In this document: positions 1-64,000 of the stretch, one piece after another | How positions within the stretch are numbered: position 1 is the stretch's first letter | Layout: each line of letters opens with the position of its first letter | Origin: Lepidodermella squamata | Taxonomy: Eukaryota; Animalia; Gastrotricha | Length of the DNA: 64,000 nt | Direction of reading: 5' to 3' | Assembly: GCA_047495785.1 (NCBI GenBank) | Contig: JBLDXI010000002.1 | Coordinates: forward strand, 1,984,001-2,048,000 | Notes under the pieces: model-generated | The model's input: the letters and a program-made list of their open reading frames with translations, nothing else | Databases searched by the model: none | Told to the model about the DNA's origin: nothing | Program-made: the position numbers and the translations under genes

Positions 1-830
1 AACCCCACTTTTCACTTGTTAATAGGCATTATCCTTTAGCCGGTCAAAAAATGGCCTTTGGCTAAAATGAGTACACTCGATTTCCAGTCTTTACCTCCCC
101 CACTAAAACCCTTTCTTTCAACATTCTTTGTCTGTTTTTTAATGGGCTTTTTAAATTACGTTTTTTATATGACTATTAATAACCAATAAAACCCCCAGTT
201 TATTGTAGTTTGAATATTCTTTTAATCCTCATTTACCTAGATAATGCCATAAAACTTTAAGATGCATATCACGAGGACACTTAATTATCAACTGGCCGTA
301 TTTTCGGAGGCCACTTTACAACTTGTTATACATATGCCGTTACTGCTTCTACCTATACACTGACTGACCACTTGTTGGCGTAAACCGCAGCAGATGATGA
401 TGACTAGGTATATTTCACCGGCGGTGTGTACGTATGAGACAAAGAGCATCACCATCATTATCATCGTCGTCAGCAATAGAATAAGAAAAAAACGCGCACC
501 AAGGTGAAAAAGCAACCGGTTTATTGTTATTACCAAGCAGCAGGGCAATTAGCGAGAAATTGCGAACGGGTCACGTGTCTGCGTTCTGACCTGATAGCAA
601 TAAAAATTCAAACCAGAGTTTTATAGCGTATATAATAATTTTTCATCATGAAAAAAAGTACAACGATAAATTTGGCCGGCCGGCTATTGCGTGCAAGTGT
701 GGAGGTGTGGATTGGCGCACCCCACCCCCTGTTGACACTTACACCTTCAATAATACAAAAACGTGAACGGGATTGGCACAAATTGTACAAAAAAATACGT
801 TACGCAAAAAATACAACAGAGCAGAGCTGC

Positions 831-3800
831 TTATAGCCGCTTGGGCACACCTCTCAAGAGTGCAATGTTAATCGAGTTTAAAACGGGCAACAATTCGTCA
901 AAAGACGGCCTGCAGTTGCGATCAGCCACCCAGCATCGCATTATAACGTCGTTGAACCTGAAAAAAACAATTGAAATTAAAAAAAAAATGAAAAAAGGCG
1001 CGAATTTTCTTTACATTTCATCTGGGCAGTTTTCAGGTTTCTCCAGTCGTTGGTTCTGATGGCAAACATAGTCGATAACTTCTTCATTGCTCAAGCCTCG
1101 ATACGGCTCGGTCTTGCACTCTGGAAAATTCCAGAAATTATATCAAAATTAAACAAAAAATAATAGCAATACTCGTGAAAATTTCCCAGCAAACGACACC
1201 AAAGCTCCAAACATCTGATTTCTCCTCGAATTTTCGTTGTAGAATCGATTCAGGTGGATGCCAACGAACTGGCAAAGGTCGCGGGTTGGCTGATGACCAG
1301 TAATAGCTGCCCTCGTGTAGGTCCCTCGCGAGGCCGAAATCGGCGATTTTCAGAACGCCATCATGCGAAACGAGCACATTTCTCGCGGCTAAATCGCGGT
1401 GAACACATTTTTGCGTTGTCAAATACTCCATGCCGCAGCAAATTTGAAGGCAAAAATGAACCAAGGCGACGTTGGCGATATCAACGGGATGATCGCGTAG
1501 ATACGCCCGTAAATTTCCGTTTCTCATGTAGGCGAACATGATGAATGGCTGGTCTTCAATGACTGAAATTCCGATAAGGCGCAGAACATTAGGATGGTCC
1601 ATGTTTTGCATGATGTGGGCTTCTTTCAGAAAAGCGACAACGTTGACGTTATCCGTTGACTTAACGGCTTTGATCGCGACCTCCTCGTCCGGACTGCCGT
1701 TGCCACGTTTAATGACGCCGTAGTAAACGACCCCGAAATTACCCTCGCCGATCTGATCGCCAACATGGACCTTTGAGGCATCGATTCGAAGGCGTTCCAA
1801 CATGACACCCATTTCGTCGTTTCCGGAAATTTCAGCGACGAGAGCTCGAAAACTGTGCGAAGGAGTGATGTACTTGTCGAGATCTGACGAAGATTCACTC
1901 AGATTTTGCAAATTTCCTTTCTTTTTCCAGACAAATTTCCAATATCCTAGACCGACCAAGGCTATCGAAGCAATACAGCCAACAGATGCGATGGTTGCTA
2001 TAATTGCTGTTACTTCGTTACTAGAACTTTCGGTCTTTTGCTCAACAGCTGTATAACCAAATATGAACTTATCTCAATATGATTCAAATCAATATTTACC
2101 TCCATTTTTCCCGTCATCTCCAGGATACATAGCGTAGGCTTGGATTTCGAAAGCCGACTTATCTTTTAACAAGGCTTCGTCAGATTGGTGCAGGCGGATA
2201 ACAGCCGAGTCGTGCCCCGTTTCGATTATTGCGCACTGCGTTCCGGTTGAATAGGTCTCGAGGCTTGAATCACATTCGACTTGCGTGCAGTGCTCTTCAA
2301 CGCTTGGTGATACAACAGGGTCATAAATGACCTCAACGTGGTCGCATATGCAGGACGAACAATTTCTCGAACCAGCATCATACAACTTAATTTCAAATCT
2401 GTGGGGAAAATTTCAAATTTCAAAATTTCAAATTTCATAAAGTTAATTTTAAATTTTTTAAATTCTTTATTTTTTAATTTTCAATTTTCAATTAAATCAG
2501 ATATCAATAAAAATTTCAAAATTAATTTTTTTAGCTCAATTTTAATTTTTAGTTTTTAATATTTTTTTGAGGACATACCGCAATTTGGACCCTGATGGGC
2601 CCAATAATTTCCAATCGCAACTGTCATTGACGCTATACTTGATGTTTGTTCGAGGAGGGTCAATCACCGTGAAATGTTGACCGGCCTCAGGCGAGCTGAA
2701 GGTCACAGGGTTGTGGTATTGGCATGGCAAATCTTCCTTGTTCAAGACTGAATAAAAAATTATCATAAATCGCGTATTTTTTCAATTAAATTTCGATTAT
2801 ACCTTCGAAACGAGCGGCCCATCCCCTTCGTTCATAGTCACCATCGGTAACAAAATGAAGGTACATAACAGCGGGCGAGACGTAGTAATAACCAGGATTT
2901 GCGACGGTGCCGCAAACCGTGTCGATTAGAACCCGAGATCGGCCGCCGTAGATGGACAATTTATCGCAAGAGCAAGATGTACGATCAGTGCAATTTTCAA
3001 TATCGATGTATTCAAATCGAAGCCTATTATAGAGAAAATAACATGAAACTGATAATGCAGGCAAAATAACGCAGTACCTGATGTACTGACTTTCATCTGG
3101 AGCTTCGATCGACCATGTGCAATCTTCGTTAGCTCGATAATTCCCATCTATCGTACGTTGGTAATTTGTCAATCGCCCAGTTGTTAGGTTCGCGATGTAT
3201 CTCGAGACACAAGGGGTATTGTCCCACCTCGGCTCCTCCCGCCATTCAAGGACAAACCCTTTCGCCGCAATCGTTGCGTCAGTTTTAAAATTAATCAACG
3301 CAGTATTGCCTAGGGTTACGTAAGTTGCGTTCCGTTCAAGCGACCCTGTCCCACATTTCGTAGTCAGCCGGCGGGATCGCAAGAAACTCCCGGTTCCAGG
3401 ACCGTCAAACAGCGACAAACTATCGCACTCACAGTTGGGACATTGCTGGATGTCGAGCTTTGTCAACGTCATTCGAATGACTCGCGTCGGCGGAACCATG
3501 ATTCGCCATTTACAGTCTTCATTGTTGCGATACAACCCGGTCTCGGAACAGGAGTAACTTTTGAGTGTCCCATTATGTCGGCCACTGATCACGGCGGTTT
3601 GCTTGCATGGAATATTATCCGCATTTATAGCTAAAATATAAAGCGGTAAGAAAAAATATTAATTAATATGTCATATTAAGGAGGAATATTAATTAATATT
3701 AATTAAAAATATTAAGGAGGAATTTTTGAATTTTTGAATTTACAATTTTTTGAAATTTGTTGATTAAAAAAGAATAAAGAGGAATATTCTCAAGACTTTA

Positions 3801-4392
3801 TCAATTTCACACACGCGACAAGGGTACTGGACTCAAAGTTATTATTAAAAAAAAAACGAGCCTTGAAATTCGAGGGCGAAGCCAGAGAATTCGTGGTCTT
3901 CATCGCTTTCAAACATAACCAAGGCCGCATTTAGGCTGGACATAAAATGCTCATCCGGTTTGAATTTCCCGCATTCTTTTGTGATCAGCGGTGATAGGAC
4001 AGGGTCCAATCCGTTCAAAATTCGAACCGAGTCGCACGTGCATGTGCTTTCCATGAATGCAACGCCCGATCTCGAACATTCCTCCAGGTCGAGTTGGTGA
4101 AAGTTGAAGCTAGGAAAAGCTTGATTTAACAAAATTTCGAACATATCGCGTTCGATACTTTATACCTGATTATGTAATGCTTTGGTACTGTAATTGCCCA
4201 CATGCATGTTCTATTAGGGAAATAATTGCCGTTGTTGCCTTGGTGACTTCTTATGATCCCATGGGTATTGTTGATAACAATAGGGTGATCAGGGCATCCG
4301 TCGATTGGATCGTAATAAATCGGCTTCCGAAAAATAACCGCCTCTCCGAACCCAATAGCAGTCAAAAAAGGTAAAATTACAAGAATTTTCAT
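831..4392 (-). CDS. Receptor tyrosine kinase with about 4 extracellular CUB domains (multi-exon)
   Basis: Signal peptide MKILVILPFLTAIGFG (ATG 4392). CUB repeats: YFPNRTCMWAI...CDSVRI...GFALEF; YRNNEDCKWRI...CDSLSLFDG...GFVLEW; YRANEDCTWSI...GWAARF; YSVNDSCDWKL. TM helix near 1950-2010. TK motifs GEGNFG, VAIK, HRDLAARN, DFG, SDVWSFG. Final exons give PYRGLSNEEV...CPDEM and RCWVADRNCRPSF, ending TAA at 831. Confidence 0.9.
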
Positions 4393-5014
4393 TTCCAATT
4401 TTCGCGAAAAGTACGAATAATGCTTCATTTTTCTCTTTCGTTCGTTTTTTTGCCCGATTTTTTAGCTCGAGTGGGCTAATCTGGATCGATGCCCGTCACA
4501 ACATCCACTTACACGTGAACAATATCGTGCTTATCAGACGTTCGCGGAAGAGGCCCATCTGTCGAAAGTTATGTAGTGCACGACATAATTTCGAAAAAAT
4601 TATTGCCTCGCGCGTGTCGTCATTATTTATATAATGTATATAATAAGTGGTGGTTGGCAAAGCGATAACACCATTGCAACTCGTCCGGCGCAGAGTTAAT
4701 AAGCGGCACACGAAAGGTAAACATAATAGCATCAAACGGAGAGAAAAATTGAAGCGACGAGAGCTTTTTTTAATCACGACGAGTGAGAAACAGGTTTTAG
4801 CATTCCGGTGTTAATTTAAGCGTTCTTGAATAAGGTCACACGGTGGCCTCATGTTGTAATTGTCTCTTCCTCCACACGCGTCACTTGATGACTGAAAAAT
4901 GCAGTTATTAACAAGATAGAAAGTTTGTTTACTCGCGCAAAACAGCTATAGACCTGCTTGAGCTAATATACATACCCAAAGCACTCGCTATAAATCTGAA
5001 TTTTTATATGTGAA

Positions 5015-6403
5015 ATGAAGTCGTGTTTAACCTACGTCGTGATATTTTTCCAATTTTACTGCTGCTGCTGGGGTAATGTCCCGTTTTTCGAACACACCTA
5101 CCCGTTAGCGATTGGATCTTCGCTGGCCGAAATTCACCGCTCCCGATCCGCAGCCAAACTCAAGGAACGGCCTCTTCCTTTTTCGTTATTAAACCGCTTG
5201 GATGCTGGTGGTAAAAATTCCTCGAAGAAACTCGCTGATTTTCGCAAAAATCATCAATACTACAAATCGATTCCAGTCAGTAATAGCCCGAAATTTATGA
5301 TAATACCAGGCGAATCTCAAAAGACACAAAAGGATTTCTACGCATCCCTCAAGGACATAGAAGGGTTACCTAAAATGATCTGGCTGCCGATTGGCGGGAA
5401 AAATCCTATCGATATCATGTTTCAAAACACGGTTCCACCCAGCACAGTAACGACTAGAGCTACAACGACTCCGTTACCACCAAAAATTACGCCGATTAAC
5501 TACGCCAAGATTATCGCGTCATTATTCGGCGCGAAATCGCCTGGTTTTTCGAATTACTACTCCTGGGAGCCGGTCACTCAAAAGCCTCGATACACCCTTA
5601 TCCCAGCGACGAAACCTATCGATGCTGTGGAAGACGTTTGGCTGATTCCAAAAGGCATAGATCGCGATCAACTGCCGCCGGTTAAAACATTCGGAGGATG
5701 GGACCCGGACTACTTGCAATCGATTCCGCAACTGCCGCAGGCCTCGGCTGTTCCTATGGAAGAAATCGCTTGGTACCCGTCCCGTTATGAGATTAACGAA
5801 AGAACAACAGCGACAATTAGTTGTTACGGAGTTTTATACTCATTAACTCTTGTCGAGGTAAATTTCTCGATTTTTTAGTGATTATTTTTTATTTTTCCTT
5901 TAATAGATTAGGAAAACAGCTTGCTGCGGGAAACGAGCCTATAATTACCATGTTGCGACCTGTAGAAAGGGCCAGGTTGTTAGCCGGACTAATTACCTGA
6001 ATGACGCTGTGGCCAACTCTTCGTTGACTATGGTCGAAGATCCTGAAGACATTGTTTACGTCGATGTGGAGAGTGGCAAAATTCAGGGTGAGTATGACCA
6101 GTCATCGCCTATATCGCGCTACTGTGGCTCTGACGATGTGATTTACGACCCGAGAGAGCAATTTTGCTGCGACGATGTTGTTTATCCGAGACTGGAAGGG
6201 CAGGTGTGTTGCGAGGGTGTAGCCTATGCTCACTCACCTGGAAAACGTATCGCATGCTGCTCACTCACGCCTTACGACTCGGATACCCAAGTAAGATCTC
6301 ATTATATCGGTCAACATTTCACAATTAATTTGTTGTTATTTCTTTCCAGATGTGCTGGCAAAATAATCACGTATTAGAGAGAAGCTATTTAAATGGTTTT
6401 TAA
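5015..6403 (+). CDS. Secreted protein with galaxin-like di-cysteine repeats, paralog A (3 exons)
   Basis: Signal peptide, Pro/Thr-rich region, then CCGKRAYN, CGSDDVIYDPREQFCCDD, VCCEG, CCSLTPYDSDTQ|MCWQ repeats. Short GT-AG introns near 5858-5907 and at 6291-6349. Confidence 0.7.
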
Positions 6404-6532
6404 TGAATAAAATTTAATGAATGAGACAAGAGAAGGATTGGCCGTTTACTCGTCAGATGTCTCGATGAGATAAAGGGTTGACAGTTTTGATCCGCAGACA
6501 CACTTCACATAAATGATTATGCTGGAGTTGAG

Positions 6533-8321
6533 ATGTGTCGAATTTTCGCAATTATCAGTTGTGCGGCAATTTTTTTCATTATTCCCATATTGCTTCGAGC
6601 TAATAATTTGAATTTATCGGCGGTCGAATACGCGTTTACACCTAGGGATTCCCAGAAGCTGATCGATTCGCTGTTGAAGGCATGTTGGAAATATTAGGAA
6701 AAATTATCAAATTAATTTGTCTAAATTTTCAAAGCCCCTTAATGTAACATGGAATTGCGCCGATCGACGAGATCATTTGCCCGAGTGCAGGCTAAATATA
6801 ACCGCCGATCTCAGTATTTTTTATCAATTATTTACTAAATTTCGTTATTAATTTTATTAAACGATAGTTGGTCATCTGGACGTGTCGAAGCGAACAATAG
6901 CTCCTGGAAATTTGACGCTGGACGAAGTTTCAAAGCTCGTTCAAATGGCTGGACATCCGATGGCGGATGATGGTTACTATGAACCACCAGATTGCCGGCC
7001 TACAAGTCGCATAGCTATCATTATACCTTTCAAAAAACGCCACGAACATCTGCGCCAGCTTTTAGCTCGATTTGTCCCAATGCTGAAACGGCAAAAAATC
7101 GCATTTCAAATATTCCTCAGCGAGCAGGGTTAGAGAGAGGTCACGCAACTTTTTCTTGCTAATTTTTTTTAATTTCTTCGCGACAGTTGAGTATCGAGAT
7201 TCGAGATTCAGCCGATCCGTCCTAATGAATGCTGGCTTTGTCGAGGCTATGTTACACGCGAAACGAAACGGCCGACCGCCTTGGTGTTGCGCCGTGTTTT
7301 ACGATGTGGACAAGTATGATTCATCCCTCTTTGAATCATATAAAAAAATAGTTTTAATTTTACAAAGGATACCTCGAGATGACCGAATGCTTTTTACATG
7401 CCCAAAAAAGCGAGAGTTGTACCACATGTGGATGCAGTAGGTTGCATGTTTTCAGACTTTTTACAGCTAAAAATGATTAATTTTATCTAGGGCAAGTATA
7501 CCGTATCACTTCGGCGGTATAGGTGTGATCAACAGCGATGATTTCATTTATATAAACGGATATTCGAATCTTTATTTCGGCTACTACGGGGAGGATGATG
7601 AGATAATAATGAGGTCTTTATTATTTCACAATTAGTTTATGCAAAAACAAATAAATTTTTTTCTAAAGAGGTATGCAATGGGCGAATTACACCTATCGTC
7701 GCCTAACGAGTACAATAATTGTGCCGATGGGTCACGCTGGCCGAGACGAGGGCATTGGGCACAATGACACGGGCAACGATGACAACACGAGGAAGTGAGA
7801 GAAAATATTTTTTTATTATGCGATAATTTCGCAAATTTTTGTTTCAGTTACCGGCTGCATTGGACATCTCGTGCCAGAATGCATACGGATGGGCTTAATT
7901 GCGAGGAGTACCAACTCTTGGAAACCCAGCACAACAATTCTTACACGGTTTTCAGGATTCAATACGATGAAGATGCCATTTACGCGGTATTTTTTTCATT
8001 TTTTCGAATTTTTTCAAATTACATAATTCCATTCGCGGGTATACAAAATTATTGTATAATTATAATTAAATATTATTGTTATTACTTTTTTATTTTTTAT
8101 TATTAAATTGTAATAATTATCATAAAATTTAAAAATTTAAAAATTATAATTTTCTTTTTTTTCAGAAATTCATTTTTGAATGCGCGAAAACCGGTTTTTG
8201 GCAACGAGTCGTTATGCTGATGGGGAAAAACTGGGACAGAGTGGTTGAAGCTCAAAAGATGCGACTCGCTCATCCCGAAATGAGCCGTAAATTGCCGAAA
8301 CCAGCGGCACTGCTCGTTTAA
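6533..8321 (+). CDS. Beta-1,4-galactosyl/GalNAc-transferase-like protein, GT7 family (about 9 exons)
   Basis: Type II TM anchor (MCRIFAIISCAAIFFIIPILL). Motifs RIAIIIPFKKRHEHL, FSRSVLMNAGF, FYDVD, FGGIG...INGYSNLYFGYYGEDDE and DGLN, joined across 50-60 bp introns. Confidence 0.85.
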
Positions 8322-8579
8322 CTATATATGTGTAAATATGTATCAGCACCTAGATCTTGTTTACGCTCACCTGCTGAGCACCGCTGCTCAACTCTTTACT
8401 CGCTACAAGTGTAGTACTTACACCATGTAAAAACACGCGATAGTTAGTCGCGGATTTCGTGAATCGTTATGAAGAGAAATTATTTTTTATTATGATTAAG
8501 TCGCCGTTTATTGCATTAGAAGACGAGTGCAAGCTCAAGTTTTTGGCTGCGACGCGAAATAAAGATAATAAACGGCGGC

Positions 8580-9716
8580 ATGAAATCACTTCTTTTGCTA
8601 TCACTCCTGATTATTTTCTACGAATTAAAATCGGCGGTTAGTCTGAGGCCAAACCGCCGGAAAGCAACTCGAGGTCCTGAGTTGAATCAAACCATCAGGT
8701 GGTCGGACGACTCGAAGATTAATTGCGGCAATTACATGAATGGCGCCCTATGCCTAGTGCCTCGAATTCCGATGGTCGACTGGCACAGTTTGCAAAAGTA
8801 AGATAAAATAACCTCTAAAATAGCCACCTTAAACTATATTACGTCCCAGAGTTGGCCTTTTGTCTCCGTACTCATTTCTCAAAATGTCTGAACGGAGCAG
8901 AGAGGATTGGCTGAATGATGATCTCATGACCCTTTGCCAACCATTCAGAGACTTGCAGCGCTGCTCTGAACAGCATTTAGGCACCCGCGCCTTCTGGGAG
9001 TGCTTGCCTGCTGATGAATTCATACCCGGTGAATATCGGCACGTGGCGGTATACCGGACCCGCCTCAGTGCTATGATGCAAACGGTTGGCGAAATGTGCC
9101 GCGATGGCCTGGTTCGCGACATTCGATCCAGCGTGCCTTGCCTAATCGACATCATCGAGGAGAATCCGCAACCAGCTCTCGCTAATTGCGCTTTTAGCCG
9201 GCCTAAAAATTGCTCAGACAGCTTCCATAAAATTGTGAGTTTTGCCAAAATTAATTCAGATTATTAAAATTAAAAATTAATTGAAATTGAAATTAACTTT
9301 AAAAAAAATTAAATTTATTTAAAATTTTGAAATTTACTTTAAAACTTTAAATTTAGTTTGAATTTAATTTTTTATTTAATTTCTCCTTTTAGAGCGCTCT
9401 GGTCAAGCTTTCCACCTCATGTCGGCCACTGGTTCAAAGCACCGTGTAAGTTTTCAAAAAAATTTAAATATGTATATTTTATATATTTTTTCGTTCGTGC
9501 AGGGTGAAATTTTTCGGCGGCCTTCAGCGGTTAGCTTTGGTGTCCAATATTAAAGAGCCTCAAGTTTGTAGCGAGGAAGAATTGCCGAGAGTGAGAGTAG
9601 ACGCCTACCGGGACGCCGATTTACCTGTAATTTGCTCATTTTCGATGCCTGCAATTCACTCGATATCACGGAATTTCCTGTGCTTTGCTGCTATTTTCAC
9701 TCGATTAACATTTTGA
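8580..9716 (+). CDS. Secreted Cys-rich helical protein of unknown function, possibly GPI-anchored (4 exons)
   Basis: Signal peptide MKSLLLLSLLIIFYELKSA, spaced cysteines and a hydrophobic C-terminus. Exons join in frame across GT-AG introns at about 8798-8849, 9235-9392 and 9446-9502. Confidence 0.6.
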
Positions 9717-10864
9717 TATGAATTTTAAAAGAATGTATAAATAATAAAGAATTCACAGTGAGTTTCTACTCGCGTGCCCTAGTTTACGAGGGCCTTAATT
9801 AAATTGTTAAAAAAATACTGGAAATAATTCCTTCAGCGCAACAGTTTGATCTTTTCAATAATACTTTTAAGTAATAGCCAGCTCGCTAAGATTTAATACC
9901 GAAAACACCTGTTTTGCTGCTCGAGCGATAATTGTCATTATTATTAGTGTATCATTGTTATCGCGCGCGCGCGCGCTTTTTTGCTTTGTGCGCGCAATTT
10001 TTTGCGCGAGCGCTCTCTTATATTCGCATAAGCGTGTCATTTGTCGTCTTACGCGCGAAACGATACTCGAGCAGCAACGTGCCAAAACAGTCGCATCTCG
10101 GTTCTGTGGAAAATTATTATCACAAGAGCTACCAACACTGATGTGTATTTTTGTTATTATTTTTCGCGCGCGCTCTCTTAATAAAGAATTAGGCCAATTA
10201 TATGGCGTAATTGCCGCTGCCATAATATTATTAATTTTTGACGTTTCAACGCCATTTTCAAACAGAGCGTCAGATTCTGCGTCTTCATCGAAACCTGAAA
10301 ACAACAACAACTAGAAAACGGCGTTTTGCTACGGCAGCAAAAATGCCGGCGAAAGCTCGAGATAGCAAAATCCGGGGACGCGCAACTCGTCTCAAAAATA
10401 AAACAGTCGTTAAAAGTTCCCATCACAAATAAAAGGCCAATATCACTACTTTTAACAATTATAGCGCTAGTGTGTTTATTTTCTGAACATTTCTGCGCCG
10501 CCATGTTGGCATTTTATCGCACGGTTAAAAACAACACAGTGTTATTATATTGTTGTTGTTGTTGCGCACGATGTGTATTTGCGATGGCAGTTTTGTCAAA
10601 CTGGGATGCCGACTCAAAAGTTTTACATGTTTTTCGAATTGAAATTTTTAACACAATGTCGCTAATTGCGAGATCATTTTGGACCGCAATGTGGCTTTGG
10701 GAACGAGCGATCATTTTTTCAAAAATTCCTTCTTAAAAATTTTAAATTTTATTTTAAAAATCGCTTTAATTTTTATATTAAGCACCGAAAATATTCTCAA
10801 CATTTTCAGACACGTGATCGTTTATTTTTTTTAATTTTTAACAATTTTTATTAAATGTATAGAA

Positions 10865-13800
10865 ATGTATACTTGGGTGGCCAAGGCCGTGCTAGTAATA
10901 TTTGCCGGCACGATATCGGCGCTGGACGTCGGCCAAATTTTTCAGCAAGCCGTGCAGGACACGCAAATTGAAGGCGAATCTTTCCCAACGTTTTTCTCCG
11001 GCAATAATAACAACCCTCGAATTGTTCATCGGCATCATCATCACCACCATCACCAACACAAGCGGCCGAATGTAGCTGAAGTGAATGACGATAATTTCGC
11101 GAAACCAACTTGGAGCTCGATTGATTCGGTGGCTCAGCTGCCGCAATTTGACCTTATTAGTAACGAAGATGGTATAATCAATGTTGCCGATCCTCAACCA
11201 GCCGGCAATTCGATAACTATCGATAATCAGCAAAAAATGGTTATTCGTCCGAAAAATATTTTCGAACCGCTCGCAAATGTCGCTCCGACTCAGGGTTTGA
11301 TTTCATACCCAGTCATCCCGGGTTCTGATTCACCTGGTCGTATTAAGGTGGCTGAAATAATGAACTCGGGCGATCAGATTCTACAACCAATCCAGCCGAT
11401 GGATTCTATGCAGGAATTACAACCCCTCCCCCAGCAGCCGGTTAAAATAATCCCGATCGGGTCGTCGATGGATGGCACGTTAATGCCCTTCGTCGCGGGT
11501 GATTTAATCCCGCGGGTTGAGGAATTGAAGCAGAGTGACAACCAGCCAAACGTCGTGCCTACAGCGAAATCGTCTCGAAAAGCTGAGACGGTTAATTCTA
11601 GCAATAACAATCTCAACCCAACATTGCCTTTTGTCAACTTTTTCAACCCGCAACAAGCCGCTGATAATAACAGGCAATCAGCCGTGACGAAGAAACCTGT
11701 CCGAATTATTGCCATGACGACAGAGGGTAAGAAACAGCCGCAGGTTGTTGAGAAAAAACTGACGACTCATCCGTCAATGTCGGCTCCTAGTGACCATGGC
11801 ACGGTGCCTGAGTTGATCGGCAACGGCCGTAATCGACCTGAATCTCGGAAATTATACTCATGCCACGGCAAGCGATTCGTTTCGACTGAGAAAGAGGTAT
11901 AATTTTCTTCACTCAAATATTTAGATTTTCACAAAAAGTTTCAAACGTCTTTAATTGTTATCAGTTCCGTCGCAAACTCAAAGTAAGACTAGCATTTCTG
12001 CGTGAGATGTCACCTACACTTTATTTTTGAGCTTTTTTCTCTCATGAAAATTCAATTTTTTATTATTTTAAATGTTAAGTTTCGTCGCTCATTATTTTTT
12101 TGAAAAATCACAATTTTTTCCTGATTTTTTCCTGCGAACTATAGTTTAAAAATGTTTAAAGCTGAATTCATTTTAAAGTTTTTGTAGCTTTCTGTGTTTT
12201 TGGCAACTTTCAATTTCTGGAATCATCACTCAATTGTTTTTGGCAAATTCTAGGTCAAATTCGCAAAATTTAATTAGCGCTGTGTTTGTGAAGTTTTATA
12301 ATTTTATTTTATTAGCTTTAGTCATTGGTACAGTTTGTGAAAAAATGTAATTCATAATTCATTCAAAAAAGATTATTAATAATTTGAATTTTGTTGTACT
12401 TTTTTAGGCTGGAGAGGTGAAATGCTGCGGCACCAAACCGTACAAATGGCGTCGAATGCTGTGCTTGAACGGCGAACTTATCAATCCGAACAATGCCTCA
12501 GCTCCAGCCTTTGAAACGACATCAACGACCGAACAGCCGCCGCAAACCACTCAACCTTTGATCAAAATCGAAATTACTACAACATCCCGCATTCGAACAC
12601 GTGCACCTTACATCGACTACGTCGCTGCTAAGAACAATCAACAACAACACCGTCACCAGCAAATGCAAGTAATGGCCCGCCGTCGATCTCGACCATCATC
12701 TGTTGTGTCTGCGACCCTGAACGACCAAGGAATGCCCTTTATTCAGCCAGATGCGTTGCCTGGCGCGATGATTGCGGCTTTTGAGCGGCGAAATGGCGTG
12801 TTCCGGAAGCAGTCAACCGAGAGAACGGCTTCTTTAGTTACCGTGACAACTACAACAGCTTCAACCACTCCATCTACCACGACGCCTACAACTACTACAA
12901 CATCGACTACAACTACCTCGACAACGACTGCAACCAGGCCATTACCGATCGTTGAGAAAATAACAGGATTCCAACGAAGAGTAAAGCCAGACCCTGATCA
13001 GCTGCAAATCGAGCCTCAGTACAAGCCTGTTGATAACGCCTTTGATTTTTCGCAGTTATTTATGCGAAATTTCAATGGAATAATGGCAGTCAATCAGCCT
13101 CAACCTGAGGTAGTTACTTTCGATCGAAATTCAGCCGGGGAAGGCGAGGCTGCTCAAGATCTCAGCGAAGTATCGCAACCTGTGATCAAGGTAAGGGCTG
13201 ACATCCGACATTTACGGCCATCAATTCCTAATTGAGGGATGAAGGAGAATGAGAAATGTTTGGATCGAAATTGAATGTGTTTCATGAATTTTTCAAAATT
13301 GCTGAAATCATCATTCAGCCTGTTCAATTTCGAAAATAAATATAAAAAATTGAAAATTTTAATCACATAGCCCAGAATCCGGTTTTCGATTATAGGAACC
13401 TCAACATTGAGCATATTTAAGGTGGATTTTTTTATTTTATCATCTAGACCAACATGGTAATATCAAATGGGCCGATGACGTCTGAAATGGATTCTAACCC
13501 TAACAAAGTAGTCATGGTTCGATGCCGGCGCCAAGAATGGCCGATCAGCGAACCTATCGGCCTTTACATATGCTGCGGCGACAATCTGTACTACACTCTC
13601 ATGGACATTGTAATATGCAACGATGAGATGCATGCGCCTATTGTTATCGACGAGGCCGATGTCTACCGGCGGCAGCAATTGTTCGATACGGCTAATGTTG
13701 CGTTCAACGTACCAACCCCGGCGCCGTTCATGGCCGTCTCAGCGCGGAGTTCGAGTCGAAGCCGCGTCATAGAAACAATCAAGTCGTCGACTTCGAATTC

Positions 13801-14095
13801 GACCGAGAGTGAAACAGATTTCTGCGAAACAGTTGTGAATCCTAAAAAGTTCTGCTGTGGTAAATCTCTCTACGATAAGGAATTCGGCCAAGTTTGCTGC
13901 CAGGGTAATTACGGATTCTCTAAGGCTGGTACAATCCAATGTTGCGGCGCTTCGTTATTCGATGTTAGGACACATGTAAGCGAAAATCGCAATGAATTAA
14001 TGAAAATCGGTCATTCTTTTCGTTTCACACAGGAATGTTCTGGGTCAAATGACGTTCTACCGCGTGGTCCGAGGGTGATTTCGTATTTCAGTTGA
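10865..14095 (+). CDS. Large secreted mucin-like protein with galaxin-like di-cysteine repeats, paralog B
   Basis: Signal peptide, His tract, Thr-rich tract; KCCGTKPY, ICCGDNLY, FCCGKSLYDKEFGQVCCQG...QCCGASLFD. ORFs 10865, 12417 and 13454 are bounded by GT/AG sites. Confidence 0.7.
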
Positions 14096-14414
14096 GTCTC
14101 ATTACATATAATGGAACAATATTGCTCTTCAACCGTGTTTCAACACCGCCGTGTCTCAAAGCTCAATTCATTTATCATTCTTAGATTTTTATTCCACGTT
14201 ATTACTTTATGTTGTTGGATTCTACTTGTCAGAAATAAATGTTCAAAGCAGAAACATAGACGTATTTTTCAGTATACAATACAAAATCAACATGATAGAA
14301 AAAAGAAGCAATTGTTGATCACTAAAGTTTTTATTGATTTTTCTGAGAAATTCCAGAGATACAATATGCGTCAGTAACGTTCACATCGGAAGATACAAGA
14401 TGTCTATAGCTGTT

Positions 14415-17056
14415 TCAAATCGGCTGCCTTGAGATCTGACGGATCAGTTTAGCGTTCGGAGTGCAGGTCTGAAAGCAATAAAATCATACACATAATTATT
14501 GAGTCGGCTATTAAAACAAAAAACGCACATATTGAGACGGGTTGAATGGTACATTCCCGCAGCAAGATAGCGGATTAGACTTCGAAGATCCGTAAGCTCG
14601 ATCGCAACACACCTGGGGAAAAAATAATAATTTAGCACTGTGTCATAAGGCAACCTGATTGTTAAATTAGGCAGTACACATTTTTAATAAATGTTTATCT
14701 CTCTTTTAATAGTTTATGAAAATTGGAAATTAATTAAATAAAATGAATTAACTAATTAATAACAATAATAATTAGGAATTAATTAATAATTTAATTTCGT
14801 AATTGGAAAGGATAATAATAAGACAGGACAATTAAGACTAACCCTGACCCTAACCCTAACCATAACCCTAACCATAAATCCTTACCTTAACCTAACCTTA
14901 AACCTAAATCTCTCCCTAACCCTAACTACAGCCCCAATGATATCATTATTTTTTATTTTTCTTATTTGTCCTCGTCTTATTCGCCCCTTACGGAATAATT
15001 GTATTAATTAATAGCTATTTATTAAAAAAATCAATTGCATCAATTTTGTATCAAATAAAATAATAGTTTACTTGGTATTCTTGCAAGGGATGTAAGGTGC
15101 TGTTACAGCAGAACTTGGTTTTCGGATCGTAGCTATGTTGTCCGCACTTTCGCTGGCCGTGATTCAAACTACGCCGCTTCACATTTCGAACTTCGTTCAG
15201 GCCGTTAGCCGTATAAGTGTAAGTCTCGGAAGATTCACCCTCGAACGAATAATCTTCCTCCTCCACATTCTGCTCGTCCACCTCAACGTAAGGACTACTA
15301 GACTGCCGGGGTCTGAAATTGGCATTATTGCGAGCATTTGGCTGTAGAACCACGGGTTTTGTCGATGACATCACCGTAATATTCGAGAAATCAGTCAGGC
15401 CAACAGGGGCGGTCGCATTACTTTCAATGTACTGCATAATGACAGGAGGGAGAACCATATAAGGACACTGTAAGCCGTCCCGATCAACCAAAGTATTTCC
15501 GCAACATGAATAGGCCGATGGAAGTTTTTTAATTTCCTATAAAAGAAGCTTGAAAAATCGGAAAAAATTCAATAATTTTTCTTACCCATCCCTGTTGGTG
15601 GCAGATGACGGTAAATACCCCAATAGTTTCCTCTTGATCCGGGTCGCCGGGGTCCGTTTTCACCAGATTAACATTGCTGAATGATCTTTGCTGAAAACTG
15701 CTGTAAAAATTGTTGTTCCGCATCGGCTGAGGATATTCAGATTTTTGAGGCATCGCCTGGTCACTTCTAATAAATTGCTGAGTTTCCCTTTGGTAGTAAT
15801 TAAGGTGAGCGTTGTTATCAGCCTGCGGTCCAGTGAATGACCTGCTCATAGGTGATCCGACCCAATTCGATGGGAATGAAGGCGGGGTGACAAAAGCTAG
15901 AGGCTTATTAACCTCAGGAAACTTAAGCTCGGGAGTTTGAGCCATGAAATAGTTGTTATAATTCGTCGTCATCAACGGCGCCTCAGTCGTTGTTATCTGG
16001 GTCAAAGTTGTAGTCTCATTATCCACCCTATCATTTTTAGGCGAATTAACATTTAGCGGCGGGTTGTTAACGGAGGTTCCTGTGATTAGGGCTATTAATT
16101 GCTGCCGTAATAACTCGGCAACTTGATCGTCCGGCATTTTAAGCCCAGCTGTATCTGGAGTAGTAATGAGATCCTGAAAAGCCGCGGTTGTTGTAGCCGG
16201 GCTTGTTGTTGTCATCACTTTCTTCGGCGCGATTTTCGGCACAGGATCCGGTTTAGGGAGGATCATCTCGCCGAAACACATGAGCCGTCTCGAATTGAAC
16301 GCTCGCCGCCCGCAGCACCTTATGTCGTTGTATTCGTGAAGGGCGGCTATGTACGACCGATCCCGGCACCGGGCGATTATAGCTTCTTCGCCATGTCTCG
16401 GGGATACTACAACCATAGCGGAGGTACTATCGTCCTTAAACTCTTCCACCTGTTTCGGGGTGGTAGTTGTCGGTGCCTCGGTAGTTATTACCGGCCTGAA
16501 GGTGTGGAGAGATTCGAGAGATAGGGTGCTGAATGGGAAGGAAACAGGCCGAGCTGGGGCTGAGGCAGGCGCCTGGGCGTACGAGAAAGGCTTAACAGGT
16601 GGTAGGCGCTGACTTGAAGGCTTGTAGTAAAACGACGTAGGCGGGAAACTTCGAGGTTGAGGTTGAGGTTGAGGCTGAGGCGGCTGGCGATTACCGCCGT
16701 AGAACATGTTATTCGAAATTTGATTCTGGTAATTGAACTGAGGTTTATTCGCAAGTCTCGATGCGTAAACATGCGCATTCGGGTAATGAACTGTGTTAAT
16801 CTAGGATGCCAAAAAATTGAGGAAATTTGAGAATTTTATTCGAAATTTGTACCATGCTATTGAAAGGTTGATTGCTTTGATACGCTTCAGGGCCGTAATT
16901 TCTTTGAAACTCATCGCCGTTGTAAGCGTTTTGGCGAGGTTTCAACCTGACAATTCCGGGCAAGTCAGGTCGGGGGGTCGATGTTAACAAATCGCCGATA
17001 ACAAGGATTAATTTCGCAAAAATTAATTGCCATCGAAATAATAGTAACGACCACAT
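14415..17056 (-). CDS. Large secreted protein with galaxin-like di-cysteine repeats, paralog C (convergent with B)
   Basis: Hydrophobic N-terminus, Pro/Gln/Thr-rich segments; RCCGRRAFNSRRLMC, SCCGNTL, CGQHSYDPKTKFCCNS, VCCDRAYG...SCCGNVPFNP. Last exon ends TGA at 14415. Confidence 0.65.
14817..14981. repeat. Intronic non-autonomous element with degenerate (CCCTAA)n telomere-like core and short inverted repeats
   Basis: aataagacaggacaa ... ttgtcctcgtcttatt flank ctaaccctgaccctaaccctaaccataaccctaacc... Confidence 0.55.
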
Positions 17057-18585
17057 CACGGAATATTTGATGATAATTTTCGAAAAATCGTAATTTTTAA
17101 CTAGAACTCATTATTATTAAAACTGCTGACCTAGCTTGAGAGGGGAAAAAATGCACATTATAGTTAGAAATCAGTAGACAATTTTCAAAGTTTAACGCGG
17201 TGTTAATTAATAAATTTAGTTGCTATCTCCAAGTACTATGCGAAACTTTTGTTAAGAGTTTAGATAACATGTCACCAAACACCTCGTGTTGCCTGAAAAA
17301 GCGTATATACTCTAAGCTTTGCGTCCATTTCGCCGCGCGCGCGTTTGTTTTAGGCCGCTGTAATAATGTCAAAAATAAACGCGCGCTCTTATTAGCCACG
17401 CGCTCACTGCCACCAACCAGCAGCTGAAAAAGATCGCGAAGTGTGACACGCGCTGTGTGTTGAAGAGTGTCGCGTTACTGTCGCTAGTTTTCTGATTCTG
17501 ATGCGGTGTATAAAGCGATATAGGTATAGCTGCTGTGCAGTTAATGGAACAGCGGCGCGATGATATCGCCCCTCATCATGATGTAGAAAGCTGTGCGGCT
17601 CTTCTCTCGGCTATTGTTTTCTTTCGAGAAAGGTGTGCGTTGCACTTCATTGCTCCGCGACGCGAATTTGTACAAATTCTTTGCAGTAGCGGCAGAAAAT
17701 ACCACCTATAAGAAGCATGTTGGACTTCGACGTCGTGCATTTTTTAACCTTAAATTAATTCCTCTAAAAGCTGTAATTCGTCATTGTACTATTTTACTGG
17801 AAAAACTATAAACTTTCAATTTGAAACTACTGGGGGAGGATTTTAAGGAATTTTCGGTCCTTGTCACTCGGGCTAATAATATATAAACCTTACTGCTTCG
17901 TATTGGTTCTAAACACGAAAGCAGGGAGTGGGTTAGGTTAGTTCTCAATTAGATGCGACGGTAAAGCTTTTCCGTTTCACTCACAGAAAAAAAACTATAA
18001 AATGATCAAATTGTATGCACCTTCTCCTAGACCCTAAAATAATTAGCTCTCGAGAGTGAAGAGATCCTATGTACCCCTCGTTTACACCTTCAGATTCTAC
18101 ACCTATTACTACTATCACAATGGAGACGAGTTCCGACGATCTAAGCTGACTTGACTCTGCAGTCGATGAACTACTTAGTGACGTGTTCCCATGAAATAAA
18201 TTAAATAATTTACTATTCTTACTACGCTTCAAGTCAAAATAAAGGTTCGAAGTCCCATCTCCGTAACAAAACAAGAGAAAAATGCATTGAGCTAAAGTTC
18301 GCGCCGTTCACGAGTGGTCGATTTCTGCAGTCGCTTAATTTGACTGACGGGAAATTTCAGCTTTGCTGCCGGGAAGTTTCGCAGATTCTACACTCGTGGG
18401 GAATTTATAGGCATATAAATAGTAGAGCAGCTGTCTCAATATCAAAAAGACTCGACCAGTTTCATAATGCATCTTCGGTATCACCCAGAGAATAATCACC
18501 GCATAATAATCAATTTTAAATGCAAACAAGTTCAAATTGATTAGGGTTGGTCAAAAAGAAGAAAGCAAGCGCAATTAGTTGTAAA

Positions 18586-21173
18586 TCAGCAGCAAACGTG
18601 TTGAATGACTACATTCGTGTACATACTGGCTTGCTCAAGAGAATCGAAGCAAAAATCGAATTGCTGAACACTTTCAACAAAACGTGAGAGCGAGTCAAAA
18701 ATCGACTGGTCCATGCCGGGCTGCATTGCCTTCGCTGTCATCCAGCAATCCGGAGCACTTTGGCAGTAATCGACGCAATCACAACGCGATGCCAAATTCG
18801 TCGTAACAGCGCCCGGGTTGCGAAGAACCGCGACAAACGCGAATTTGTCCACCGCCTTCACCACCCTGTTAACAGTCAGCCACATTTTGTTCTGATTGAA
18901 CTGGCCTGACTGCTCCTGTTTCCCGATTGTCTCAACAATGGCCGTCATCGGAGGGTCGCCGTCGAACATGGGCATTTTCTGGATTTTTCGGCGACTTATC
19001 ACCTTGTGATGCAGCCACTCGTGGTAAGTGTTGATACGATGCGGTACGATGTCCTTCCCTTTTCTGTCCTTCTTAGCCATGGTCATCTCGTTAACAGCCA
19101 CCCCAACCTCGACAGCCCGTTCGATAAGCATCCGGCACCACTGCCGGCTTTTCTTGTCGCTCGCCTTGAAATGCGCCGAGTAGTAGCCGCAGTTTCCCAA
19201 CAAGTGGAAATAGCCCACCAGGATTTCGCGCATCAATTCTTTGGAGAAGGCGTGGACACCTTGATCGAGGTCAGCACCTTCCAGCGTGTTGAGACACTCG
19301 AAGGTAACACGGCGTCGGTTGCTTACAATCGCAGCTTCTTCGTGTTGTTTCGCGAAAATCAACGACAATAGCAAGTCGTAGTCGCCCATGTCGAGGAAAA
19401 CTGCGATTGTGTGGTGCTTGTTCTGGTCGTAATGCCTGCCTTCCAGCGCATCTCCAAACTTTTCCAACAATTGGGGCGGGAGCTGAAAAATAAAATCGGA
19501 ATATAGGAATTGTTATAAATGTGAGCAAAGTAAACATAGATAATAGTAACTATCTATAATAAATATTATAAACAGATAGTTACTATTATCTATGAAAGTG
19601 AAGCTCAAATAGCTTGGTTTTTTTCATGCTCCCAACACTTCGTTTGCACGAGCCTGTCAATTCAAAAATGTAAGGTCTGAAAAGTATAATTTTGACCTTT
19701 TGGCGCAATAGCCTATCACTATCGAAATCTGTTTTTTCACCTAATATATTTCAAAGAATTATTCCGGAAATTTAATGTAAATTGGCAATTCATGAATTCA
19801 TGCTTCATAATGATCAAACTTCCAAAATTAAAAAATTAGATTCATCACATAAAATCCTTGGCTTTTAAAAATTCAAAGCACACGCTAAAAGAAACTTCGC
19901 GATGACTCTGTGAGCGGTCGTCTTATAGATCATCATTCCTACCAGTTCCATCGTTCCGTACCAAGAACTCGGTCAAAGACCAAAGGGGGAGACTTATGTC
20001 AATTTTCCTTATCCCAACAAGTTCGGCTCTCATAGAGCAAAGTAGGACCGCAGAACTGATAGTGATTACAAAATTCGACGTAAGGGCTCCCTTTGGTCTT
20101 TCACTGAGCTTAACGTACGGAGCGAGTTGTAGTTTTTGGGCTCTTTTATAACATCTTTATCTTTATCTTTCATTATAGTCGTCCACACCAGTGGGCGTTT
20201 TTTTCTCGAGCGTGACGCAATGATTTTTTCAATTTTGCACATATATTCAATAAATTTCTGATCAACTTGAAACATATTATTATTAATTGAAAACTGAGCT
20301 TCATTTTTATACAAACGAAAATTAATTAGCTTACCATGCAATAAGCCTCGCGGCAGTGAACACATCGGATAACGAATTTCACACGTTTCTCGCTGCGAAT
20401 TTTACCGCGAAAGTTGACGAAGCCTTCAATATGCGTCGAATGGAAGCACTTGGGCAAGTTCGCGGCCCTGAAGGCCTTCGGCGGGTCCTTCTCGTATTCA
20501 GGCGCGCTGGTGGTGGTGCTGGTGGATGGCTGTCCGAGGGGATACTGGATGCCCACTGCGTATGACAGCATATCCTGAGTGTTGACATCAGCGTTGTCTA
20601 GAATCGGAATTCCGTTGGAATCTTCGTCGAAATTCGGCGCTGGGATCGACGGATACAACGCTTCTAGGTCCGACGGCGAATCAGTGTAGTCCTGTTACAT
20701 ACAATTATACAATTACATACAATTTATAAGGTTCTGAAGGTGAAACTTACAGGGATAATTCCGGTGAGGCCGAACAAGTCATCGGGTGACTCGAGTGATT
20801 GCTGCTGGTCGACTGCAGGAGTTGGGGCTATATAACTCGGCGAGCTAGGATCAAAGAAGTCATCCGGTACTGGCTGCGGCGTGACCAGACTATCCCGGCT
20901 GATTTCAACAGCCATTGGCATCATCTTCGGCGGTGGAGGCATCAACGCATAGTCATCATCCATAGTGTTAGCTTTTCTTTTCACTGGCGAAGTTTGAACT
21001 GGGCCCGGTTGAATTTCCGGCTGATTGAACTGACCGTAATACTGCTGCAACTGGTCTGGGTATTGCTCGTACGAAGGCTGCCCATAAAACTGGTTTTGCT
21101 GATAGTATTCACTTTGCGGGTCGTAGAACCCGCCATATTGGTAACTCTCGAACGCTGGGTAAGCTAGACTCAT
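18586..21173 (-). CDS. Q/Y/P-rich N-terminus plus degenerate p300/CBP-type (KAT11) HAT domain, copy 1 (558 aa)
   Basis: Exons 21173-20751, 20691-20335 and 19482-18586 sum to 1677 nt. Colinear blocks resembling the p300 HAT: FRAANLPKC..HIEGFVN, NRRRVTFECLNT, MREILVGYFHLLGNCGYYSAHF, RQWCRMLIERAV, KMPMFDGD, FAFVAVL, FDSLEQASMYT. Confidence 0.75.
19535..19594. repeat. 60-bp hairpin or mini inverted-repeat element in the expanded intron 2 of HAT-like copy 1
   Basis: Perfect 21-bp arms catagataatagtaactatct / agatagttactattatctatg around an 18-bp spacer. Confidence 0.7.
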
Positions 21174-21639
21174 TTAAAAATCATAATATGAGCCAAGAAC
21201 ACGTGTACAAAATAATATCATACTGACGAGCAGCCAGCTCATCATTCATTTTACGCCAGCCCTGAATCATCTTGAAAGTGCTCGGGTGATGATAAAAAAA
21301 GCGCGTGATAAAGCATAAAAAACGTTATCGAATGAGTTGCGGGTTGTAAGCTGCAGGCCGCATTGTTAATCAGTAGACCTTGTTGAATTGGCAAAGATTC
21401 ACGTGTTTATTCATCCGACATTTCGGTTATTTGCCATAACCAGCTTCAATATACCAAAATAAAATTGATGGGCTGAATTGACGTGGGCAAAGATGTCGCT
21501 GGATTAATATGTCGTAAAATGTCTTGTACTGAGGAAATATCGCCACACAACAATAAGATTGATCAAATGTGGAATTTCACAATGAAAACATGTATTCGTA
21601 AGGCGGTAAAATAGAAGGTGAGTGAATACCTTCAAGGAT

Positions 21640-22125
21640 TCAATCAAGGAAAAACCATCCTCAGCATTCGTTCGAAAAATTGGAATAGCGATTGAAAACT
21701 AGGAAAATCAGGGATATTAGGAGCATGCTGCAAATTTCGTCGTCTTAGTCCTAGGAAGCCGAGTTGCTTGCACATCACATTCAAGAGTCATTCAAAATCT
21801 GGGTGGAGCTACGTTATCAAGTGGGTCACTTTGAAGCTGGTGTGATTCAAGTCAGATTAAAGCTGACAAGTTTTGGATCCCGATAGGCAGTTTTTCTACA
21901 GTTCATATCAGCCATTTATGGCGCCCATCTGAGCCAAGACTCTTTCGAACTGTTCGCGGTATTTTTCCGCGTTTCTCTCCATATTGAAACGCAATTCCTG
22001 CTGACTGCCACGCACGTCCTGTACGATAGCTTCGCCAGCTTGACGGTTGATATCGCCTGCGAAAACAGCAGCTCACCCTGCTGCTAGTTTATAGCGCTTT
22101 GAATGCGGCCCATGAAGTCTTGAAA
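21640..22125 (-). pseudogene. Decayed partial duplicate of the secreted-protein gene at 37867-38364 and its 3' flank
   Basis: tcagccatttatggcgccca..gagccaag.ctctttcgaactgttcgcggtatttttccgcgtttctctcca at about 21908 matches 37867 onward. It contains indels and lacks the 5' half. Confidence 0.8.
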
Positions 22126-22634
22126 GCTGAAGAGGTTTTAGGAGCCAATGGCGAATTAACGGGACACGCAGTCTTGAAAATGAATGCGAAACCACCTGTA
22201 AAAAATTCTGGTATAATGTGACAGAATTTGATGATGTTTTTTAGTCGCTGAATTGGACAAACGGAAGAAGACTTTAGCCTTGCTGCCGGGAAGTTAAGCA
22301 GATTCTACGCTCGTGGAAACATATGTTCGCCTTTGATCGAGGCTAAAATATAAACGCAGAAACACTTTTTTAAGATTAATTTTTATTAACATATTTTCCT
22401 ATATAAATAGCGTGCAGGATCACTTTTCCTTGCACTTTTCAGCTGCGTTTCTCTGAGTTTCCGGTAGACACAGAGGAGGAAAGAAATCTTGAATTCCCTC
22501 ATAATGCAGAAAAACTTTATAATTACAATACAAGAATAAAGGGAACGACCGTTCAAAGAGTAACAATCAAAAAGTCTCGACTAGTTTCATAAATCTTCGG
22601 AATGACAATAATCACAGCATATATAACCGGCTCC

Positions 22635-22859
22635 GGATGTTCGTACATATTTATGTACAGTTTTTCGACTATTCGTACATAATTATGTACAACTATTTGG
22701 CTATTCGCACATATTTTCGAATTGAACCCTATCCCTAACCCTTACCTGAATTACAATACAGCTTAATTACTTAATTACTTAATTACTTGAATGTATAGCT
22801 AATAGCCGCAAATATGTGCGAATAGACAAAAAACTGTACATAAATATGTACGAACATCC
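22635..22859. mobile_element. MITE-like inverted-repeat element with internal ccctaaccc motif
   Basis: ggatgttcgtacatatttatgtacagtttttt ... aaaaaactgtacataaatatgtacgaacatcc. The sequence atataaccggc is repeated on both sides. Confidence 0.7.
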
Positions 22860-23071
22860 ACTTCGTATATAACCGGCGTAATTTAAAAAAGCAGACAACT
22901 TTGACTTGATTTAGGCTTAACAACAATTCAACCAGTCTCAATCAAAACGTGTTGTTACAAATCTTCGGTATCACACGGACAATAATCACAATGTAACTGA
23001 TTATTATTTGAATTCCTAGTTATTTTAGGCTTGCTCGAAAATAAGAAAACAAGCGCCATTCGTTGCGGAAG

Positions 23072-23710
23072 TCAGCAGCGAACCTGATGGATGACTGCAC
23101 TCATGGAAAATATCGCTTGGTAAAGGTATTTGAAGCGAAACTCTTTTTCAAGAAAACGACGGCGCGAGTCGAAAATCGACGGGAATCGGTTGCCGGACTG
23201 CGTCGCCTCCGCCATCACGCTGCAATTCGGGGCAGTTTGGCAGTAATCGGCGCAATTGCAACGCGAGGCAAAATTCGTTTCAACAGCGCGAAGTACCACG
23301 ACAAACGCCGATTCGTCAACGGCCTTATGCAGCGCCTTGTTGAGAGACTTCCACATTTTATCCTTATTGAACTGGCGTGTCAGCCGCTCCTGGTTGTCAA
23401 TTATGTTAACAATGGTTGTCATCAGCTTGTCGCCGTGGAACAATGGCATTTTGTCGATTTGTCGGCGGCTTTTCACATATTCAAGCAGCCAGACGTCGAA
23501 ATTGAAGATACGCCGCGCCGCTTCTATGACCTTTCCTTTTTTATCCTTCTTAGCCATGGTCTGGCAGTCAACAGCCACCCCGGCCTTGATGGCCCGGTCG
23601 ACCAGCGAGCGGCACCACTGCTGGCTATCCTTGTCGCCCGCTTTGAAATGCACCGAGTAGTAGCCGCAGTTTCCCAACAAGTGAAAATAGCCCACCAGGA
23701 TTTCGCTCTC
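23072..23710 (-). pseudogene. 5'-truncated copy 2 of the p300/CBP HAT-like gene
   Basis: EILVGYFHLLGNCGYYSVHFKAGDKDSQQWCRSLVDRAI...KMPLFHGD is paralogous to copies 1 and 3. Homology stops abruptly near 23707 and is followed by sequence matching 37750-37805. Confidence 0.75.
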
Positions 23711-24065
23711 GTACATCCCATACATCAAGGGTGTTCAAAATCATATTCCGAGGGTGGCGCTAACTTTTTCAAGAGGATCACTTCGAAGCTGGTTCGAAGC
23801 TGGAAATTATTTATATTACACCGCCAAGGTTGCATTTAGACTCGGGAATATTCCAAAAAGAAAGAAAACAATGTTGCGACCTCGGGTCATTTTTATTCCG
23901 TTGGACGCTCAGCGACCTTTCGGGCGCCACGTACCCGTCATCAGGATAAAAACTGTCCTAAACCCTAAACCATGGTAAAATCTTTTTATTACAACAAAGG
24001 TTAAGTTATTAGAAATAAGAAATAAGTAATATGTAGCAATAGGTATATAGTTAGAGGAAAACTGT

Positions 24066-24266
24066 TTTCATCCGACCAATGTCTTATTTAATCTGACAAC
24101 CAAAAATGTGACTAAAACCTGCCGACTTGCTTTTTCATATATTTCATATAACTTGGATCGCCATAAATCTTTCAAAATAAAAATCGAGAAAATCGATATT
24201 TTCATGTCGGATGATTTAAGTCACATTTTTGGTTGTCAGATTAAATAAGTCATTGGTCGGATGAAA
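24066..24266. mobile_element. MITE-like inverted-repeat element
   Basis: ttttcatccgaccaatgtcttatttaatctgacaaccaaaaatgtgact ... agtcacatttttggttgtcagattaaataagtcattggtcggatgaaaa (about 50-65 bp arms). Confidence 0.75.
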
Positions 24267-24779
24267 AAAGTCACACCCTATATGAGCTGCCGATGGACAG
24301 TAACAATGAAGTAACAATATCATAAAATACAGATTTAGGCAGATTCCAATTTTAAAGCCAAATACCTATCACTGCATGGGCATAAATGGTAGAAGCATCA
24401 GTATATATTATGCAAGAATCATCAATGAAAGAAAACTTCAAACGGTCTCAATCGAAGCGTGTCTCGACCAGTTTCATAAAGCTTCGGTATCACCCTGACA
24501 ATAATCATCTAAATGGCTTCACCGGCATAACTATTTAGAAAGCAAACAAATTCCGAGTTAATTTAGGTGATTGATGCGTTAATTAATTAGTTAGGTAATT
24601 ATGCAAAAATCAATGAAAAGTCTCAATCAAAGTCTCAGTCAAAACTTATCGACCAGCTTCATAAATTTTCGGTATCAGCCGGGCAATAATCACAACGTAA
24701 CCGGCTTAATTATTTAAAACGCAAACAAATTTCGAGTTATTTTAGGCTTGCTCGACACAAGCGCAATTCGTTGTGGGAA

Positions 24780-27700
24780 TCAGCAGCAAACGTGTTGAAT
24801 GACCTCGTTCGTGCTCATTTTCGCTAGCTCAAGCTGATCGAAGCGAAAAACGAACTGCTGAGAGATTGCAGAAAAACGCGAGCACGAGTCGAAAATCGAC
24901 TGTTCCCTGCCGGGCTGCGTCGCCTTCGCCATCATGCCGCAATCCGGGGCGATTTGGCAGTAATCGACGCAATCACAACGCGACGCCAAATTCGTCGTAA
25001 CAGCGGCCGGGTTGCGAAGAACCGCGACAAACGCGAAATCATCCACCTTCTGCAACTTCGTGTTAACAGCCAGCCACATTTTGTTCTCATCGAACTGGCC
25101 TGACTTCTCCTGTTTTACAATTTTCTCAACAATGGCCGTCATCAGTTTGTCGCCGTCGAACATGGGCATTTTAGCAATGTTTCGGCGACTTATCACCTTC
25201 TCGTGCAGCCAGTCGTGGAAATTGTAGATACGATGCGGTACGATGTCCCTTCCTTTTCTGTCCTTCTTAGTCATGGTCATCTCGTTAACAGCCGCCCCAA
25301 CCTCGATAGCCCGGTCGATCAGCATTCGGCACCACTGCCGGCTTTCCTTGTCACCCGCCTTGAAATGCGCCGAGTAGTAGCCGCAGTTTCCCAACAAGTG
25401 GAAATAGCCCACCAGGATTTCGCGCATCAATTCGTCGGCGAAGGTGTGGACGCCTTGTTCGAGGTCAGCCGCTTGCAGCGTGTTGTGGCACTCGAAGGTA
25501 ACACGGCGTCGGTTGCTTACAATCGCAGCTTCTTCGTGTTGTTTCGCGAAAATCAACGACAATAGCAAATCGTAGTCGCCCATGGCGAGGAAAACTGCGA
25601 TTGTGTGGTGCTTATTTTGGTCGCGACGCCTGCCTTCCAGCGCATCTCCAAACTTTTCCAACAATTGGGGCGGAAGCTGAAAAATAAAATCCGAATTCAG
25701 GTATGGTTAAAATTGTTGGGAACACAGTTAACTTACCGTGCTGTCAGCCTCGCGGCAATGAAGACATCGGATGACGAATTTCGCCGGTATTCCCCCGCGA
25801 ATCTGACCGCGATTATTGACAAAGCCTTCAATATGCGTCGAATGGAAACACTTAGGCAACTTGGCGGCTCTGAACTTTAGCAAGTCCTTCTCGTATTCAG
25901 GCGCGCTGGTGGTGGTGCTGGTGGATGGCTGTCCCAGGGGATCCTGGATGCCCACTGCCAATGACAGCATATCCTGAGTGTTGACATCAGCGTTGTCTAG
26001 AATCGGAATTCCGTTGGAATCTTCGTCGAAATTCGGCGCTAGAATCGACGGATCTAGTCCGTCAAGGTCGGGCGGCGAATCAGTGTAGTCCTGTTACATG
26101 ACATGCTGTCATCAATGTCATCAGTGCCCATATTGCGGGCCGAAAATCCCCTGCGACTGTCACGTTTATTTTAAATTGTTTATTAAATAATTTATATTAA
26201 ATAATAATATTGTTAATCGGAATAATATAAAAATTATAACGACGTAGTTAATAGCAACGGGCAAGCTGTTTCTTTCGCGGGTTATCACCTCCATCTGTTG
26301 CAAGAGCAAGATGGTTCAACTCTCACGTCTCGTATTGCTGACATTGCATGTGCATTCTTTTACCATCTTTCCACTGTTTTAACCAATGATAGTCGCAATG
26401 ATACTTTCATTAAGAAGAATCTCATTTGTTTTAGCCTGTTAATAACATGTCTACTTGGGGCCATTCTTCGGCAGGCTTGCTGAAGCAGCTATCTACGCCT
26501 TCAACCTCAGCTACTGATGGTAGCAGCACACCTCGCATTGTTTCTGGTTAGGCTTTTTTCAGATTATTTTATAGTGGTATCAACTCAACTTACTGTGTTT
26601 CATGCTAGTTCTCAATGGTGCTTCGCCACAACCAAGATCGCCTATGCTAGCGGGTTCGCCCTTGCTTACTTCTGCTTTCGGTAATCGCTCTGGTATGACT
26701 TTTAAACTGAGTGCTTTGCTTCTTACTAGCATTTCTCACATGTGATTTATTACCAGTTCCTATTAAGAAAGCGATTCCTTCCGTTCATGCCACGCCAAAG
26801 GCTAGCTCTAGAAATTGTTAGCTTCTTATTAATTGCTTTTGATTCCATTGACTTACTTTATAATCTAGTGACCTCTGAAAACCGAGCACCTCCTGCCGTT
26901 GCTACCCCAGCGAAGGTGGCGGTGAAACGGCCACTAGAAGATGACGCTGCGAAAGCAATTCATAGTCTCAGTAAGTATTAGCATTTTTGGAAGTAATGTC
27001 TAATTGCAGCTGTTGTTTGATAGAAACTCAACTCACTGCTGAAAAGCGGAAGTATGAGATTGCTCGGGCGCAAGTGCTACGCCTTAAGAAATTTGCTCCG
27101 AATGGGCGGCATGTTGGCCATTTGACTGCCGAGAAAGCTCAACTTCCTTTGGCTCAGTTGTCTCGGCAGAAGAGGTCTCTGAGGCATCGGAGTGAATTGA
27201 TTCGACCAATTCAGTCGATCTTCGATGATGTACAAAGCCGCGGCGATTTCTATCCTGTGAAATCATTGTCTGTCCAGGTTTGACTAAAATTAAATCATTG
27301 CCAGATTGAAGAGAATTAATGTGTCTCATGTGTTCCTTCTAGGTCAATTTCGATGGTGGAATACCAGCGAGGAAGTTATGGTTTGGCGATGCCGATGCTA
27401 AAGCTAATACCCTGCGCGAGTAAGTTGCTGATATTTTTTAAATGCTATTATTATATTCTTTTCCCTGTCAACTTCAGTGTGATGCGCGATTATTCCTCTC
27501 GCTACCTCTCGGTTAAAGATGCCTTGCGCCAATGCAATACCTCCTGGTGCCAGATTACTCAGCGAGAGTTCTTGGCTGAAAAGAAGAAGCTTGGCTCTAT
27601 CCTGCCGATTAGCGTGGTGGTTCCGCCAGAAAGGGATGTAACCGATGAGGTCGAAGGTTTTAGCAATGCTGCGTTCATCCTGCCCAGCAAGCAGATGCCT

Positions 27701-30700
27701 TATCTCTTCCGAAACGGAATTGTTCCTCGACCTAACACCAACACAGTAGTCTGCCGAGTACAAGGTATTATTCATAATTTCAATAGTTGCCGACTTTTCA
27801 TTGGCTATATAATCTTTGATGAGCCCTTTAAGCTTTCTTAAATGTCTCTCATCTTGAATATGTCGGTTTTTCTAGGTGATGGTACCGTCTTTCGAACTGG
27901 GAAAGATCCTCATTATCGAATGAATTTCGCCTTTCATCATCAGAAGACGCGTGTTACTACAAAAACCGAATATCTGGCTGCTGTTTTGATGGGCAAGGAG
28001 ACTCGTCACAACTTGGAGCTCCTCTCGCCTGTCTTCGCTGATTTCAACGCCATAAAAGTGAACGGTGTTCTTCTTGATGATGGCACTAAGTTAACCGTTA
28101 AATTGTAAGCAAAAATTTTGGCTTTTATGGCAATATTTATCTGAGAATTTTGCGGACAGGTCTCTATGCGCCGACCTGCCTGCCATCTGCAAAATCGTTG
28201 GCACGAGCTATACCGATGCTCTAGCCTGTCCGTTCTGCACCTTCAATTTCGTTGATGATGCCAAGCCTCTGGATGTCCTCATCACAGAGCTGGACCGGAA
28301 ACCAAAGCGACCCTTGCCTGATTCGCTACTCGATGTCGACAGCGATGACATCTATCTATGCACGCTGCATGCTGCTCTGAGAATCGCGTTTCTTTTTTTA
28401 CGAGCCGTGAGTAGAAAATGAAGTCCTTTCAGCTTATTTACCTCACATTTACCTAATTTTTTAGTTATTCCTCTTCATGAAAAAAGAAATCGAAGATTAT
28501 GAATCGAAAATTGTCTGCCTTTTGCGATCGTTCGATAAAAAGGCTGAAATCGCGTTCGTGAAAGAGGACATCGCCGTGCACCACATGAATCACCACACTC
28601 TTTTCAAGGTGGTTTTCGACTCGGAGGAGTCTTGGTGTCCTCTTCAACTGTGCCGGGGAGGCTGGGAGGCTAAATATCTTCTTGCTTCGTTCGGCCGCGC
28701 CAAGAAGCCTCTCATCAATTTCTTAGTCTCGAAAAATGTTATATTCGACAAGAAGTCCAGCCCGGCGGACTTGGCTCAGCTCTGCGTCGATGCTGGCATG
28801 CTAAATTCGCTGGAACCTAGTTCCATGCAAACGAAGTTGGTGCAATTTGGCGAGGCAAAAGCTCTCTTCAAGCAGCTTTTCGCTGTCATTCGCTGTGGCG
28901 ACGGCTCCAAGCCAATCCCCGAGACACCCGCCGATTTCCATGACTTTGCCAACATTCTTCGACGACTAAGTGGATGCTATACTCCTTACCTCCACATCTT
29001 CCAGTTCCATTCGCACGATCGTCTGGCGAGGCTGAGGCAGGAGGGCACTTATCTGTCGGCTATATCGGGCGATAACGTCGAGCTCTCGAACAAGGTCGGC
29101 AAAAACCAGTTGTCGAACCAGGTATGCCGCGTCAACAACGACGAAAGTCAGCAGCTGATGAGGCTCTACAACATCCAGCTGGCTACTCTGGCGACTCGAG
29201 TCGAGGACGACGTAGCCGAAGGCAGGGCAGCGGTGATCTTCACTGCAGACGATTCTGTGGAACCGTTTGATTTCACCTGCGATGGTGATATGTGATATAT
29301 TTGTTTCTGTCATTGTTATATATTTAATATAGCCGTCTTAATATTTCATCTTTTTCCTGATTATTTTCTTTCATCTGCGATGGCGCTGTAATTGTTATTA
29401 TGATTCGCCAATTATATTGATATCAAATCTTGGGATATTATACGTGTGTTTCCACGACTGTATGATAATTATTTGTGGTCTTAACTAGTCCCACTAAACG
29501 ATGCTAATCGATGCTGGGCAATAAATTTATGTAAAGCCGCCTTAATGATTTGCTCTCTCTGAGGATACGTCTTGCAAATCACGTTAATTGTGCTTTCATA
29601 TAATATTTATACTGTATATTACTTCGCCGCTTTTCAAGAAAGATGGTCAATCATTCTGTCCCTAAATAAGTTAGCAATATTACTTTGATTTCTTTGATTT
29701 TATTTATGACATTCTCAGCCGCCAGCCGCCTTAATGATTTGGGGTCTAACCCGTCCTACCTATATGTCGATAATTTATGGCCGTATATAGGCACCTTGAT
29801 ATTTTTTAATAATTCCTATGCCCTTCTATGAGCTCGTCTTTGATAACCAATTCTTGTGCTCGAGCAGAAAATTGCGCGTTTTATTATGTTATAACCACCA
29901 TATTCTCGCATCGACTGGTTTCATTGATAAATGCTTTCCGATTTCCTACGAATTAGCATTTTAGCTCGGCTATCGTAAAGCAACCTCGTTTTTTGTGAAA
30001 TTATTCGACACGTTAAAATTGATATTAATAATTTTATGAGCTCTATATCATTGAATCCTCCGATCAAAACTCAGCTCTTTCTCAGCCTTTCTGTTAATAT
30101 AATTCCTGCCTAGAATCCAATTGCTGCTTTTGTTTGATGTTTCGAGGTCAAAATCATCAGGCACCGCTATTAACTACTTCCCAATTTATTCCAAAAAGGG
30201 AACAAATAAAAGCAGGCCAATCATGCGTTTTTATTTCGTATTTTACGAATATTAATCCGAAAGTACAATATTGCGATGAAGCAACGATTGCGATGAAGAG
30301 CATTATTAAACATGAAGCATCGAGAAAATCAGAAAATCAGAAAATCAAAAGTATCACTTCTTAAAAAGTCGCTTAGGTTTCGGCGCTGGTTGTATTTTGC
30401 CCATGTTCGAGCAAAACAGACGAAACAAAATACGGCGTTCCTGCTTGGCAGCACCGCTGTTGCGATTGTGATCGGGGTCAAGGCGGTATCGATTGCTCAT
30501 AAGCACGCGAGGCTCGAGATCGTAATAGGCCGCCACCTCCTCGTCGGTTGTAGGTGTTTTCGGGTGGATGCGATGATCGGGATGCTGAAATATAAAATAA
30601 CAGAGCCAATTAAAAAATTTAGAGTGAATTTAGAGTGAAATTACCTCTTCAACCTTTTTGCATGGCGACTTTTGGCGATCAGCTACAACGCGGGGCTGTC

Positions 30701-33700
30701 GCCGTTGCTTGGGGGTACTGGGAGGCGCCTTCAGTTTTCGCTCCATTATGTCAACTTTACGACGGGGACGCTTATTAGACACCGAAGACATAACGTCGAT
30801 ATAGATATGTAAATAAAATGAGGAGATTCTAAAATAAATAAAAAACAGATTTCAGACTCGAACTGAATTGAGACGAATAATAGCCTTGCAAATGGCCTGA
30901 GGCGAGTTTTCAATTATGGGTTTTTTCATAGAGAAAGATACATTATTAACAAGGCTGGTTCTAGTGTTTCTTTTCAGAGCGAAAAGCGAGACGACAATAT
31001 CGAAACGACGGAATATCTCTGCAAGATGTTCGGCCGAAATGCGAATGTAGCGCTTTTTCTCGCTACAAAATTCACAAATTTTAATCGTAATCGCGCATTA
31101 GTCACCGTTTACCCACCTTTTAAAAATTTCCTGCTGAGCCAACTTACCTGCGGGAAAAACGCAATGACGGGCTACGACCTTGAGCTGATTCAGCATTGGC
31201 TTAGCTGCATCGCGGTTGAGCTGGGTTTCGAGTGCTAAAACCACTTGATTGGCCAGGAATAGCATCTCTTTTCGGCGATCAAAAACAGCGAAAGGATCGA
31301 ACAGCTGGAGTTCAAGGACGCGAACGAGCCGCACTTGTTGCTGTTTCTTTAAGTAATCGTCGACGCGCCGAAATTCAGTCACGGCAGAGCCATAAATCAC
31401 AGGCTTCTTCAAAGTTGCGCGCTCCCGCAAACAATAGGCCATAATTAAGGTGGATAATCAACAACAACTAAGGATGAAAAAGATACTTATAAAAATATTT
31501 ATTAAGGCGTCTAATTAACGCAATAGATAAATCGGAACAGGAGTCGAAGCGAGCGCAACAACGAATTTATAAAAAAATTGGGCGCGCAACTTAGGTAATT
31601 TGGTTGATAAAATGAGCGCATTTAGCGAGCGGATAGGAAATATCAAGCGTTTTGGCGCATGGGCCTACAAATACGCGCAAGCGCAATTCAATTAAACGAG
31701 ATCTGAGGCGCGGAAAGCGAGAGAATTAATAATACTGCTTGGACCGCGCACGTATAGCAGTAACTCTTCGCGAAGCGATGTATTAATCTACAATCGAAAA
31801 ACGAGGGCAATGATTTCGACAATGAGTCGAAGCTGATTGGCGTATAATTTTAATATATTATTGCTACTACAAAACAGCCGGCGCCTAACAGGTGTAAATG
31901 GCGGCGATGATTCCGCTGCTATGATAGCGGTGATTATAGATCAAACACCTAGTCAACCTTTTGATTCGGCTAAATAACACCGCTGTTTGATAAGTAAACA
32001 GGCGCGTTACAATCCATCCCTAGCGCGCACGCAAACACAAGTAGATGCACGCACGAACACGAACAGGTGCGCTCGGGCCTCGAAACCAAAATTCGACCAC
32101 GGAAAACCACGGAAAGGTGTGAAAAAAGTAAGAACAATGCAGCTGGTTGACGCTGACAATAAGGCGTGAATTGAAATGAATAGAAGATGTGTGTGGCTAT
32201 ACAATAGCTATTCTACAGATCGCGCACAACAGCACTCGCTCACGCCGTAGCTGTTCCAGGTGTCAATCGATGATAAAATCATGTGTTGCTATTCTCGTCC
32301 CGAAATTGAATTGAAAAAAACGAAGTACACGTGAAAATAGGAAAATTATTCTTTCAATCGCAATTTTGAAAAAATGCCAAGAACGCCTGAGCAATTGCTT
32401 GAACACAAAATTAGAATGCGAGTGTATCGCGCTAACCGCTCTGCTGAGAAAATAGCCGCGGATCAAGAACGCGATAGACTGCGAAAAGCGGCATTAACTG
32501 CCGCTACTGTAGAATCTGCGGAAAAGCGAGCGGCGGCAACAAAGCGAGGTTTGTTATAAAAATTACGTGTTTCAAATTATATTTTCTTTTTATCATTTTC
32601 AGCATTGGGTGATCAACCCGTTGTGACGTATATCGACGAAGATGACATTATTGACTGGGAGCAGCGGCCGGCTGTAAATTATAGCACTTGGGACCCGTTA
32701 CCTCGATTTCAACTAGCTGGATGTACAATTTCTCTAAAACCTTGTGATAACGCTGTCAGGCCAAAAAACACTCGTGAAATGAATAAAATAAACAATAATT
32801 GAGATAGATTGGTGCTTTTTCCTTCTGGTTGTAGACGTGTAATATAGAACAAAAATCAAACGAAAATACCATCGTATATTTATTTTGCAGCTAGGGTGAA
32901 ACTGGCGAGTCTTGAACAATTTAACAAAATTACAACACATCCACATTTTTCGTGAGGGCAAGTTTCAACATTACTCGCATTTGAAATCAAAATCACACAT
33001 GAAGAGAGGCGCACATAATCAATTCAGAACCTTCAATATTGACAAGGATTTTTTCATTTTTCACAGCTAATAATAAGCCGAAGAACGCTTTCGAAACGTT
33101 TTTACGATCTAAATTATTCACGACGTCATTGAAGCTGAGATTATTCGAGGCAACAAGGGAAGATAATTGATTATAGAAAAAGCGATCGCTATCATCGTCA
33201 AGTCGTAATAAACTGTGAAAAATGTGCGAGCCAGCCGGAAACAAAGATTCATCATACGGTTGTACGCTAACAGACTCAATCTCAGTTTGTACCTCGGTGG
33301 CCTCAACAGCATCGGCCGTGGCTGAATTTTCACCATTATCGGGAAGACTCGGCATGAATGACGGTATAGATCTTTTCGCAACGGGAGCGAACCTTTGTAA
33401 AATTGAAGCAGCCGGTCGTTTCCGAGAATTTAGTTCGGAAATAGGTACAGTTGATGTCGGCGGTTCATGAGGCAAATCGATAGGAGCAGCTCCGACTTGA
33501 ATAACTGGAACTGGCACCAGAGTCGCAGGAATGTTGTCAGATACAACGCAGCCTGAAAAAATTAAGTAGGATTAAATAAGTCACTAAATAAATTAATTTA
33601 ATTTACCCTGAGGCCAGCTTTGATCAGTTGTGAGATAACTAACAGGCTGAGGAGCTGAACTGGGAGGTAACGGATTCCGAAAACCTGAATAACGAATAAT

Positions 33701-35776
33701 AAAATTATGAATATAAAACAGCGACTGGTTCAACTTACTAGGAATGAACAGAACGTTCTCGTCTTTTCCAGTGCTGGCCGGGCGGATGACTACTGCAGTA
33801 ATAAATACAATCACGAAAAAAATTGGTGAATAAAACAATTACCAGGCTCGTCGAACTTGGGTATATCCTCCGCCTTGGTTAAGAAAATCGGCAAATCTAC
33901 AATAATTGAAAGGTGGTAGTTATACACGAAATCTATTCATCACTTGTTACCTAAGGCACCAAAAAGCGTCTTCTGAAGACGATTGCAGACCTTGATGCTG
34001 GGTTGTCTGATAAGTTGAAGGGCGGGGACAAGGCGGTCTGACAGAAGACTGCCAACACGTTCGGTTCCTTTTGACCTCGTCGTGTGAAATTCCGTGTAGA
34101 ATGGGTCAAGTTCAATCTCCTTCTCAAAGAAGGTGAGGGTTGTTGATGGCTGGAGAGGCTTCGACTCGAAGGCAGTTCGCTCATCCCATGCGAGGACTTC
34201 GTGAATAGTAAGCAGAGGTTCAGTCTTGAGTTTCATCTCTGCAAGAAGTTGGTTAAAAGGAAAAGCAGGAATAGCTGCAGCCTCGAAGATGGTCAAACCA
34301 AAGCCGTCATCAATAATCGGTTCTGCATCAATAGGGGCGATCGGATTTTCAGCCACGGAAGTCATGTCAGGGGTCAACCGAGGTAGCATTTCAAGCGGCT
34401 AAATAATTACCAAAGAATTAGGTGAACAATTCATAACTGCGAGCTTACCATATGCGAGGCAATAGCGTCAGAAATATCCGCACAACCAAGCTGAACAAGA
34501 GCGGTCGCCAGATAGGTGTTCGTATCGGGACGCTCCGCTCTCCGTCTAGACATATCTACTTGTAAAATGCACGAAGCATCATTAGCATCGTGAAACAGCC
34601 TGTCAATTTTCAGGCTGTAAGTGACACTAAGAGAATAAATTAACTGGCCTGAGGTTCGCAAGTCAAGATTTGGCAACGATTCGGCGCATTCACAGAGGGC
34701 CTTGATGTCGACATTGGCGATCAGGGAAGGCTCGATCGGCTGCTTAGCAATGGACTTGCGAAACACACGCCCGCGTAGGAACAATTCGAGTGAACTCATC
34801 ATCGCAATAAGTTAATATCTATGGGTAGAAGCAATACATGCGAAGGTAATGAGAACCAGCAAACTACAGCGTATGATCGATGTTGGCAGGCTTTAGCTAG
34901 GGCTTGATCGGAGAAGGGAGAAATAGGTCATCGATGATCGCTGTCCTATACTCATCCTGAAGCATTCGACAGCCGCTATTTGTCAACCAACCCTGTTTTT
35001 AAATGGAATGATCAAGACAGACTCGAACAAGAATGCACATGCACCCTCAGCAATAGTAGACGGCAGACGTGAGAGTTAAACCCTCTTGGAACAGCTGGAG
35101 ACGATAAACCGCGAAAGGACCAGCAACCCCGCAGCCCCGCAGCCCCGTTGCTATCAACGTCGCTAATTAATTTTTTTTATATTATTCCGATTAACAATAT
35201 TATTATTTAATATAAAATATTTAATAAACAATTCAAAATAAACGTGACAGTCGCAGGGGATTTTCGGCCCGCAATATGGGCACTGATGACATTGATGACA
35301 GCATGGAAATTGCAATTTTAATCTCAAACAGATTCAACGATGGTGAAACTAACAGGGATAATTCCGGTGACGCCGAGCAAGTCATCGGGTGACTCGAGTG
35401 ATTGCTGCTGGTCGACTGCAGGAGTTGGGGCTATATAACTCGGCGAGGTGGGATCGAAGAAGTCTTCTGGCACTGGCTGCGGCGTGACCAGACTATCCCG
35501 GCTGAATTCAACAGTTATCGGCATCATCTTTGGAGGTGGAGGCATCAACGCGTAGTCGTCATCCATCTCGTAAGCTTGTCTTGTCATTGGCGAAAATTGA
35601 ACTTGACCCGGTTGAATTTCTGGCTGGTTGTACTGGCCGTACGGCTGCAGCTGGTACGGATATTGCGCATACGAAGGCTGCCCATAAAACTGGCCTTGCG
35701 GGTTGTAGTACTCACTTCGTGGGTCATAGAACCCGTCACATTGATAACTTTCGAGCTCGGGGTGAGCTCTACTCAT
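24780..35776 (-). CDS. p300/CBP HAT-like gene copy 3 (557 aa); intron 1 interrupted by the 9.2-kb transposon
   Basis: Exons 35776-35354, 26090-25737 and 25676-24780 sum to 1674 nt, and each is a clear paralog of the matching copy 1 exon. Intron 1 is 59 bp in copy 1 and about 9.26 kb here. Confidence 0.8.
26102..26360 (+). repeat. Left terminal inverted repeat (core about 26102-26232)
   Basis: Inverted match to about 35030-35305. Confidence 0.9.
26447..29295 (+). CDS. DDE transposase of the RAG1/Transib/Chapaev-related group (10 exons, 756 aa)
   Basis: Exons 26447-26546, 26609-26692, 26757-26816, 26869-26970, 27024-27277, 27343-27419, 27478-27764, 27876-28104, 28160-28406 and 28465-29295 total 2271 nt in an open frame. 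Motifs VCRVQGDG (D1), LMGKETRHNL, LCADL (D2), CPFC, CTLH, YTPYLHIFQFH and SGDNVELSNK (E). Confidence 0.82.
30354..30791 (-). CDS. Transposon cargo: small basic protein (125 aa, 2 exons)
   Basis: Exons 30791-30645 and 30584-30354 in frame: MSSVSNKRPRRKVD...STPKQRR...KSPCKK...PKPKRLFKK. Confidence 0.55.
30852..31442 (-). CDS. Transposon cargo: uncharacterised protein (178 aa, 2 exons)
   Basis: Exons 31442-31117 and 31062-30852 join in frame over a 54-bp GT-AG intron. Starts MAYCLRERATLKKPVIYG. Confidence 0.5.
32374..32802 (+). CDS. Transposon cargo: small charged helical protein (124 aa, 2 exons)
   Basis: Exons 32374-32548 and 32603-32802 in frame: MPRTPEQLLEHKIRMRVYRANRSAEKIAADQERDRLRKAA... 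Confidence 0.55.
32993..34802 (-). CDS. Transposon cargo: Rad21/Rec8-like alpha-kleisin, cohesin subunit (6 exons, 515 aa)
   Basis: Exons 34802-34449, 34398-33951, 33896-33843, 33792-33739, 33684-33607 and 33552-32993 total 1548 nt in an open frame. N-terminal LDLRTSGQLIYSLSVTYSLKIDRLFHDANDA resembles Rad21 [31 protein letters not shown]. C-terminal LSFNDVVNNLDRKNVSKAFFGLLLAVK resembles the kleisin winged-helix NRKQAAAKFYSFLVLKK. Confidence 0.82.
35030..35305 (-). repeat. Right terminal inverted repeat (core about 35172-35305)
   Basis: ...cgtgacagtcgcaggggattttcggcccgcaatatgggcactgatgacattgatgacagcatg. Confidence 0.9.
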
Positions 35777-37866
35777 TTTTGAAAAACCCTACTATGAAGC
35801 AGCATAAAAATGGGTGGTGCGAAACGAGCAAGTAATGAGAGAAAATGAAAAAGAGGATGACGCCCAAATGCCATGGTTTCTTTGGTTCGAACGAGAGTCG
35901 AAACGAACAGATTGTTACCTTGAAGTCCATCATGTGTCTGAATGAACCATTTGACATTTGTGTATTTTACTGGGTCTGCTCAACTTGAATTGGTGATATA
36001 TTCTACTTTCTTACTGTTATATTGCCATACCTGATGTACTCACTGTTGTTAATCTAGATTCTGAATTCAGTTTCGTCATGCTACTACTCATCTCTTCAAC
36101 TTACAGCCTTTCTAGATGATGCAAGGAGTAGTGAAATTGATTCTCGTTGAAAAATCACAGTAAAAAATGCAATAAAAATGAAAACTATGAACAACTTTCT
36201 TGCTACTGCCCTAGAAACCTGCACATGTGGGTGCTCGCCTTGCACTAGGTTTAGCGGCCGATTTCGAAGCCTTAGCCTCAGTCGTATCAGTCGTTGCGCT
36301 GTTCCTGTATTAGAGCTTAGAGCTGTTGATTTTGCAGCTTTACCGCTCTAGAGGAGCATTGAATGAATGAAATGTCGCATTTTTCGCGACTAGCAATTGT
36401 TATTGAACTAATTCGGGCTCAAAAAGCAAGGCAATATAAAGAGCAATTTTTTGGAAACCAAAAAACGATATAATAACAATGAGAAGAGGCTCTATTCGCT
36501 GTTACCCCGCACATGATTCAACTTATATTGCACTGATGACGCAGCGTTCTTGCATAAATCGTGCGCGCTTATACAGTTGAAATAAAAAAAACCTATTTTT
36601 TTATTTCAACTGTAATACTGGCTCGTTCCTCTCTATTCCATTTGAAAAGGCTTTTTATTTGAACCGTAAAGCGCCTCTCATGTAATGAATAATTGTCAGT
36701 ACACATAAGAAGTACTGTGGCCCAGGCTTATTTCAGGAGGGGGGTGACTTTTGACTTCAGAACTTGAATTTCTCTTCAAAATCTCGCCACTTGCCACCCA
36801 TTTACTTGTCAAGTTTTTGTAGCATCAGTGGGTCATGAGACGTACTAAAGGACGCCGCGGCTTCGAAGCTCCCGTTACATGGGCTTCTTGAAGGCCGCGG
36901 ACTGTGCATATCGGAATGTGCATACGAATTAAATTTTAGTCCAGTAATTTCGAAATTAAAGAAATTTTAATTTATAAAATTTTAATTTTTTAAATGTCAA
37001 TAATTAAAAACTGATGAGAATTATTTTACAGCAAAAGATCGGCGTGACGCTGTGTAAAGATGTGTTGATCTCGTTGATCTTAAGCAAAAAAGAGGCTTGA
37101 GATGATTGCAAAAAGTGTAATGAGATGATTCATTGGTCGATTTGGACTTTGGACCTCATTAAAAATATCACGCATTTTCTGATTCTCAGCAAGCCGCGGC
37201 GTCCTATAGTACGTCTCATGCAGTGGGTACCCGCGGGCTCTAAAATTTATTTTTTGAATGATTTGATTTTTCAAGAAAAATACAACTACCAAATCAAACT
37301 AATGACTTCCCTCCCGAGAGCCGATATCGAATTCTGTTTTCGATTTTAAATTAGTGATTTTTACAGATATCAGCAGTGTAGGAAGCCAACACTGAAAATC
37401 CATAATACATACCTATACAAATACAAAAAAACCTAAACAAAATACGTTCATCATCCTCTAACAAATATCGCTGAGATGTTAGATAAAATCATATTGATAT
37501 TGGATGTTTGTCGATGCAAATGCGTCGACCTACAAGTTTTCCTGCGGTTTTTATTTTATAACTCAATCATCCTATAATTTATAACCAGGAAAAAGCATCC
37601 TCTATATTCGTTCTGAATTCGAACAATTGGAATAGGAAAATGAATAATGGAAAAATCAGGGATATTAGGAGCATGTTGCATTTAAAAATGTCACCATAAG
37701 CCTTAGGAATCCGATTTGTAGGCACATCACATTAAAGAGTGTTTAAAATCACATTCCGAGGGGGGCGCTGCATTTTCGAGAGGGTCATTTCGAAGCTGGT
37801 TCGCTTCATGTCAGATTAAAGCGGATAAGTTGGATCCCGATGGGCAAATTTTCTACAATTCATATA

Positions 37867-38364
37867 TCAGCCATTTATGGCGCCCATTTGAGCCAAGGCT
37901 CTTTCGAACTGTTCGCGGTATTTTTCCGCGTTTCTCTCCATGGTGAAACGCAAGTCCTGCTGATTGCCGCGCACGTCCTGTACGATGGCTTCGCCAGCTT
38001 GACGGTTGATATTCGCCTGCGAAAACAGCTCCCCCTGCTGCTGGTTAATAGCACTTTGAATGCGGCCCATCAAGCCTTGATGTTGGCTCAACGCTCTATC
38101 TGAGGCCGCGCTTGCTTGCTGCAATTCGTGACCGTAGGCCAATTGATGCGTTCGTACATTGTCCATTTCCTTGTTGTACTCGTGGACCTGCTCCTGAAAC
38201 TTCAGCTGTTGGGTATGCTGGTAATATCCAGCGCCCGCAGTGATGGCTGCACCGATTAGAGCTGCAGCGAGAATACTCAATGTGACTGGCTCGCCGCTGA
38301 CTGAGACAGCATTGAAAGCTGTCAGAACGACTAGCGTTGACACCAACCCAGAAAAAACCTTCAT
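37867..38364 (-). CDS. Secreted Gln-rich helical protein with hydrophobic Gly/Ala-rich mature N-terminus (165 aa, intronless)
   Basis: Signal peptide, then EPVTLSILAAALIGAAITAGAGYY, then a Q/E-rich helix. Confidence 0.7.
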   Translation of the reverse strand: MKVFSGLVSTLVVLTAFNAVSVSGEPVTLSILAAALIGAAITAGAGYYQHTQQLKFQEQVHEYNKEMDNVRTHQLAYGHELQQASAASDRALSQHQGLMGRIQSAINQQQGELFSQANINRQAGEAIVQDVRGNQQDLRFTMERNAEKYREQFERALAQMGAING

Positions 38365-38997
38365 CGCTTAATTGCTTCTATCAACGAGCCCTAATACCCT
38401 AATATACCATAATGAGCTCCCGTCGTGTATGAACTGAGTTGATTACGGAATATTGCATTATACGAGATCATTTCCACCTGTTTTTTTTACATAATCAAGG
38501 CTATAAGATGAATCATGTAATTGTGGTCCAATTCAAGCTAGCCAAAAAGTTGACTAAGAAAATTCGACGTGACTGGTTTTTAGAGCTTTGAATTGCGAAT
38601 CAGCAAGGCACAGCATGAGGACTAAGATACCGATCAGTTTTTAAAAAAGTTCCATTTGCAGTGTCGATTTTCGAATATTTTACAGAGAGGTTGGGTTGTG
38701 ATTTCAAAACAGCGGTTTTAAAGAGGAAAGCGGCCCCAACGTTGGCCCCAACGTTATGGGTATTTTGCCTTTTTATTTGTTCTCGGTGAAAGTTGTGTCA
38801 ACTGTCAATAATCATAGATAACTTATATTTCCACAAGGAAAACGAGACATGCATGAAGGAAAAGAAATAGGAAAAGGAATACGAGCCTTTGGTCTGGGTA
38901 TAGGAATCTACTAATGTTACATGAATAGTCTTGCGGCTGCATCTCGGCCAATCCAAATCAAGGGGTGTCATCATTAGTTCATGCAACGTCGTTTCAT

Positions 38998-39728
38998 TTA
39001 TCGTCTTTTCGGTGTATTTGAGCGACTGTTTGACAGCAAAATAGTCTCCAGCTAAGAATATCACACATAAGATCATTCATAAATGTTTTCAAAGCTTATA
39101 CCTTGTGTAAATCATCTCGACTATTTTTAGCTTGAACAGCAATGTAAATTGCAGCTTGCTGCTGCGGCAAATCAGCGCTGGGCCGGAAACCTGCCGCCTC
39201 GTACGTTCCTTGGAAGGCGATCGGTGACGGCTTATCTGTCAAGTTTTGGTCGATAGCCGCCAGCATTTCGCCAGTTTGTTTCCGCTTATCAGCCCTCTTA
39301 ACCTGGGATGCTGCAATATCGGCCGCAGAAGTGTCTGTCGCAGCTGCCTTGACCATTGTGGTGATTACACTGACTGCCGCAGCTTTCTTGTCTGCATCCT
39401 GCTTTTTTTGCTTCTCTTCTTCCCGCAGTGTGCTTTCAATTTCGAGAGTTTGGCTTTGGTAAGCCTGTTGCGCTTCGAGGTTTTCCTTCTCGAGTTTTAT
39501 CAACTCTTCCTGTTGCTTGGCTCGTTGGTCCATTAGCTTGATTTGATAAGCAGCGTTATCCTCAGCAGCATTCTTTTGCTTTACGGCATTAGCAATCGCT
39601 ATACCTGATGTTGTAATAGCGCCGACCACAGACGCGCCGGCTATGACAGATATCGGCTCGCAGGTTGAAACATAAGAAACCTGCGAGATCCCAACAACAA
39701 CGATAATGAAAATAGACGAGCCTCGCAT
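38998..39728 (-). CDS. Secreted coiled-coil protein with the same architecture as 37867-38364
   Basis: Signal peptide, EPISVIAGASVVGAITTSGIAIANA, then a K/Q/E coiled coil. Probable short last exon 39051-38998; otherwise it stops at 39096. Confidence 0.65.
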
Positions 39729-39914
39729 TGTTCAACAACCGGACTGAGGACTACATCCTACTATTTTTTTTATTTATTCCCGTTCTTCCTGATGCAATGT
39801 TGCTACGGATGTTGCAAATGTGATTCAAATTTGATGAATTAATTACACCAAGTTGATTTAAAAGAATGAATCAACAGCCCCATGTTCAGTGTAAACCAAA
39901 TTAATAACAAAATA

Positions 39915-40555
39915 ATGGTTAAGCCATATCAATTCCGCTCGCTTGCAATCGTAGCAGCCATTCTGCAAGGTAAGGATAATAGCATTTCAAAGTGGCCGAA
40001 AAAATAAGGATTAGTTTTTCAGCGTATGGAGCAAGTTCATTGTATCAAGGATTGTACGTAGAAAAACCTTCCTCAGATGGCAATCCGTCCGCAATAGACC
40101 CGTTACAATCAATGACTGCTATGTACCAGAAGTTGTTAGACAGGCAACACAAATGGGACACGGCTAACGCTGTAGGAGCCGTGGCTAATACGTTGGGAGC
40201 GGCCGGAACTCAGATTGCGCAGAGCGTTGCCTTCGACGGCATTCACGCAGCTAATCAACAGGTGCAGAATAAGCACATTGAGATGGATGCGCTTTCGTTC
40301 GATCGAAACTTCAACCATCGTAAACTCGTTACTGCGCTCAACCTCGAGCAGCAACGAACGCTGCGGGATTTTCGGGCGAAGCAGGCGCGTTACGCTATGG
40401 ACGAGGCGGCAGCTCTTCGTGATACGATAATCAACGGCCAGTTCTTAGGCACGGTCTTGCAAACTGGTATGACTGATGAACAACCAAGCCGCAGTTCTTC
40501 CCCGCAGCGTTTGATGCTGGGCAGCTTCTGGCCAGGATGGCTGCAAGCATTCTGA
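39915..40555 (+). CDS. Probable secreted helical protein with Gly/Ala-rich segment (2 exons)
   Basis: Exon 39915-39969 (MVKPYQFRSLAIVAAILQ) splices over a GTAAG...TTTTCAG intron into the 39992 ORF frame. Contains ANAVGAVANTLGAAGTQIAQ followed by a Q/N-rich helix. Confidence 0.6.
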
Positions 40556-41350
40556 AAAAAACTTCTGAACATCCTAATCGTGTTAATCTTGTCCGCTTCG
40601 AAAGAAGAATGCGTACTCGTTTTTCAACATAAACCTTTCAAAAATTATAACTAAACGAATTCCCTCAAGCTTTGCTATCCTTTCCATTTTCGAATATAGT
40701 AAAACTAATTTGAAATCCTAAACCTAATGGAGAACCTGAGCTATACATAGCTGTAGCAGAAATAAACAATAAAAAGAGAATCGAGATAACTTTGGAATAA
40801 CTATTGCTCCATGTCGAGGTTGCTGAGACCATCTCGAGAAATCCCTGAATCGGTATGATTTGATATGGTACGATACCCATCAATGAAATGGACTACCCCA
40901 TACTTCTTCAGCGGCGAAACAACCTGATTATTTTTAAGACTGTTTACTATCAGAGGCCAATGCTAAGCACTGTCAATATCCCGATTGCACTTGGTAAGAT
41001 TGCTAATCGTCATCTTGAAAAATTCCTGCTCCAAGATTATTCAGGGGATGCCGCATTTTTTGCTCATTTTTCACCTACAATCAAGGTTCCACCTCACAAA
41101 AGAAACCGAATGCCTCACCGGCGATTCCGTGAACCCCTGGCGATTCATATTAATTCAAATCTGATGTAATTTTGCGTTAGGGTCCATCAGTGGCTTTGGT
41201 CCAACGCTGTTATAGGTACATGAGGAGCCTAGAAATATGTAAATTACGGGGTTAGTTTCCGCCAACTGCATTTGTAACATGAATCATCTTGATTAATAAA
41301 CGGATCTGGTAGTTGACAGATTGAAGGCTAAAAGCTGAAAGCTGAACTTG

Positions 41351-42778
41351 ATGTTAACATTTATTTGCCTTCTGGTGTTCGGGCTTTTGGCCCATGGGAC
41401 CGATGCGACGCGAATTTACCAAACAAACAGGAATGCCGGAGCAGCTAATCGGAATACCTATCAAGCTTCCCAAGCTTCAGCTGCTAACAGACTAAGTGCT
41501 GCTAACAATGTGCTTAGACAAAATTCAGGTCTGCTGAATGCTGACGACGGCCAGCTTGGATCCCCGTTGAATATTCCCAGGGTAAGCAAAATTCTCCCGA
41601 AACCATCATACGTGCGCCGTCGTTTACAAATGTTTTTCACAAAGTTTTTGTCATTTGAGACAATGGTCACCATCCTTAAAAATCATTCTAGAACGCTGAA
41701 AACAGGTCTATAAAGTAACTTTTTGAGCCGCACATTTTGGTGAATTTTTCAGATTTTTATTACATGTCTAACTCGTAGAAAATTGGGCCTAAATGACATG
41801 AAAAAAATTAAATTGCCGAATTTTTAGTTGAAAATATGATTTTCGGAATCAGCAATTTTTTTAACCCAAGAAATGAGTTGATAAACACTTCGATTCAAAT
41901 ATTTTCATTTTTCGCTAATTGCCGGTTACGGTTAGCTAATTGAGAGAAAAATCGGTAGCCAGTGTGCAGAGCGTCATCGATTACCTACTGGGTTGTGTTT
42001 TTTATTGCGAAATCGTAATTTTTAAGGGGGCAACCATTGTGTCGAAAATTTCTCAGTTTTTCGAATTTGTGAACGACGGCGCCCGTATGATACTATAGAA
42101 GTTTTATATCAACAGCAGAACAATGTTTGGGGCTCGTTCAACAGTAATCCAAGGGTTCAGCCTTCCGTCTCCAGTTATCAGCAAAGCGTTTTGGCCAACC
42201 TCGAGAATCAACCTCCGTTGCCATCGAATGCACAATGGCTCGACCCGAATCGAGTTAGATTCTCGCAGAACAGCGTCAGTCACTTCAAAGGCACAAATGT
42301 TGGCCAGACGTATGAAACTCTTGTCGAAAGCATGCGAAACGGAGGTTGGGACGTTAATGCAAAGCCTCTTGATGTTGTCAGGTTCCCGACTGGAGGACTG
42401 ACGTCCATCGACAACACGAGGGTCCTTGCAGCCCGCAGAGCTAGCACCGATATTGCCGCCGTAGTTCATCCCCACAACGAACCCCTGTCCCCAGGTATGC
42501 TCCGAAGATTCAAGCCAGAAGCTGAAGCCTTGTCGAATAACCAACCCGGTAGAGTCGTTCAAACGTGGGGGGATGCGGTTGAAGGTCGTATGTTGAACAC
42601 GAGAGATAAGGACTTCTATCGTCAAAATCGAGGTGGGTATAATCCGGGCACGGGCTTTACCGATTTCGGATCCAACAACCCACCAGTTGTAACCTTATCG
42701 CAATGGCAGAGGGAGCTGTTCGAGAATTCGGTCAACCAGCCCCTACCACCCTATGTCAACACAAATTATTACGGTTGA
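41351..42778 (+). CDS. Secreted protein with C-terminal bacterial polymorphic-toxin-type ParB/sulfiredoxin-like domain (2 exons, about 297 aa)
   Basis: Exon 41351-41581 (signal peptide MLTFICLLVFGLLAHGTDA plus N/Q/A linker) joins in phase 0 to 42116-42778: LDPNRVRFSQNSV...LVESMRNGGW...PLDVVRFPTGGLTSIDNTRVLAAR...TWGDAV. Confidence 0.72.
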
Positions 42779-43031
42779 GAGAAATAACGGACCACAACCC
42801 TAAAATAGAGAACTCCCTTGTTTTCCTGTTATGCCAAATAAAAATCCTATTTTCCCTCAATAATTTGAATTGATCTCATTTGCGATGCAATCTATTCGAT
42901 CAGTGATGAATATTTCATGTAAAATCGATAGCTTCAGGTTAGAGCTGTGCGAAAGGAAGTGTGTTCGATAAAAATCCGCATTTAACATCACCACTGTATA
43001 ACTAATGCACTGAGAGTTTCGAACCACGATT

Positions 43032-43719
43032 ATGTACGGGAAAGTCTTCAAGGTGAGCTGTACAAGATGAAGGCCAACTCCGCCTTAATCATTTTTCGAA
43101 ATAGAAACCCAGCGTCCACCCAGGGGCCGCTTTATTGGAAGCCACTGTAAGGCATAGCCATGCGGCAATGAAACGATGTCTAGGTCAGAAAAACGCCGAT
43201 GTTGGTTACCTGCACCCTCGAACCGGCGATTCCAGCCTAATCATCGCTGTTCGAGATGGTGATTACAAAGCCACTGAAATTCTACTGAAAGCAGGCGCTG
43301 ATGCTAATGATACCGAGGGTCCCTATCGAATCTGGGTATCTCAAACAGGGTCTTGGGATGCTGATGAGCATATCGAACGCCGAGTTGGCCGAAAGACTGC
43401 ACTAGCCCTAGCTGCTAGTAGTGGCGAAGCCACCTTGGTCGATCTACTGCTTCAAAACGGGGCGGATATCAATGCATTGGACGATAGTAAGATGACGGCG
43501 TTAATGCATGCGGCTAAATGCGATAAACAGGGCGAAGCTGTGAAAATTTTGCTCGATAAAGGCGCTGATGCTGAGATCAAGAATGCGATTGGGCTAACTG
43601 CTTTGGACATAGCGAAACGAAACAGAACATTCAATGCCATTCGTATTTTAGAGAAGCGAAAAGTTAGCGACAATAAGAATAGTGACCAACAGCAGTCAGA
43701 AGATGGATTGGCTGAATAA
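43032..43719 (+). CDS. Ankyrin-repeat protein (2 exons)
   Basis: Exon 43032-43052, 52-bp intron, exon 43105-43719. Repeats GDSSLIIAV...LLKAGADAN, TALALAA...LLLQNGADIN, TALMHAA...LLDKGAD, GLTALDIA. Confidence 0.85.
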
Positions 43720-43814
43720 ACCTACATCAATCGTGCTGTTTTGTTTGGTGACAAATAAATTAATAAAAACGCGATTTATTTCTTCAACAAGTTACAATAA
43801 TTTCAAATCTATCA

Positions 43815-44976
43815 TCAAGAGCTTGAAGTTGTTCCCCTCTGGGTTATCCTCCTAATTTTGACCATTTCTTGAGTTGTTGTAGTGGCTGGAGTAGTTGTTG
43901 ACGTGGCCAAAGTCGGCTCGGATTCGCGCGATTTTTCAACATTTTTTATCAGGAAAGCAATTTTAATATCGTGCGGGAAGCTGCAGAAATCTGTAAAAAA
44001 GGTAAAAGGTTTTTTAACTTTTCTTAGGTTTCATAGGACTGGCAAGGTGTTATAAACAAAACTTCAAGGCATTTTTCCAGTCTTTAGTTTAATTTTTGAA
44101 AAAATTAAGAAATATGAAGAAATAACATCAATAGGCTTTACCTCCATCGCCGCAATAATAAGAAGGAGTTAGGACGACAATAGGCGATTTGACTAAGACC
44201 AGGTAATGATTGAGTATGCTTTCGTCATGCCAAACGGGCGTAATCTGCTTCGACATATCACTCCTAGCACACGCCTCCATAAAGTGCCACAAATTCATAA
44301 CTTCCTCCTTCTTGCCGCCATAAAACGCCCCGCTGTAATACATATTCCCCAGGTGAGACGGGACACTGGCACAAGATTCCGGGTTCTGCTCGAACGGAAA
44401 ATTTGACCGTCGATCACCGAAGTGAAAGTGATGCCAAACCGCGACGAGGTCGTTCAAAATCTCTGGCCCGATGATGCCGGTGAATTTAACATCGGAATCC
44501 AAATTGAACATGTAGTCCAAATCACTTCGTTCGAAAACATCAGTTGAGTTCAGGTACATTTCCGGCCTTAGCATAGAGTCTCCCGGCCATTCAAGCCTAT
44601 CTTGTTTGATGACAACCACGTCGTTTCCGGTCGGCGCTTCTTTCATGCGATTTGTGTAGATGAAATAAGTCACCCTGTAGTACTTAGGGTTCGGTACACC
44701 GGTGAAGAGGTATTTTCGGCCCGATGTGATGAGATCATGCGTGAAATTGATGTAGTTGCCCAGTGCAACGATGAAGAAGCCTATTCGTATCACGCGATGA
44801 TTACCATCGTGCTTAATCGGCGTGAATGTCTCCTCTTCAATGACGCTTTGTAGCTCCTTCAACTGCCAGTAGTGGTCCGAAAGATTTGATCGAATCGACA
44901 GGCAGAAAACGAAAGTGAACACAATGATTAATCCGAGGAGGAAAGCTCTGTTAGTTAAGTAGGCAATGCACAGCAT
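43815..44976 (-). CDS. GT6-family (ABO/Forssman/alpha-1,3-GalT-like) glycosyltransferase (2 exons)
   Basis: TM anchor; IGFFIVALGNY, WPGDSMLR, DYMFNLDSD (DxD), YYSGAFYGG, WHDESILN, VLTPSY. Short second exon ends at 43815. Confidence 0.9.
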
Positions 44977-45758
44977 TGTCTCATAGTTGTTTTTTGCCAG
45001 GAGTTTTGGTTAGGCTGTGATGATCTTCAAATAATGTTTTGTTTTTTACTACAAAGGGTTTTTTGCGCCATGCCAATGTGTATACGTGTATGCGAGAGCC
45101 CACAGGTGAAGGCGCTACGTTTGAGTGTGTTTTTATGAATGTGTTATAGGGTTATTCAATGTATATGGTGTATACGCACCGGTAACAGCGTAAAAACAAT
45201 CGCGGAGTTGTTAGTAATTTGTGAATTAGTTTTTCACGAGCAAGGCATTTCGATGCACTGGAAAAAGTTTGCAAATTTTTGTGTCAATGAGCCAAGGAAG
45301 AAATGTCCTAATCATAAGGAAATTTTAAATTATCGCTTTCTAAATTATTATTTTGTTTTTCTGGAGCAAATTATCAGTATTTGCCTGCGATAAACGGGCT
45401 AGGACAAGGGCAAAGTTTCCCATTGTTCATTGGGCCTTGATTGTATCGCAATTTTAGTTTTCTCAGTCAAATCCACTCAAATGATGCACTCCATGGATCC
45501 GTCTTGTTTGGGTCGTACTCATAACAGGCGGGGTGGGAACCGTTCAATCGGAGGCGTCTTACACAATGTTTACATGAATGCAATTAAATCTTACACTTAT
45601 AAATCACCAACAATCTTATATGAAGACCGGTGGTATTGGAAAATACCCAACAGAGGGCTCATTCATCACCACGCTTTTTGCAAATTCAAGTTTATTGACC
45701 GTTTAATTGCAGGTTAACAGCAAGTTAATAGGAACAGCAGAAAAATTGAAGCCAGGTA

Positions 45759-47893
45759 TTAATTTTCAGCCGATAATCTAGCGCCCGCATTCATGAGAAT
45801 TTCATTTGTTCTCAACACATCTACGTCTTTAACACCTAAAGCGGGCTGACGAGCTAACTGCAGAGCGGTGTGCCCATTTCTGCCGGCAGCGTTCACGTTT
45901 GCTCGAAATTCATTGATCAGCGTTGCGACAACTGCGTGTTGGCCCATAACTGAAGCGACCATTAATGGTGTGAAGCCATTAACATCGGCTGCCTCAACCT
46001 TGGCCGCGAACTGGCCAGCAAGCGCCTTCACCACCTCGACGTGGCCATTCATGGCAGCGATGTACAATGGTGTAGCGCCTTGACTATTGGTTGCCTCAAC
46101 ATTTGCCTTGTAACGGCCAGCCAGCGTCTTAACCACCTCGAGGTGGCCATTCTGGGCGGCCACAAAAAATGGCCTAGCACCAAGACCATTGTATGCCTCA
46201 ACATTGGCCTTGAAACGGCCAGCCAGAATATCAACAACGTCATTGTAGCCCCTTGAAGCGGCAAGGAGCAGAAGTGGATTTTCGCCTTCGCCATCCCTGC
46301 AGTCGGCAATCAAGCCAAGCTGCTTGTCAGACAGCAGTTGAATTAATTTGGAGAGATCTTTTTCCTTGCTAACACAGTCGATGAGCATCTGGAATTGCAA
46401 TAGCGTTTACTCATGAATCACTCAGACTTCCATAGTTCATAAAAACAACCTGTACGTTCCTAGGGTCAGGGTGAATGGCAGGCATCTGTCACAAGATAAA
46501 TGTAATAAGTTTATGAGTTTAGCTCCGAAACCAAGCTGAAGCGGTTTAAGGAAGATTCACCGGAATTTCAGATGGATTAATATCTGAACTTCTTTGTGGC
46601 ATTGGCACTGTGGCATTTGCAGTAGCATCTGCCTCGATTGTTTGACGTAAAAAGCTACTCCTATGAAGCTGCTCTGCAGTCGCCCGGCGATCAACTTCTC
46701 TCTCAAGCATCGACATGATGAATTTTCGAAGTTCAGCTGAATACCCTCGAGACTCGTCAAATGCTCTGGGAGTGTCCCTGATTGAGAAGATGATATTATT
46801 TTGTTTCAAAGTTGGAGCCAGCTTACTGTATGATTGCGCTTTGGTAGTCAAACTGAAAGGGATAAGGTACAATTCGTTTTTCGAATTTTCTTAAGAGCGC
46901 GGCTATTCATACGTACGAATATATGTACAAATATCCAAAACGGCGTGCATAAATAATATACGTATCAATAGCCACTCTATTGTGTTATTCTTCTTACGGG
47001 TTTTGCGAAATTCGAGATTTCGAACAGCGTAACACCGACCGACCACCAGTCGCTCGCTGGCGTGTTTTTCTCCCCTTCAAAAAGCTCAGGAGGGGCGTAC
47101 AACACTGATGCCAAGCCAGTGACTGTCGTTTCAGACTCCCTGGAAGGATCTCATGCCATAAGTAAGGAAATCTTACACTCGGCTGGAACTTACGGGTTAA
47201 AAACCTTTGCGATACCAAAATCGCCTAGTTTCACGTTATTTCCCTTAAGAAAAACATTTTCTGGCTTGATGTCGCGATGTAAAATTGGGATTTCATGCAA
47301 TAACGTGACGGCCGAAACAAGTTGACGCGACCACTTTTGAATAAGTACTTCAGGTATTGGACATGTGGCTTCTTGATAGTATTTCGACAGATCACCACCC
47401 TCGCAAAACTCCATAACCAGGTAGTACATCAAATCCCCTTTTCTCACTTCATCAACCTCTGAAAATTAAAATGTCCAAGAAATGTATCGTTAAAATTATA
47501 GCGCGCCTGAACCCCACGAAACTCGAAGTGAGGAATTTTGCGCACTTATTTTTTATTTTTGAGATATTACCTTCGAAAGCTCCATAGATTCTAACAATGT
47601 TCGGGTGGCTGACTTGAGTTAATGTGACATGCTTTCATGTATATCTATCATTATATTGATTTACTTGAAAGAAAAAAACCTACCTCTTTTCGGGTCATAT
47701 CGACAATTTTATCAGCTGCTTTCTCATTGCCCACGATGCGACGTCGAATTTCAGACAGATTTGCTTCTTTGACGACATAATCGGCATAGTCGTTGTTTCG
47801 TTTGCAAAGCCACGCTGCTCCAAAGCCACCACTGCCTAGTCTTTCAACTTTCTCGAACTTGGACATTGACTTGTAAGGCGATGATGACGCCAT
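45759..47893 (-). CDS. NEK-like Ser/Thr kinase, probably continuing into C-terminal ankyrin repeats (multi-exon)
   Basis: LGSGGFG, YVVKE, HPNIV, VMEFCEGGDL, HRDIKPENVFL, KLGDFGIAK, YAPPE, SDWWSVG. Phase-0 introns 46560-46486 and 46449-46389 can link it to the ankyrin ORF (46388-45759). Two separate genes are also possible. Confidence 0.7.
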
Positions 47894-49628
47894 TTTAGCT
47901 CGAATAACAAGTGAAAACCAGCTTAACAATTAAAAAAATGCGGTCATTTATGGTTTATTGCTATAATGGGATATGGCAATGGTCGAGAAAGTAAAAGCCA
48001 ACGGAGATAAGACAAGCATACCAACTTATCTTTGTTTTGTTTGCACGTGTTTTGAGGAAACTCGAGTGATCGTCATCTCTTGGCTATCCAAGAAAATTAA
48101 TCCACTGCGGAAAATAAAGAACATAAAATTTATCATTTATCCGGTGGGGAGTGGTCGACTTTGGGACCATAAAGGCGGCCATTTTTTTGGAAGTTCCCAG
48201 CAAATTCCACTGTCCTATATTTGAACCGCAAAATAATAAACTAAGTAAACCAACAATTTTACTATTTCCCATTTACAGCGAATATTTATGAAATTCAATC
48301 GTATGCGACGAAATGTACAAAAATTTGAATACCTAAGCATTTCCAAAATCAAATGGTCCAAAATCAAAATCCAAAAGCAGTATTTACCACATATCGGGTA
48401 CAATAGACGGGTACGTTTGGATCATGCAAAAAAAACCCTGGCCTTCTTATTATAGGGTAGGTACAATCGAAGTTGCAGGGATCCTGCTGCGTTGGAAAAC
48501 CGTGAGCTACAGTTGGTCTGCTTCTTCAGCATCTGGTATATCTTACAGCTGCAATGTCATCAAAATAATGAAGAAACGCTATCGATTTTAATAATCAAAA
48601 TAATCGGTTATCGGTTATACAGGCTAGAGTAAAGAGTATAACTCGCAAGTTGGAGTTGAAATCAGTTGAATTAGTCACAATTAGTCCTTGACCTTTCAAC
48701 TTTTATGGCCAGCATATATTTTGAATTTTTTCACTTGAATGTTTTTAATTTTTCGAAAATTTACATCCAACTCATTTTATGGCGAAATAATGTCAGAAAT
48801 AATGCATCCCCATTTTTAAAAATCGAGGTGTGAATAAATAATAAATCTGTTTTTGTCATCTGGCTGGTTTTTAGCGGAAAAACGCAGTTGCTTCTGGCGA
48901 AAGGTGTATATAAGCAATTGCACACCACGCAAGCTGTCGGGTCAAGAAGAAGAAGCGAATTCATATTTATAATATTAAGGCGGAAATGCGAAACTAGCGG
49001 CGTTTCGCACGCATGCCGCAGCAGATGCACAGATGCTGATAGTGCATGCGACTTGGCGTCAGTGCTGACGAAATTTGAAGAGTGGCTAAAACGATGCGAC
49101 AAGAATTTGACCGCTGAGCCGCTTTAATGTACCCGAGCGCAGCCGCAAAATAATGACTTGTCCACGTATAAACAATGTAACTATGTTGGCGACGGCAGAT
49201 TGTTGGAGTTTCTCGCAAACAAGAACATATTACCTACCTGCCTTCCTAAAAGCGCGGAAATTTTATCAATAGAGGCCGCTTTGAATTATTTCATAATATA
49301 TCAAAGTACTGCGCGGCGCATCGTTTATGAAGCGCGCGCGCGCGCGGCTCCGTCTCGTGTTTTATCGCCAATGATACTGAAAAATAATGCATTTCTAGCT
49401 TAGATGTTTATTTATTTCGCGGCTGTTTCTTAATTTTTGCTAATGGGGAACACGGTTGCTTTTTGACATGGCGACGGCTTCTAAATGCTCGAGATAAATT
49501 TCACCACAAAAAAAACATTTGTTATCATTATAATAAAACCGTTTATTATCAGTATTTATTTTTTAATCTACCTTAATATTATTTTTTTTGCTAAATTTTA
49601 TTTTCCAAATTTTTAGCTTCGAATCGAG

Positions 49629-52364
49629 ATGGCCTCGTTAATATTGTTTTTATATTGCCTCATCGGTTGTATCACCCTGGTTTTCGGCATAGAAACGTTA
49701 ACATGGCCGTCGAAAGTAACGCAAACAACTCAACCAGCCGTGAATTTTACAAACGAACCGATTTCCAGCTTAAATAACGAAACAACCACCTCGAGAACTA
49801 CGCCTGTTATTGGGACTCTTTTTGTCAACGGTGAAACAACGACCGCGAACGTAACCTGTACTGGATTGGTAGCTAATGGGCTATTGTCGGTAATTAGTGT
49901 CGTTTCCTGCGATGAGTTGGCAAATAATGGATATCGATTAACGGATGACAAAAGCTACTCACCCGGAACTGTGGTCCAGTTGGTTTGCGATCCTGGTTAC
50001 AAGGTCGTTAACGGAGATGGATTCGCGGTTTGTCTAGCCGATGGCATGTGGCTACCGCTAATAGGCCAATGTGAAAGTAAGAAATCGAAAATTTTATATC
50101 AAGGCAATAAATTTAAGGCGGATATTTTATAGAGGCCGTTACATGTGAGCCACTGCCGCCGTACATTATGAACGGCGCCATCGAGTCGCAGTCCGAAAGC
50201 AGCTGGGCGGCTGATGCTTCGATTAATTTTATCCCCGGGTCATGGGTGAGATACCGTTGCGATTTCGGCTATCACGTCAAGGGCGCATCTACTCTCGTTT
50301 GCGCCGATTCAGGTCTCAATTTATTTAATTTCTTAAGCCGTATTTTACCTGCATTACAATACTTTAGGACAGTGGTCGAATCCACCCCCGGAATGTGTGA
50401 TGGTTCGTTTTTTAATTTTATTGCTTTGTTTTTTTATTTTTTTATTTATTAGACAAGAGATTTATTTGCGGCCGCATCGGCTTATTGGATGTCACCTCGG
50501 CAGCCAGCCAGATTCGAGGCATGTGGCGATGCTTCGGCGGCGAACATCGTTATGGCCGATCCTATTGATCCCAGCCAAGCATTAGTAGTTTGCTGGTCAG
50601 GCGAAATTTCAGTAAGAAATATTATTTTTAATTTTATTAAAAAAAACTCCTTAACCCTCCCACGAGTTTTACGCTTATATTCCGTATCTTTATGATTCAT
50701 CATAGTTTTTTATGCTTACGTGTACCTCTTTGGTGCAAATGCGTTTTTTAACCCCGAAAATGCAGTTTTGAGAGAACATATTAGTTCAAAGCTTATTTTA
50801 ACCTGGGAAATTATAAAAAATTATGAATTCTTCAAATTAAAATTAATTGGAGGAGGATTCTCATCGTAAGCAAAAATAGAAGCTGGATAATTATTGAAAA
50901 GAAAACCATCGAGCTGCGAAAATTTAATCGTTGTAGCGCGTGAATCTACAGTGTGTCCCAGAATTAACGACGCAAACAAAGGAAATGCACGGGAAAGATG
51001 CAGGAAAGGGGTCGGAAATTCTAAAATGAGAGGGGAAGTCATATACCATTGCCAGAAAAATCTTAAAAAATCGAAAATGCCATAAGAATAGTAATTAAGT
51101 ATGTCTCTTATTAATGGGATTAAAAAAATCCGAAGAAACTTGATCCAACCAGGTAAAAACCCAAAATTACCGAACAGTTAATCGTGGGAAAAAATGGAAG
51201 ATTCTTTGGGTTAAAATTAAAAAAAATGAGTTTAATTTCCTTAAACGATTTGCAAAACTTATGGGACACGCTGTATGAAAAAATTGAACAAATCCATGAT
51301 TTTTTCACATATAATTTTTACTTATTTCTTGCCTTTCTCTTTAGTCTTTGAACGTCGATTGCACAACGGTGATATGGCGATCGCACGTGTTGCTGCCAAC
51401 CAACGTTCACGGCGGCATTTGGTACGCGGCCATCGACAAGGCGCAACAACGCGTTTACTTCACGCTGGCGGCGAAAGACGGCATATTCTACGCCGATTAC
51501 GCGTCACTTTATTCGGGCGATGACGTTGAACTCAAGTACTTCGTCGATGGGTCGAATGAAAAACGATCCTACTACGGCATTGCTATCGATTCGGCTAGTC
51601 GCGTTCTATACTGCTGCGATCCTTATGCAGGTAGGAATTTTCAAGGTCACAAAAAAATTCCGATTAATTTGACTCATTCAGACATGTCAATTGGCGTTTG
51701 GTCTCTTGATACTGGCGGAATGTTGGGAAAAATCGCAAAACCCAGCGCGTTGAGTGTTTTCCAACCGTCCAACATCGCTCTTTCCTTACATTCAGGCGAC
51801 GCTGGTTATCAGCTATTAGCAATAGGTATGAAGTTTCGAATAAAATATCGCCATTTTACATCGATATTCTCCAGCCGATTGGAATAATGATCTCGTTCAT
51901 CTTTTCCGTGCGACAATCGACGATCAACAGAAGACCTTTATCAGCTATATTTCGACTGTTTCAAATGGAAGTTTGAATTCAGCAGTGGAACCTGCTCTTG
52001 GAAACGTCCTCGGCCCATCAGGCCTTTACTTCGACGCGGCTAATAATCTCGTTGTTGCTGATAATTTGAATACAAGAATTCAGGTTTTATACGCTAAATT
52101 TAATAAATCCTCCTTAAATTTTAAATTAATACCACTCAGGTGTTTATTCCGGAGTTCAGTCGAAAGAAGCCGCTTAGTTACCAAGCGTCATGGGCATTTT
52201 CCGATCTCGGTTCCGGCGCGGCTTCTGTAACGGCTCTTATCGATAACGGGAAAATCAACGGCCGGAGTGAGTCGAACTCGCAGCGAAATATGGCTCATTC
52301 GCGACTACCCCGGCCTGTCCTACTGGCTGGGCTTGAATCTGGTGAAGTTGTGTGCCTAAAGTAG
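49629..52364 (+). CDS. Secreted protein with two sushi/CCP domains and an NHL/beta-propeller-like region (multi-exon)
   Basis: Signal peptide; YSPGTVVQLVCDPGYKVVNG...CLADGMW; GSWVRYRCDFGYHVKG...CADSG; YYGIAID, PSNIAL, GPSGLYFD...VVADNLNTRIQ. Confidence 0.7.
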
Positions 52365-52518
52365 GAAGTGCTCAAGTACAAAATTTATTATACTATATTA
52401 TGCTGATTCGTTTCTACAAAAATCGAATATATTAATAAAAAGAAAAGGCCAATCGAAATTTTTGATCTTTTTTAATTTAATTTTTAGTCGTAGGATTTGA
52501 TGGAAAAGCGATATCATA

Positions 52519-52679
52519 ATTATGACTCAAAAATGAAAAACCAGTCGCCTAATCCGACATGTTTCAGCTTTTATTCAGCCATCTTCAGGGTCTTACTTGT
52601 TGTCAGACCCTGAAGATGGCTGAATAAAAGCTGAAACATGTCGGATTAGGCGACTGGTTTTTCATTTTTGAGTCATAAT
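52519..52679. repeat. Perfect 75-bp-arm palindrome, remnant of a Penelope-like element pLTR
   Basis: 52519-52593 is the exact reverse complement of 52605-52679, with an 11-nt loop. Confidence 0.85.
52606..52646 (+). ncRNA. Minimal type I hammerhead ribozyme motif (mirror copy on the minus strand at about 52552-52592)
   Basis: CC-CTGAAGA-T-GGCT-gaataaa-AGCT-GAA-ACATGT-C-GG: CUGANGA and GAAA core boxes, 4-bp stem II, palindromic stem III (ACAUGU) and a GUC cleavage triplet. Confidence 0.7.
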
Positions 52680-53076
52680 CTTTTTTAATTTGATATAATT
52701 CGATAGACAGAACGTATTTATAGGTCACGTGTTATTTTCTCGTTAAATACGCTCGCAAAATGCCTAAAAAGGATTCTTCCCGGATACAATTTCTAATAGG
52801 ATTCAGGAAGTAAAGTAGTCTTTTTCCTGTTTTGAATGACTGCATTCCACCTTTTGTTTTTTCTGCCTTCATGCCTAATTACATGAGTTTCATAATAGCC
52901 AATTAATAAAATGCTATTTAATGCGTGGCTTTGTAATAATTGGGTGAAAAAATGCTATTAGCCGACTTAGGAATTTATCAAATTGCCTTATTTACGAACG
53001 CACTAAAAAAATATGTTTAGCATGTTTTTTTGTGTTTATTGCCATAGGTAAAAATAGCAAAATTATTGGGTATTAT

Positions 53077-53896
53077 TTAGTCACAAATGTTCATTTCACC
53101 GTCATTTAAAGATTCGGATAGGCTTTTCGTTATCACCTTATCCTTGAATCGACGATTTTGAAACCAAATCTGCAATGAAAATGAAAAAATCAGAAATTAA
53201 TTGACGAGTTTTATTAAAAATCTACCTTAATTTGCTGCGGGGTCAAGTTGAGTTTTTTCGCCAATTCGACGCGTTGATCCGGTGAGATGAAATTATTTTG
53301 CGCATAGGCGCTGCGTAACATTGCAGTTTGTTCAAATTTCAACATTCGCTTCGGGCCGGCTGGGCGACTGCTCGATTTGCTTGCTTTCCTAACATTAACC
53401 GCACCTTCTTTCGCCCCGGTGAGCCCCTGGTCTGTAAAGACACCCGGCGACACAGCTCGCTCGTTCGACTGCCAGTCGTTGAAGCGTGACGGATTTTCAT
53501 CTGAATTCGTTTGGCAAGCCGCATCGCCATCAACTGGAATCGATATCGATGTCTGACATGCTACTGATGATATCGAGGGTGGACTAGTTGAGGTGGATGG
53601 CCTCGCCAACGATTTCGAGTAGAATTGCGATGATGGTGCGATGGTTGGGAAGTCAGTTTTCAGCCTTTTCGTATTATTCACCAATTTGTCAGAAAATTTT
53701 AACAATGCAGTTCTGAAAAATTAAACATAAATCGTTGTGATTTTGATCTCGATTTGATTTACTTGTATTTATCGAAGTAAATCGCGTCGTCGCGAATGTT
53801 ATTTAATGAACCGAGCTCGGTTAGTAGAATCGCGATATCGCCCATCACCGAGCCGACGAATTCGTTTGAAGCCTCGGGTGAGTCGTCGAAAAACAT
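53077..53896 (-). CDS. Divergent ANTP-class homeobox gene (3 exons)
   Basis: NNFISPDQRVELAKKLNLTPQQIK|IWFQNRRFKDK, split by an intron before WFQNRR; Q50. Confidence 0.8.
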
Positions 53897-54691
53897 TGCT
53901 ATTGCTGTTAAATGAAATTGCTGTTGGAATTCAACCACAAATGCTGGGAACTAGAACGCGCTAAACTTGTCGTATTGAGGCGAAGCGCACGCACGCAAAA
54001 TCGTGTTGTACAACATGGACGTCTTATCACACAAAAACATTTTTTTTTATTCAATTTTTTATCCATCGTCAAAAATTGAACACGCATTAGGTGAACACTT
54101 CGCACTCATACCTTTCATTTGTATATAATACTAGGCCGCGTACAGCTTGTTGAAAGTGTTGTGAACGCGCGCATACCTTGGACACTTAAATGTATTATCC
54201 TCAAGCTTTTTCAGGCATTTTTACATACTAGCCGCTTGTACACACCTGCACATTTTTTATGTTTTTTTCTCGAGTGTTTTTAAACAAGCTCAGCTTTTTT
54301 GAGCTATTTTTAGCCGAAGGGACTCAACATCGCGATAGTGTTATACTTTTTCACACTTTTTTGCTGTTATAATTATCCTGGCTATTGTTAATTTGTTTGG
54401 TACCAACAGCATTATTTGTGTAGATTAAAAAATATGCATAAGCCGTAACCCTGGCTCAAGACATCGAATAAAATAATAGAAAAATCATAGAAAATTCAGG
54501 CGAAAAATCTGAAGAGAATCCGTCTGTGTTTATATAGCAGCCAAAAAATGCGACGCAATACTCAAAACATTTACAAAAAATGAGACAATAAACTTCATTC
54601 ATTGAGTTTTTTTTGATTCATTCAAGACCTGTCAAAAAGGTGTCGCAGCGCCTTGTCCGACATTTTATATCATCTTCGCCTAAATAAAATT

Positions 54692-55033
54692 ATGAGTCTA
54701 CAGCCGCAATTGGTGCAGCCGAAACGAGGTTCAACGGCTCAAAATTACCCGTTCAAAGTGGAACCTATCGATTTGGCTGTTCAAGGAACGAAAATGGGCC
54801 CTGCGAAACAACAAACCTATAATATTACGGCGCAAAGTCAGCAGCAGCCGCCGAACGGAAGTCAGCAATTTTATTCGATTCCAGGGCATAACAGTGTTGT
54901 TCGCTTCGATACTGAGCCGAAAATAATTCGTTATCTCATCAGAGTGCCGAGCAAAAAGCCGAACCCAGCTGTGACGAGGCAGTCGGTTTTCGCCAAGATT
55001 TTATCGAAATTCTCGGCGAATAAACCCTATTAA
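54692..55033 (+). CDS. Small uncharacterised protein
   Basis: 113-codon ATG-initiated ORF with coding-like GC in an AT-rich context. Confidence 0.4.
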   Translation: MSLQPQLVQPKRGSTAQNYPFKVEPIDLAVQGTKMGPAKQQTYNITAQSQQQPPNGSQQFYSIPGHNSVVRFDTEPKIIRYLIRVPSKKPNPAVTRQSVFAKILSKFSANKPY

Positions 55034-55759
55034 TATTTACCCGTGAAAAATGTTGTCGATTATTTATTTCTGCGGTTGTTAATCTTATTGATTGATTTAC
55101 TGATGAGGCCTAAAATAAAATCTTAAATTTCGACTTATTAATCATTAAAAGAAATTGGAGTTTATTGCGGTGACCTAGTTATTTATAAGAGTTTTTTAGA
55201 TTATATTTAGCTGAATATAGCTCTTTTCGAATTTTCTAAAACTCGCAACCCTTTTTAATTGGGATTCTTCAATTTAATTTTACCAAAATTTAGAATTAAT
55301 TTCATCTACTTCTGAATATTGCCAAGACCGCTACATAATTCAGTATATCATTCGAATCCAAAAATATAAAATAATTCCGAGTTTTTTTCCAATTTCAAGA
55401 CTTTGTTAAAAACTTTTGTTAAAAACTTCAGTTTTCCTTAAAAGTCCCGCTCAAAGACTTGAACAGGATCCCGCACACCCTTATCATATTTTTGTTTTTC
55501 TTGGAGGATATTCGATATAAACCACGTGTTTGCATTCACGTCATCGTCTTTTTCAGTGATAATTAATTTTCGCCTACCAGGTACGTTTTTTTTATTCATA
55601 AGGTGTATCTTTTGACCGATCTCAAGGGCCTGTTAAAATTACTACCTTTTCACCGCATCGAGTAGTTTATAATAATTTAGCCCAAAACGCACGTTCTGCA
55701 GAAACGATGAGAGCTGCAAAATAATTGACGATTTTGGTTCAGTTTTTTTCCGCCCATTT

Positions 55760-56235
55760 TAATTCATTTAAAAAAACTGGCGACTAATATTGAGCAAAAT
55801 CCCCGACCGAGCAGTGCTAAGCCGCTGCCTGGTTCGGATCTACACAAAAAGCTGACTATATCCACGAGTAAGAAAGTCGTAGAAAATCCACCACCGAAGC
55901 CGGTTGAATTCGCTGAAGGCTGGTCCTCGAGGCTTCGCCGGGCAAAAACGGCACATCCTCAGCATAGAAGGATCTTCCAAATGCCAGCAACAATTCCGGA
56001 ATCAGGCCAATTGACAGTCGTCGAGCAGCCTAGAAGAAGAAGCCGCGACGAAAGCAGTTGTCAAAACGCCAGTGAAGAAATGATGCGGAAATCCGAGGAA
56101 GAAATCAGCCGAAAATCAGCTCGGCCTAAATCAGCAGCTGTTCGGCTGCCTTCATTTTTGACTAATGACTGCGATGATGACGCTTTCACAAGCAGACGCA
56201 AATCTTTCATAGTTGTATCTATGTTTAACAAATAA
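55760..56235 (+). CDS. Low-complexity basic/Ser-rich coding exon, start undefined
   Basis: GC-rich open frame including the ORF at 55981-56235; no recognisable domain. Confidence 0.3.
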
Positions 56236-56871
56236 TAATAATGAATAAAAAGTGCGCAGCAATATTATCAAGCCTTTAACCTGGTTGGATATGCTAGAAA
56301 AAAATGTATAAATTTTAATATCCGACGGTGAACGAGGTTCACAGACGAAACGATCGATATGAGCATTCTTTTAGAGGGTGCAACTTTACCACCGCACGAC
56401 ATGATCGATCTGCAGGCCAGATGAGGTACACAACGTTCAGAGATCGTGGTTTATTAGCTGATGATACTTTATTACGAATGACATTTCGTTCGAAACTTGC
56501 GAACTGTTGTGGGGATGGAGAAGATATGCATAACATTCACAAAGCATGATCAATGTTCGTGCATTTACTTGTATTAATACTTATTTCGCAGTTTCAAAAA
56601 TTGCATTTTTCCGCCGGATTTCAATTTTCGACAATTAATGTTTAATTATTAAATTAATTATAGATTTTATTCGCGGTGTAATCAGCTCTGGTCAGCTATT
56701 GAAATGCTGTAAGTTTCTCTTTTCGCTGTGATTTGAATGACTAGGTACATTACCAATAAATAGTTGGAATTTTTTAGTTTTTCAGCACCTGGATGGCGAC
56801 AATTTGCTATAAAAGCAAATTTTTGAAATTTAAATTGAAAATCATTTTTCATCTTTCATCTTCTCATTTTT

Positions 56872-57194
56872 GGTTCTATGTCAATTGAGCAAACGAAAAT
56901 TGAGCAACGAAAATAGAGCAAGGGCTTTTGAGCAACGATATTAGAGCAAACGAAATTAGAGCAAAACGACTTCTGAGCAAAACGAGATTAGAGCAAAACG
57001 ACACGAGAGCAAATTTAATAATTAATTGCAGCTGTTACTTATTGTAAATAAAATTTGCTCTCGTGTCGTTTTGCTCTAATTTCGTTTGCTCTCGTGTCGT
57101 TTTGCTCTAATTTCGTTTGCTCTAATATCGTTGCTCAAAAGCCCTTGCTCTATTTTCGTTGCTCAATTTTCGTTTGCTCAATTGGCATAGAACC
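56872..57194. mobile_element. Foldback-type MITE with tandem sub-repeats and 8-bp TSD
   Basis: ggttctatg.caattgagcaaacgaaaattgagcaacg... mirrored by ...cgtttgctcaattggcatagaacc. TCATTTTT occurs on both flanks. Confidence 0.85.
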
Positions 57195-57289
57195 TCATTT
57201 TTACACCGGAATCATTAAAAAAAATTTCAAAATTTAAATTGATTGTTTTCGTTAGTTTATTAATTATTTTTCCGTTTTATCATTTTTCG

Positions 57290-57776
57290 TGGTCAGACTT
57301 TTCAGCAGTGACACTTCAGCAAATGATGGTCAAATCAGCAGTGACTTTTCATCAGTGACACCTTGTCAGTAAAAATTCCATAAAAATCGAATTTTTTTAT
57401 TAATTTAAATAATTCTTTTAGACAAGTGAGCAGTGACATTTCAGCAGAGACAAATGAGCAAGTGACACTTCAACAATTTTTATTCATTTATATCGGGCAT
57501 TGAACTTGCACTGTTTAAGCTCAACTTCAATGCAGCGCATAGTCCCCCTGCTGAATACGGTTGAAATTCTGTTGATGAAATGTCCCCGCTGAAATGTCAC
57601 GGCGCAAATGTCACCGAGATAAAGATAATAAATTTGGAAAAATTTAGGATAAATTATCAAAAATCACTGCTGACTTGTCACTGATGATTTGTCACTGCGC
57701 AAATGTCGCAGCTCAACTGTCACTTTTCATTTTACCCTCATTTGCTGAAATGTCACTGCTGGAAAGTCGTACAACC
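57290..57776. mobile_element. Second foldback-type MITE with CAGTGACA sub-repeats
   Basis: gacttttcagcagtgacacttcagcaaatga ... tcatttgctgaaatgtcactgctggaaagtc. Many internal cagtgaca/tgtcactg units; similar atttttc flanks. Confidence 0.7.
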
Positions 57777-57834
57777 ATTTTTTCAATTTTTAATCCATTT
57801 TAATTTAAAAATTCTTTTGAATTTCCATCTTATA

Positions 57835-58376
57835 GTGAAAGGTTCAAATTGCGGAAAAACGCGATTAACATGAGGCCTCGAAGCTCATTATCGTTACCTG
57901 GCCCAGTAATGTCCCCAAGCGTGTCGCCGAGAAAATCGATATTACGATCTCCAGCGACCCCCGAATTGGTGATTGAGGGCAACAACAGCTTACCGCAATC
58001 GCCAACACCCAAGAATGACTGTCCACAGCCACGCGGCCGTGTGTCCTTCGCTGACGATCTGGAAATTGTCAGCAGTTTAGAAAACGTGGCAGACGCGCCA
58101 AAGGACGTCGGGCTCATCCGGCAAAGCTTCAGCCTGTATCACGTGATGACGGCAAAGTTGTACGACAACGACGAACCGGTCGAAGAAGAGCCGAAGAGGC
58201 CGTCGACGCCTGGCAACGAGTTATCAGCGTCGCCTAAACCTCCAACTCCGGTTATCGGGGCATCGAATAAAGTCGGCCCTATGCTGGACGAAGAAAACGG
58301 CCACGTTACAGACGTCGAAAAACCTCTCGGATTTTGCCGCCAATTCTTTTCCACTTTATTTCGAAAAAACAGCTGA
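57835..58376 (+). CDS. Ser/Pro-rich protein (last exon) with SILR and RVSF PP1-docking-type motifs
   Basis: 175-aa ORF containing RKSILRSP and RGRVSFADD, preceded by an acceptor-like ttatag. Confidence 0.55.
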
Positions 58377-59075
58377 TATATATTTATATACCTGAATTTT
58401 TTCCTCATTTTTATTGGGAAATAAACTAGTCCGGATTCTTAATTTTGTCGAGTTAAATGGGGCTTAAAATATCCGAGACGATCGAGGTTATATATAGGCA
58501 CCTCTACTCCGTAAAAAACGCGCTATCGTCCCAATTCAGGCGTGGTTTGGTGCCCGTATCTCGTTGACGTAATTCAATAAAAGTTTGCGAATATTTTTAT
58601 AACGATAAAAAACTGGTAATAAGTAAGTTTCACTCCCTAATAAAACTAGCCGGCGTGGCGTATTATCACTCTCCGTTCAATTCGATTTTTTTTTATTCCT
58701 CTACTCAGTAGTATAATCAAGATAAAGACAGCGCAGCTAGCTCGCATTTCGACGGCGATGATAGACGTATTGTCGTTTTTTCGGACCAAATTTGAAGCGC
58801 GTCGTCGGAAAGAATTTCCGGCGCAGTGAGGCACTTAATTCCGCGCGTGCTTATGCTACATACATGCTTATGCTACATATATCGAAAATTTCGCATGAGC
58901 ACTGTAAATTTTTATTCGCAGTGGGAAGACGATTTTATACCAATTTTTTTCTTAACTGATTTTGCTTCAATAAAAGATAACTGGTGTCTTTTCACATGGC
59001 AGTTAACAACAACATTGCGGCTGGTTCGAATTTTTTGAGGAATTTTGAAATTTATTTTAGAGTTCATTTTTCCAG

Positions 59076-59713
59076 CTCGGGCTGCTTACCACCAATGCGT
59101 TAACGGGCCTCCGAGCCCTTTAGCTGTCAATAACAGCAACAACGGAACTAATCAAAATGACGATAAAAAGCCGCCAATTAAGTCGATTCTACGAACCGAG
59201 GGCCGGAAAATGTCGCAGAATGGGTCTTTTTCGAACCCTATTAACGGGTTATCGCCTACTCGGAGCCAATTTGCCGCGTCGAGAATTCACAGCCTCGACG
59301 CTGGCGAGTCGCCGCGTCTTGTCGACGTTGGCACGAATTCAGCGCCTCGAGTCAGCTTTTCGGACGTTGTCTCAGAGTTGGAGGACAACACCCGGTACCA
59401 GCGTAGTAGCCACAGCCGCCTGAAATTTACGTTCAGCGGCGAGCGGCTGGCAGCGACCCTCGGTCTGGCTGGGTTCCATTCAAGCCACCGCTCGAAGCCT
59501 TCGATGGATCCGAACAAGGAGGGCCCGGCAAAAGGTCGGATGGTTAATAGATCCGAGAGCTTCGATAGCCATCGTCATAGAGATTCCGGTAGCAGTAACG
59601 GGGGTCGAACGTCTCTATTCAAAAGCTTCCTCGGCTCCAAAATCTTTCACTCAACATCGCATAATCACTTGGACGAGGATAAAACTAGCGGCGATTGTGT
59701 GACAACAAAATAG
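59076..59713 (+). CDS. Ser-rich protein (last exon) with SILR and RVSF motifs
   Basis: 222-aa ORF containing IKSILRT and PRVSFSD; acceptor ttttccag at about 59075. Confidence 0.55.
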
Positions 59714-59928
59714 TAGATAAATAGTGGGTTTCCAACTTCGTGAAATAAATCAAAGACAGGCTAATAAAGTGACCCAAACTAAACATGTTTGCACGTACGG
59801 GAGTCGTAAGGTGACAAATTCATCAAGAAAAAAAACGCTAGGTGTGAATTAGGAAAGTAATCGTATTTCACGCTCCAGTGGCCAGAATGCTTGACAAACT
59901 TTGCCCAAGCATTTGAAGTTTGAAGCTG

Positions 59929-61188
59929 ATGAATAATTATCAACCGCCTGCGCTGTTTTCAGCAATTTTTCTTGCAATATGTGTTTTCCTCTCTATTTAC
60001 CATATTCATCAGCTGAAAATAGATACCGGGGTGTTGTTTTCAGCTCTTAATGGTAGGGTGAGTCATCGCCACGAGATTGAATTGCCATCTGCTGGGCCTA
60101 AAATTATTCTGCTATGGACGCACTGGTTCAGAGATCCTTCTTGGACCGAATTCTTCTCCCTTAACAATTACAGCCCATTCTGGCCGGCTACGAATGATCC
60201 GAGAAAAATGTGCCTAGTAACAACAAATCGAGCTCTTCTTCCTTCAGCTTCAGGCCTCGTATTCAGCAGTGTTGATTTTAACTCGGCTGATGTTCCAAAA
60301 CAGCGATTTTCCAACCAAATTTGGACATTTCTTTCCCTTGAATCTCCTCTAAATAATCATCTGAGACCAGACGAAGCTTTTACTGTTGATCGCCTAAGAT
60401 TCAATTGGACTATGACTTATAGACCAGATTCAGACGTTTGGTTTCCTTACGGCAAGCTTATTAAGCGAAATTCATCGCTATCGAAGTTCGAAAAGCAAGC
60501 AATAGATGACAGGATTCGAAATGTTACCTCGAAACGACCAATCGATGCCTATTGGATGACATCGAATTGCGGGACTCAAAGCAAGCGAGAGGTGTTATTC
60601 AGCCTTTTGGAAAGCTTCAATTTTCTAAAATTAGAAAAATGGGGAGGTTGCGGTAACTCATCGCGAACGAGGCCGGAAGATCACTGGCAAAAGCTGGGTC
60701 CTGAACCTTTTTTCACGCAATATCGATTCTACTTCAGCTTCGAAAATTCTCTATGCGATGACTACATGACTGAAAAGGCCTACAGTGGCTACTACGCGAG
60801 TTTGAAGTATGGCCTAATTCCCGTTGTCTACAACTCGGCCAAAGTCAAGAAGTTACTACCTGCCGGGTCCTATATCGACGTAATGAATTTCACCAGTGCC
60901 GAGCAGCTAGCTAAGTATCTTCATCAAGTATCGAATTATCCACCTGAAAAGCTGGCTGCGTTCTATAATTGGCAATACGATTATGAGCTAGTTTACAACG
61001 AGGCGAATGGTTTCTTCCAGGGAAATTACCCGTTAAAATTTGGCTGGTCAACTCTATGCGAACGACTTTGGGAGAGTAACAACACTTCCAGAACAATAAC
61101 CGACATTCGGAAAGAGCTTGGCAGTTGCCATCCACCGCCCTCTTTCATCCAAAATCAGACAAATTTATTTTATGGTCGGCTGATGTAA
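59929..61188 (+). CDS. Alpha-1,3/4-fucosyltransferase, GT10 family (intronless)
   Basis: TM anchor; KIILLWT, QIWTFLSLESP, FNWTMTYRPDSDV..PYG, YRFYFSFENSLCDDYMTEK, SYIDVMNFTSAEQLAKYL. Confidence 0.93.
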   Translation: MNNYQPPALFSAIFLAICVFLSIYHIHQLKIDTGVLFSALNGRVSHRHEIELPSAGPKIILLWTHWFRDPSWTEFFSLNNYSPFWPATNDPRKMCLVTTNRALLPSASGLVFSSVDFNSADVPKQRFSNQIWTFLSLESPLNNHLRPDEAFTVDRLRFNWTMTYRPDSDVWFPYGKLIKRNSSLSKFEKQAIDDRIRNVTSKRPIDAYWMTSNCGTQSKREVLFSLLESFNFLKLEKWGGCGNSSRTRPEDHWQKLGPEPFFTQYRFYFSFENSLCDDYMTEKAYSGYYASLKYGLIPVVYNSAKVKKLLPAGSYIDVMNFTSAEQLAKYLHQVSNYPPEKLAAFYNWQYDYELVYNEANGFFQGNYPLKFGWSTLCERLWESNNTSRTITDIRKELGSCHPPPSFIQNQTNLFYGRLM

Positions 61189-62612
61189 ATAAAGTTTTGT
61201 ATTAGGGACCTTTCTCATATCACTCATTTGTTTGTAAATTTGGCTAATTTGAGGTAGCTCGACGCCCATCAGGGACACATAGTCCCGCCAGTACTCTGTC
61301 ACATTGAAACCCGGTCCGACTAAGAGTTGAGCCAATTCTTCCAGTGCCATGAAACTCTGACTTGAATGCCCAGGTAACGGACAGTGGGCATCATGAGCCT
61401 TTAACCACTCTGCTTCGGGCATATGAACTGGCCAACCGACGCGATCCCACCTCAATCTCTGGCCGGTGAAGTCTGACCGGCGGCATGAGGCGTTATTTCC
61501 GATGAGCCAGTGATGTAAATGAATTGAAATCAGTTGTTGGTCGAAAAACCATTCATCACTAGGACCTCGTCGAGCTTTAATTGGTAAATGATTAAAATTG
61601 CTCATTATTCCAGCTTTTATCCTCTCCACTGGGTTGGAATCATTCGATATCGTTCTAAGGGTGGAAAAATATAAAAAGATAATGAGAAAATTGGGGGCAA
61701 AATATTCGAAATAAATGTTCAATTTTTCGGTTAACCAGAGAAATTTAAAAGAAAATTATTTAAATTTTGAAACATTTAAGAATTTAAAAATTTGAATTTC
61801 AAGTTTCAAATTTCAAATGTATTTTAATTTTTTTTTAATTTGTTCAATTATTGCTATTGTCTTACCGGTAGTTCATAACTGAGTGCCAAGTTGAAACTCT
61901 CATTCCGACATTTGACAAAGCGACCATGGCTGAAAATTTAGATTCTAAGAATAATCATTAAATTGAAATTTTACGACATACGAATGCTTTCGCCTCTGTG
62001 GATGAATGGCGCACAGCAAAAGCCATTAGTGAGTCTTACATCGAATTTCGCCTCGGGTAAATCGTAAAAGTCAGCAATAGGAAACAAGTCGGCATCGCTA
62101 GTAACTAGATACAGATCCGGGTCGTGCGAGAACGGCTCGATATCTGCAACGAAAATTCTACCGATTTGAGCGAAACCGGTTTTCAGGTCATCCGGAACCG
62201 GCAGGAAAATCACGGTAACACCGCCGAGGTTTTGTAGCGTTTCGTAAACGAAATTGAGGTGATGGCCAGATTGTAGCCAGGGTGAGTCATCGCCGGCTAT
62301 GATAACTGCGGCTTCAAAGCCGAGCCGTCGCCAGGCTAGGGCAGTGATAGGAAGATAGAAGGCGTATGAGCATTCTGAATCCCCAGCCGCGCATCTTTGA
62401 TTATCGACTGACGGCGTTGAGGCGGCTATTACGGCGACTTTTCGCCTCGTTTGGCCGCGGGATGGATCTTCGCAACTTAGTGGAGGATCTTTATAGCTTC
62501 TCAAGGCCTCTTTATCGTGGTAGCGCCTTTGGAAAACCACATTCGAAGCAAGGTAAATTATGGCAAAAAATGATGAAATAAGAATTGCTACAGCTAAATT
62601 ACGGCGTAACAT
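61165..62612 (-). CDS. Type II membrane putative GT-A-fold glycosyltransferase, paralog 1 (3 exons)
   Basis: TM anchor; YAFYLPITALAWRRLGF, AQIGRIF, YLVTSDADLFPI (DxD), WFFDQQLIS, RWDRVGW, DAHCP. Confidence 0.65.
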
Positions 62613-62789
62613 ATTTTAACAATTTTATAGCATTCATGTTGCTATCTGGTATGCCGCTGAGGCTTAAGATTATAACAGGCGCAATTGTTGGCATAAGAGC
62701 AGCTTTGTAGGAGCTGCACTGTAATATTCCGCTTTTTACACTCAAGTCGAAAAGTAGCGCGCGAACAATAGAAATTCAAACGCTTTATT

Positions 62790-64000
62790 TCAGGAGCCCA
62801 AATCTGGTTCGTGTAAATAATTGAACTTCGTTAAACGTTCGCTATGAATCGCCCTCAATTGATCGATCACTTGACTGATATTAGGAACTTGGGCTCCCAT
62901 TCTCGTCATGAATTCGTGCCAATAAGTTGTCACGTTGAACGTCGGCCCGGTGATTAATTGAGCCAGTTGTTCGAGATTCAAAAAGTTCTTCAGCGTGTGA
63001 CCAGGTAAAGGGCAATGGGCATCGTGCACCCTGAGCCATTCAGACTCTATTTGGTGGCTCGGCCAGCCGACTCGGTCCCAACGAAACTTTTTGCCTGCCT
63101 CAGAACGCCTGCAGATCGATTTTTGAGCATGTCGGTAGAGCTGGATAGAAATCAGGGATTGATCCATGAACCATGAGGCAGAGGGCCCCCGAGTCACATT
63201 GACCGGTAGACCTTCGTATTCGGCTAAAATAGCCGCCTTAATCCGCTCGACAGGGTCAGTATTATTAGAAGTCTGCCTAATATTTTAAAATTTGGTCCCT
63301 TGTTGGTGCGAAGAGTTTCGAAATAAACCTGTAATTCATAACGGAATGCCAAGTAGAAACTCGCATGCCAACATTTGACAACGCAACCATAGCTAGAACC
63401 AACAAGTTATATACAGACATGCATAAAAAATCCTTACGAATTTGGTGTCCTCTGTGGTAAAATGGTTCGCAGCAATGACTACCAGTCAGTCGAATATCGA
63501 AATTTCTCGCCGGAAGCGAGAAAATATCGGTGATAGGAAAAAGGTCTGCATCGCTAGTGACCAGGTAGGTGTCCGGTTCCGAAGCTAATGGCTCCATATC
63601 GGCCGCGTAAAGTCTCCCGACTTGCGCTATACCCACCTTAAGCGACTCACTCGATGGCAGGAATATGACTGTCACATTCCCAATAGCGAGCAGGGTGTTG
63701 TAAACGAAATTCAGGTGGCTACCGGGCTCGAGCCATGGATTCCGCTCTCCAGCAATTAAAACTGTAGTGCCGTAGCCGAGTCGCCGCCAGGCCAAAGCAG
63801 TTAGAGGTAGGTAAAATGCATAGGAACATTGTGAATTGCCTTCCGCGCACTTTTCGTTGCTAATCGAAGGTGTTGTAGCTGAAATAACGGCAACTTTCTT
63901 TAACGGTGGCTTTCGTTGGTAGGCGCAGCTAGGAATCGGCTCGGTATAGAAGTACAGTATGTCCGATGTCTTATCGAGTGTGAAGAAATTCAGTTTCGAA
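62790..64000 (-). CDS. Tandem paralog 2 of the putative glycosyltransferase (5' end outside the window)
   Basis: Same motifs (YAFYLPLTALAWRRLGY, YLVTSDADLFPI, WFMDQSLIS, DAHCP) and matching intron positions. Confidence 0.65.

What the first reader, a model, noticed from the sequence alone, without database searches (positions are those of the whole stretch)
18586..25970. Tandem family of stand-alone, apparently dead p300/CBP HAT domains
Seen: three paralogs align colinearly with the p300 HAT domain from FSAKRLP to STMCMLVELH but have no bromo, PHD, KIX, TAZ or ZZ domains. Relative to p300 (from memory): YLDS (D1399) becomes CLNT/CHNT; HIWA (W1436) becomes HFKA; the substrate-binding L1 loop (CPPSEGDDYIFHCHP...) is deleted; QEWY (catalytic Y1467) becomes RQWC; and the Lys-rich autoinhibitory loop is absent. 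A new Cys cluster (CDCVDYCQ..PDC) is conserved in all copies, and the N-terminus is a Q/Y/P-rich low-complexity region with acidic DDFF/DDLF motifs. Inference: an amplified pseudo-acetyltransferase acting as a scaffold, decoy or activator, with open frames maintained despite divergence.
Basis: partly seen in the sequence, partly recalled or inferred. Interest (0 to 1): 0.78.

Follow-up and report, generated by a model that had tools for sequence, protein, structure and literature searches.

The report
Disabled p300/CBP-like acetyltransferase gene family
Two complete genes and one gene fragment here belong to a family of at least 13 genes in this small invertebrate that encode only the catalytic-domain fold of the gene-activating enzyme p300/CBP, without the parts that hold acetyl-CoA and do the chemistry, so they are probably non-catalytic "dead enzymes" whose job is still unknown.

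Summary
On the minus strand lie two complete three-exon genes and one 3' fragment. Gene 1 is 21173-18586. Gene 3 is 35776-24780, with a 9.2-kb transposon in its first intron. Gene 2 is the fragment, 23704-23075.

Pfam does not recognise these proteins, but three other tests tie them to the p300/CBP acetyltransferase (KAT11) domain:
- A family profile hits only p300/CBP in the PDB (E 6e-6).
- Profile-profile comparison with CBP domains gives 99.5% probability.
- Predicted structures match p300 (Z 16 for gene 1 exon 3; Z 25.6 for an intronless relative).

All 13 family members compared lack Asp1399, Arg1410, Trp1436 and Tyr1467. All have a 21-residue deletion of the acetyl-CoA-covering L1 loop, and no autoinhibitory loop. 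No bromo, PHD, ZZ or TAZ domain was found in the window's copies.

Gene 1 is transcribed and spliced exactly as modelled. dN/dS is 0.3-0.6, which indicates relaxed purifying selection. The fragment shows no sign of expression.

Outside this genome only one relative turned up among 1.8 billion proteins.

Best reading: a lineage-specific, expressed pseudo-acetyltransferase family. What it actually does was not tested.

The scan has already reported the same family on neighbouring DNA (s1-410303).

The parts
20751..21173 (-). Gene 1 exon 1 (141 codons): Q/Y/P-rich low-complexity N-terminus with acidic-aromatic motifs (DDDYALM, DDFFDP, DDLFGL). The transcript 5' end lies near 21224.
   Evidence: ORF and splice sites. 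An RNA-like contig of run X1 covers 20919-21224 and ends in a cDNA-adaptor-like tail. Loose ends at 20691 and 20750 each carry the letters of the neighbouring exon.
20335..20691 (-). Gene 1 exon 2 (119 codons). Its last ~45 codons (from about 20472) are the start of the KAT11-like domain (FRAANLPKCFHSTHIEGFV...FVIRCVH).
   Evidence: blastp to the genome's own CBP aligns this stretch with ELPQNRLSKHIEDRV. In the relative P0001 the aligned stretch maps to p300 residues from 1287.
19483..20334 (-). Gene 1 intron 2, 852 nt (60 nt in gene 3). It holds about 790 nt of extra DNA and a 60-nt palindrome at 19535-19594.
   Evidence: Joint 19482|20335 with GT..AG ends on the minus strand in RNA-like run X1, and zero X1 depth inside. 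blastn of the gene 1 locus against the gene 3 locus.
18586..19482 (-). Gene 1 exon 3 (298 codons plus stop): the main body of the KAT11-like domain, with N at Asp1399, S at Arg1410, K at Trp1436, the L1 loop deleted, C at Tyr1467, and the Cys cluster RCDCVDYCQSAPDC.
23075..23704 (-). Gene 2: a truncated copy holding only the C-terminal 210 codons of the domain (open frame 23072-23728). It is 56% identical to gene 1 and probably a pseudogene fragment.
   Evidence: tblastn and blastn find nothing of exons 1-2 or the first 85 codons of exon 3 upstream. dN/dS is 0.66-0.86. X1 depth is 0 over 23100-23499.
24780..25676 (-). Gene 3 exon 3 (298 codons plus stop), 81% identical in protein to gene 1 exon 3.
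25737..26090 (-). Gene 3 exon 2 (118 codons), followed by a 60-nt intron 2 (25677-25736).
   Evidence: Splice sites read; open frames checked.
26091..35353 (-). Gene 3 intron 1. It is a 59-nt intron (as in gene 1) interrupted by the 9.2-kb transposon at 26102-35305, which sits 11 nt before the acceptor site.
Evidence: The flanks add up to 48+11 nt and align to gene 1's 59-nt intron. Terminal inverted repeats and a 2-bp TC duplication are present.
35354..35776 (-). Gene 3 exon 1 (141 codons), 80% identical in protein to gene 1 exon 1.

Best explanation
These are members of a lineage-specific family of at least 13 loci in this genome, with one relative known elsewhere. The family descends from the p300/CBP (KAT11) acetyltransferase domain and no longer works as a p300-type acetyltransferase. 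Each complete gene in the window (genes 1 and 3) encodes a disordered Q/Y/P-rich N-terminus with acidic-aromatic motifs, followed by a complete KAT11 fold.

That fold lacks the loop that encloses acetyl-CoA (L1), the arginine that holds the CoA phosphates (Arg1410), the tryptophan that guides the substrate lysine (Trp1436), the catalytic tyrosine (Tyr1467) and Asp1399. It also has no reader or zinc-finger domains and no autoinhibitory loop.

Shown here: the homology, the fold, the residue losses, expression and splicing of gene 1, and purifying selection.

Inferred, not shown: the domain survives as a binding module, and the disordered acidic N-terminus gives it a transcription-related adaptor or competitor role alongside the genome's single canonical CBP. 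Gene 2 is a dead fragment. Gene 3 is intact in its exons but carries a young transposon in intron 1.
For: Homology:
- The family profile (A1, 12 paralogs) hits only p300/CBP among 177,635 PDB sequences, E 5.7e-6.
- hhalign of A1 against 12 CBP/p300 HAT domains gives probability 99.5%, E 1e-22, over 246 colinear columns.
- A profile search of 1.84 billion proteins returns, apart from one family member and one bacterial repeat protein taken for a false hit, CBP/p300-type proteins: seven carry Pfam HAT_KAT11 and all thirteen match the genome's own CBP HAT domain in phmmer; list.

Fold:
- The AF2 model of gene 1 exon 3 matches p300 with Foldseek E 1.9e-9 and Z 16.1 at 2.5 A over 193 residues. Rtt109 scores Z 8.2 or less.
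- The intronless relative P0001 matches p300 residues 1287-1650 with Z 25.6 at 2.8 A over 280 residues.

Loss of function sites:
- In all 13 members, Asp1399 is N/K/S/Y or a gap, Arg1410 is A/S/M, Trp1436 is K/R/T/D, and Tyr1467 is C (N or a gap in P0001). Residues 1439-1459 are deleted.
- The p300 acetyl-CoA contact list is taken from PMC8155611. D1399Y is cited as an enzymatically dead variant in PMC9843983.

Other points:
- No other Pfam domain is present.
- Expression: the run X1 contigs lack both introns of gene 1, with the joint exactly at 19482|20335.
- Constraint: dN/dS is 0.29-0.63 among genes 1, 3 and the next paralog, and the bootstrap rarely reaches 1.
- The family is monophyletic against CBP with 100/100 support.
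Against: - No biochemical test was possible. Rtt109 shows that a KAT11 fold can be active with other catalytic residues.
- Four invariant Cys/His residues include a Cys exactly at the Tyr1467 position and the retained His1434. This could mean a new active site or a metal site rather than a dead pocket.
- dN/dS of 0.4-0.6 is only moderate constraint.
- The binding or adaptor role has no direct support: the TAZ2 test gave no verdict.
- Of the p300 substrate-pocket residues (T1357, E1505, D1625, D1628; PMC9843983) only the D1625 position is conserved.
- Expression of gene 3 was not tested.
- The window's own full domain could not be folded as one chain.
Confidence: 0.62

Rival explanations
1. The fold has been re-tooled rather than killed. 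The invariant cysteine at the catalytic-tyrosine position, together with the retained His1434-equivalent, forms a new Cys-His catalytic pair (thioester-type acyl transfer or hydrolysis) or a redox or metal-sensing site, so the proteins are enzymes or sensors of a new kind.
For: Only 14 of about 290 columns are invariant across 12 paralogs that are 29-81% identical to gene 1. Four of these are C98, H104, C116 and C234. C116 aligns to Tyr1467 and H104 to His1434.
Against: The relative P0001 has no Cys at that position. The CoA-enclosing loop and Arg1410 are gone in all members, so the usual acyl donor has no obvious pocket.
Confidence: 0.12
2. The proteins are decoys in a genetic conflict. They are fast-duplicating stand-alone copies of the CBP catalytic domain that soak up factors, for example viral or transposon proteins, that would otherwise target the single real CBP.
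For: The genes lie in tandem clusters on at least two contigs, with turnover (a fragment, a transposon hit) and moderately high dN/dS of 0.4-0.65. Published work calls catalytically dead CREBBP mutants 'zombie enzymes' that inhibit EP300; this is known here only from the Key Points shown in the paper listing (PMC12333230).
Against: No sites under positive selection were tested. No interacting partner is known. The surfaces that partners of p300 usually bind (TAZ, KIX, bromodomain) are absent.
Confidence: 0.12
3. The copies are decaying pseudogenes, and their open frames are chance survivals.
For: Gene 2 is a truncated fragment with dN/dS of 0.66-0.86 and no RNA contigs over 23100-23499. Gene 3 has a 9.2-kb transposon 11 nt from a splice acceptor.
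Against: Genes 1 and 3 keep 558- and 557-codon frames with canonical splice sites. dN/dS is below 1 in all three exons. Gene 1 is transcribed and correctly spliced. Paralogs only 29-34% identical to gene 1, and a relative in another organism about 30% identical to the paralogs, still keep the fold.
Confidence: 0.05

Closest known systems
p300/CBP histone acetyltransferase (KAT11) catalytic domain, e.g. PDB 3BIY, 4PZR, 4PZS
   Same: The fold is the same over the whole domain, p300 residues 1287-1650 (Z 25.6 for P0001; Z 16 for gene 1 exon 3). The sequence is colinear, with shared motifs (SNRRRV, EILxGY, GY..AH, W at position 1466, FxGD, FVxxL, F..F....A..ST).
   Different: There are no bromodomain, RING/PHD, ZZ or TAZ domains and no autoinhibitory loop. 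The L1 loop has a 21-residue deletion. Asp1399, Arg1410, Trp1436 and Tyr1467 are all replaced. Identity is 14-19%. Pfam HAT_KAT11 does not score these proteins.
Fungal Rtt109 (the other structurally known KAT11-fold enzyme)
   Same: It is a stand-alone KAT11-fold protein without the p300 flanking domains, and it is active with catalytic residues that differ from those of p300.
   Different: It is a much weaker structural match (Z 7-11 against 14-26 for p300/CBP). By sequence profile this family groups with p300/CBP, not with Rtt109.
Other degenerate KAT11 genes of the same genome: the tandem pair just beyond the window (scan note s1-410303) and C2H2 zinc-finger + KAT11 genes on contig C20 (scan note s1-365906)
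   Same: The pair at C2:2057078 and C2:2059752 belongs to the same family (72% and 39% identity to gene 1 exon 3). The C20 genes are also divergent KAT11 derivatives (PF08214 scores of 26-30 bits).
   Different: The C20 genes are a separate lineage. The family profile matches them only over 31 C-terminal columns with probability 18%. They also carry zinc fingers.
Truncated CBP paralogs and short HAT_KAT11-only proteins of nematodes
   Same: Nematodes carry 7-12 CBP/p300-family genes (PMC11075575). The ESM Atlas clusters nearest by language-model features are proteins of 263-374 aa, most of whose members carry a HAT_KAT11 hit and no other listed Pfam family, mostly from nematodes.
   Different: C. 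elegans CBP-3 is described as keeping only a zinc finger and lacking the HAT domain (bioRxiv 10.64898/2026.08.14.744963), which is the opposite arrangement. Most members of the nematode clusters still score with Pfam HAT_KAT11, unlike this family. This genome has no nematode SL1 sequence.
Catalytically dead CREBBP 'zombie enzyme' mutants in lymphoma
   Same: They show that a KAT11 domain without activity can still act, by inhibiting the active paralog EP300 (PMC12333230 Key Points, seen in the listing).
   Different: Those are somatic point mutants of the full-length multidomain protein. They are not evolved, stand-alone, loop-deleted genes.

Membership tests
p300/CBP-type KAT11 acetyltransferase domain | KAT11 three-dimensional fold over the whole domain | tested here: met
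   Gene 1 exon 3 model: Foldseek E 1.9e-9, top 50 hits all p300/CBP; Z 16.1 at 2.5 A over 193 residues. Relative P0001: Z 25.6 at 2.8 A over 280 residues, matching p300 1287-1650.
p300/CBP-type KAT11 acetyltransferase domain | Sequence homology detectable by profile methods | tested here: met
   hmmsearch of A1 against the PDB finds only p300/CBP, E 5.7e-6. hhalign gives probability 99.5%, E 1e-22.
p300/CBP-type KAT11 acetyltransferase domain | Score above the Pfam HAT_KAT11 (PF08214) gathering threshold | tested here: not met
   No hit at E<=1 for any exon product. No hit for the full-length relative P0001. The six-frame genome scan with PF08214 found only the canonical CBP and the two C20 genes.
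p300/CBP-type KAT11 acetyltransferase domain | Catalytic Tyr1467 and lysine-guiding Trp1436 | tested here: not met
   Tyr1467 is Cys in all 12 paralogs (N or a gap in P0001). Trp1436 is K/R/T/D.
p300/CBP-type KAT11 acetyltransferase domain | L1 substrate-binding loop that encloses acetyl-CoA (residues ~1436-1459) and the phosphate-binding Arg1410 | tested here: not met
   A 21-residue gap stands at the place of residues 1439-1459 in every member. Arg1410 is A/S/M. The contact list comes from PMC8155611.
p300/CBP-type KAT11 acetyltransferase domain | Asp1399 (the D1399Y mutant is enzymatically dead) | tested here: not met
   N in genes 1 and 3 and in three other paralogs (the C2:2057078, C48 and one C32 copy); K/S/Y or a gap in the rest. 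D1399Y is cited in PMC9843983.
p300/CBP coactivator (full-length architecture) | Bromodomain, RING/PHD, ZZ, TAZ and KIX domains and a lysine-rich autoinhibitory loop around the HAT domain | tested here: not met
   Pfam finds none of these in any exon product. The loop region is a gap in hhalign. The genome's canonical CBP at C2:2729201 does have the expected architecture: a bromodomain-type sequence, Cys-rich PHD-like region and ZZ/TAZ-type Cys motifs read by eye in its translation, not scanned against Pfam.
Pseudoenzyme (non-catalytic homolog of an enzyme, kept by selection) | Homologous to active enzymes, catalytic and cofactor residues lost, gene expressed, under purifying selection | tested here: met
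   losses; spliced RNA of gene 1; dN/dS 0.29-0.63.
Pseudoenzyme (non-catalytic homolog of an enzyme, kept by selection) | Measured absence of activity and of cofactor binding | not testable with these tools
   This needs recombinant protein, acetyl-CoA binding measurements and HAT assays.

The most novel reading that the evidence does not exclude
The KAT11 scaffold has been rebuilt around a new centre. An invariant cysteine at the place of the catalytic Tyr1467, the retained His1434-equivalent and two further invariant cysteines (C98, C234) would form either a Cys-His catalytic pair with a new acyl-transfer or hydrolase chemistry, or a zinc or redox switch sitting in the former acetyl-CoA pocket. 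That would be a p300-fold protein with a function not known for this fold.
Probability: 0.1. Interest if true: 0.8.

Novelty: new variant of a known kind. Interest (0 to 1): 0.5.

Why it matters
p300/CBP is among the most studied transcription coactivators. In the papers I searched I found no description of a natural, stand-alone, expanded family of its catalytic domain that has lost the cofactor loop and the catalytic residues.

If these proteins act without catalysis, they are a natural experiment on what the KAT11 fold can do besides acetylation, for example partner binding, or competition with the real CBP as reported for 'zombie' CREBBP mutants.

The family is also invisible to Pfam, so it shows how such derivatives are missed by routine annotation.

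The practical weight is limited. The family is so far seen in one small invertebrate genome and in one metagenomic relative, and no function has been demonstrated.

Tried and rejected
- Pfam scan of the six exon products: no HAT_KAT11 hit.
- phmmer of exon 3 alone against the PDB: only a chance hit.
- Word-based protein search with exon 3 (candidates of 164-521 aa): nothing. This says nothing about longer relatives.
The A1 pattern matched 19 stretches, and none was a relative.
- Complex prediction, genome's own CBP TAZ2 (L001:2809-3108) against the acidic part of gene 1 exon 1: score 0.01, no verdict, not evidence either way.
- Nematode SL1 pattern in the genome: absent, so a nematode origin is unlikely.
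- hhalign of the family against the C20 zinc-finger KAT11 gene: only 31 columns at probability 18%, so I treat it as a separate lineage.
- Search for the missing 5' part of gene 2 with sensitive tblastn: nothing found.
- Literature searches for a described dead or stand-alone KAT11 family: none found. C. elegans CBP-3 turned out to be the opposite kind of truncation.
- The organism was not identified.
- The joined (spliced) 558-aa model of gene 1 was used only inside local scripts, for blast against the window and loci. It was not sent to any search or folding tool. Exons were searched one by one by reference, and the full-domain fold was taken from the intronless relative P0001.

Full report
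**What is in the window**

The window is G000:C2:1984001-2048000 of a 121-Mb eukaryotic genome with short introns. On the minus strand, ORF listing and local tblastn define three related units.

- Gene 1 has three exons (21173-20751, 20691-20335, 19482-18586) with GT..AG introns of 59 and 852 nt. It encodes 558 residues.
- Gene 3 has the same structure (35776-35354, 26090-25737, 25676-24780) and encodes 557 residues.
  - Its second intron is 60 nt.
  - Its first intron is the same 59-nt intron as in gene 1, split 48+11 nt by the 9.2-kb transposon at 26102-35305. The transposon has terminal inverted repeats and a 2-bp TC duplication (the element was described in scan note s1-431961).
- Gene 2 (23704-23075) is only the last 210 codons of the domain. 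Nothing of the upstream part could be found. A high-copy repeat lies just upstream of it (depth of DNA run X2 at 23900-24300).

**Is it related to p300/CBP?**

Routine tools say no:
- Pfam finds no HAT_KAT11 in any exon product.
- The six-frame PF08214 scan of the genome finds only the canonical CBP at C2:2729201 (215 bits) and two weak genes on contig C20.
- phmmer of exon 3 against the PDB gives nothing real.

- blastp of the gene 1 model against the genome's own CBP domain gives a colinear alignment at 19% identity, pairwise E 3e-5.
- A search of the genome with exon 3 finds 14 matching stretches, which correspond to at least 13 loci. Five are on C2 (three of them in the window), one on C48, one on C60, and six or seven in a cluster on C32.
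- A profile of 12 paralogs (A1) hits 14 PDB sequences, all p300 or CBP, best E 5.7e-6.
- hhalign of A1 against an alignment of 12 CBP/p300 HAT domains (A2) gives probability 99.5%, E 1e-22, over 246 colinear columns.
- AlphaFold2 on exon 3 with A1 gives pLDDT 64. Foldseek returns only p300/CBP in the top 50, E 1.9e-9. VIA-align gives Z 16.1 at 2.5 A over 193 residues, and Rtt109 scores 8.2 or less.
- The profile search of 1.84 billion representative proteins found 15 hits. One is a true family member (P0001, 386 aa, E 1e-38) and one is a bacterial repeat protein taken for a false hit. The other 13 all match the genome's own CBP HAT domain in phmmer; the seven of them scanned against Pfam carry HAT_KAT11.
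- P0001 is an intronless gene on animal contigs from metagenomes, beside ion-channel genes. It is about 30% identical to every paralog here.
- Folded with the family alignment A3, the core of P0001 has pLDDT near 90. It superposes on p300 residues 1287-1650 with Z 25.6 at 2.8 A over 280 residues. The ESM Atlas structure search also returns HAT_KAT11 clusters.

So the fold and the homology are established, and the domain is complete.

**Is it dead?**

I used the hhalign register and the p300 numbering of the shared motifs. The acetyl-CoA contacts listed in PMC8155611 fare as follows in all 13 members:
- Residues 1439-1459, most of the L1 loop including Pro1439, Pro1440, Tyr1446, Lys1456, Ile1457 and Pro1458, are a 21-residue gap.
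- Arg1410 is Ala, Ser or Met.
- Asp1399 is Asn, Lys, Ser, Tyr or a gap.
- Trp1436 is Lys, Arg, Thr or Asp.
- Tyr1467 is Cys in all 12 paralogs of this genome.
- Tyr1397, Tyr1414, Arg1462 and Leu1463 are replaced or variable.
- Leu1398 is kept in only six members.
- Ala1437 (10 of 13) and Trp1466 (8 of 13) are mostly kept, and His1434 is kept in all.

The autoinhibitory loop is absent. D1399Y alone is cited as an enzymatically dead variant (PMC9843983). Of the substrate pocket residues named in that paper (T1357, E1505, D1625, D1628), only the D1625 position is conserved, in the family's IFDS motif.

Loss of p300-type acetyl-CoA binding and catalysis is therefore well supported by inference, but it was not measured.

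**Is it a living gene family?**

*Expression.* Run X1 behaves as RNA. It has depth on the exons of gene 1, none in intron 2 and almost none in the intergenic DNA downstream to gene 2. Its evidence for gene 1 is:
- A joint lies exactly at 19482|20335, with GT..AG ends on the minus strand.
- Loose ends at 20691 and 20750 carry the letters of the neighbouring exon.
- A contig ends at 21224 in an adaptor-like tail.

Gene 2 has no X1 depth over 23100-23499.

*Selection.* Nei-Gojobori dN/dS among gene 1, gene 3 and the next paralog is 0.29-0.63 in each of the three exons. The bootstrap rarely reaches 1. Other pairs give 0.4-0.65 and the gene 2 fragment 0.66-0.86.

*Phylogeny.* A maximum-likelihood tree puts the family as one clade against CBP (100/100). 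It has a clade of the window copies with C2:2057078, C48 and C60, and a second clade holding the C32 cluster. The place of P0001 is unsure.

**Other features**

- N-terminal regions. The N-termini of genes 1 and 3 and of several paralogs are disordered and rich in Q, Y and P, with acidic-aromatic motifs (DDFFDP, DDLFGL; SDFxICD in the C32 copies). P0001 also starts with an acidic-hydrophobic stretch. These look like activation-domain motifs, which is an inference from composition only.
- Cys cluster. The CxCx3-4Cx5C cluster is present in the window clade, in C2:2059752 and in P0001, but deleted in the C32 clade. Its region is modelled with low confidence.
- Invariant residues. Across the 12 paralogs only 14 columns are invariant. 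They include C98, H104, C116 and C234. This keeps open a metal site or a new Cys-His centre.

**How it most likely works**

Shown: a complete KAT11 fold without the cofactor loop and without the catalytic residues; stand-alone architecture; expression; moderate purifying selection; tandem expansion.

Inferred: the protein does not acetylate. The fold is kept as a binding surface, and the disordered acidic N-terminus connects it to the transcription machinery, as an adaptor or as a competitor of the single canonical CBP. The only direct test I could run, CBP TAZ2 against the acidic part of exon 1, gave no verdict.

**Comparison with what is known**

- The closest relatives are the p300/CBP catalytic domains. 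Rtt109 is more distant.
- Nematodes have several CBP-family genes (PMC11075575). The Atlas clusters nearest by features are short HAT_KAT11-only proteins.
- C. elegans CBP-3 keeps a zinc finger and not the HAT domain.
- This genome lacks the nematode SL1 sequence.
- I found no paper describing a dead stand-alone KAT11 family.
- The scan itself has already reported the same family on the two genes just beyond this window (s1-410303) and a separate zinc-finger KAT11 family on C20 (s1-365906). I confirmed that the first belongs to this family. The second is a distinct lineage.

**Limits**

- The spliced 558-aa model was used only in local scripts and was not sent to search or fold tools. Exons were searched apart.
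- The full-domain structure rests on the relative P0001.
- The organism was not identified.

**Verdict**

This is a real, expressed, lineage-specific pseudo-acetyltransferase family derived from p300/CBP. It is a new variant of a known kind, of moderate interest.

Noticed in passing
window 26091-35353: The 9.2-kb transposon (26102-35305) sits inside the 59-nt first intron of gene 3, 11 nt before the splice acceptor. It has 26-nt terminal inverted repeats starting CATGCTG and a 2-bp TC duplication. All exons of gene 3 are still intact, so the insertion looks young.
   Followed up: partly
window 19483-20334: Intron 2 of gene 1 is 852 nt against 60 nt in gene 3. The extra ~790 nt include a 60-nt palindrome at 19535-19594, which may be a small inserted element. 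DNA run X2 shows a 17-nt deletion at 20193 and several SNPs there.
   Followed up: no
window 23900-24300: The DNA run X2 reaches depths of 2,000-11,000 here against about 60 elsewhere. This is a high-copy repeat lying just upstream of the truncated gene 2, and it may be what removed that gene's 5' part.
   Followed up: no
window 19040-19070, 25234-25264, 23540-23575 (exon 3 of the three copies): A lysine-rich insertion of 9-10 residues (KKDRKGKD-like) is present only in the three window copies, at a different place from the p300 autoinhibitory loop. It could be a nuclear-localisation-like patch.
   Followed up: no
window genes 1 and 3: Synonymous divergence between genes 1 and 3 is 0.18 in exon 3 but 0.32-0.36 in exons 1 and 2. 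This would fit gene conversion over the 3' exon.
   Followed up: no
L002, L003 (G000:C20:2882851-2889174): Two neighbouring genes score weakly with Pfam HAT_KAT11 (26-30 bits), carry a C2H2-type zinc-finger motif upstream, and have Leu at the Tyr1467 position. They are a second, separate degenerate KAT11 family in the same genome (also scan note s1-365906).
   Followed up: partly
L016/L017 (G000:C32:1137771-1138435): One member of the C32 cluster matches in two pieces in different frames. It is probably a frameshifted pseudogene or has an extra intron.
   Followed up: no
L018 (metagenome contig with P0001): The relative P0001 and its neighbours (a 427-aa potassium channel and a 471-aa Cys-loop receptor) are called as uninterrupted ORFs, so its host animal seems very intron-poor. 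The channel is 61-64% identical to its counterpart in this genome.
   Followed up: partly

What the first reader, a model, noticed from the sequence alone, without database searches (positions are those of the whole stretch)
26102..35305. RAG1/Transib-like transposon carrying its own cohesin kleisin (Rad21/Rec8-like) gene
Seen: a TIR-bounded 9.2-kb element, absent from the paralogous intron, with an intact spliced transposase on + and an intact spliced 515-aa gene on -, arranged tail-to-tail with three small ORFs between them. The second gene has the kleisin N-terminal motif (LRTSGQLIYSL...Y..K...L..D) and the C-terminal winged-helix motif (RKNVSKAFFGLL). A central block (FEKEIELD...LIRQPSIKVCNRLQKTLF) resembles the Rad21 SA/STAG-binding region (VDSVKELD...LFSLPAQPLWNNRLLKLF). 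Known: kleisins bridge SMC3 and SMC1 to close the cohesin ring; ProtoRAG carries RAG2L convergent to RAG1L. I know of no DNA transposon described with a kleisin cargo. Inference: the element may co-opt cohesin, for example to hold sister chromatids so excision gaps are repaired from an element-bearing sister, to synapse its ends, or to bias segregation in the germline.
Basis: partly seen in the sequence, partly recalled or inferred. Interest (0 to 1): 0.95.

Follow-up and report, generated by a model that had tools for sequence, protein, structure and literature searches.

The report
Jumping gene carrying a kleisin gene
A young 9.2-kb cut-and-paste transposon in a small-intron animal genome carries, besides its transposase, an intact, transcribed and spliced gene for a very divergent cohesin-type kleisin (the strap that closes SMC rings), a cargo kept by both diverged subfamilies of the element and described in no paper I could find.

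Summary
Window 26102-35305 is a 9,204-bp DNA transposon with 132-nt, 98% complementary terminal inverted repeats (TIRs), CA..TG termini and a 2-bp target-site duplication (TSD). It sits in a host intron that is about 58 nt in the paralogue.

The genome holds 3 near-identical copies of this subfamily (A) and 6 of a second, B. B shares 88% TIR identity and about 53% transposase identity with A. All lie at different sites.

Every copy carries, opposite the transposase, a 515-aa, six-exon kleisin gene. One copy has an internal deletion, and one is split by a nested sister element. An RNA-like contig confirms all five GT-AG introns.

- The N-terminus passes Pfam Rad21_Rec8_N (hhalign 92%).
- The C-terminus is a winged helix whose best structural matches are RAD21-C and ScpA-C.

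Between A and B, synonymous sites are saturated in both genes but amino-acid changes are not, so the cargo is old and selected.

The transposase has the D..D..C(2)C..H(4)H..E pattern of the EnSpm/Mirage/Chapaev/Transib/RAG1 clade. It is not a Transib: the TSD is 2 bp and no HMM matches.

SMC binding and any use of cohesin remain untested inference.

The scan had already found this family on other copies in this genome.

The parts
26102..26233 (+). Left terminal inverted repeat (5'-CATGCTGTCATC...). Weaker complementarity continues to about 26360.
   Evidence: 132 nt, 98% complementary. 88% identical to the subfamily B TIR.
35174..35305 (-). Right terminal inverted repeat.
26100..26101 (.). 2-bp target-site duplication GA, repeated at 35306-35307.
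   Evidence: 7 of 9 copies in the genome have a perfect 2-bp TSD of varied sequence.
26447..29295 (+). Transposase gene, 775 aa in the inferred nine-exon model. Exons: 26447-26546, 26609-26741, 26801-26970, 27024-27277, 27343-27419, 27478-27764, 27876-28104, 28160-28406, 28465-29295. Candidate catalytic residues: D in RVQGDGTVF, D in CADLPA, then CPFC, HIFQFH, and E in GDNVE.
   Evidence: GT-AG junctions; intron positions and motifs conserved in subfamily B. The N-terminal three exons are uncertain. Run X1 holds 37% of its sampled words.
32993..34802 (-). Kleisin-like gene, 515 aa, six exons: 34449-34802, 33951-34398, 33843-33896, 33739-33792, 33607-33684, 32993-33552.
   Evidence: The spliced 1,450-nt contig of run X1 removes all five introns.
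34449..34802 (-). Kleisin N-terminal helical domain (exon 1). In canonical kleisins this is the SMC3-neck-binding part.
   Evidence: Pfam Rad21_Rec8_N 25.6-25.7 bits, cut-off 23.1. hhalign against a Rad21 family N-terminal profile: 92%, E 6.7e-7. 54% identical to subfamily B, with LRT.GQLIY...RLFHDAND conserved.
32993..33259 (-). Kleisin C-terminal winged-helix domain plus stop codon. In canonical kleisins this is the SMC1-head-binding part.
30852..31442 (-). Small gene M1 (inferred, 178 aa). Exons 31117-31442 and 30852-31062, with a 54-nt GT-AG intron. No known family.
   Evidence: 96% aa identity to B, pN/pS 0.11. A distant homologue lies next to a related transposase in contig L058. No Pfam or atlas hit.
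30354..30791 (-). Small gene M2 (inferred, 125 aa, basic N-terminus). Exons 30645-30791 and 30354-30584, with a 60-nt intron.
   Evidence: 89% aa identity to B, pN/pS 0.22. No Pfam hit.
26091..35353 (-). Host intron (gene on the minus strand) that contains the element. It is about 58 nt in the paralogue at window 20700-20736.
   Evidence: flank alignment to the paralogue.

Best explanation
Shown: this is an autonomous, recently active cut-and-paste DNA transposon of the EnSpm/Mirage/Chapaev/Transib (CMCT, RAG1-related) clade. It has CA..TG ends, 2-bp TSDs and a DDE transposase with C(2)C and H(4)H zinc motifs. On the opposite strand it carries a very divergent alpha-kleisin (Rad21/Rec8 type) and two small orphan genes. 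The kleisin is a long-standing, selected part of the element, not a passenger picked up once.

Inferred: the protein keeps exactly the two ends by which kleisins clasp an SMC dimer. These are the N-terminal helical domain for the SMC3 neck and the C-terminal winged helix for the SMC1 head. The element encodes no SMC of its own. The most likely mechanism is therefore that the protein closes host SMC1-SMC3 rings into an element-specific cohesin. Its divergent linker has no ExxR site and no detectable SA-binding block, so it could couple to the transposase or M1/M2 instead of the usual regulators.

Such a complex could serve transposition in two ways. It could hold the sister chromatid at the donor site, so the excision gap is repaired from an element-bearing copy. 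Or it could bring the two ends, 9 kb apart, together.
For: Mobility:
- TIRs, TSDs, an empty paralogous site and 9 copies at unrelated sites. Identity is 99.97-100% within subfamily A and 99.7-99.98% within B. One B copy has a second B copy inserted into its own kleisin gene.

Cargo status:
- Every transposase-bearing copy has the kleisin.
- A and B are collinear.
- In A versus B, the kleisin has pS 0.68-0.82 and pN 0.35-0.45; the transposase has pS 0.72-0.86 and pN 0.19-0.32. Both ORFs and their splice sites have survived divergence that saturates silent sites.
- Among B copies, SNPs are 9 synonymous to 1 nonsynonymous in the transposase and 2 to 0 in the kleisin.

Expression:
- A spliced contig in run X1 lacks all five introns. 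The genome holds no intronless copy.

Kleisin identity:
- Pfam N domain is above cut-off.
- hhalign gives 92% for the N domain and 74.5% for the C domain, each at the homologous terminal position.
- A DDGFG motif is shared with the host Rad21.
- The C-terminal model is a winged helix. RAD21-C, ScpA-C and Scc1-C are among the best matches.
- The most conserved A/B stretches are those two end domains.

Host partners:
- SMC1 and SMC3 are present in the genome.

Transposase class:
- Motifs are conserved in A and B. The clade definition comes from PMC12730594. RAG1-domain clusters appear among language-model neighbours.
Against: - No test here shows binding to SMC1 or SMC3. The complex prediction gave no verdict.
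- The N domain lacks the near-invariant MFY...WLAAHW start of Rad21. Its Pfam match covers only profile positions 30-91.
- The C domain is below the Pfam cut-off. Its AF2 alignment was seeded with Rad21 sequences, so the model leans towards that fold. Generic winged-helix proteins score nearly as well.
- No relative of this kleisin was found outside this genome.
- Within-B evidence for selection on the kleisin alone rests on two SNPs.
- Tissue and timing of expression are unknown, and run X1 is only guessed to be RNA.
- The transposase has no HMM-level link to any described superfamily.
Confidence: 0.55

Rival explanations
1. The protein is kleisin-derived but no longer works with SMC proteins. 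It serves as an adaptor or regulator of the transpososome, the role RAG2 plays for RAG1, TnpA for CACTA, or the Myb-like protein for Harbinger. For example, its two ends could bridge two transposase protomers or tether them to chromatin.
For: - It is very divergent: 19-25% identity to Rad21 N domains.
- The conserved N-terminal signature is lost, and there is no ExxR.
- No SA-binding block is detectable.
- Its convergent position opposite the transposase matches ProtoRAG's layout (own knowledge).
- Winged helices are generic interaction and DNA-binding modules.
Against: - The parts best conserved between subfamilies are the two that bind SMC heads in all kleisins.
- A new partner would be expected to reshape them.
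- No evidence links it to the transposase.
Confidence: 0.2
2. The kleisin is a selfish antagonist rather than a helper. By competing with host Rad21/Rec8 for SMC1-SMC3, it perturbs cohesion, loop structure or meiotic segregation in the germline. That would favour the element through silencing escape, altered repair choice or drive.
For: - It has intact SMC-binding ends but an unrecognisable regulatory linker without ExxR.
- Kleisin identity is known to dictate cohesin behaviour (PMC10497282, title and abstract only).
Against: - A dominant-negative kleisin should be costly to the host, yet nine copies persist.
- Nothing here speaks to phenotype.
- Expression level in X1 cannot be ranked from contigs.
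Confidence: 0.12
3. The kleisin is a neutral or host-serving passenger. It was captured once from a host gene, as in Pack-MULE style transduplication, and rides along without any role for the element.
For: - DNA transposons do capture host fragments (own knowledge).
- One A copy has lost the middle of the gene, and one B copy is disrupted.
Against: - It is present and intact, with conserved exon structure, in two subfamilies whose silent sites are saturated. pN is well below pS.
- It is spliced and transcribed.
- No close host parent exists. Host kleisins are no closer to it than those of other phyla.
- The two broken copies are single recent events.
Confidence: 0.06

Closest known systems
CMCT clade of DNA transposons (EnSpm/CACTA, Mirage, Chapaev, Transib; RAG1 derives from Transib), as defined in PMC12730594
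   Same: [quoted passage not shown]
- 5'-CA..TG-3' termini and a TSD within the clade's 2-5 bp range.
- More than one gene per element, as in CACTA.
- From my own knowledge, a 2-bp TSD is what Repbase lists for Mirage.
   Different: - No detectable HMM or BLAST similarity to any described member. Only three short fragments turned up among 1.84 billion representatives.
- Termini are CATGCTG, not CACTA or CACNNTG.
- The cargo is a kleisin plus two orphan genes.
ProtoRAG / RAG1-RAG2 (own knowledge)
   Same: - A RAG1-type zinc-motif DDE enzyme sits convergent with a second gene inside the TIRs.
- Language-model neighbours include RAG1 ZnH2, ZnC2 and RNase H clusters.
   Different: - The partner is a kleisin, not a kelch/PHD RAG2.
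- The TSD is 2 bp, not 5 bp, and there is no heptamer-like end.
- No Pfam RAG1 domain is hit.
Alpha-kleisins Rad21/Scc1, Rec8, Rad21L, COH-3/4
   Same: - N-terminal helical domain (Pfam above cut-off), DDGFG motif and C-terminal winged helix, in the canonical order.
- Similar length: 515 aa against 506-536 aa for two host paralogues.
   Different: - It is encoded inside a transposon and is only 19-25% identical in the N domain.
- It lacks the MFY...WLAAHW start.
- It has no ExxR and no detectable SA/Scc3-binding block.
- No orthologue was found in any database searched.
Fungal DNA transposons carrying TET/JBP dioxygenase genes (PMC12730594)
   Same: Cut-and-paste elements, some from the same CMCT clade, that keep a chromatin-acting host-type gene as cargo across families.
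   Different: - That cargo is an enzyme acting on DNA methylation; here it is a structural SMC-ring subunit.
- The hosts are fungi; here the host is an animal.
Condensin I assisting the PiggyMac domesticated transposase in Paramecium (bioRxiv 10.1101/2025.10.03.680307; title and abstract only)
   Same: An SMC-kleisin complex is functionally coupled to a transposase-type DNA cleavage reaction.
   Different: There the host supplies a dedicated condensin to a domesticated enzyme. Here a mobile element carries the kleisin itself.

Membership tests
Alpha-kleisin (Rad21/Rec8) | N-terminal Rad21_Rec8_N helical domain | tested here: met
   - Pfam PF04825: 25.6-25.7 bits against a 23.1 cut-off, profile positions 30-91 of 110.
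- Subfamily B scores 26.4 bits.
- hhalign against 19 Rad21 N domains: 92%, E 6.7e-7.
- The first helix is poorly conserved.
Alpha-kleisin (Rad21/Rec8) | C-terminal winged-helix domain (Rad21_Rec8) at the extreme C-terminus | tested here: inconclusive
   - Pfam PF04824: 14.7-14.9 bits, below the 22.7 cut-off.
- hhalign: 74.5%, E 2.7e-5, at the homologous position.
- Taken together this favours membership.
Alpha-kleisin (Rad21/Rec8) | Bridges the SMC3 neck and SMC1 head | not testable with these tools
   The complex prediction of the kleisin N domain with three pieces of host SMC3 gave no verdict. This is not evidence either way.
Alpha-kleisin (Rad21/Rec8) | Central SA/Scc3-binding region and separase ExxR sites (typical of mitotic Rad21, not of all kleisins) | tested here: not met
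   - hhalign of the central exon against full-length Rad21 proteins finds only the DDGFG motif (18%, E 0.0013), not the SA region.
- There is no ExxR, only two DxxR, at residues 83 and 450.
CMCT clade transposase (EnSpm/Mirage/Chapaev/Transib/RAG1) | [quoted passage not shown] | tested here: met
   GDGT, CADLPA followed 18 residues later by CP(F/C)C, HIFQFH and NVE are conserved between subfamilies A and B. The definition comes from PMC12730594. Catalytic roles are inferred from the pattern only.
CMCT clade transposase (EnSpm/Mirage/Chapaev/Transib/RAG1) | 5'-CA..TG-3' termini and 2-5-bp TSD | tested here: met
   CATG...CATG termini and 2-bp TSDs in 7 of 9 copies.
Transib / RAG1 proper | 5-bp TSD, CACNNTG-type ends, and sequence similarity to Transib or RAG1 core domains | tested here: not met
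   - The TSD is 2 bp and the ends read CATGCTG.
- No Pfam RAG1 domain is hit.
- No PDB sequence hit, including with a profile.
- Only language-model neighbours at 0.90-0.92, which is a lead only.
- The fold of the last exon was unusable at pLDDT 48.8.

The most novel reading that the evidence does not exclude
A mobile element encodes its own kleisin to convert the host's SMC1-SMC3 into a transposon-specific cohesin. That cohesin would work at the element, through sister-templated repair of the excision gap or loop-extrusion synapsis of its ends. This would be a new class of transposon accessory factor and the first SMC-ring subunit known to be carried by a eukaryotic transposon.
Probability: 0.35. 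Interest if true: 0.92.

Novelty: new variant of a known kind. Interest (0 to 1): 0.8.

Why it matters
Cut-and-paste transposons gain copies only if excision is timed and repaired so that the donor copy is restored. How elements bias this is largely unknown. A transposon that has kept a cohesin-type kleisin across deep divergence suggests that some elements manipulate SMC complexes directly.

That makes several questions testable with a natural system:
- Can a foreign kleisin re-purpose host SMC1/3?
- Is cohesin or loop extrusion used for end synapsis or sister-templated repair?
- What can a kleisin do without separase and SA motifs?

The finding also adds a very divergent, apparently orphan branch to the RAG1-related transposase clade. 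Its convergent partner gene echoes the RAG1-RAG2 layout.

Tried and rejected
- Complex prediction of the kleisin N domain with three pieces of host SMC3: no verdict (score 0.21, mark 0.34). Chains were folded without alignments. I do not count it either way.
- AF2 of the transposase last exon with a 5-sequence alignment: pLDDT 48.8, so I did not search with it.
- Pfam on all transposase exons, and PDB sequence searches with single exons and a profile: nothing.
- HMMER profile of the transposase last exon against 1.84 billion representatives: only three fragments, P0001-P0003. Their contigs are too short to show whether a kleisin is linked. One of them, L058, does carry an M1 homologue.
- Two metagenome scans: one 1.8-kb contig only.
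- Word-index searches with kleisin N and C alignments: no hits. The length window limits this.
- Atlas and Pfam for M1 and M2: nothing.
- Subterminal repeat search: no transposase-binding repeat array.
- A first automatic exon-chaining attempt gave a wrong transposase model. I replaced it with junction-by-junction analysis.
- I did not build a tree of element and host kleisins. At 19-25% identity over about 100 alignable residues it would not be informative.
- Organism identity was not determined. Host Rad21 best named hits are protostome animals at 30-37% identity.

Full report
**1. The element**

The interval 26102-35305 is bounded by inverted repeats of 132 nt at 98% complementarity. Weaker complementarity reaches about 260 nt. 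The ends read CATGCTGTC...GACAGCATG, and the dinucleotide GA is duplicated on both sides.

A search of the window's own 121-Mb assembly with the left end finds three copies of this 9.2-kb form, which I call subfamily A:
- C2, the copy in this window.
- C21, which is full length and differs at 3 bases.
- C24, which has a 1.08-kb internal deletion.

It also finds six copies of a 9.45-kb sister form, subfamily B, whose TIR is 88% identical. Flanks differ at every site. Seven of nine copies have a perfect 2-bp duplication of varied sequence: GA, CC, TC, TA, GG, GT, AA.

On C32 one B copy sits inside another. Removing the inner copy and its AA duplication restores a 9,453-bp element. B copies differ from each other by only 2-32 bases.

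In this window the element lies in an intron of a minus-strand host gene. The tandem paralogue at 20700-20736 has the same flanks joined across a roughly 58-nt intron.

This is therefore a real, recently mobile cut-and-paste transposon. It is not two independent elements bracketing a host gene.

**2. The kleisin gene**

A 1,450-nt contig from public run X1 matches the minus strand without mismatch and skips five segments of 50-54 nt. Each segment has GT..AG on the minus strand. The tool only guesses that X1 is RNA.

Joining the six exons gives one open frame of 515 aa, from ATG 34802 to the stop at 32993, with an in-frame stop just upstream. The genome holds no intronless copy. The spliced form is therefore RNA-derived.

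Evidence that the protein is a kleisin:
- Exon 1 passes the Pfam gathering threshold for Rad21_Rec8_N: 25.6 bits against 23.1.
- The last exon hits Rad21_Rec8 below threshold: 14.9 bits against 22.7.
- Profile-profile comparison of the A+B alignments with alignments of host and animal Rad21 proteins gives 92% (E 6.7e-7) for the N domain and 74.5% (E 2.7e-5) for the C domain. Each aligns at the homologous terminal position.
- A DDGFG motif after the N domain is shared with host Rad21 paralogues.
- An AF2 model of the last 88 residues (pLDDT 72.6, about 85 in the core) has winged-helix topology.
- Foldseek ranks RAD21 in human cohesin, RAD21-C on SMC1A, ScpA-C on Smc and Scc1-C among the best matches. 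E-values are weak, from 2.5e-3.

Caveats:
- The model's alignment contained Rad21 sequences.
- There is no ExxR motif.
- The MFY...WLAAHW start of Rad21 is missing.

**3. Cargo or accident**

All nine transposase-bearing copies carry the gene. The only defects are the C24 deletion and the nested insertion on C32.

A and B are collinear over their whole length. Between them, synonymous differences are saturated in both genes:
- Kleisin: pS 0.68-0.82, pN 0.35-0.45.
- Transposase: pS 0.72-0.86, pN 0.19-0.32.

A 515-aa frame with five splice sites cannot survive such divergence without selection. The similar depth in both genes shows they have travelled together.

Among the six B copies, SNPs are 9 synonymous to 1 nonsynonymous in the transposase and 2 to 0 in the kleisin. 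The non-coding remainder holds 30. This is clear purifying selection on the transposase. For the kleisin it is only suggestive.

The best-conserved kleisin segments are the helical core of the N domain and the RK.VSKAFFGLLLAVKN helix of the C domain.

The host has three other alpha-kleisins, on C33, C21 and C18, scoring 75-128 bits. None is close to the element's protein.

**4. The transposase**

Junction analysis and A/B conservation give a nine-exon, 775-aa model. The first three exons are uncertain.

These motifs are conserved in A and B:
- RVQGDGT(V/I)FRTGK.
- S(L/I)CADLPAI, followed 18 residues later by CP(F/C)C.
- RRLSGCYTPYLHIFQFH.
- AISG(D/E)NVE.

Kojima (PMC12730594) states that EnSpm, Mirage, Chapaev, Transib and RAG1 share exactly these motifs, mostly CA..TG termini, and 2-5-bp TSDs. 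The element fits that clade.

It does not fit Transib or RAG1 specifically:
- The TSD is 2 bp and the ends are CATGCTG.
- There are no Pfam hits and no PDB sequence hits.
- A profile search of 1.84 billion representatives returns only three short fragments from two other samples.
- Language-model neighbours include RAG1 ZnH2, ZnC2 and RNase H clusters at 0.90-0.92. This is a lead only.
- The fold of the last exon was too uncertain to use.

Run X1 holds 37% of the transposase words, which is weak evidence of transcription.

**5. Other genes**

The region between the two large genes contains conserved minus-strand coding segments. With 54- and 60-nt GT-AG introns they assemble into M1 (178 aa) and M2 (125 aa). 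No family matches either gene.

This 1.2-kb block is 86% identical between A and B, with pS of only 0.14-0.25. It was therefore exchanged between subfamilies long after they split.

A distant M1 homologue lies just downstream of a related transposase on contig L058, from another sample. M1 is therefore also an old component.

**6. Mechanism**

Shown: an active transposon keeps a transcribed kleisin-type gene under selection.

Inferred: the protein retains both SMC-head-binding ends, and the element has no SMC gene. Host SMC1 (C21) and SMC3 (C34, C28) exist. The protein therefore most likely closes host SMC1-SMC3 rings.

What that complex does for the element is conjecture. The options are sister-templated repair of the excision gap, synapsis of ends 9 kb apart, or interference with host cohesin.

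The single complex prediction gave no verdict and is not used.

**7. Known or new**

Three full-text searches combining kleisin, Rad21 or Rec8 with transposon terms found no description of a transposon-borne kleisin.

Earlier notes of this scan report the same family on other copies in this genome, with follow-ups reaching the same reading. I re-derived the shared points independently:
- the nested copy;
- the deleted copy;
- the spliced transcript;
- the absence of ExxR;
- the 2-bp TSD.

- the A-versus-B and within-B selection analysis;
- the profile-profile and fold evidence for both kleisin ends;
- the negative test of the SA block;
- the M1 and M2 gene models and the evidence for their recent exchange;
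- the external M1-transposase linkage.

Noticed in passing
window 30300-31500; L026 4700-5800: The M1/M2 block is far less diverged between subfamilies A and B than the flanking transposase and kleisin. It is 86% nt identical with pS 0.14-0.25, against pS 0.68-0.86 for the flanking genes. This implies recent recombination or gene conversion between co-resident subfamilies. Partial extra copies exist at C24:1941388-1942088, C32:1023086-1023397 and C1:4918647-4919109.
   Followed up: partly
window 18586-25970 and 35324-35776: The host gene interrupted by the element belongs to a tandem family; the paralogue lies at about 19106-21191. The insertion expands a roughly 58-nt intron to 9.26 kb in a genome whose introns are about 50 nt. 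This may impair splicing of that copy.
   Followed up: partly
window 32374-32559 (+): A 61-aa plus-strand ORF between M1 and the kleisin is about 51% conserved at protein level in subfamily B. One of the three differences between the C2 and C21 copies, at 32385, lies in it. It may be a fifth small gene or a regulatory region.
   Followed up: no
G000 C29:3023718-3023805 and 3031997-3032084 (L032): Two identical solo TIR ends lie in the same orientation 8.3 kb apart, with identical flanks. They are relics inside a segmental duplication, not an element.
   Followed up: yes
G000 C15:1543542-1543840 (L054): An isolated 279-bp relic of the kleisin central exon, 81% nt identical to subfamily A. It is the remnant of an older copy.
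   Followed up: yes
G000 C34:1328320-1334555 and C28:388008-393848: Host SMC3 is present twice, with identical domain scores. The two could be homeologous or allelic contigs or a recent duplication. Host Rad21-like L034 (C33) is a single 536-aa intronless ORF, unlike the multi-exon paralogue on C21.
   Followed up: no
L058 (Logan SRR21620664 contig, 3,766 nt), L056, L057, L059: The only relatives of the transposase in public collections are short contigs from two or three other samples, at 40-50% aa identity. L058 also carries an M1-like gene in the same relative position. The family exists outside this genome but is very rare in current data.
   Followed up: partly

Follow-up and report, generated by a model that had tools for sequence, protein, structure and literature searches.

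The window, a 64,000-nucleotide stretch of a Lepidodermella squamata contig, contains on the forward strand a two-exon gene encoding a protein of 297 amino acids. Exon 1 (41351-41581) comprises 77 codons, including the start codon, a signal-peptide-like segment and the first part of an N/Q/S/A-rich linker, and exon 2 (42116-42778) comprises 220 codons plus the stop, covering the remainder of the linker, a toxin-type domain and a tail. The start ATG at 41351 is preceded by an in-frame TGA at 41336-41338; a phase 0 boundary at 41581, directly followed by a GT donor, closes exon 1. The AG acceptor is located at 42114-42115, exon 2 stays open in frame until the TGA at 42776-42778, and an AATAAA polyadenylation signal is found on the same strand at 42837-42842, 59 nucleotides past the stop. 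The intervening spliceosomal intron (41582-42115, forward strand) is a phase 0, GT..AG intron of 534 nucleotides. The gene is present in single copy, with no paralogues found in the genome, and an Rfam search of the window returned no matches. The gene is flanked by an open reading frame (ORF) at 39992-40555 and by an ankyrin-repeat ORF at 43135-43719, the latter located 357 nucleotides downstream of the gene, on the same strand. The ankyrin ORF was considered as an Imm-ank-type partner and set aside, since ankyrin ORFs are common in this region (two within 4 kb) and adjacency alone gives no reason for such an assignment.

The two exons are joined and expressed as a spliced transcript. The 534 nucleotides with GT..AG ends are skipped (joint 41580>42115) in two contigs of run X1 and in one contig of run X4, the latter comprising 843 nucleotides in which 41403-41580 is joined to 42115-42779. 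A NAGNAG arrangement provides a second acceptor 3 nucleotides downstream (intron to 42118; joint 41580>42118), which is used in X1. The RNA-like contigs start at 41314, with the end of exon 1 at 41581, and the depth of X1 reaches 200-650 over the exons versus 3-25 over the intron. The first-pass annotation, made from the letters of the sequence, had proposed a spliceosomal intron and had named exons that are not joined or not expressed as grounds for refutation; the transcript contigs of X1 and X4 bear out the intron and show the exons to be joined and expressed.

The encoded protein comprises four parts: (i) a signal-peptide-like start, (ii) the N/Q/S/A-rich linker, (iii) a domain of about 155 amino acids, and (iv) a short tail. 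A cleavable signal peptide is predicted, from inspection and hydropathy only, at residues 1-19 (41351-41407, forward strand); it displays a hydrophobic core at residues 2-14, with a peak 11-residue hydropathy of 3.04, followed by HGTDA, after which cleavage is predicted with small residues at positions -3 and -1, in line with the signal peptide noticed at first reading. Hydropathy disclosed no further hydrophobic segment in the protein, and the mature form contains zero Cys residues. The toxin-type domain, as delimited by the HMM envelope, spans residues 113-270 (42221-42694, forward strand) and includes the RFSQ motif (residues 125-128; 42257-42268) and the DNTR motif (residues 176-179; 42410-42421), the latter interpreted, from the position of the motif and as stated for ParBL1 (PMC3482391), as the counterpart of the phosphate-binding motifs GxxR of ParB and GCHR of sulfiredoxin, together with Thr169 (42389-42391) and Thr239 (42599-42601), all on the same strand. 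An animal-specific C-terminal tail (42695-42775, forward strand) extends 27 residues past the domain envelope; it is partly modelled as a helix by AF2, with the last ~10 residues at a pLDDT below 50. The animal protein carries neither a delivery module nor a recognisable module for target-cell entry.

Scored against a profile built from 52 family members, the domain reaches 142.6 bits, and its motif pattern is far beyond chance (E values of 1.5e-16 and 1e-10 against 5.8 billion proteins). The segments RFSQ, SM, GW, DNTR, RF, TWG and R of the animal protein occupy family-conserved columns, so the motif pattern that the first-pass annotation had described at 41351-42778 is recovered. Across 229 bacterial members, the residues of RFSQ are conserved in 223 (R), 195 (F), 225 (S) and 227 (Q), and those of DNTR in 229 (D), 228 (N), 225 (T) and 229 (R). 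The family comprises 1343 representative clusters at E≤1e-3 and 290 at E≤1e-30, and a single peptide pattern identified 151 loci, at 34-49% identity, in the genomes of bacteria from at least five phyla. Some members bear the NCBI name 'ParB/Srx family N-terminal domain-containing protein'. Comparison of the domain with Pfam and NCBIfam assigned it to no family (no Pfam match at E≤1), and an ESM Atlas feature search returned only bacterial clusters, all below 0.9.

The bacterial family is the C-terminal tip of polymorphic toxins, with a conserved, putatively SUKH-like immunity gene downstream. All 232 other members examined end within 0-13 residues of the domain (median 1), and the modules encountered upstream comprise (i) RHS, (ii) CdiA/TPS with haemagglutinin, (iii) PT-VENN, (iv) DUF637, (v) the eCIS core, (vi) PT-TG, and (vii) SpvB/TcdB, an architecture that agrees with the polymorphic-toxin tip recognised in the earlier reading. 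MafB and PT-HINT are also linked to the domain by fold match, the MafB (PF06255) cluster superposing on the model with a TM of 0.69 and an rmsd of 1.7 over 136 residues. A MafB fusion was sought among 81 genomes of one family, taken as Neisseriaceae, and none was found; seven of the 81 carry the domain behind PT-VENN or RHS. Directly 3' of the domain, almost every bacterial locus displays an ORF of 115-146 amino acids; these ORFs form one family, with weak SUKH-family matches in seven of the ten scanned and only one just reaching the Pfam cut-off (25.5 versus 25.4 bits). No homologue of this immunity family was found in the animal genome, a blank that constitutes weak evidence.

The domain is modelled as adopting the ParB/sulfiredoxin fold. 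The AF2 model displays a mean pLDDT of 87, and the top 50 Foldseek rows all belong to this fold, with a best E value of 1.5e-3. The best structural match is sulfiredoxin (6ky4), with a Z-score of 7.5, 85 of 89 residues aligned and an rmsd of 2.5 Å, and comparison with the N-domains of ParB and Noc gives Z-scores of about 7, values of 7-7.5 being moderate. In the model, DNTR begins the helix that follows a β-hairpin. A PDB sequence search with the single protein gave one chance match (E value of 1.5) and a search with the 52-row family profile gave 0 matches; the fold is therefore assigned from the predicted structure, which is consistent with the ParB/sulfiredoxin fold suggested at the outset.

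These properties correspond to Tox-ParBL1, a family defined by an N-terminal Ser and a [NT][RT][RT] motif whose Arg corresponds to the one in the ParB DGHHR motif (Zhang, de Souza, Anantharaman, Iyer and Aravind 2012, PMC3482391). The assignment follows this published definition rather than an alignment with the type member, the MafB toxin NGK_2271 of N. gonorrhoeae (PMC3482391): the animal protein contains S127, a Ser in 225 of 229 bacterial members, and N177-T178-R179 within DNTR, and its predicted fold is that of ParB, at moderate Z-scores. The reported contexts of Tox-ParBL1 comprise RHS, filamentous haemagglutinin, MafB, WXG/LXG and HINT, with Imm-SUKH or Imm44 neighbours, and the family has been grouped with nucleic-acid-targeting toxins by analogy only (PMC3482391). 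No measured activity of any Tox-ParBL1 domain was found in the literature searched. The same survey lists the family in 'several metazoans' as well as in fungi, plants and protists (PMC3482391), the eukaryotic members not being listed in its supplement text, and ParB is unmentioned in the companion review (PMC3417536). Besides the conserved Ser, the Arg-ended motif and the ParB fold, the likeness extends to the C-terminal location and, putatively, the SUKH-type genes of the bacterial relatives and to the bacterial phyla in which they occur. In contrast, the animal protein has none of the bacterial modules and displays instead a signal peptide and a low-complexity linker; it further differs by its intron, two small inserts, the 27-residue tail, the lack of an immunity partner, and Thr residues where the bacterial domains contain an invariant Gln and a near-invariant Asp.

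Comparison with other ParB-fold proteins highlights both common and distinct features. For ToxB, a CdiA tip with the ParB-CTPase fold, binding and hydrolysis of ATP have been shown, as has toxicity towards both bacteria and plant cells (Kaljevic et al. 2026, bioRxiv 10.64898/2026.05.05.722872); ToxB is rare, detected in 52 of 68,709 species by means of Pfam PF02195, and displays a G-N-H-R motif (bioRxiv 10.64898/2026.05.05.722872). The present family shares with ToxB a ParB-fold CdiA tip following VENN, a small immunity-type gene downstream, and an Arg-ended phosphate-binding motif at the start of the post-hairpin helix, but comprises 1343 clusters, has no PF02195 match and displays D-N-T-R, with Asp replacing the Gly of the GxxR P-motif in 229 of 229 members. 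The domain is also distinct from canonical ParB, as it is about 155 residues long, is followed by only the 27-residue tail and has no Pfam match. Sulfiredoxin requires the Cys of its GCHR motif, is cytosolic and is conserved across eukaryotes. It is the best structural match and, like the present domain, a single small domain without DNA-binding parts; nevertheless, the animal protein has Asn177 at the position of the GCHR Cys and no Cys in its mature form, is predicted to be secreted, and was found, among the matches listed, in one lineage only. Eukaryotes are believed to owe sulfiredoxin, itself a ParB-fold domain, to bacteria (PMC3482391).

The gene is located 2 Mb inside a contig of the 121-Mb assembly, and its GC3 of 0.51 falls among those of neighbouring ORFs (0.41-0.58). 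The intron harbours a 483-bp non-coding, MITE-like host repeat (41607-42089) with terminal inverted repeats of ~18 bp and AT on both flanks, the subtraction of which leaves an intron of 49 nucleotides. Matches to the repeat number at least 53 and are spread over more than 20 contigs of this genome, with full copies 89-97% identical over query positions 3-485, and the depth over the intron insert reaches up to 7787. It is also polymorphic, run X3 containing an allele without 485 bp (joint 41604>42090), and two haplotypes are present in independent runs. A bacterial fragment misjoined to eukaryotic DNA, by contamination or mis-assembly, would account for the observation that the domain relatives seen are all bacterial (among the matches listed); nevertheless, it is refuted because the intron is spliced out in the transcripts of two runs and contains a polymorphic host repeat. 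Considering in addition the depth of the locus within its contig, the two haplotypes, the host-like GC3 and an identity to any bacterial sequence of about 48% at most, the probability of such an artefact is negligible, as the first-pass annotation had argued from the flanking genes. The locus thus combines a spliced intron, an intronic host repeat, a position deep within the contig and, among the matches listed, only bacterial relatives, as a transferred gene resident in a eukaryote would.

The domain appears to have entered the host by horizontal transfer, its source being the C-terminal 'warhead' of a polymorphic toxin of bacteria. BLAST, profile and fold comparisons all give bacterial toxin tips, at 37-48% identity, as the nearest relatives (among the matches listed), and the named matches are all bacterial, with no eukaryote-named protein in the best 120 listed; bacterial tips instead of widespread eukaryotic proteins had been anticipated as best hits. 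The Atlas clusters that match the fold at a TM of 0.64-0.70 (rmsd 1.5-2.1) are 100% bacterial, no close word-sharing relative of 121-385 residues was found among 5.8 billion proteins, and none of the animal protein in metagenome contigs. The closest tips are of the CdiA/RHS type from Pseudomonadota, which would point to the donor side: the tree places the animal sequence on the Pseudomonadota side of a split with 100/98 support, a placement that rests on a very long branch, the longest in the tree, and no specific donor can be named because this branch is too long. Row P0051, the nearest in the first tree and of similar length, was considered as a second eukaryotic copy and discarded, given its compact bacterial gene array and immunity-type ORF; the remaining long-branch rows likewise have bacterial N-termini.

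Alternatively, the protein could belong to an ancient, vertically inherited eukaryotic ParBL1 family rather than to a lineage-specific transfer. Eukaryotic Tox-ParBL1 domains have been reported, some of them suggested to be early acquisitions (PMC3482391), and the long branch, the host-like codon use and the intron indicate that the transfer was not recent. Moreover, the relatives are known from the top matches listed, the searches listing the best 120-150 rows, near or below the cut of which the animal sequence itself would score, so that more divergent relatives in eukaryotes could have gone unlisted. One cnidarian cluster does match the model, but far worse than the bacterial clusters (TM 0.48, rmsd 3.0) and within a different, C2H2 zinc-finger architecture. 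Together with the closest matches by BLAST, profile and fold, the names of the best 120 listed, and the blanks among the 5.8 billion proteins and the metagenome contigs, this makes vertical inheritance improbable.

The animal copy displays three replacements at otherwise well-preserved sites, Q239T, D169T and M167F. The original residues are retained by 229, 227 and 226, respectively, of the 229 bacterial members, and no read variants were found at codon 169 (runs X1, X3 and X4) or at codon 239. Of the 33 positions conserved at ≥90%, the copy preserves 27 even though its branch is the longest in the tree, and it has lost 10 of 42 conserved positions, more than any of the 51 bacterial rows in the alignment. 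Between alleles, pN/pS over exon 2 is 0.30, a value that rests on 10 differences. The linker and core (42116-42601) contain 0 nonsynonymous and 2 synonymous changes, and all five nonsynonymous differences are located after 42600, beside three synonymous ones; two of the five (residues 281 and 289) fall in the tail. The losses of Gln and Asp, the branch length and these five nonsynonymous against three synonymous differences after 42600 would fit a decaying relic, a transferred gene still transcribed but no longer useful. Such decay is nevertheless very unlikely, considering that the 297-codon frame is intact in both haplotypes, splicing is correct, the exon depth in X1 is high, most of the strongly conserved positions are kept despite the great divergence, pN/pS is low over exon 2 and 0 in linker and core, and the fold is predicted with confidence. 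Instead, since the invariant Gln and the near-invariant Asp are replaced by Thr, the comparison of sequences suggests that the activity of the animal protein is probably retuned or weakened, not unchanged. The same replacements could, on the other hand, reflect lost contacts with the absent immunity protein, with the activity intact.

In the reading of an unchanged weapon, that of the first-pass annotation, the protein would be a fully active toxin operating by the mechanism of the bacterial tips and secreted to serve as an antibacterial, venom or digestive effector, with the producer guarded solely by confinement to the secretory pathway. This has several points in its favor: the core motifs are all kept, including the invariant DNTR and GW; the gene is expressed and spliced; the start resembles a signal peptide; linker and core are free of nonsynonymous allelic change; domesticated bacterial effectors in animals provide precedents (PMC3482391); and ToxB provides a case of cross-kingdom toxicity by a ParB-fold tip. 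It is, however, rather unlikely in view of the replacement of Gln239 (229/229) and Asp169 (227/229), a loss of conserved positions beyond that of every bacterial row aligned, and the lack of an entry or delivery module, bacterial tips depending on the CdiA, RHS or MafB machinery. At the other end, a natural 'detoxified' ParBL1 domain, free of an immunity partner by virtue of the Gln and Asp changes and with a new role outside the cell (for instance sensing or scavenging nucleotides, or binding microbes), can be put forward tentatively.

The reading that we favor, with some reserve, is a resident, spliced and expressed gene of a eukaryote with small introns, with a transferred toxin-tip domain that now acts as a retuned secreted effector. 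In the host, the domain would have shed its bacterial delivery module and immunity gene and gained a signal peptide, a disordered N/Q/S/A-rich linker, an intron and a short tail; owing to these gains the protein would be routed out of the cell, a route that would also spare the producer's own cytosol. By analogy with ParB, sulfiredoxin and ToxB, a nucleoside triphosphate would most likely still be bound, in a pocket to which the SM..GW segment and the arginine of DNTR contribute, with a chemistry or potency that may differ from that of the bacterial toxins, given the change of Gln and Asp to Thr. As a retuned effector, the protein would exert its effect outside the cell that makes it, its targets being microbes, food or extracellular nucleotides.

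Toxin domains domesticated in animals include the Dae amidases, CdtB, the pierisin-type ART and the teneurin GHH domain (PMC3482391). The present gene resembles these cases in comprising a bacterial conflict domain within an animal genome, with eukaryotic gene features, a secretion signal (as in Dae) and no immunity gene, and the catalytic form of such domains can be lost, as teneurin illustrates; nevertheless, fold and chemistry differ from those of the domains listed. In addition, Dae amidases hit the cell wall from outside, whereas the relatives of the present domain act inside the target cell, leaving the route to a target unexplained. The domesticated transfer proposed in the first-pass annotation is thus upheld as regards the tip, the fold and the resident gene, whereas its novelty is smaller than supposed, metazoan Tox-ParBL1 domains having already been reported (PMC3482391). 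The animal gene adds to these known occurrences, and the advance is incremental.

Among the tips of bacterial polymorphic toxins, Tox-ParBL1 ranks with the more common ones, and the animal copy represents a clean, well-documented takeover of a conflict-system domain, as attested by splicing, the intronic host repeat and two haplotypes. Its two substitutions constitute a natural experiment, pointing to residues likely to matter for toxicity or immunity binding, and suggest how a host free of immunity genes can keep such a domain. If the domain were detoxified, it would indicate the residues that carry the toxicity of a toxin family that is very large and biochemically uncharacterised; if it were instead an active secreted effector, it would represent a new type of animal antimicrobial or feeding enzyme.

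The toxin-type gene comprises two exons on the + strand. Exon 1 (41351-41581, 77 codons) opens with an ATG at 41351, with an in-frame TGA upstream at 41336-38, and is directly followed by a GT donor; exon 2 (42116-42778, 220 codons and a TGA at 42776-78) is preceded by an AG at 42114-15, with the phase kept and the frame uninterrupted. The joined exons encode a 297-residue product, and a polyadenylation signal (AATAAA, + strand) lies 59 nt past the stop codon; the gene at 41351-42778 therefore stands as the first-pass annotation had drawn it. The joining of the exons across 41581-42116, set there as a test, is confirmed by contigs of public reads: in two contigs of sequencing run X1 and one of run X4, a 534-nt stretch bounded by GT..AG is missing, and the X4 contig, 843 nt long, joins 41403-41580 to 42115-42779. 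Depth in X1 reaches 200-650 over the exons versus 3-25 over the intron, and the NAGNAG acceptor (cag/cag, 42114-42120) is used at both sites, X1 transcripts starting exon 2 at 42116 or 42119, a difference of one Gln. Exon 2 is present as a single copy in the genome, which rules out an intronless DNA copy as the source of the spliced contigs.

The window lies at 1.98-2.05 Mb of its contig (C2), in an assembly of 121 Mb and 151 contigs. The intron contains a 483-bp MITE-like repeat (41607-42089) with inverted ends of ~18 bp (CATACG...CGTATG) and AT on each side, and is 49 nt long once this repeat is subtracted. The repeat matches at least 53 places, spread over more than 20 contigs of this genome, full copies being 89-97% identical; in X3, a DNA-like run, a second allele lacks 485 bp of the intron and the depth over this polymorphic piece climbs to several thousand. 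Being multi-copy and absent from one allele, the piece is a young, polymorphic host element. In addition, one contig of the metagenomic RNA-seq run X2 matches the intron repeat alone (41778-42042, 5 differences in 265 nt), so an environmental sample contains the repeat family or a copy from a close relative. The coding sequence has a GC of 0.50 and a GC3 of 0.51, within the GC3 range of 0.41-0.58 of eight other window ORFs. The spliced intron, the host repeat within it, the position in C2 and the host-like GC3 rule out contamination, against which the first-pass annotation had argued from the flanking intron-rich genes, and leave that reading with a vanishingly small probability.

Scans of the domain against Pfam and NCBIfam matched no family, and a word-indexed search of 5.8 billion proteins matched only two proteins; an exhaustive profile search recovered 1343 representative clusters at E<=1e-3, 290 of them at <=1e-30. 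In each of the 232 members examined, the protein stops 0-13 residues (median 1) past the domain. P0002, one of the two proteins matched by the word-indexed search, displays a textbook RHS core end with the homologous tip immediately after it. The modules ahead of the tip in long members include (i) RHS repeats, (ii) TPS and filamentous-haemagglutinin repeats with PT-VENN or DUF637 (CdiA type), and (iii) the eCIS core domain, PT-TG and SpvB/TcdB. The nearest BLAST neighbours of the animal sequence carry mostly PT-VENN modules, and a fold search of the ESM Atlas also matched MafB and PT-HINT clusters. In named-species genomes, one peptide pattern located 151 loci (34-49% identity) spanning Pseudomonadota, Bacillota, Actinomycetota, Bacteroidota and Campylobacterota. 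Profile, BLAST and fold searches agree that the best matches are C-terminal tips of bacterial toxins, in line with what the first-pass annotation had expected. The bacterial protein P0113 (298 aa) displays, before its ParBL1 tip, an N-terminal part of ~150 aa that on visual inspection looks like an ADP-ribosyltransferase-type toxin, and may be a two-warhead protein. Among the bacterial loci (L041 and L040, also L024), a Chitinophagaceae metagenome bin shares its tip exactly with Pseudomonas lini and almost exactly with P. bananamidigenes, probably reflecting a mis-binned contig, not cross-phylum transfer.

In almost every bacterial locus, an ORF of 115-146 aa begins within a few bases of the toxin stop. 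These ORFs form one family, with 28-56% identity across phyla and weak matches to SUKH; of the ten scanned, a single one narrowly attains the Pfam cut-off, so Pfam covers this family poorly. The alignment of the ORFs after the L002-L081 tips discloses invariant W36, P58, P64, F65, A66, D72, C76 and W111 (L002 numbering). A search of the animal genome for this bacterial immunity family found no relative. Ankyrin proteins are one known immunity class for polymorphic toxins, and the window holds ankyrin-repeat ORFs at 43135-43719 (+) and 45759-46400 (-), with Ank_2 E-values of 5e-28 and 2e-33; the former lies on the same strand, 357 nt 3' of the toxin-type gene, in a region where ankyrin genes are frequent. 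An ORF at 44128-44976 (-) contains a clear glycosyltransferase domain of family 6 (ABO-type, E 3.4e-36), a family of patchy distribution outside vertebrates and bacteria.

The domain family fits Tox-ParBL1, matched to the published definition rather than to the sequence of the MafB toxin of Neisseria that serves as type member. That definition comprises a predicted ParB fold with a conserved N-terminal Ser, an [NT][RT][RT] motif whose Arg is the counterpart of the ParB Arg, RHS, haemagglutinin, MafB and WXG/LXG contexts, and Imm-SUKH immunity (Zhang et al. 2012, PMC3482391), towards which the weak SUKH matches of the downstream ORFs point. A MafB cluster matches the model at the level of the fold (TM 0.69, rmsd 1.7 Å), and a sample of 81 genomes from the taxonomic family of the L005 genome, taken as Neisseriaceae, yielded tip fusions to PT-VENN and RHS only, seven of the 81 carrying the domain. 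Some members are named 'ParB/Srx family N-terminal domain-containing protein' at NCBI. AlphaFold2 on a 52-row alignment gave a model with mean pLDDT 87 and pTM 0.80, whose top 50 Foldseek hits among PDB structures all show the ParB/Srx fold (best E 1.5e-3), including ParB-CTP, PadC, Noc, KorB, Atu1540, sulfiredoxin and the serine kinases SbnI and SerK. A second structural aligner superposed plant sulfiredoxin with Z 7.5 (85 of 89 residues, rmsd 2.5 Å) and the ParB and Noc N-domains with Z around 7. The Z-scores are moderate, but the match list is uniform. The motif that binds a nucleoside triphosphate in ParB/Srx-fold proteins ends in Arg and opens the helix after a β-hairpin; DNTR takes exactly this place in the model, and its Arg is invariant.

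Among the matches listed, all named ones are bacterial, the nearest Atlas clusters contain 100% bacterial members, and the contigs of the nearest relatives are compact prokaryotic gene arrays. No close relative was found among proteins of 121-385 aa sharing words with the query in the 5.8 billion set, nor in the metagenome contigs scanned for close relatives of the animal protein. An earlier first tree took in 230 rows; that of 76 named bacterial tips and the animal sequence discloses a deep split (support 100/98) of a mostly Bacillota/Actinomycetota/Bacteroidota side versus a mostly Pseudomonadota side. The animal sequence falls on the latter, on a branch of 2.33, the longest by far, and the tree does not resolve its placement within that side. 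We take this to be an old acquisition of a CdiA/RHS tip of Pseudomonadota type, without a specific donor. Membership in an old eukaryotic family is improbable. Eukaryotic ParBL1 proteins are on record (PMC3482391), and the origin searches covered the best 120-150 rows, near or below the lowest of which the animal sequence itself would score, so divergent eukaryotic ParBL1 relatives may be hidden below them. The fold search included one cnidarian zinc-finger cluster (TM 0.48).

The animal protein comprises an N-terminus resembling a cleavable signal peptide (putative), an N/A/S/Q-rich linker of 93 residues, and the domain, with hydrophobic segments absent elsewhere and Cys absent from the mature part; two small inserts and a 27-residue tail occur in no bacterial member compared. 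It retains RFSQ, SM, GW, DNTR, RF, TWG and R235, keeping 27 of the 33 positions conserved at >=90% and 32 of the 42 at >=80%, of which bacterial rows keep 34-42 (median 40). Position 239, Gln in 229/229 bacterial members, is Thr in the animal; position 169, Asp in 227/229, is also Thr; and position 167, Met in 226/229, is Phe. The reads of the runs showed no variant at these three codons. A second haplotype in X1, X3 and X4 shows 10 differences in exon 2, five synonymous and five nonsynonymous (pN/pS 0.30); up to 42601, across the linker and the domain core, two changes are synonymous and none nonsynonymous, all five nonsynonymous ones lying past 42600, in the domain end and tail.

The nearest tested analogue found is ToxB, a CdiA tip of classical ParB fold that binds and hydrolyzes ATP; its toxicity extends to both bacteria and plant cells, and its immunity protein blocks it (Kaljevic et al. 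2026, bioRxiv 10.64898/2026.05.05.722872). ToxB matches PF02195 and has GNHR, whereas the present family has no PF02195 match and displays DNTR. The animal protein would be exported and would retain nucleotide binding, its activity being probably retuned or weakened because the invariant Gln and the near-invariant Asp are lost. Alternatively, the two residues may have served a conserved contact with the immunity protein and, after its loss, have been able to vary with toxicity intact. The exported domain may act on extracellular substrates, or may instead be delivered during feeding. A retuned or weakened effector is the reading we lean towards, at slightly better than even chances. An unchanged toxin appears rather unlikely, about half as probable. 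A relic is very unlikely.

A 2012 paper had already described the family, predicted its fold and noted it in 'several metazoans'; it also treated the scattered movement of toxin domains into animals as a pattern and accepted introns as proof of residence (PMC3482391). A literature search found no description of a secreted animal ParBL1 protein, or of one in rotifers. The animal gene is a well-supported further case of an already known type of transfer, with one notable feature, the paired substitutions at positions where bacteria never change (Gln 229/229, Asp 227/229).
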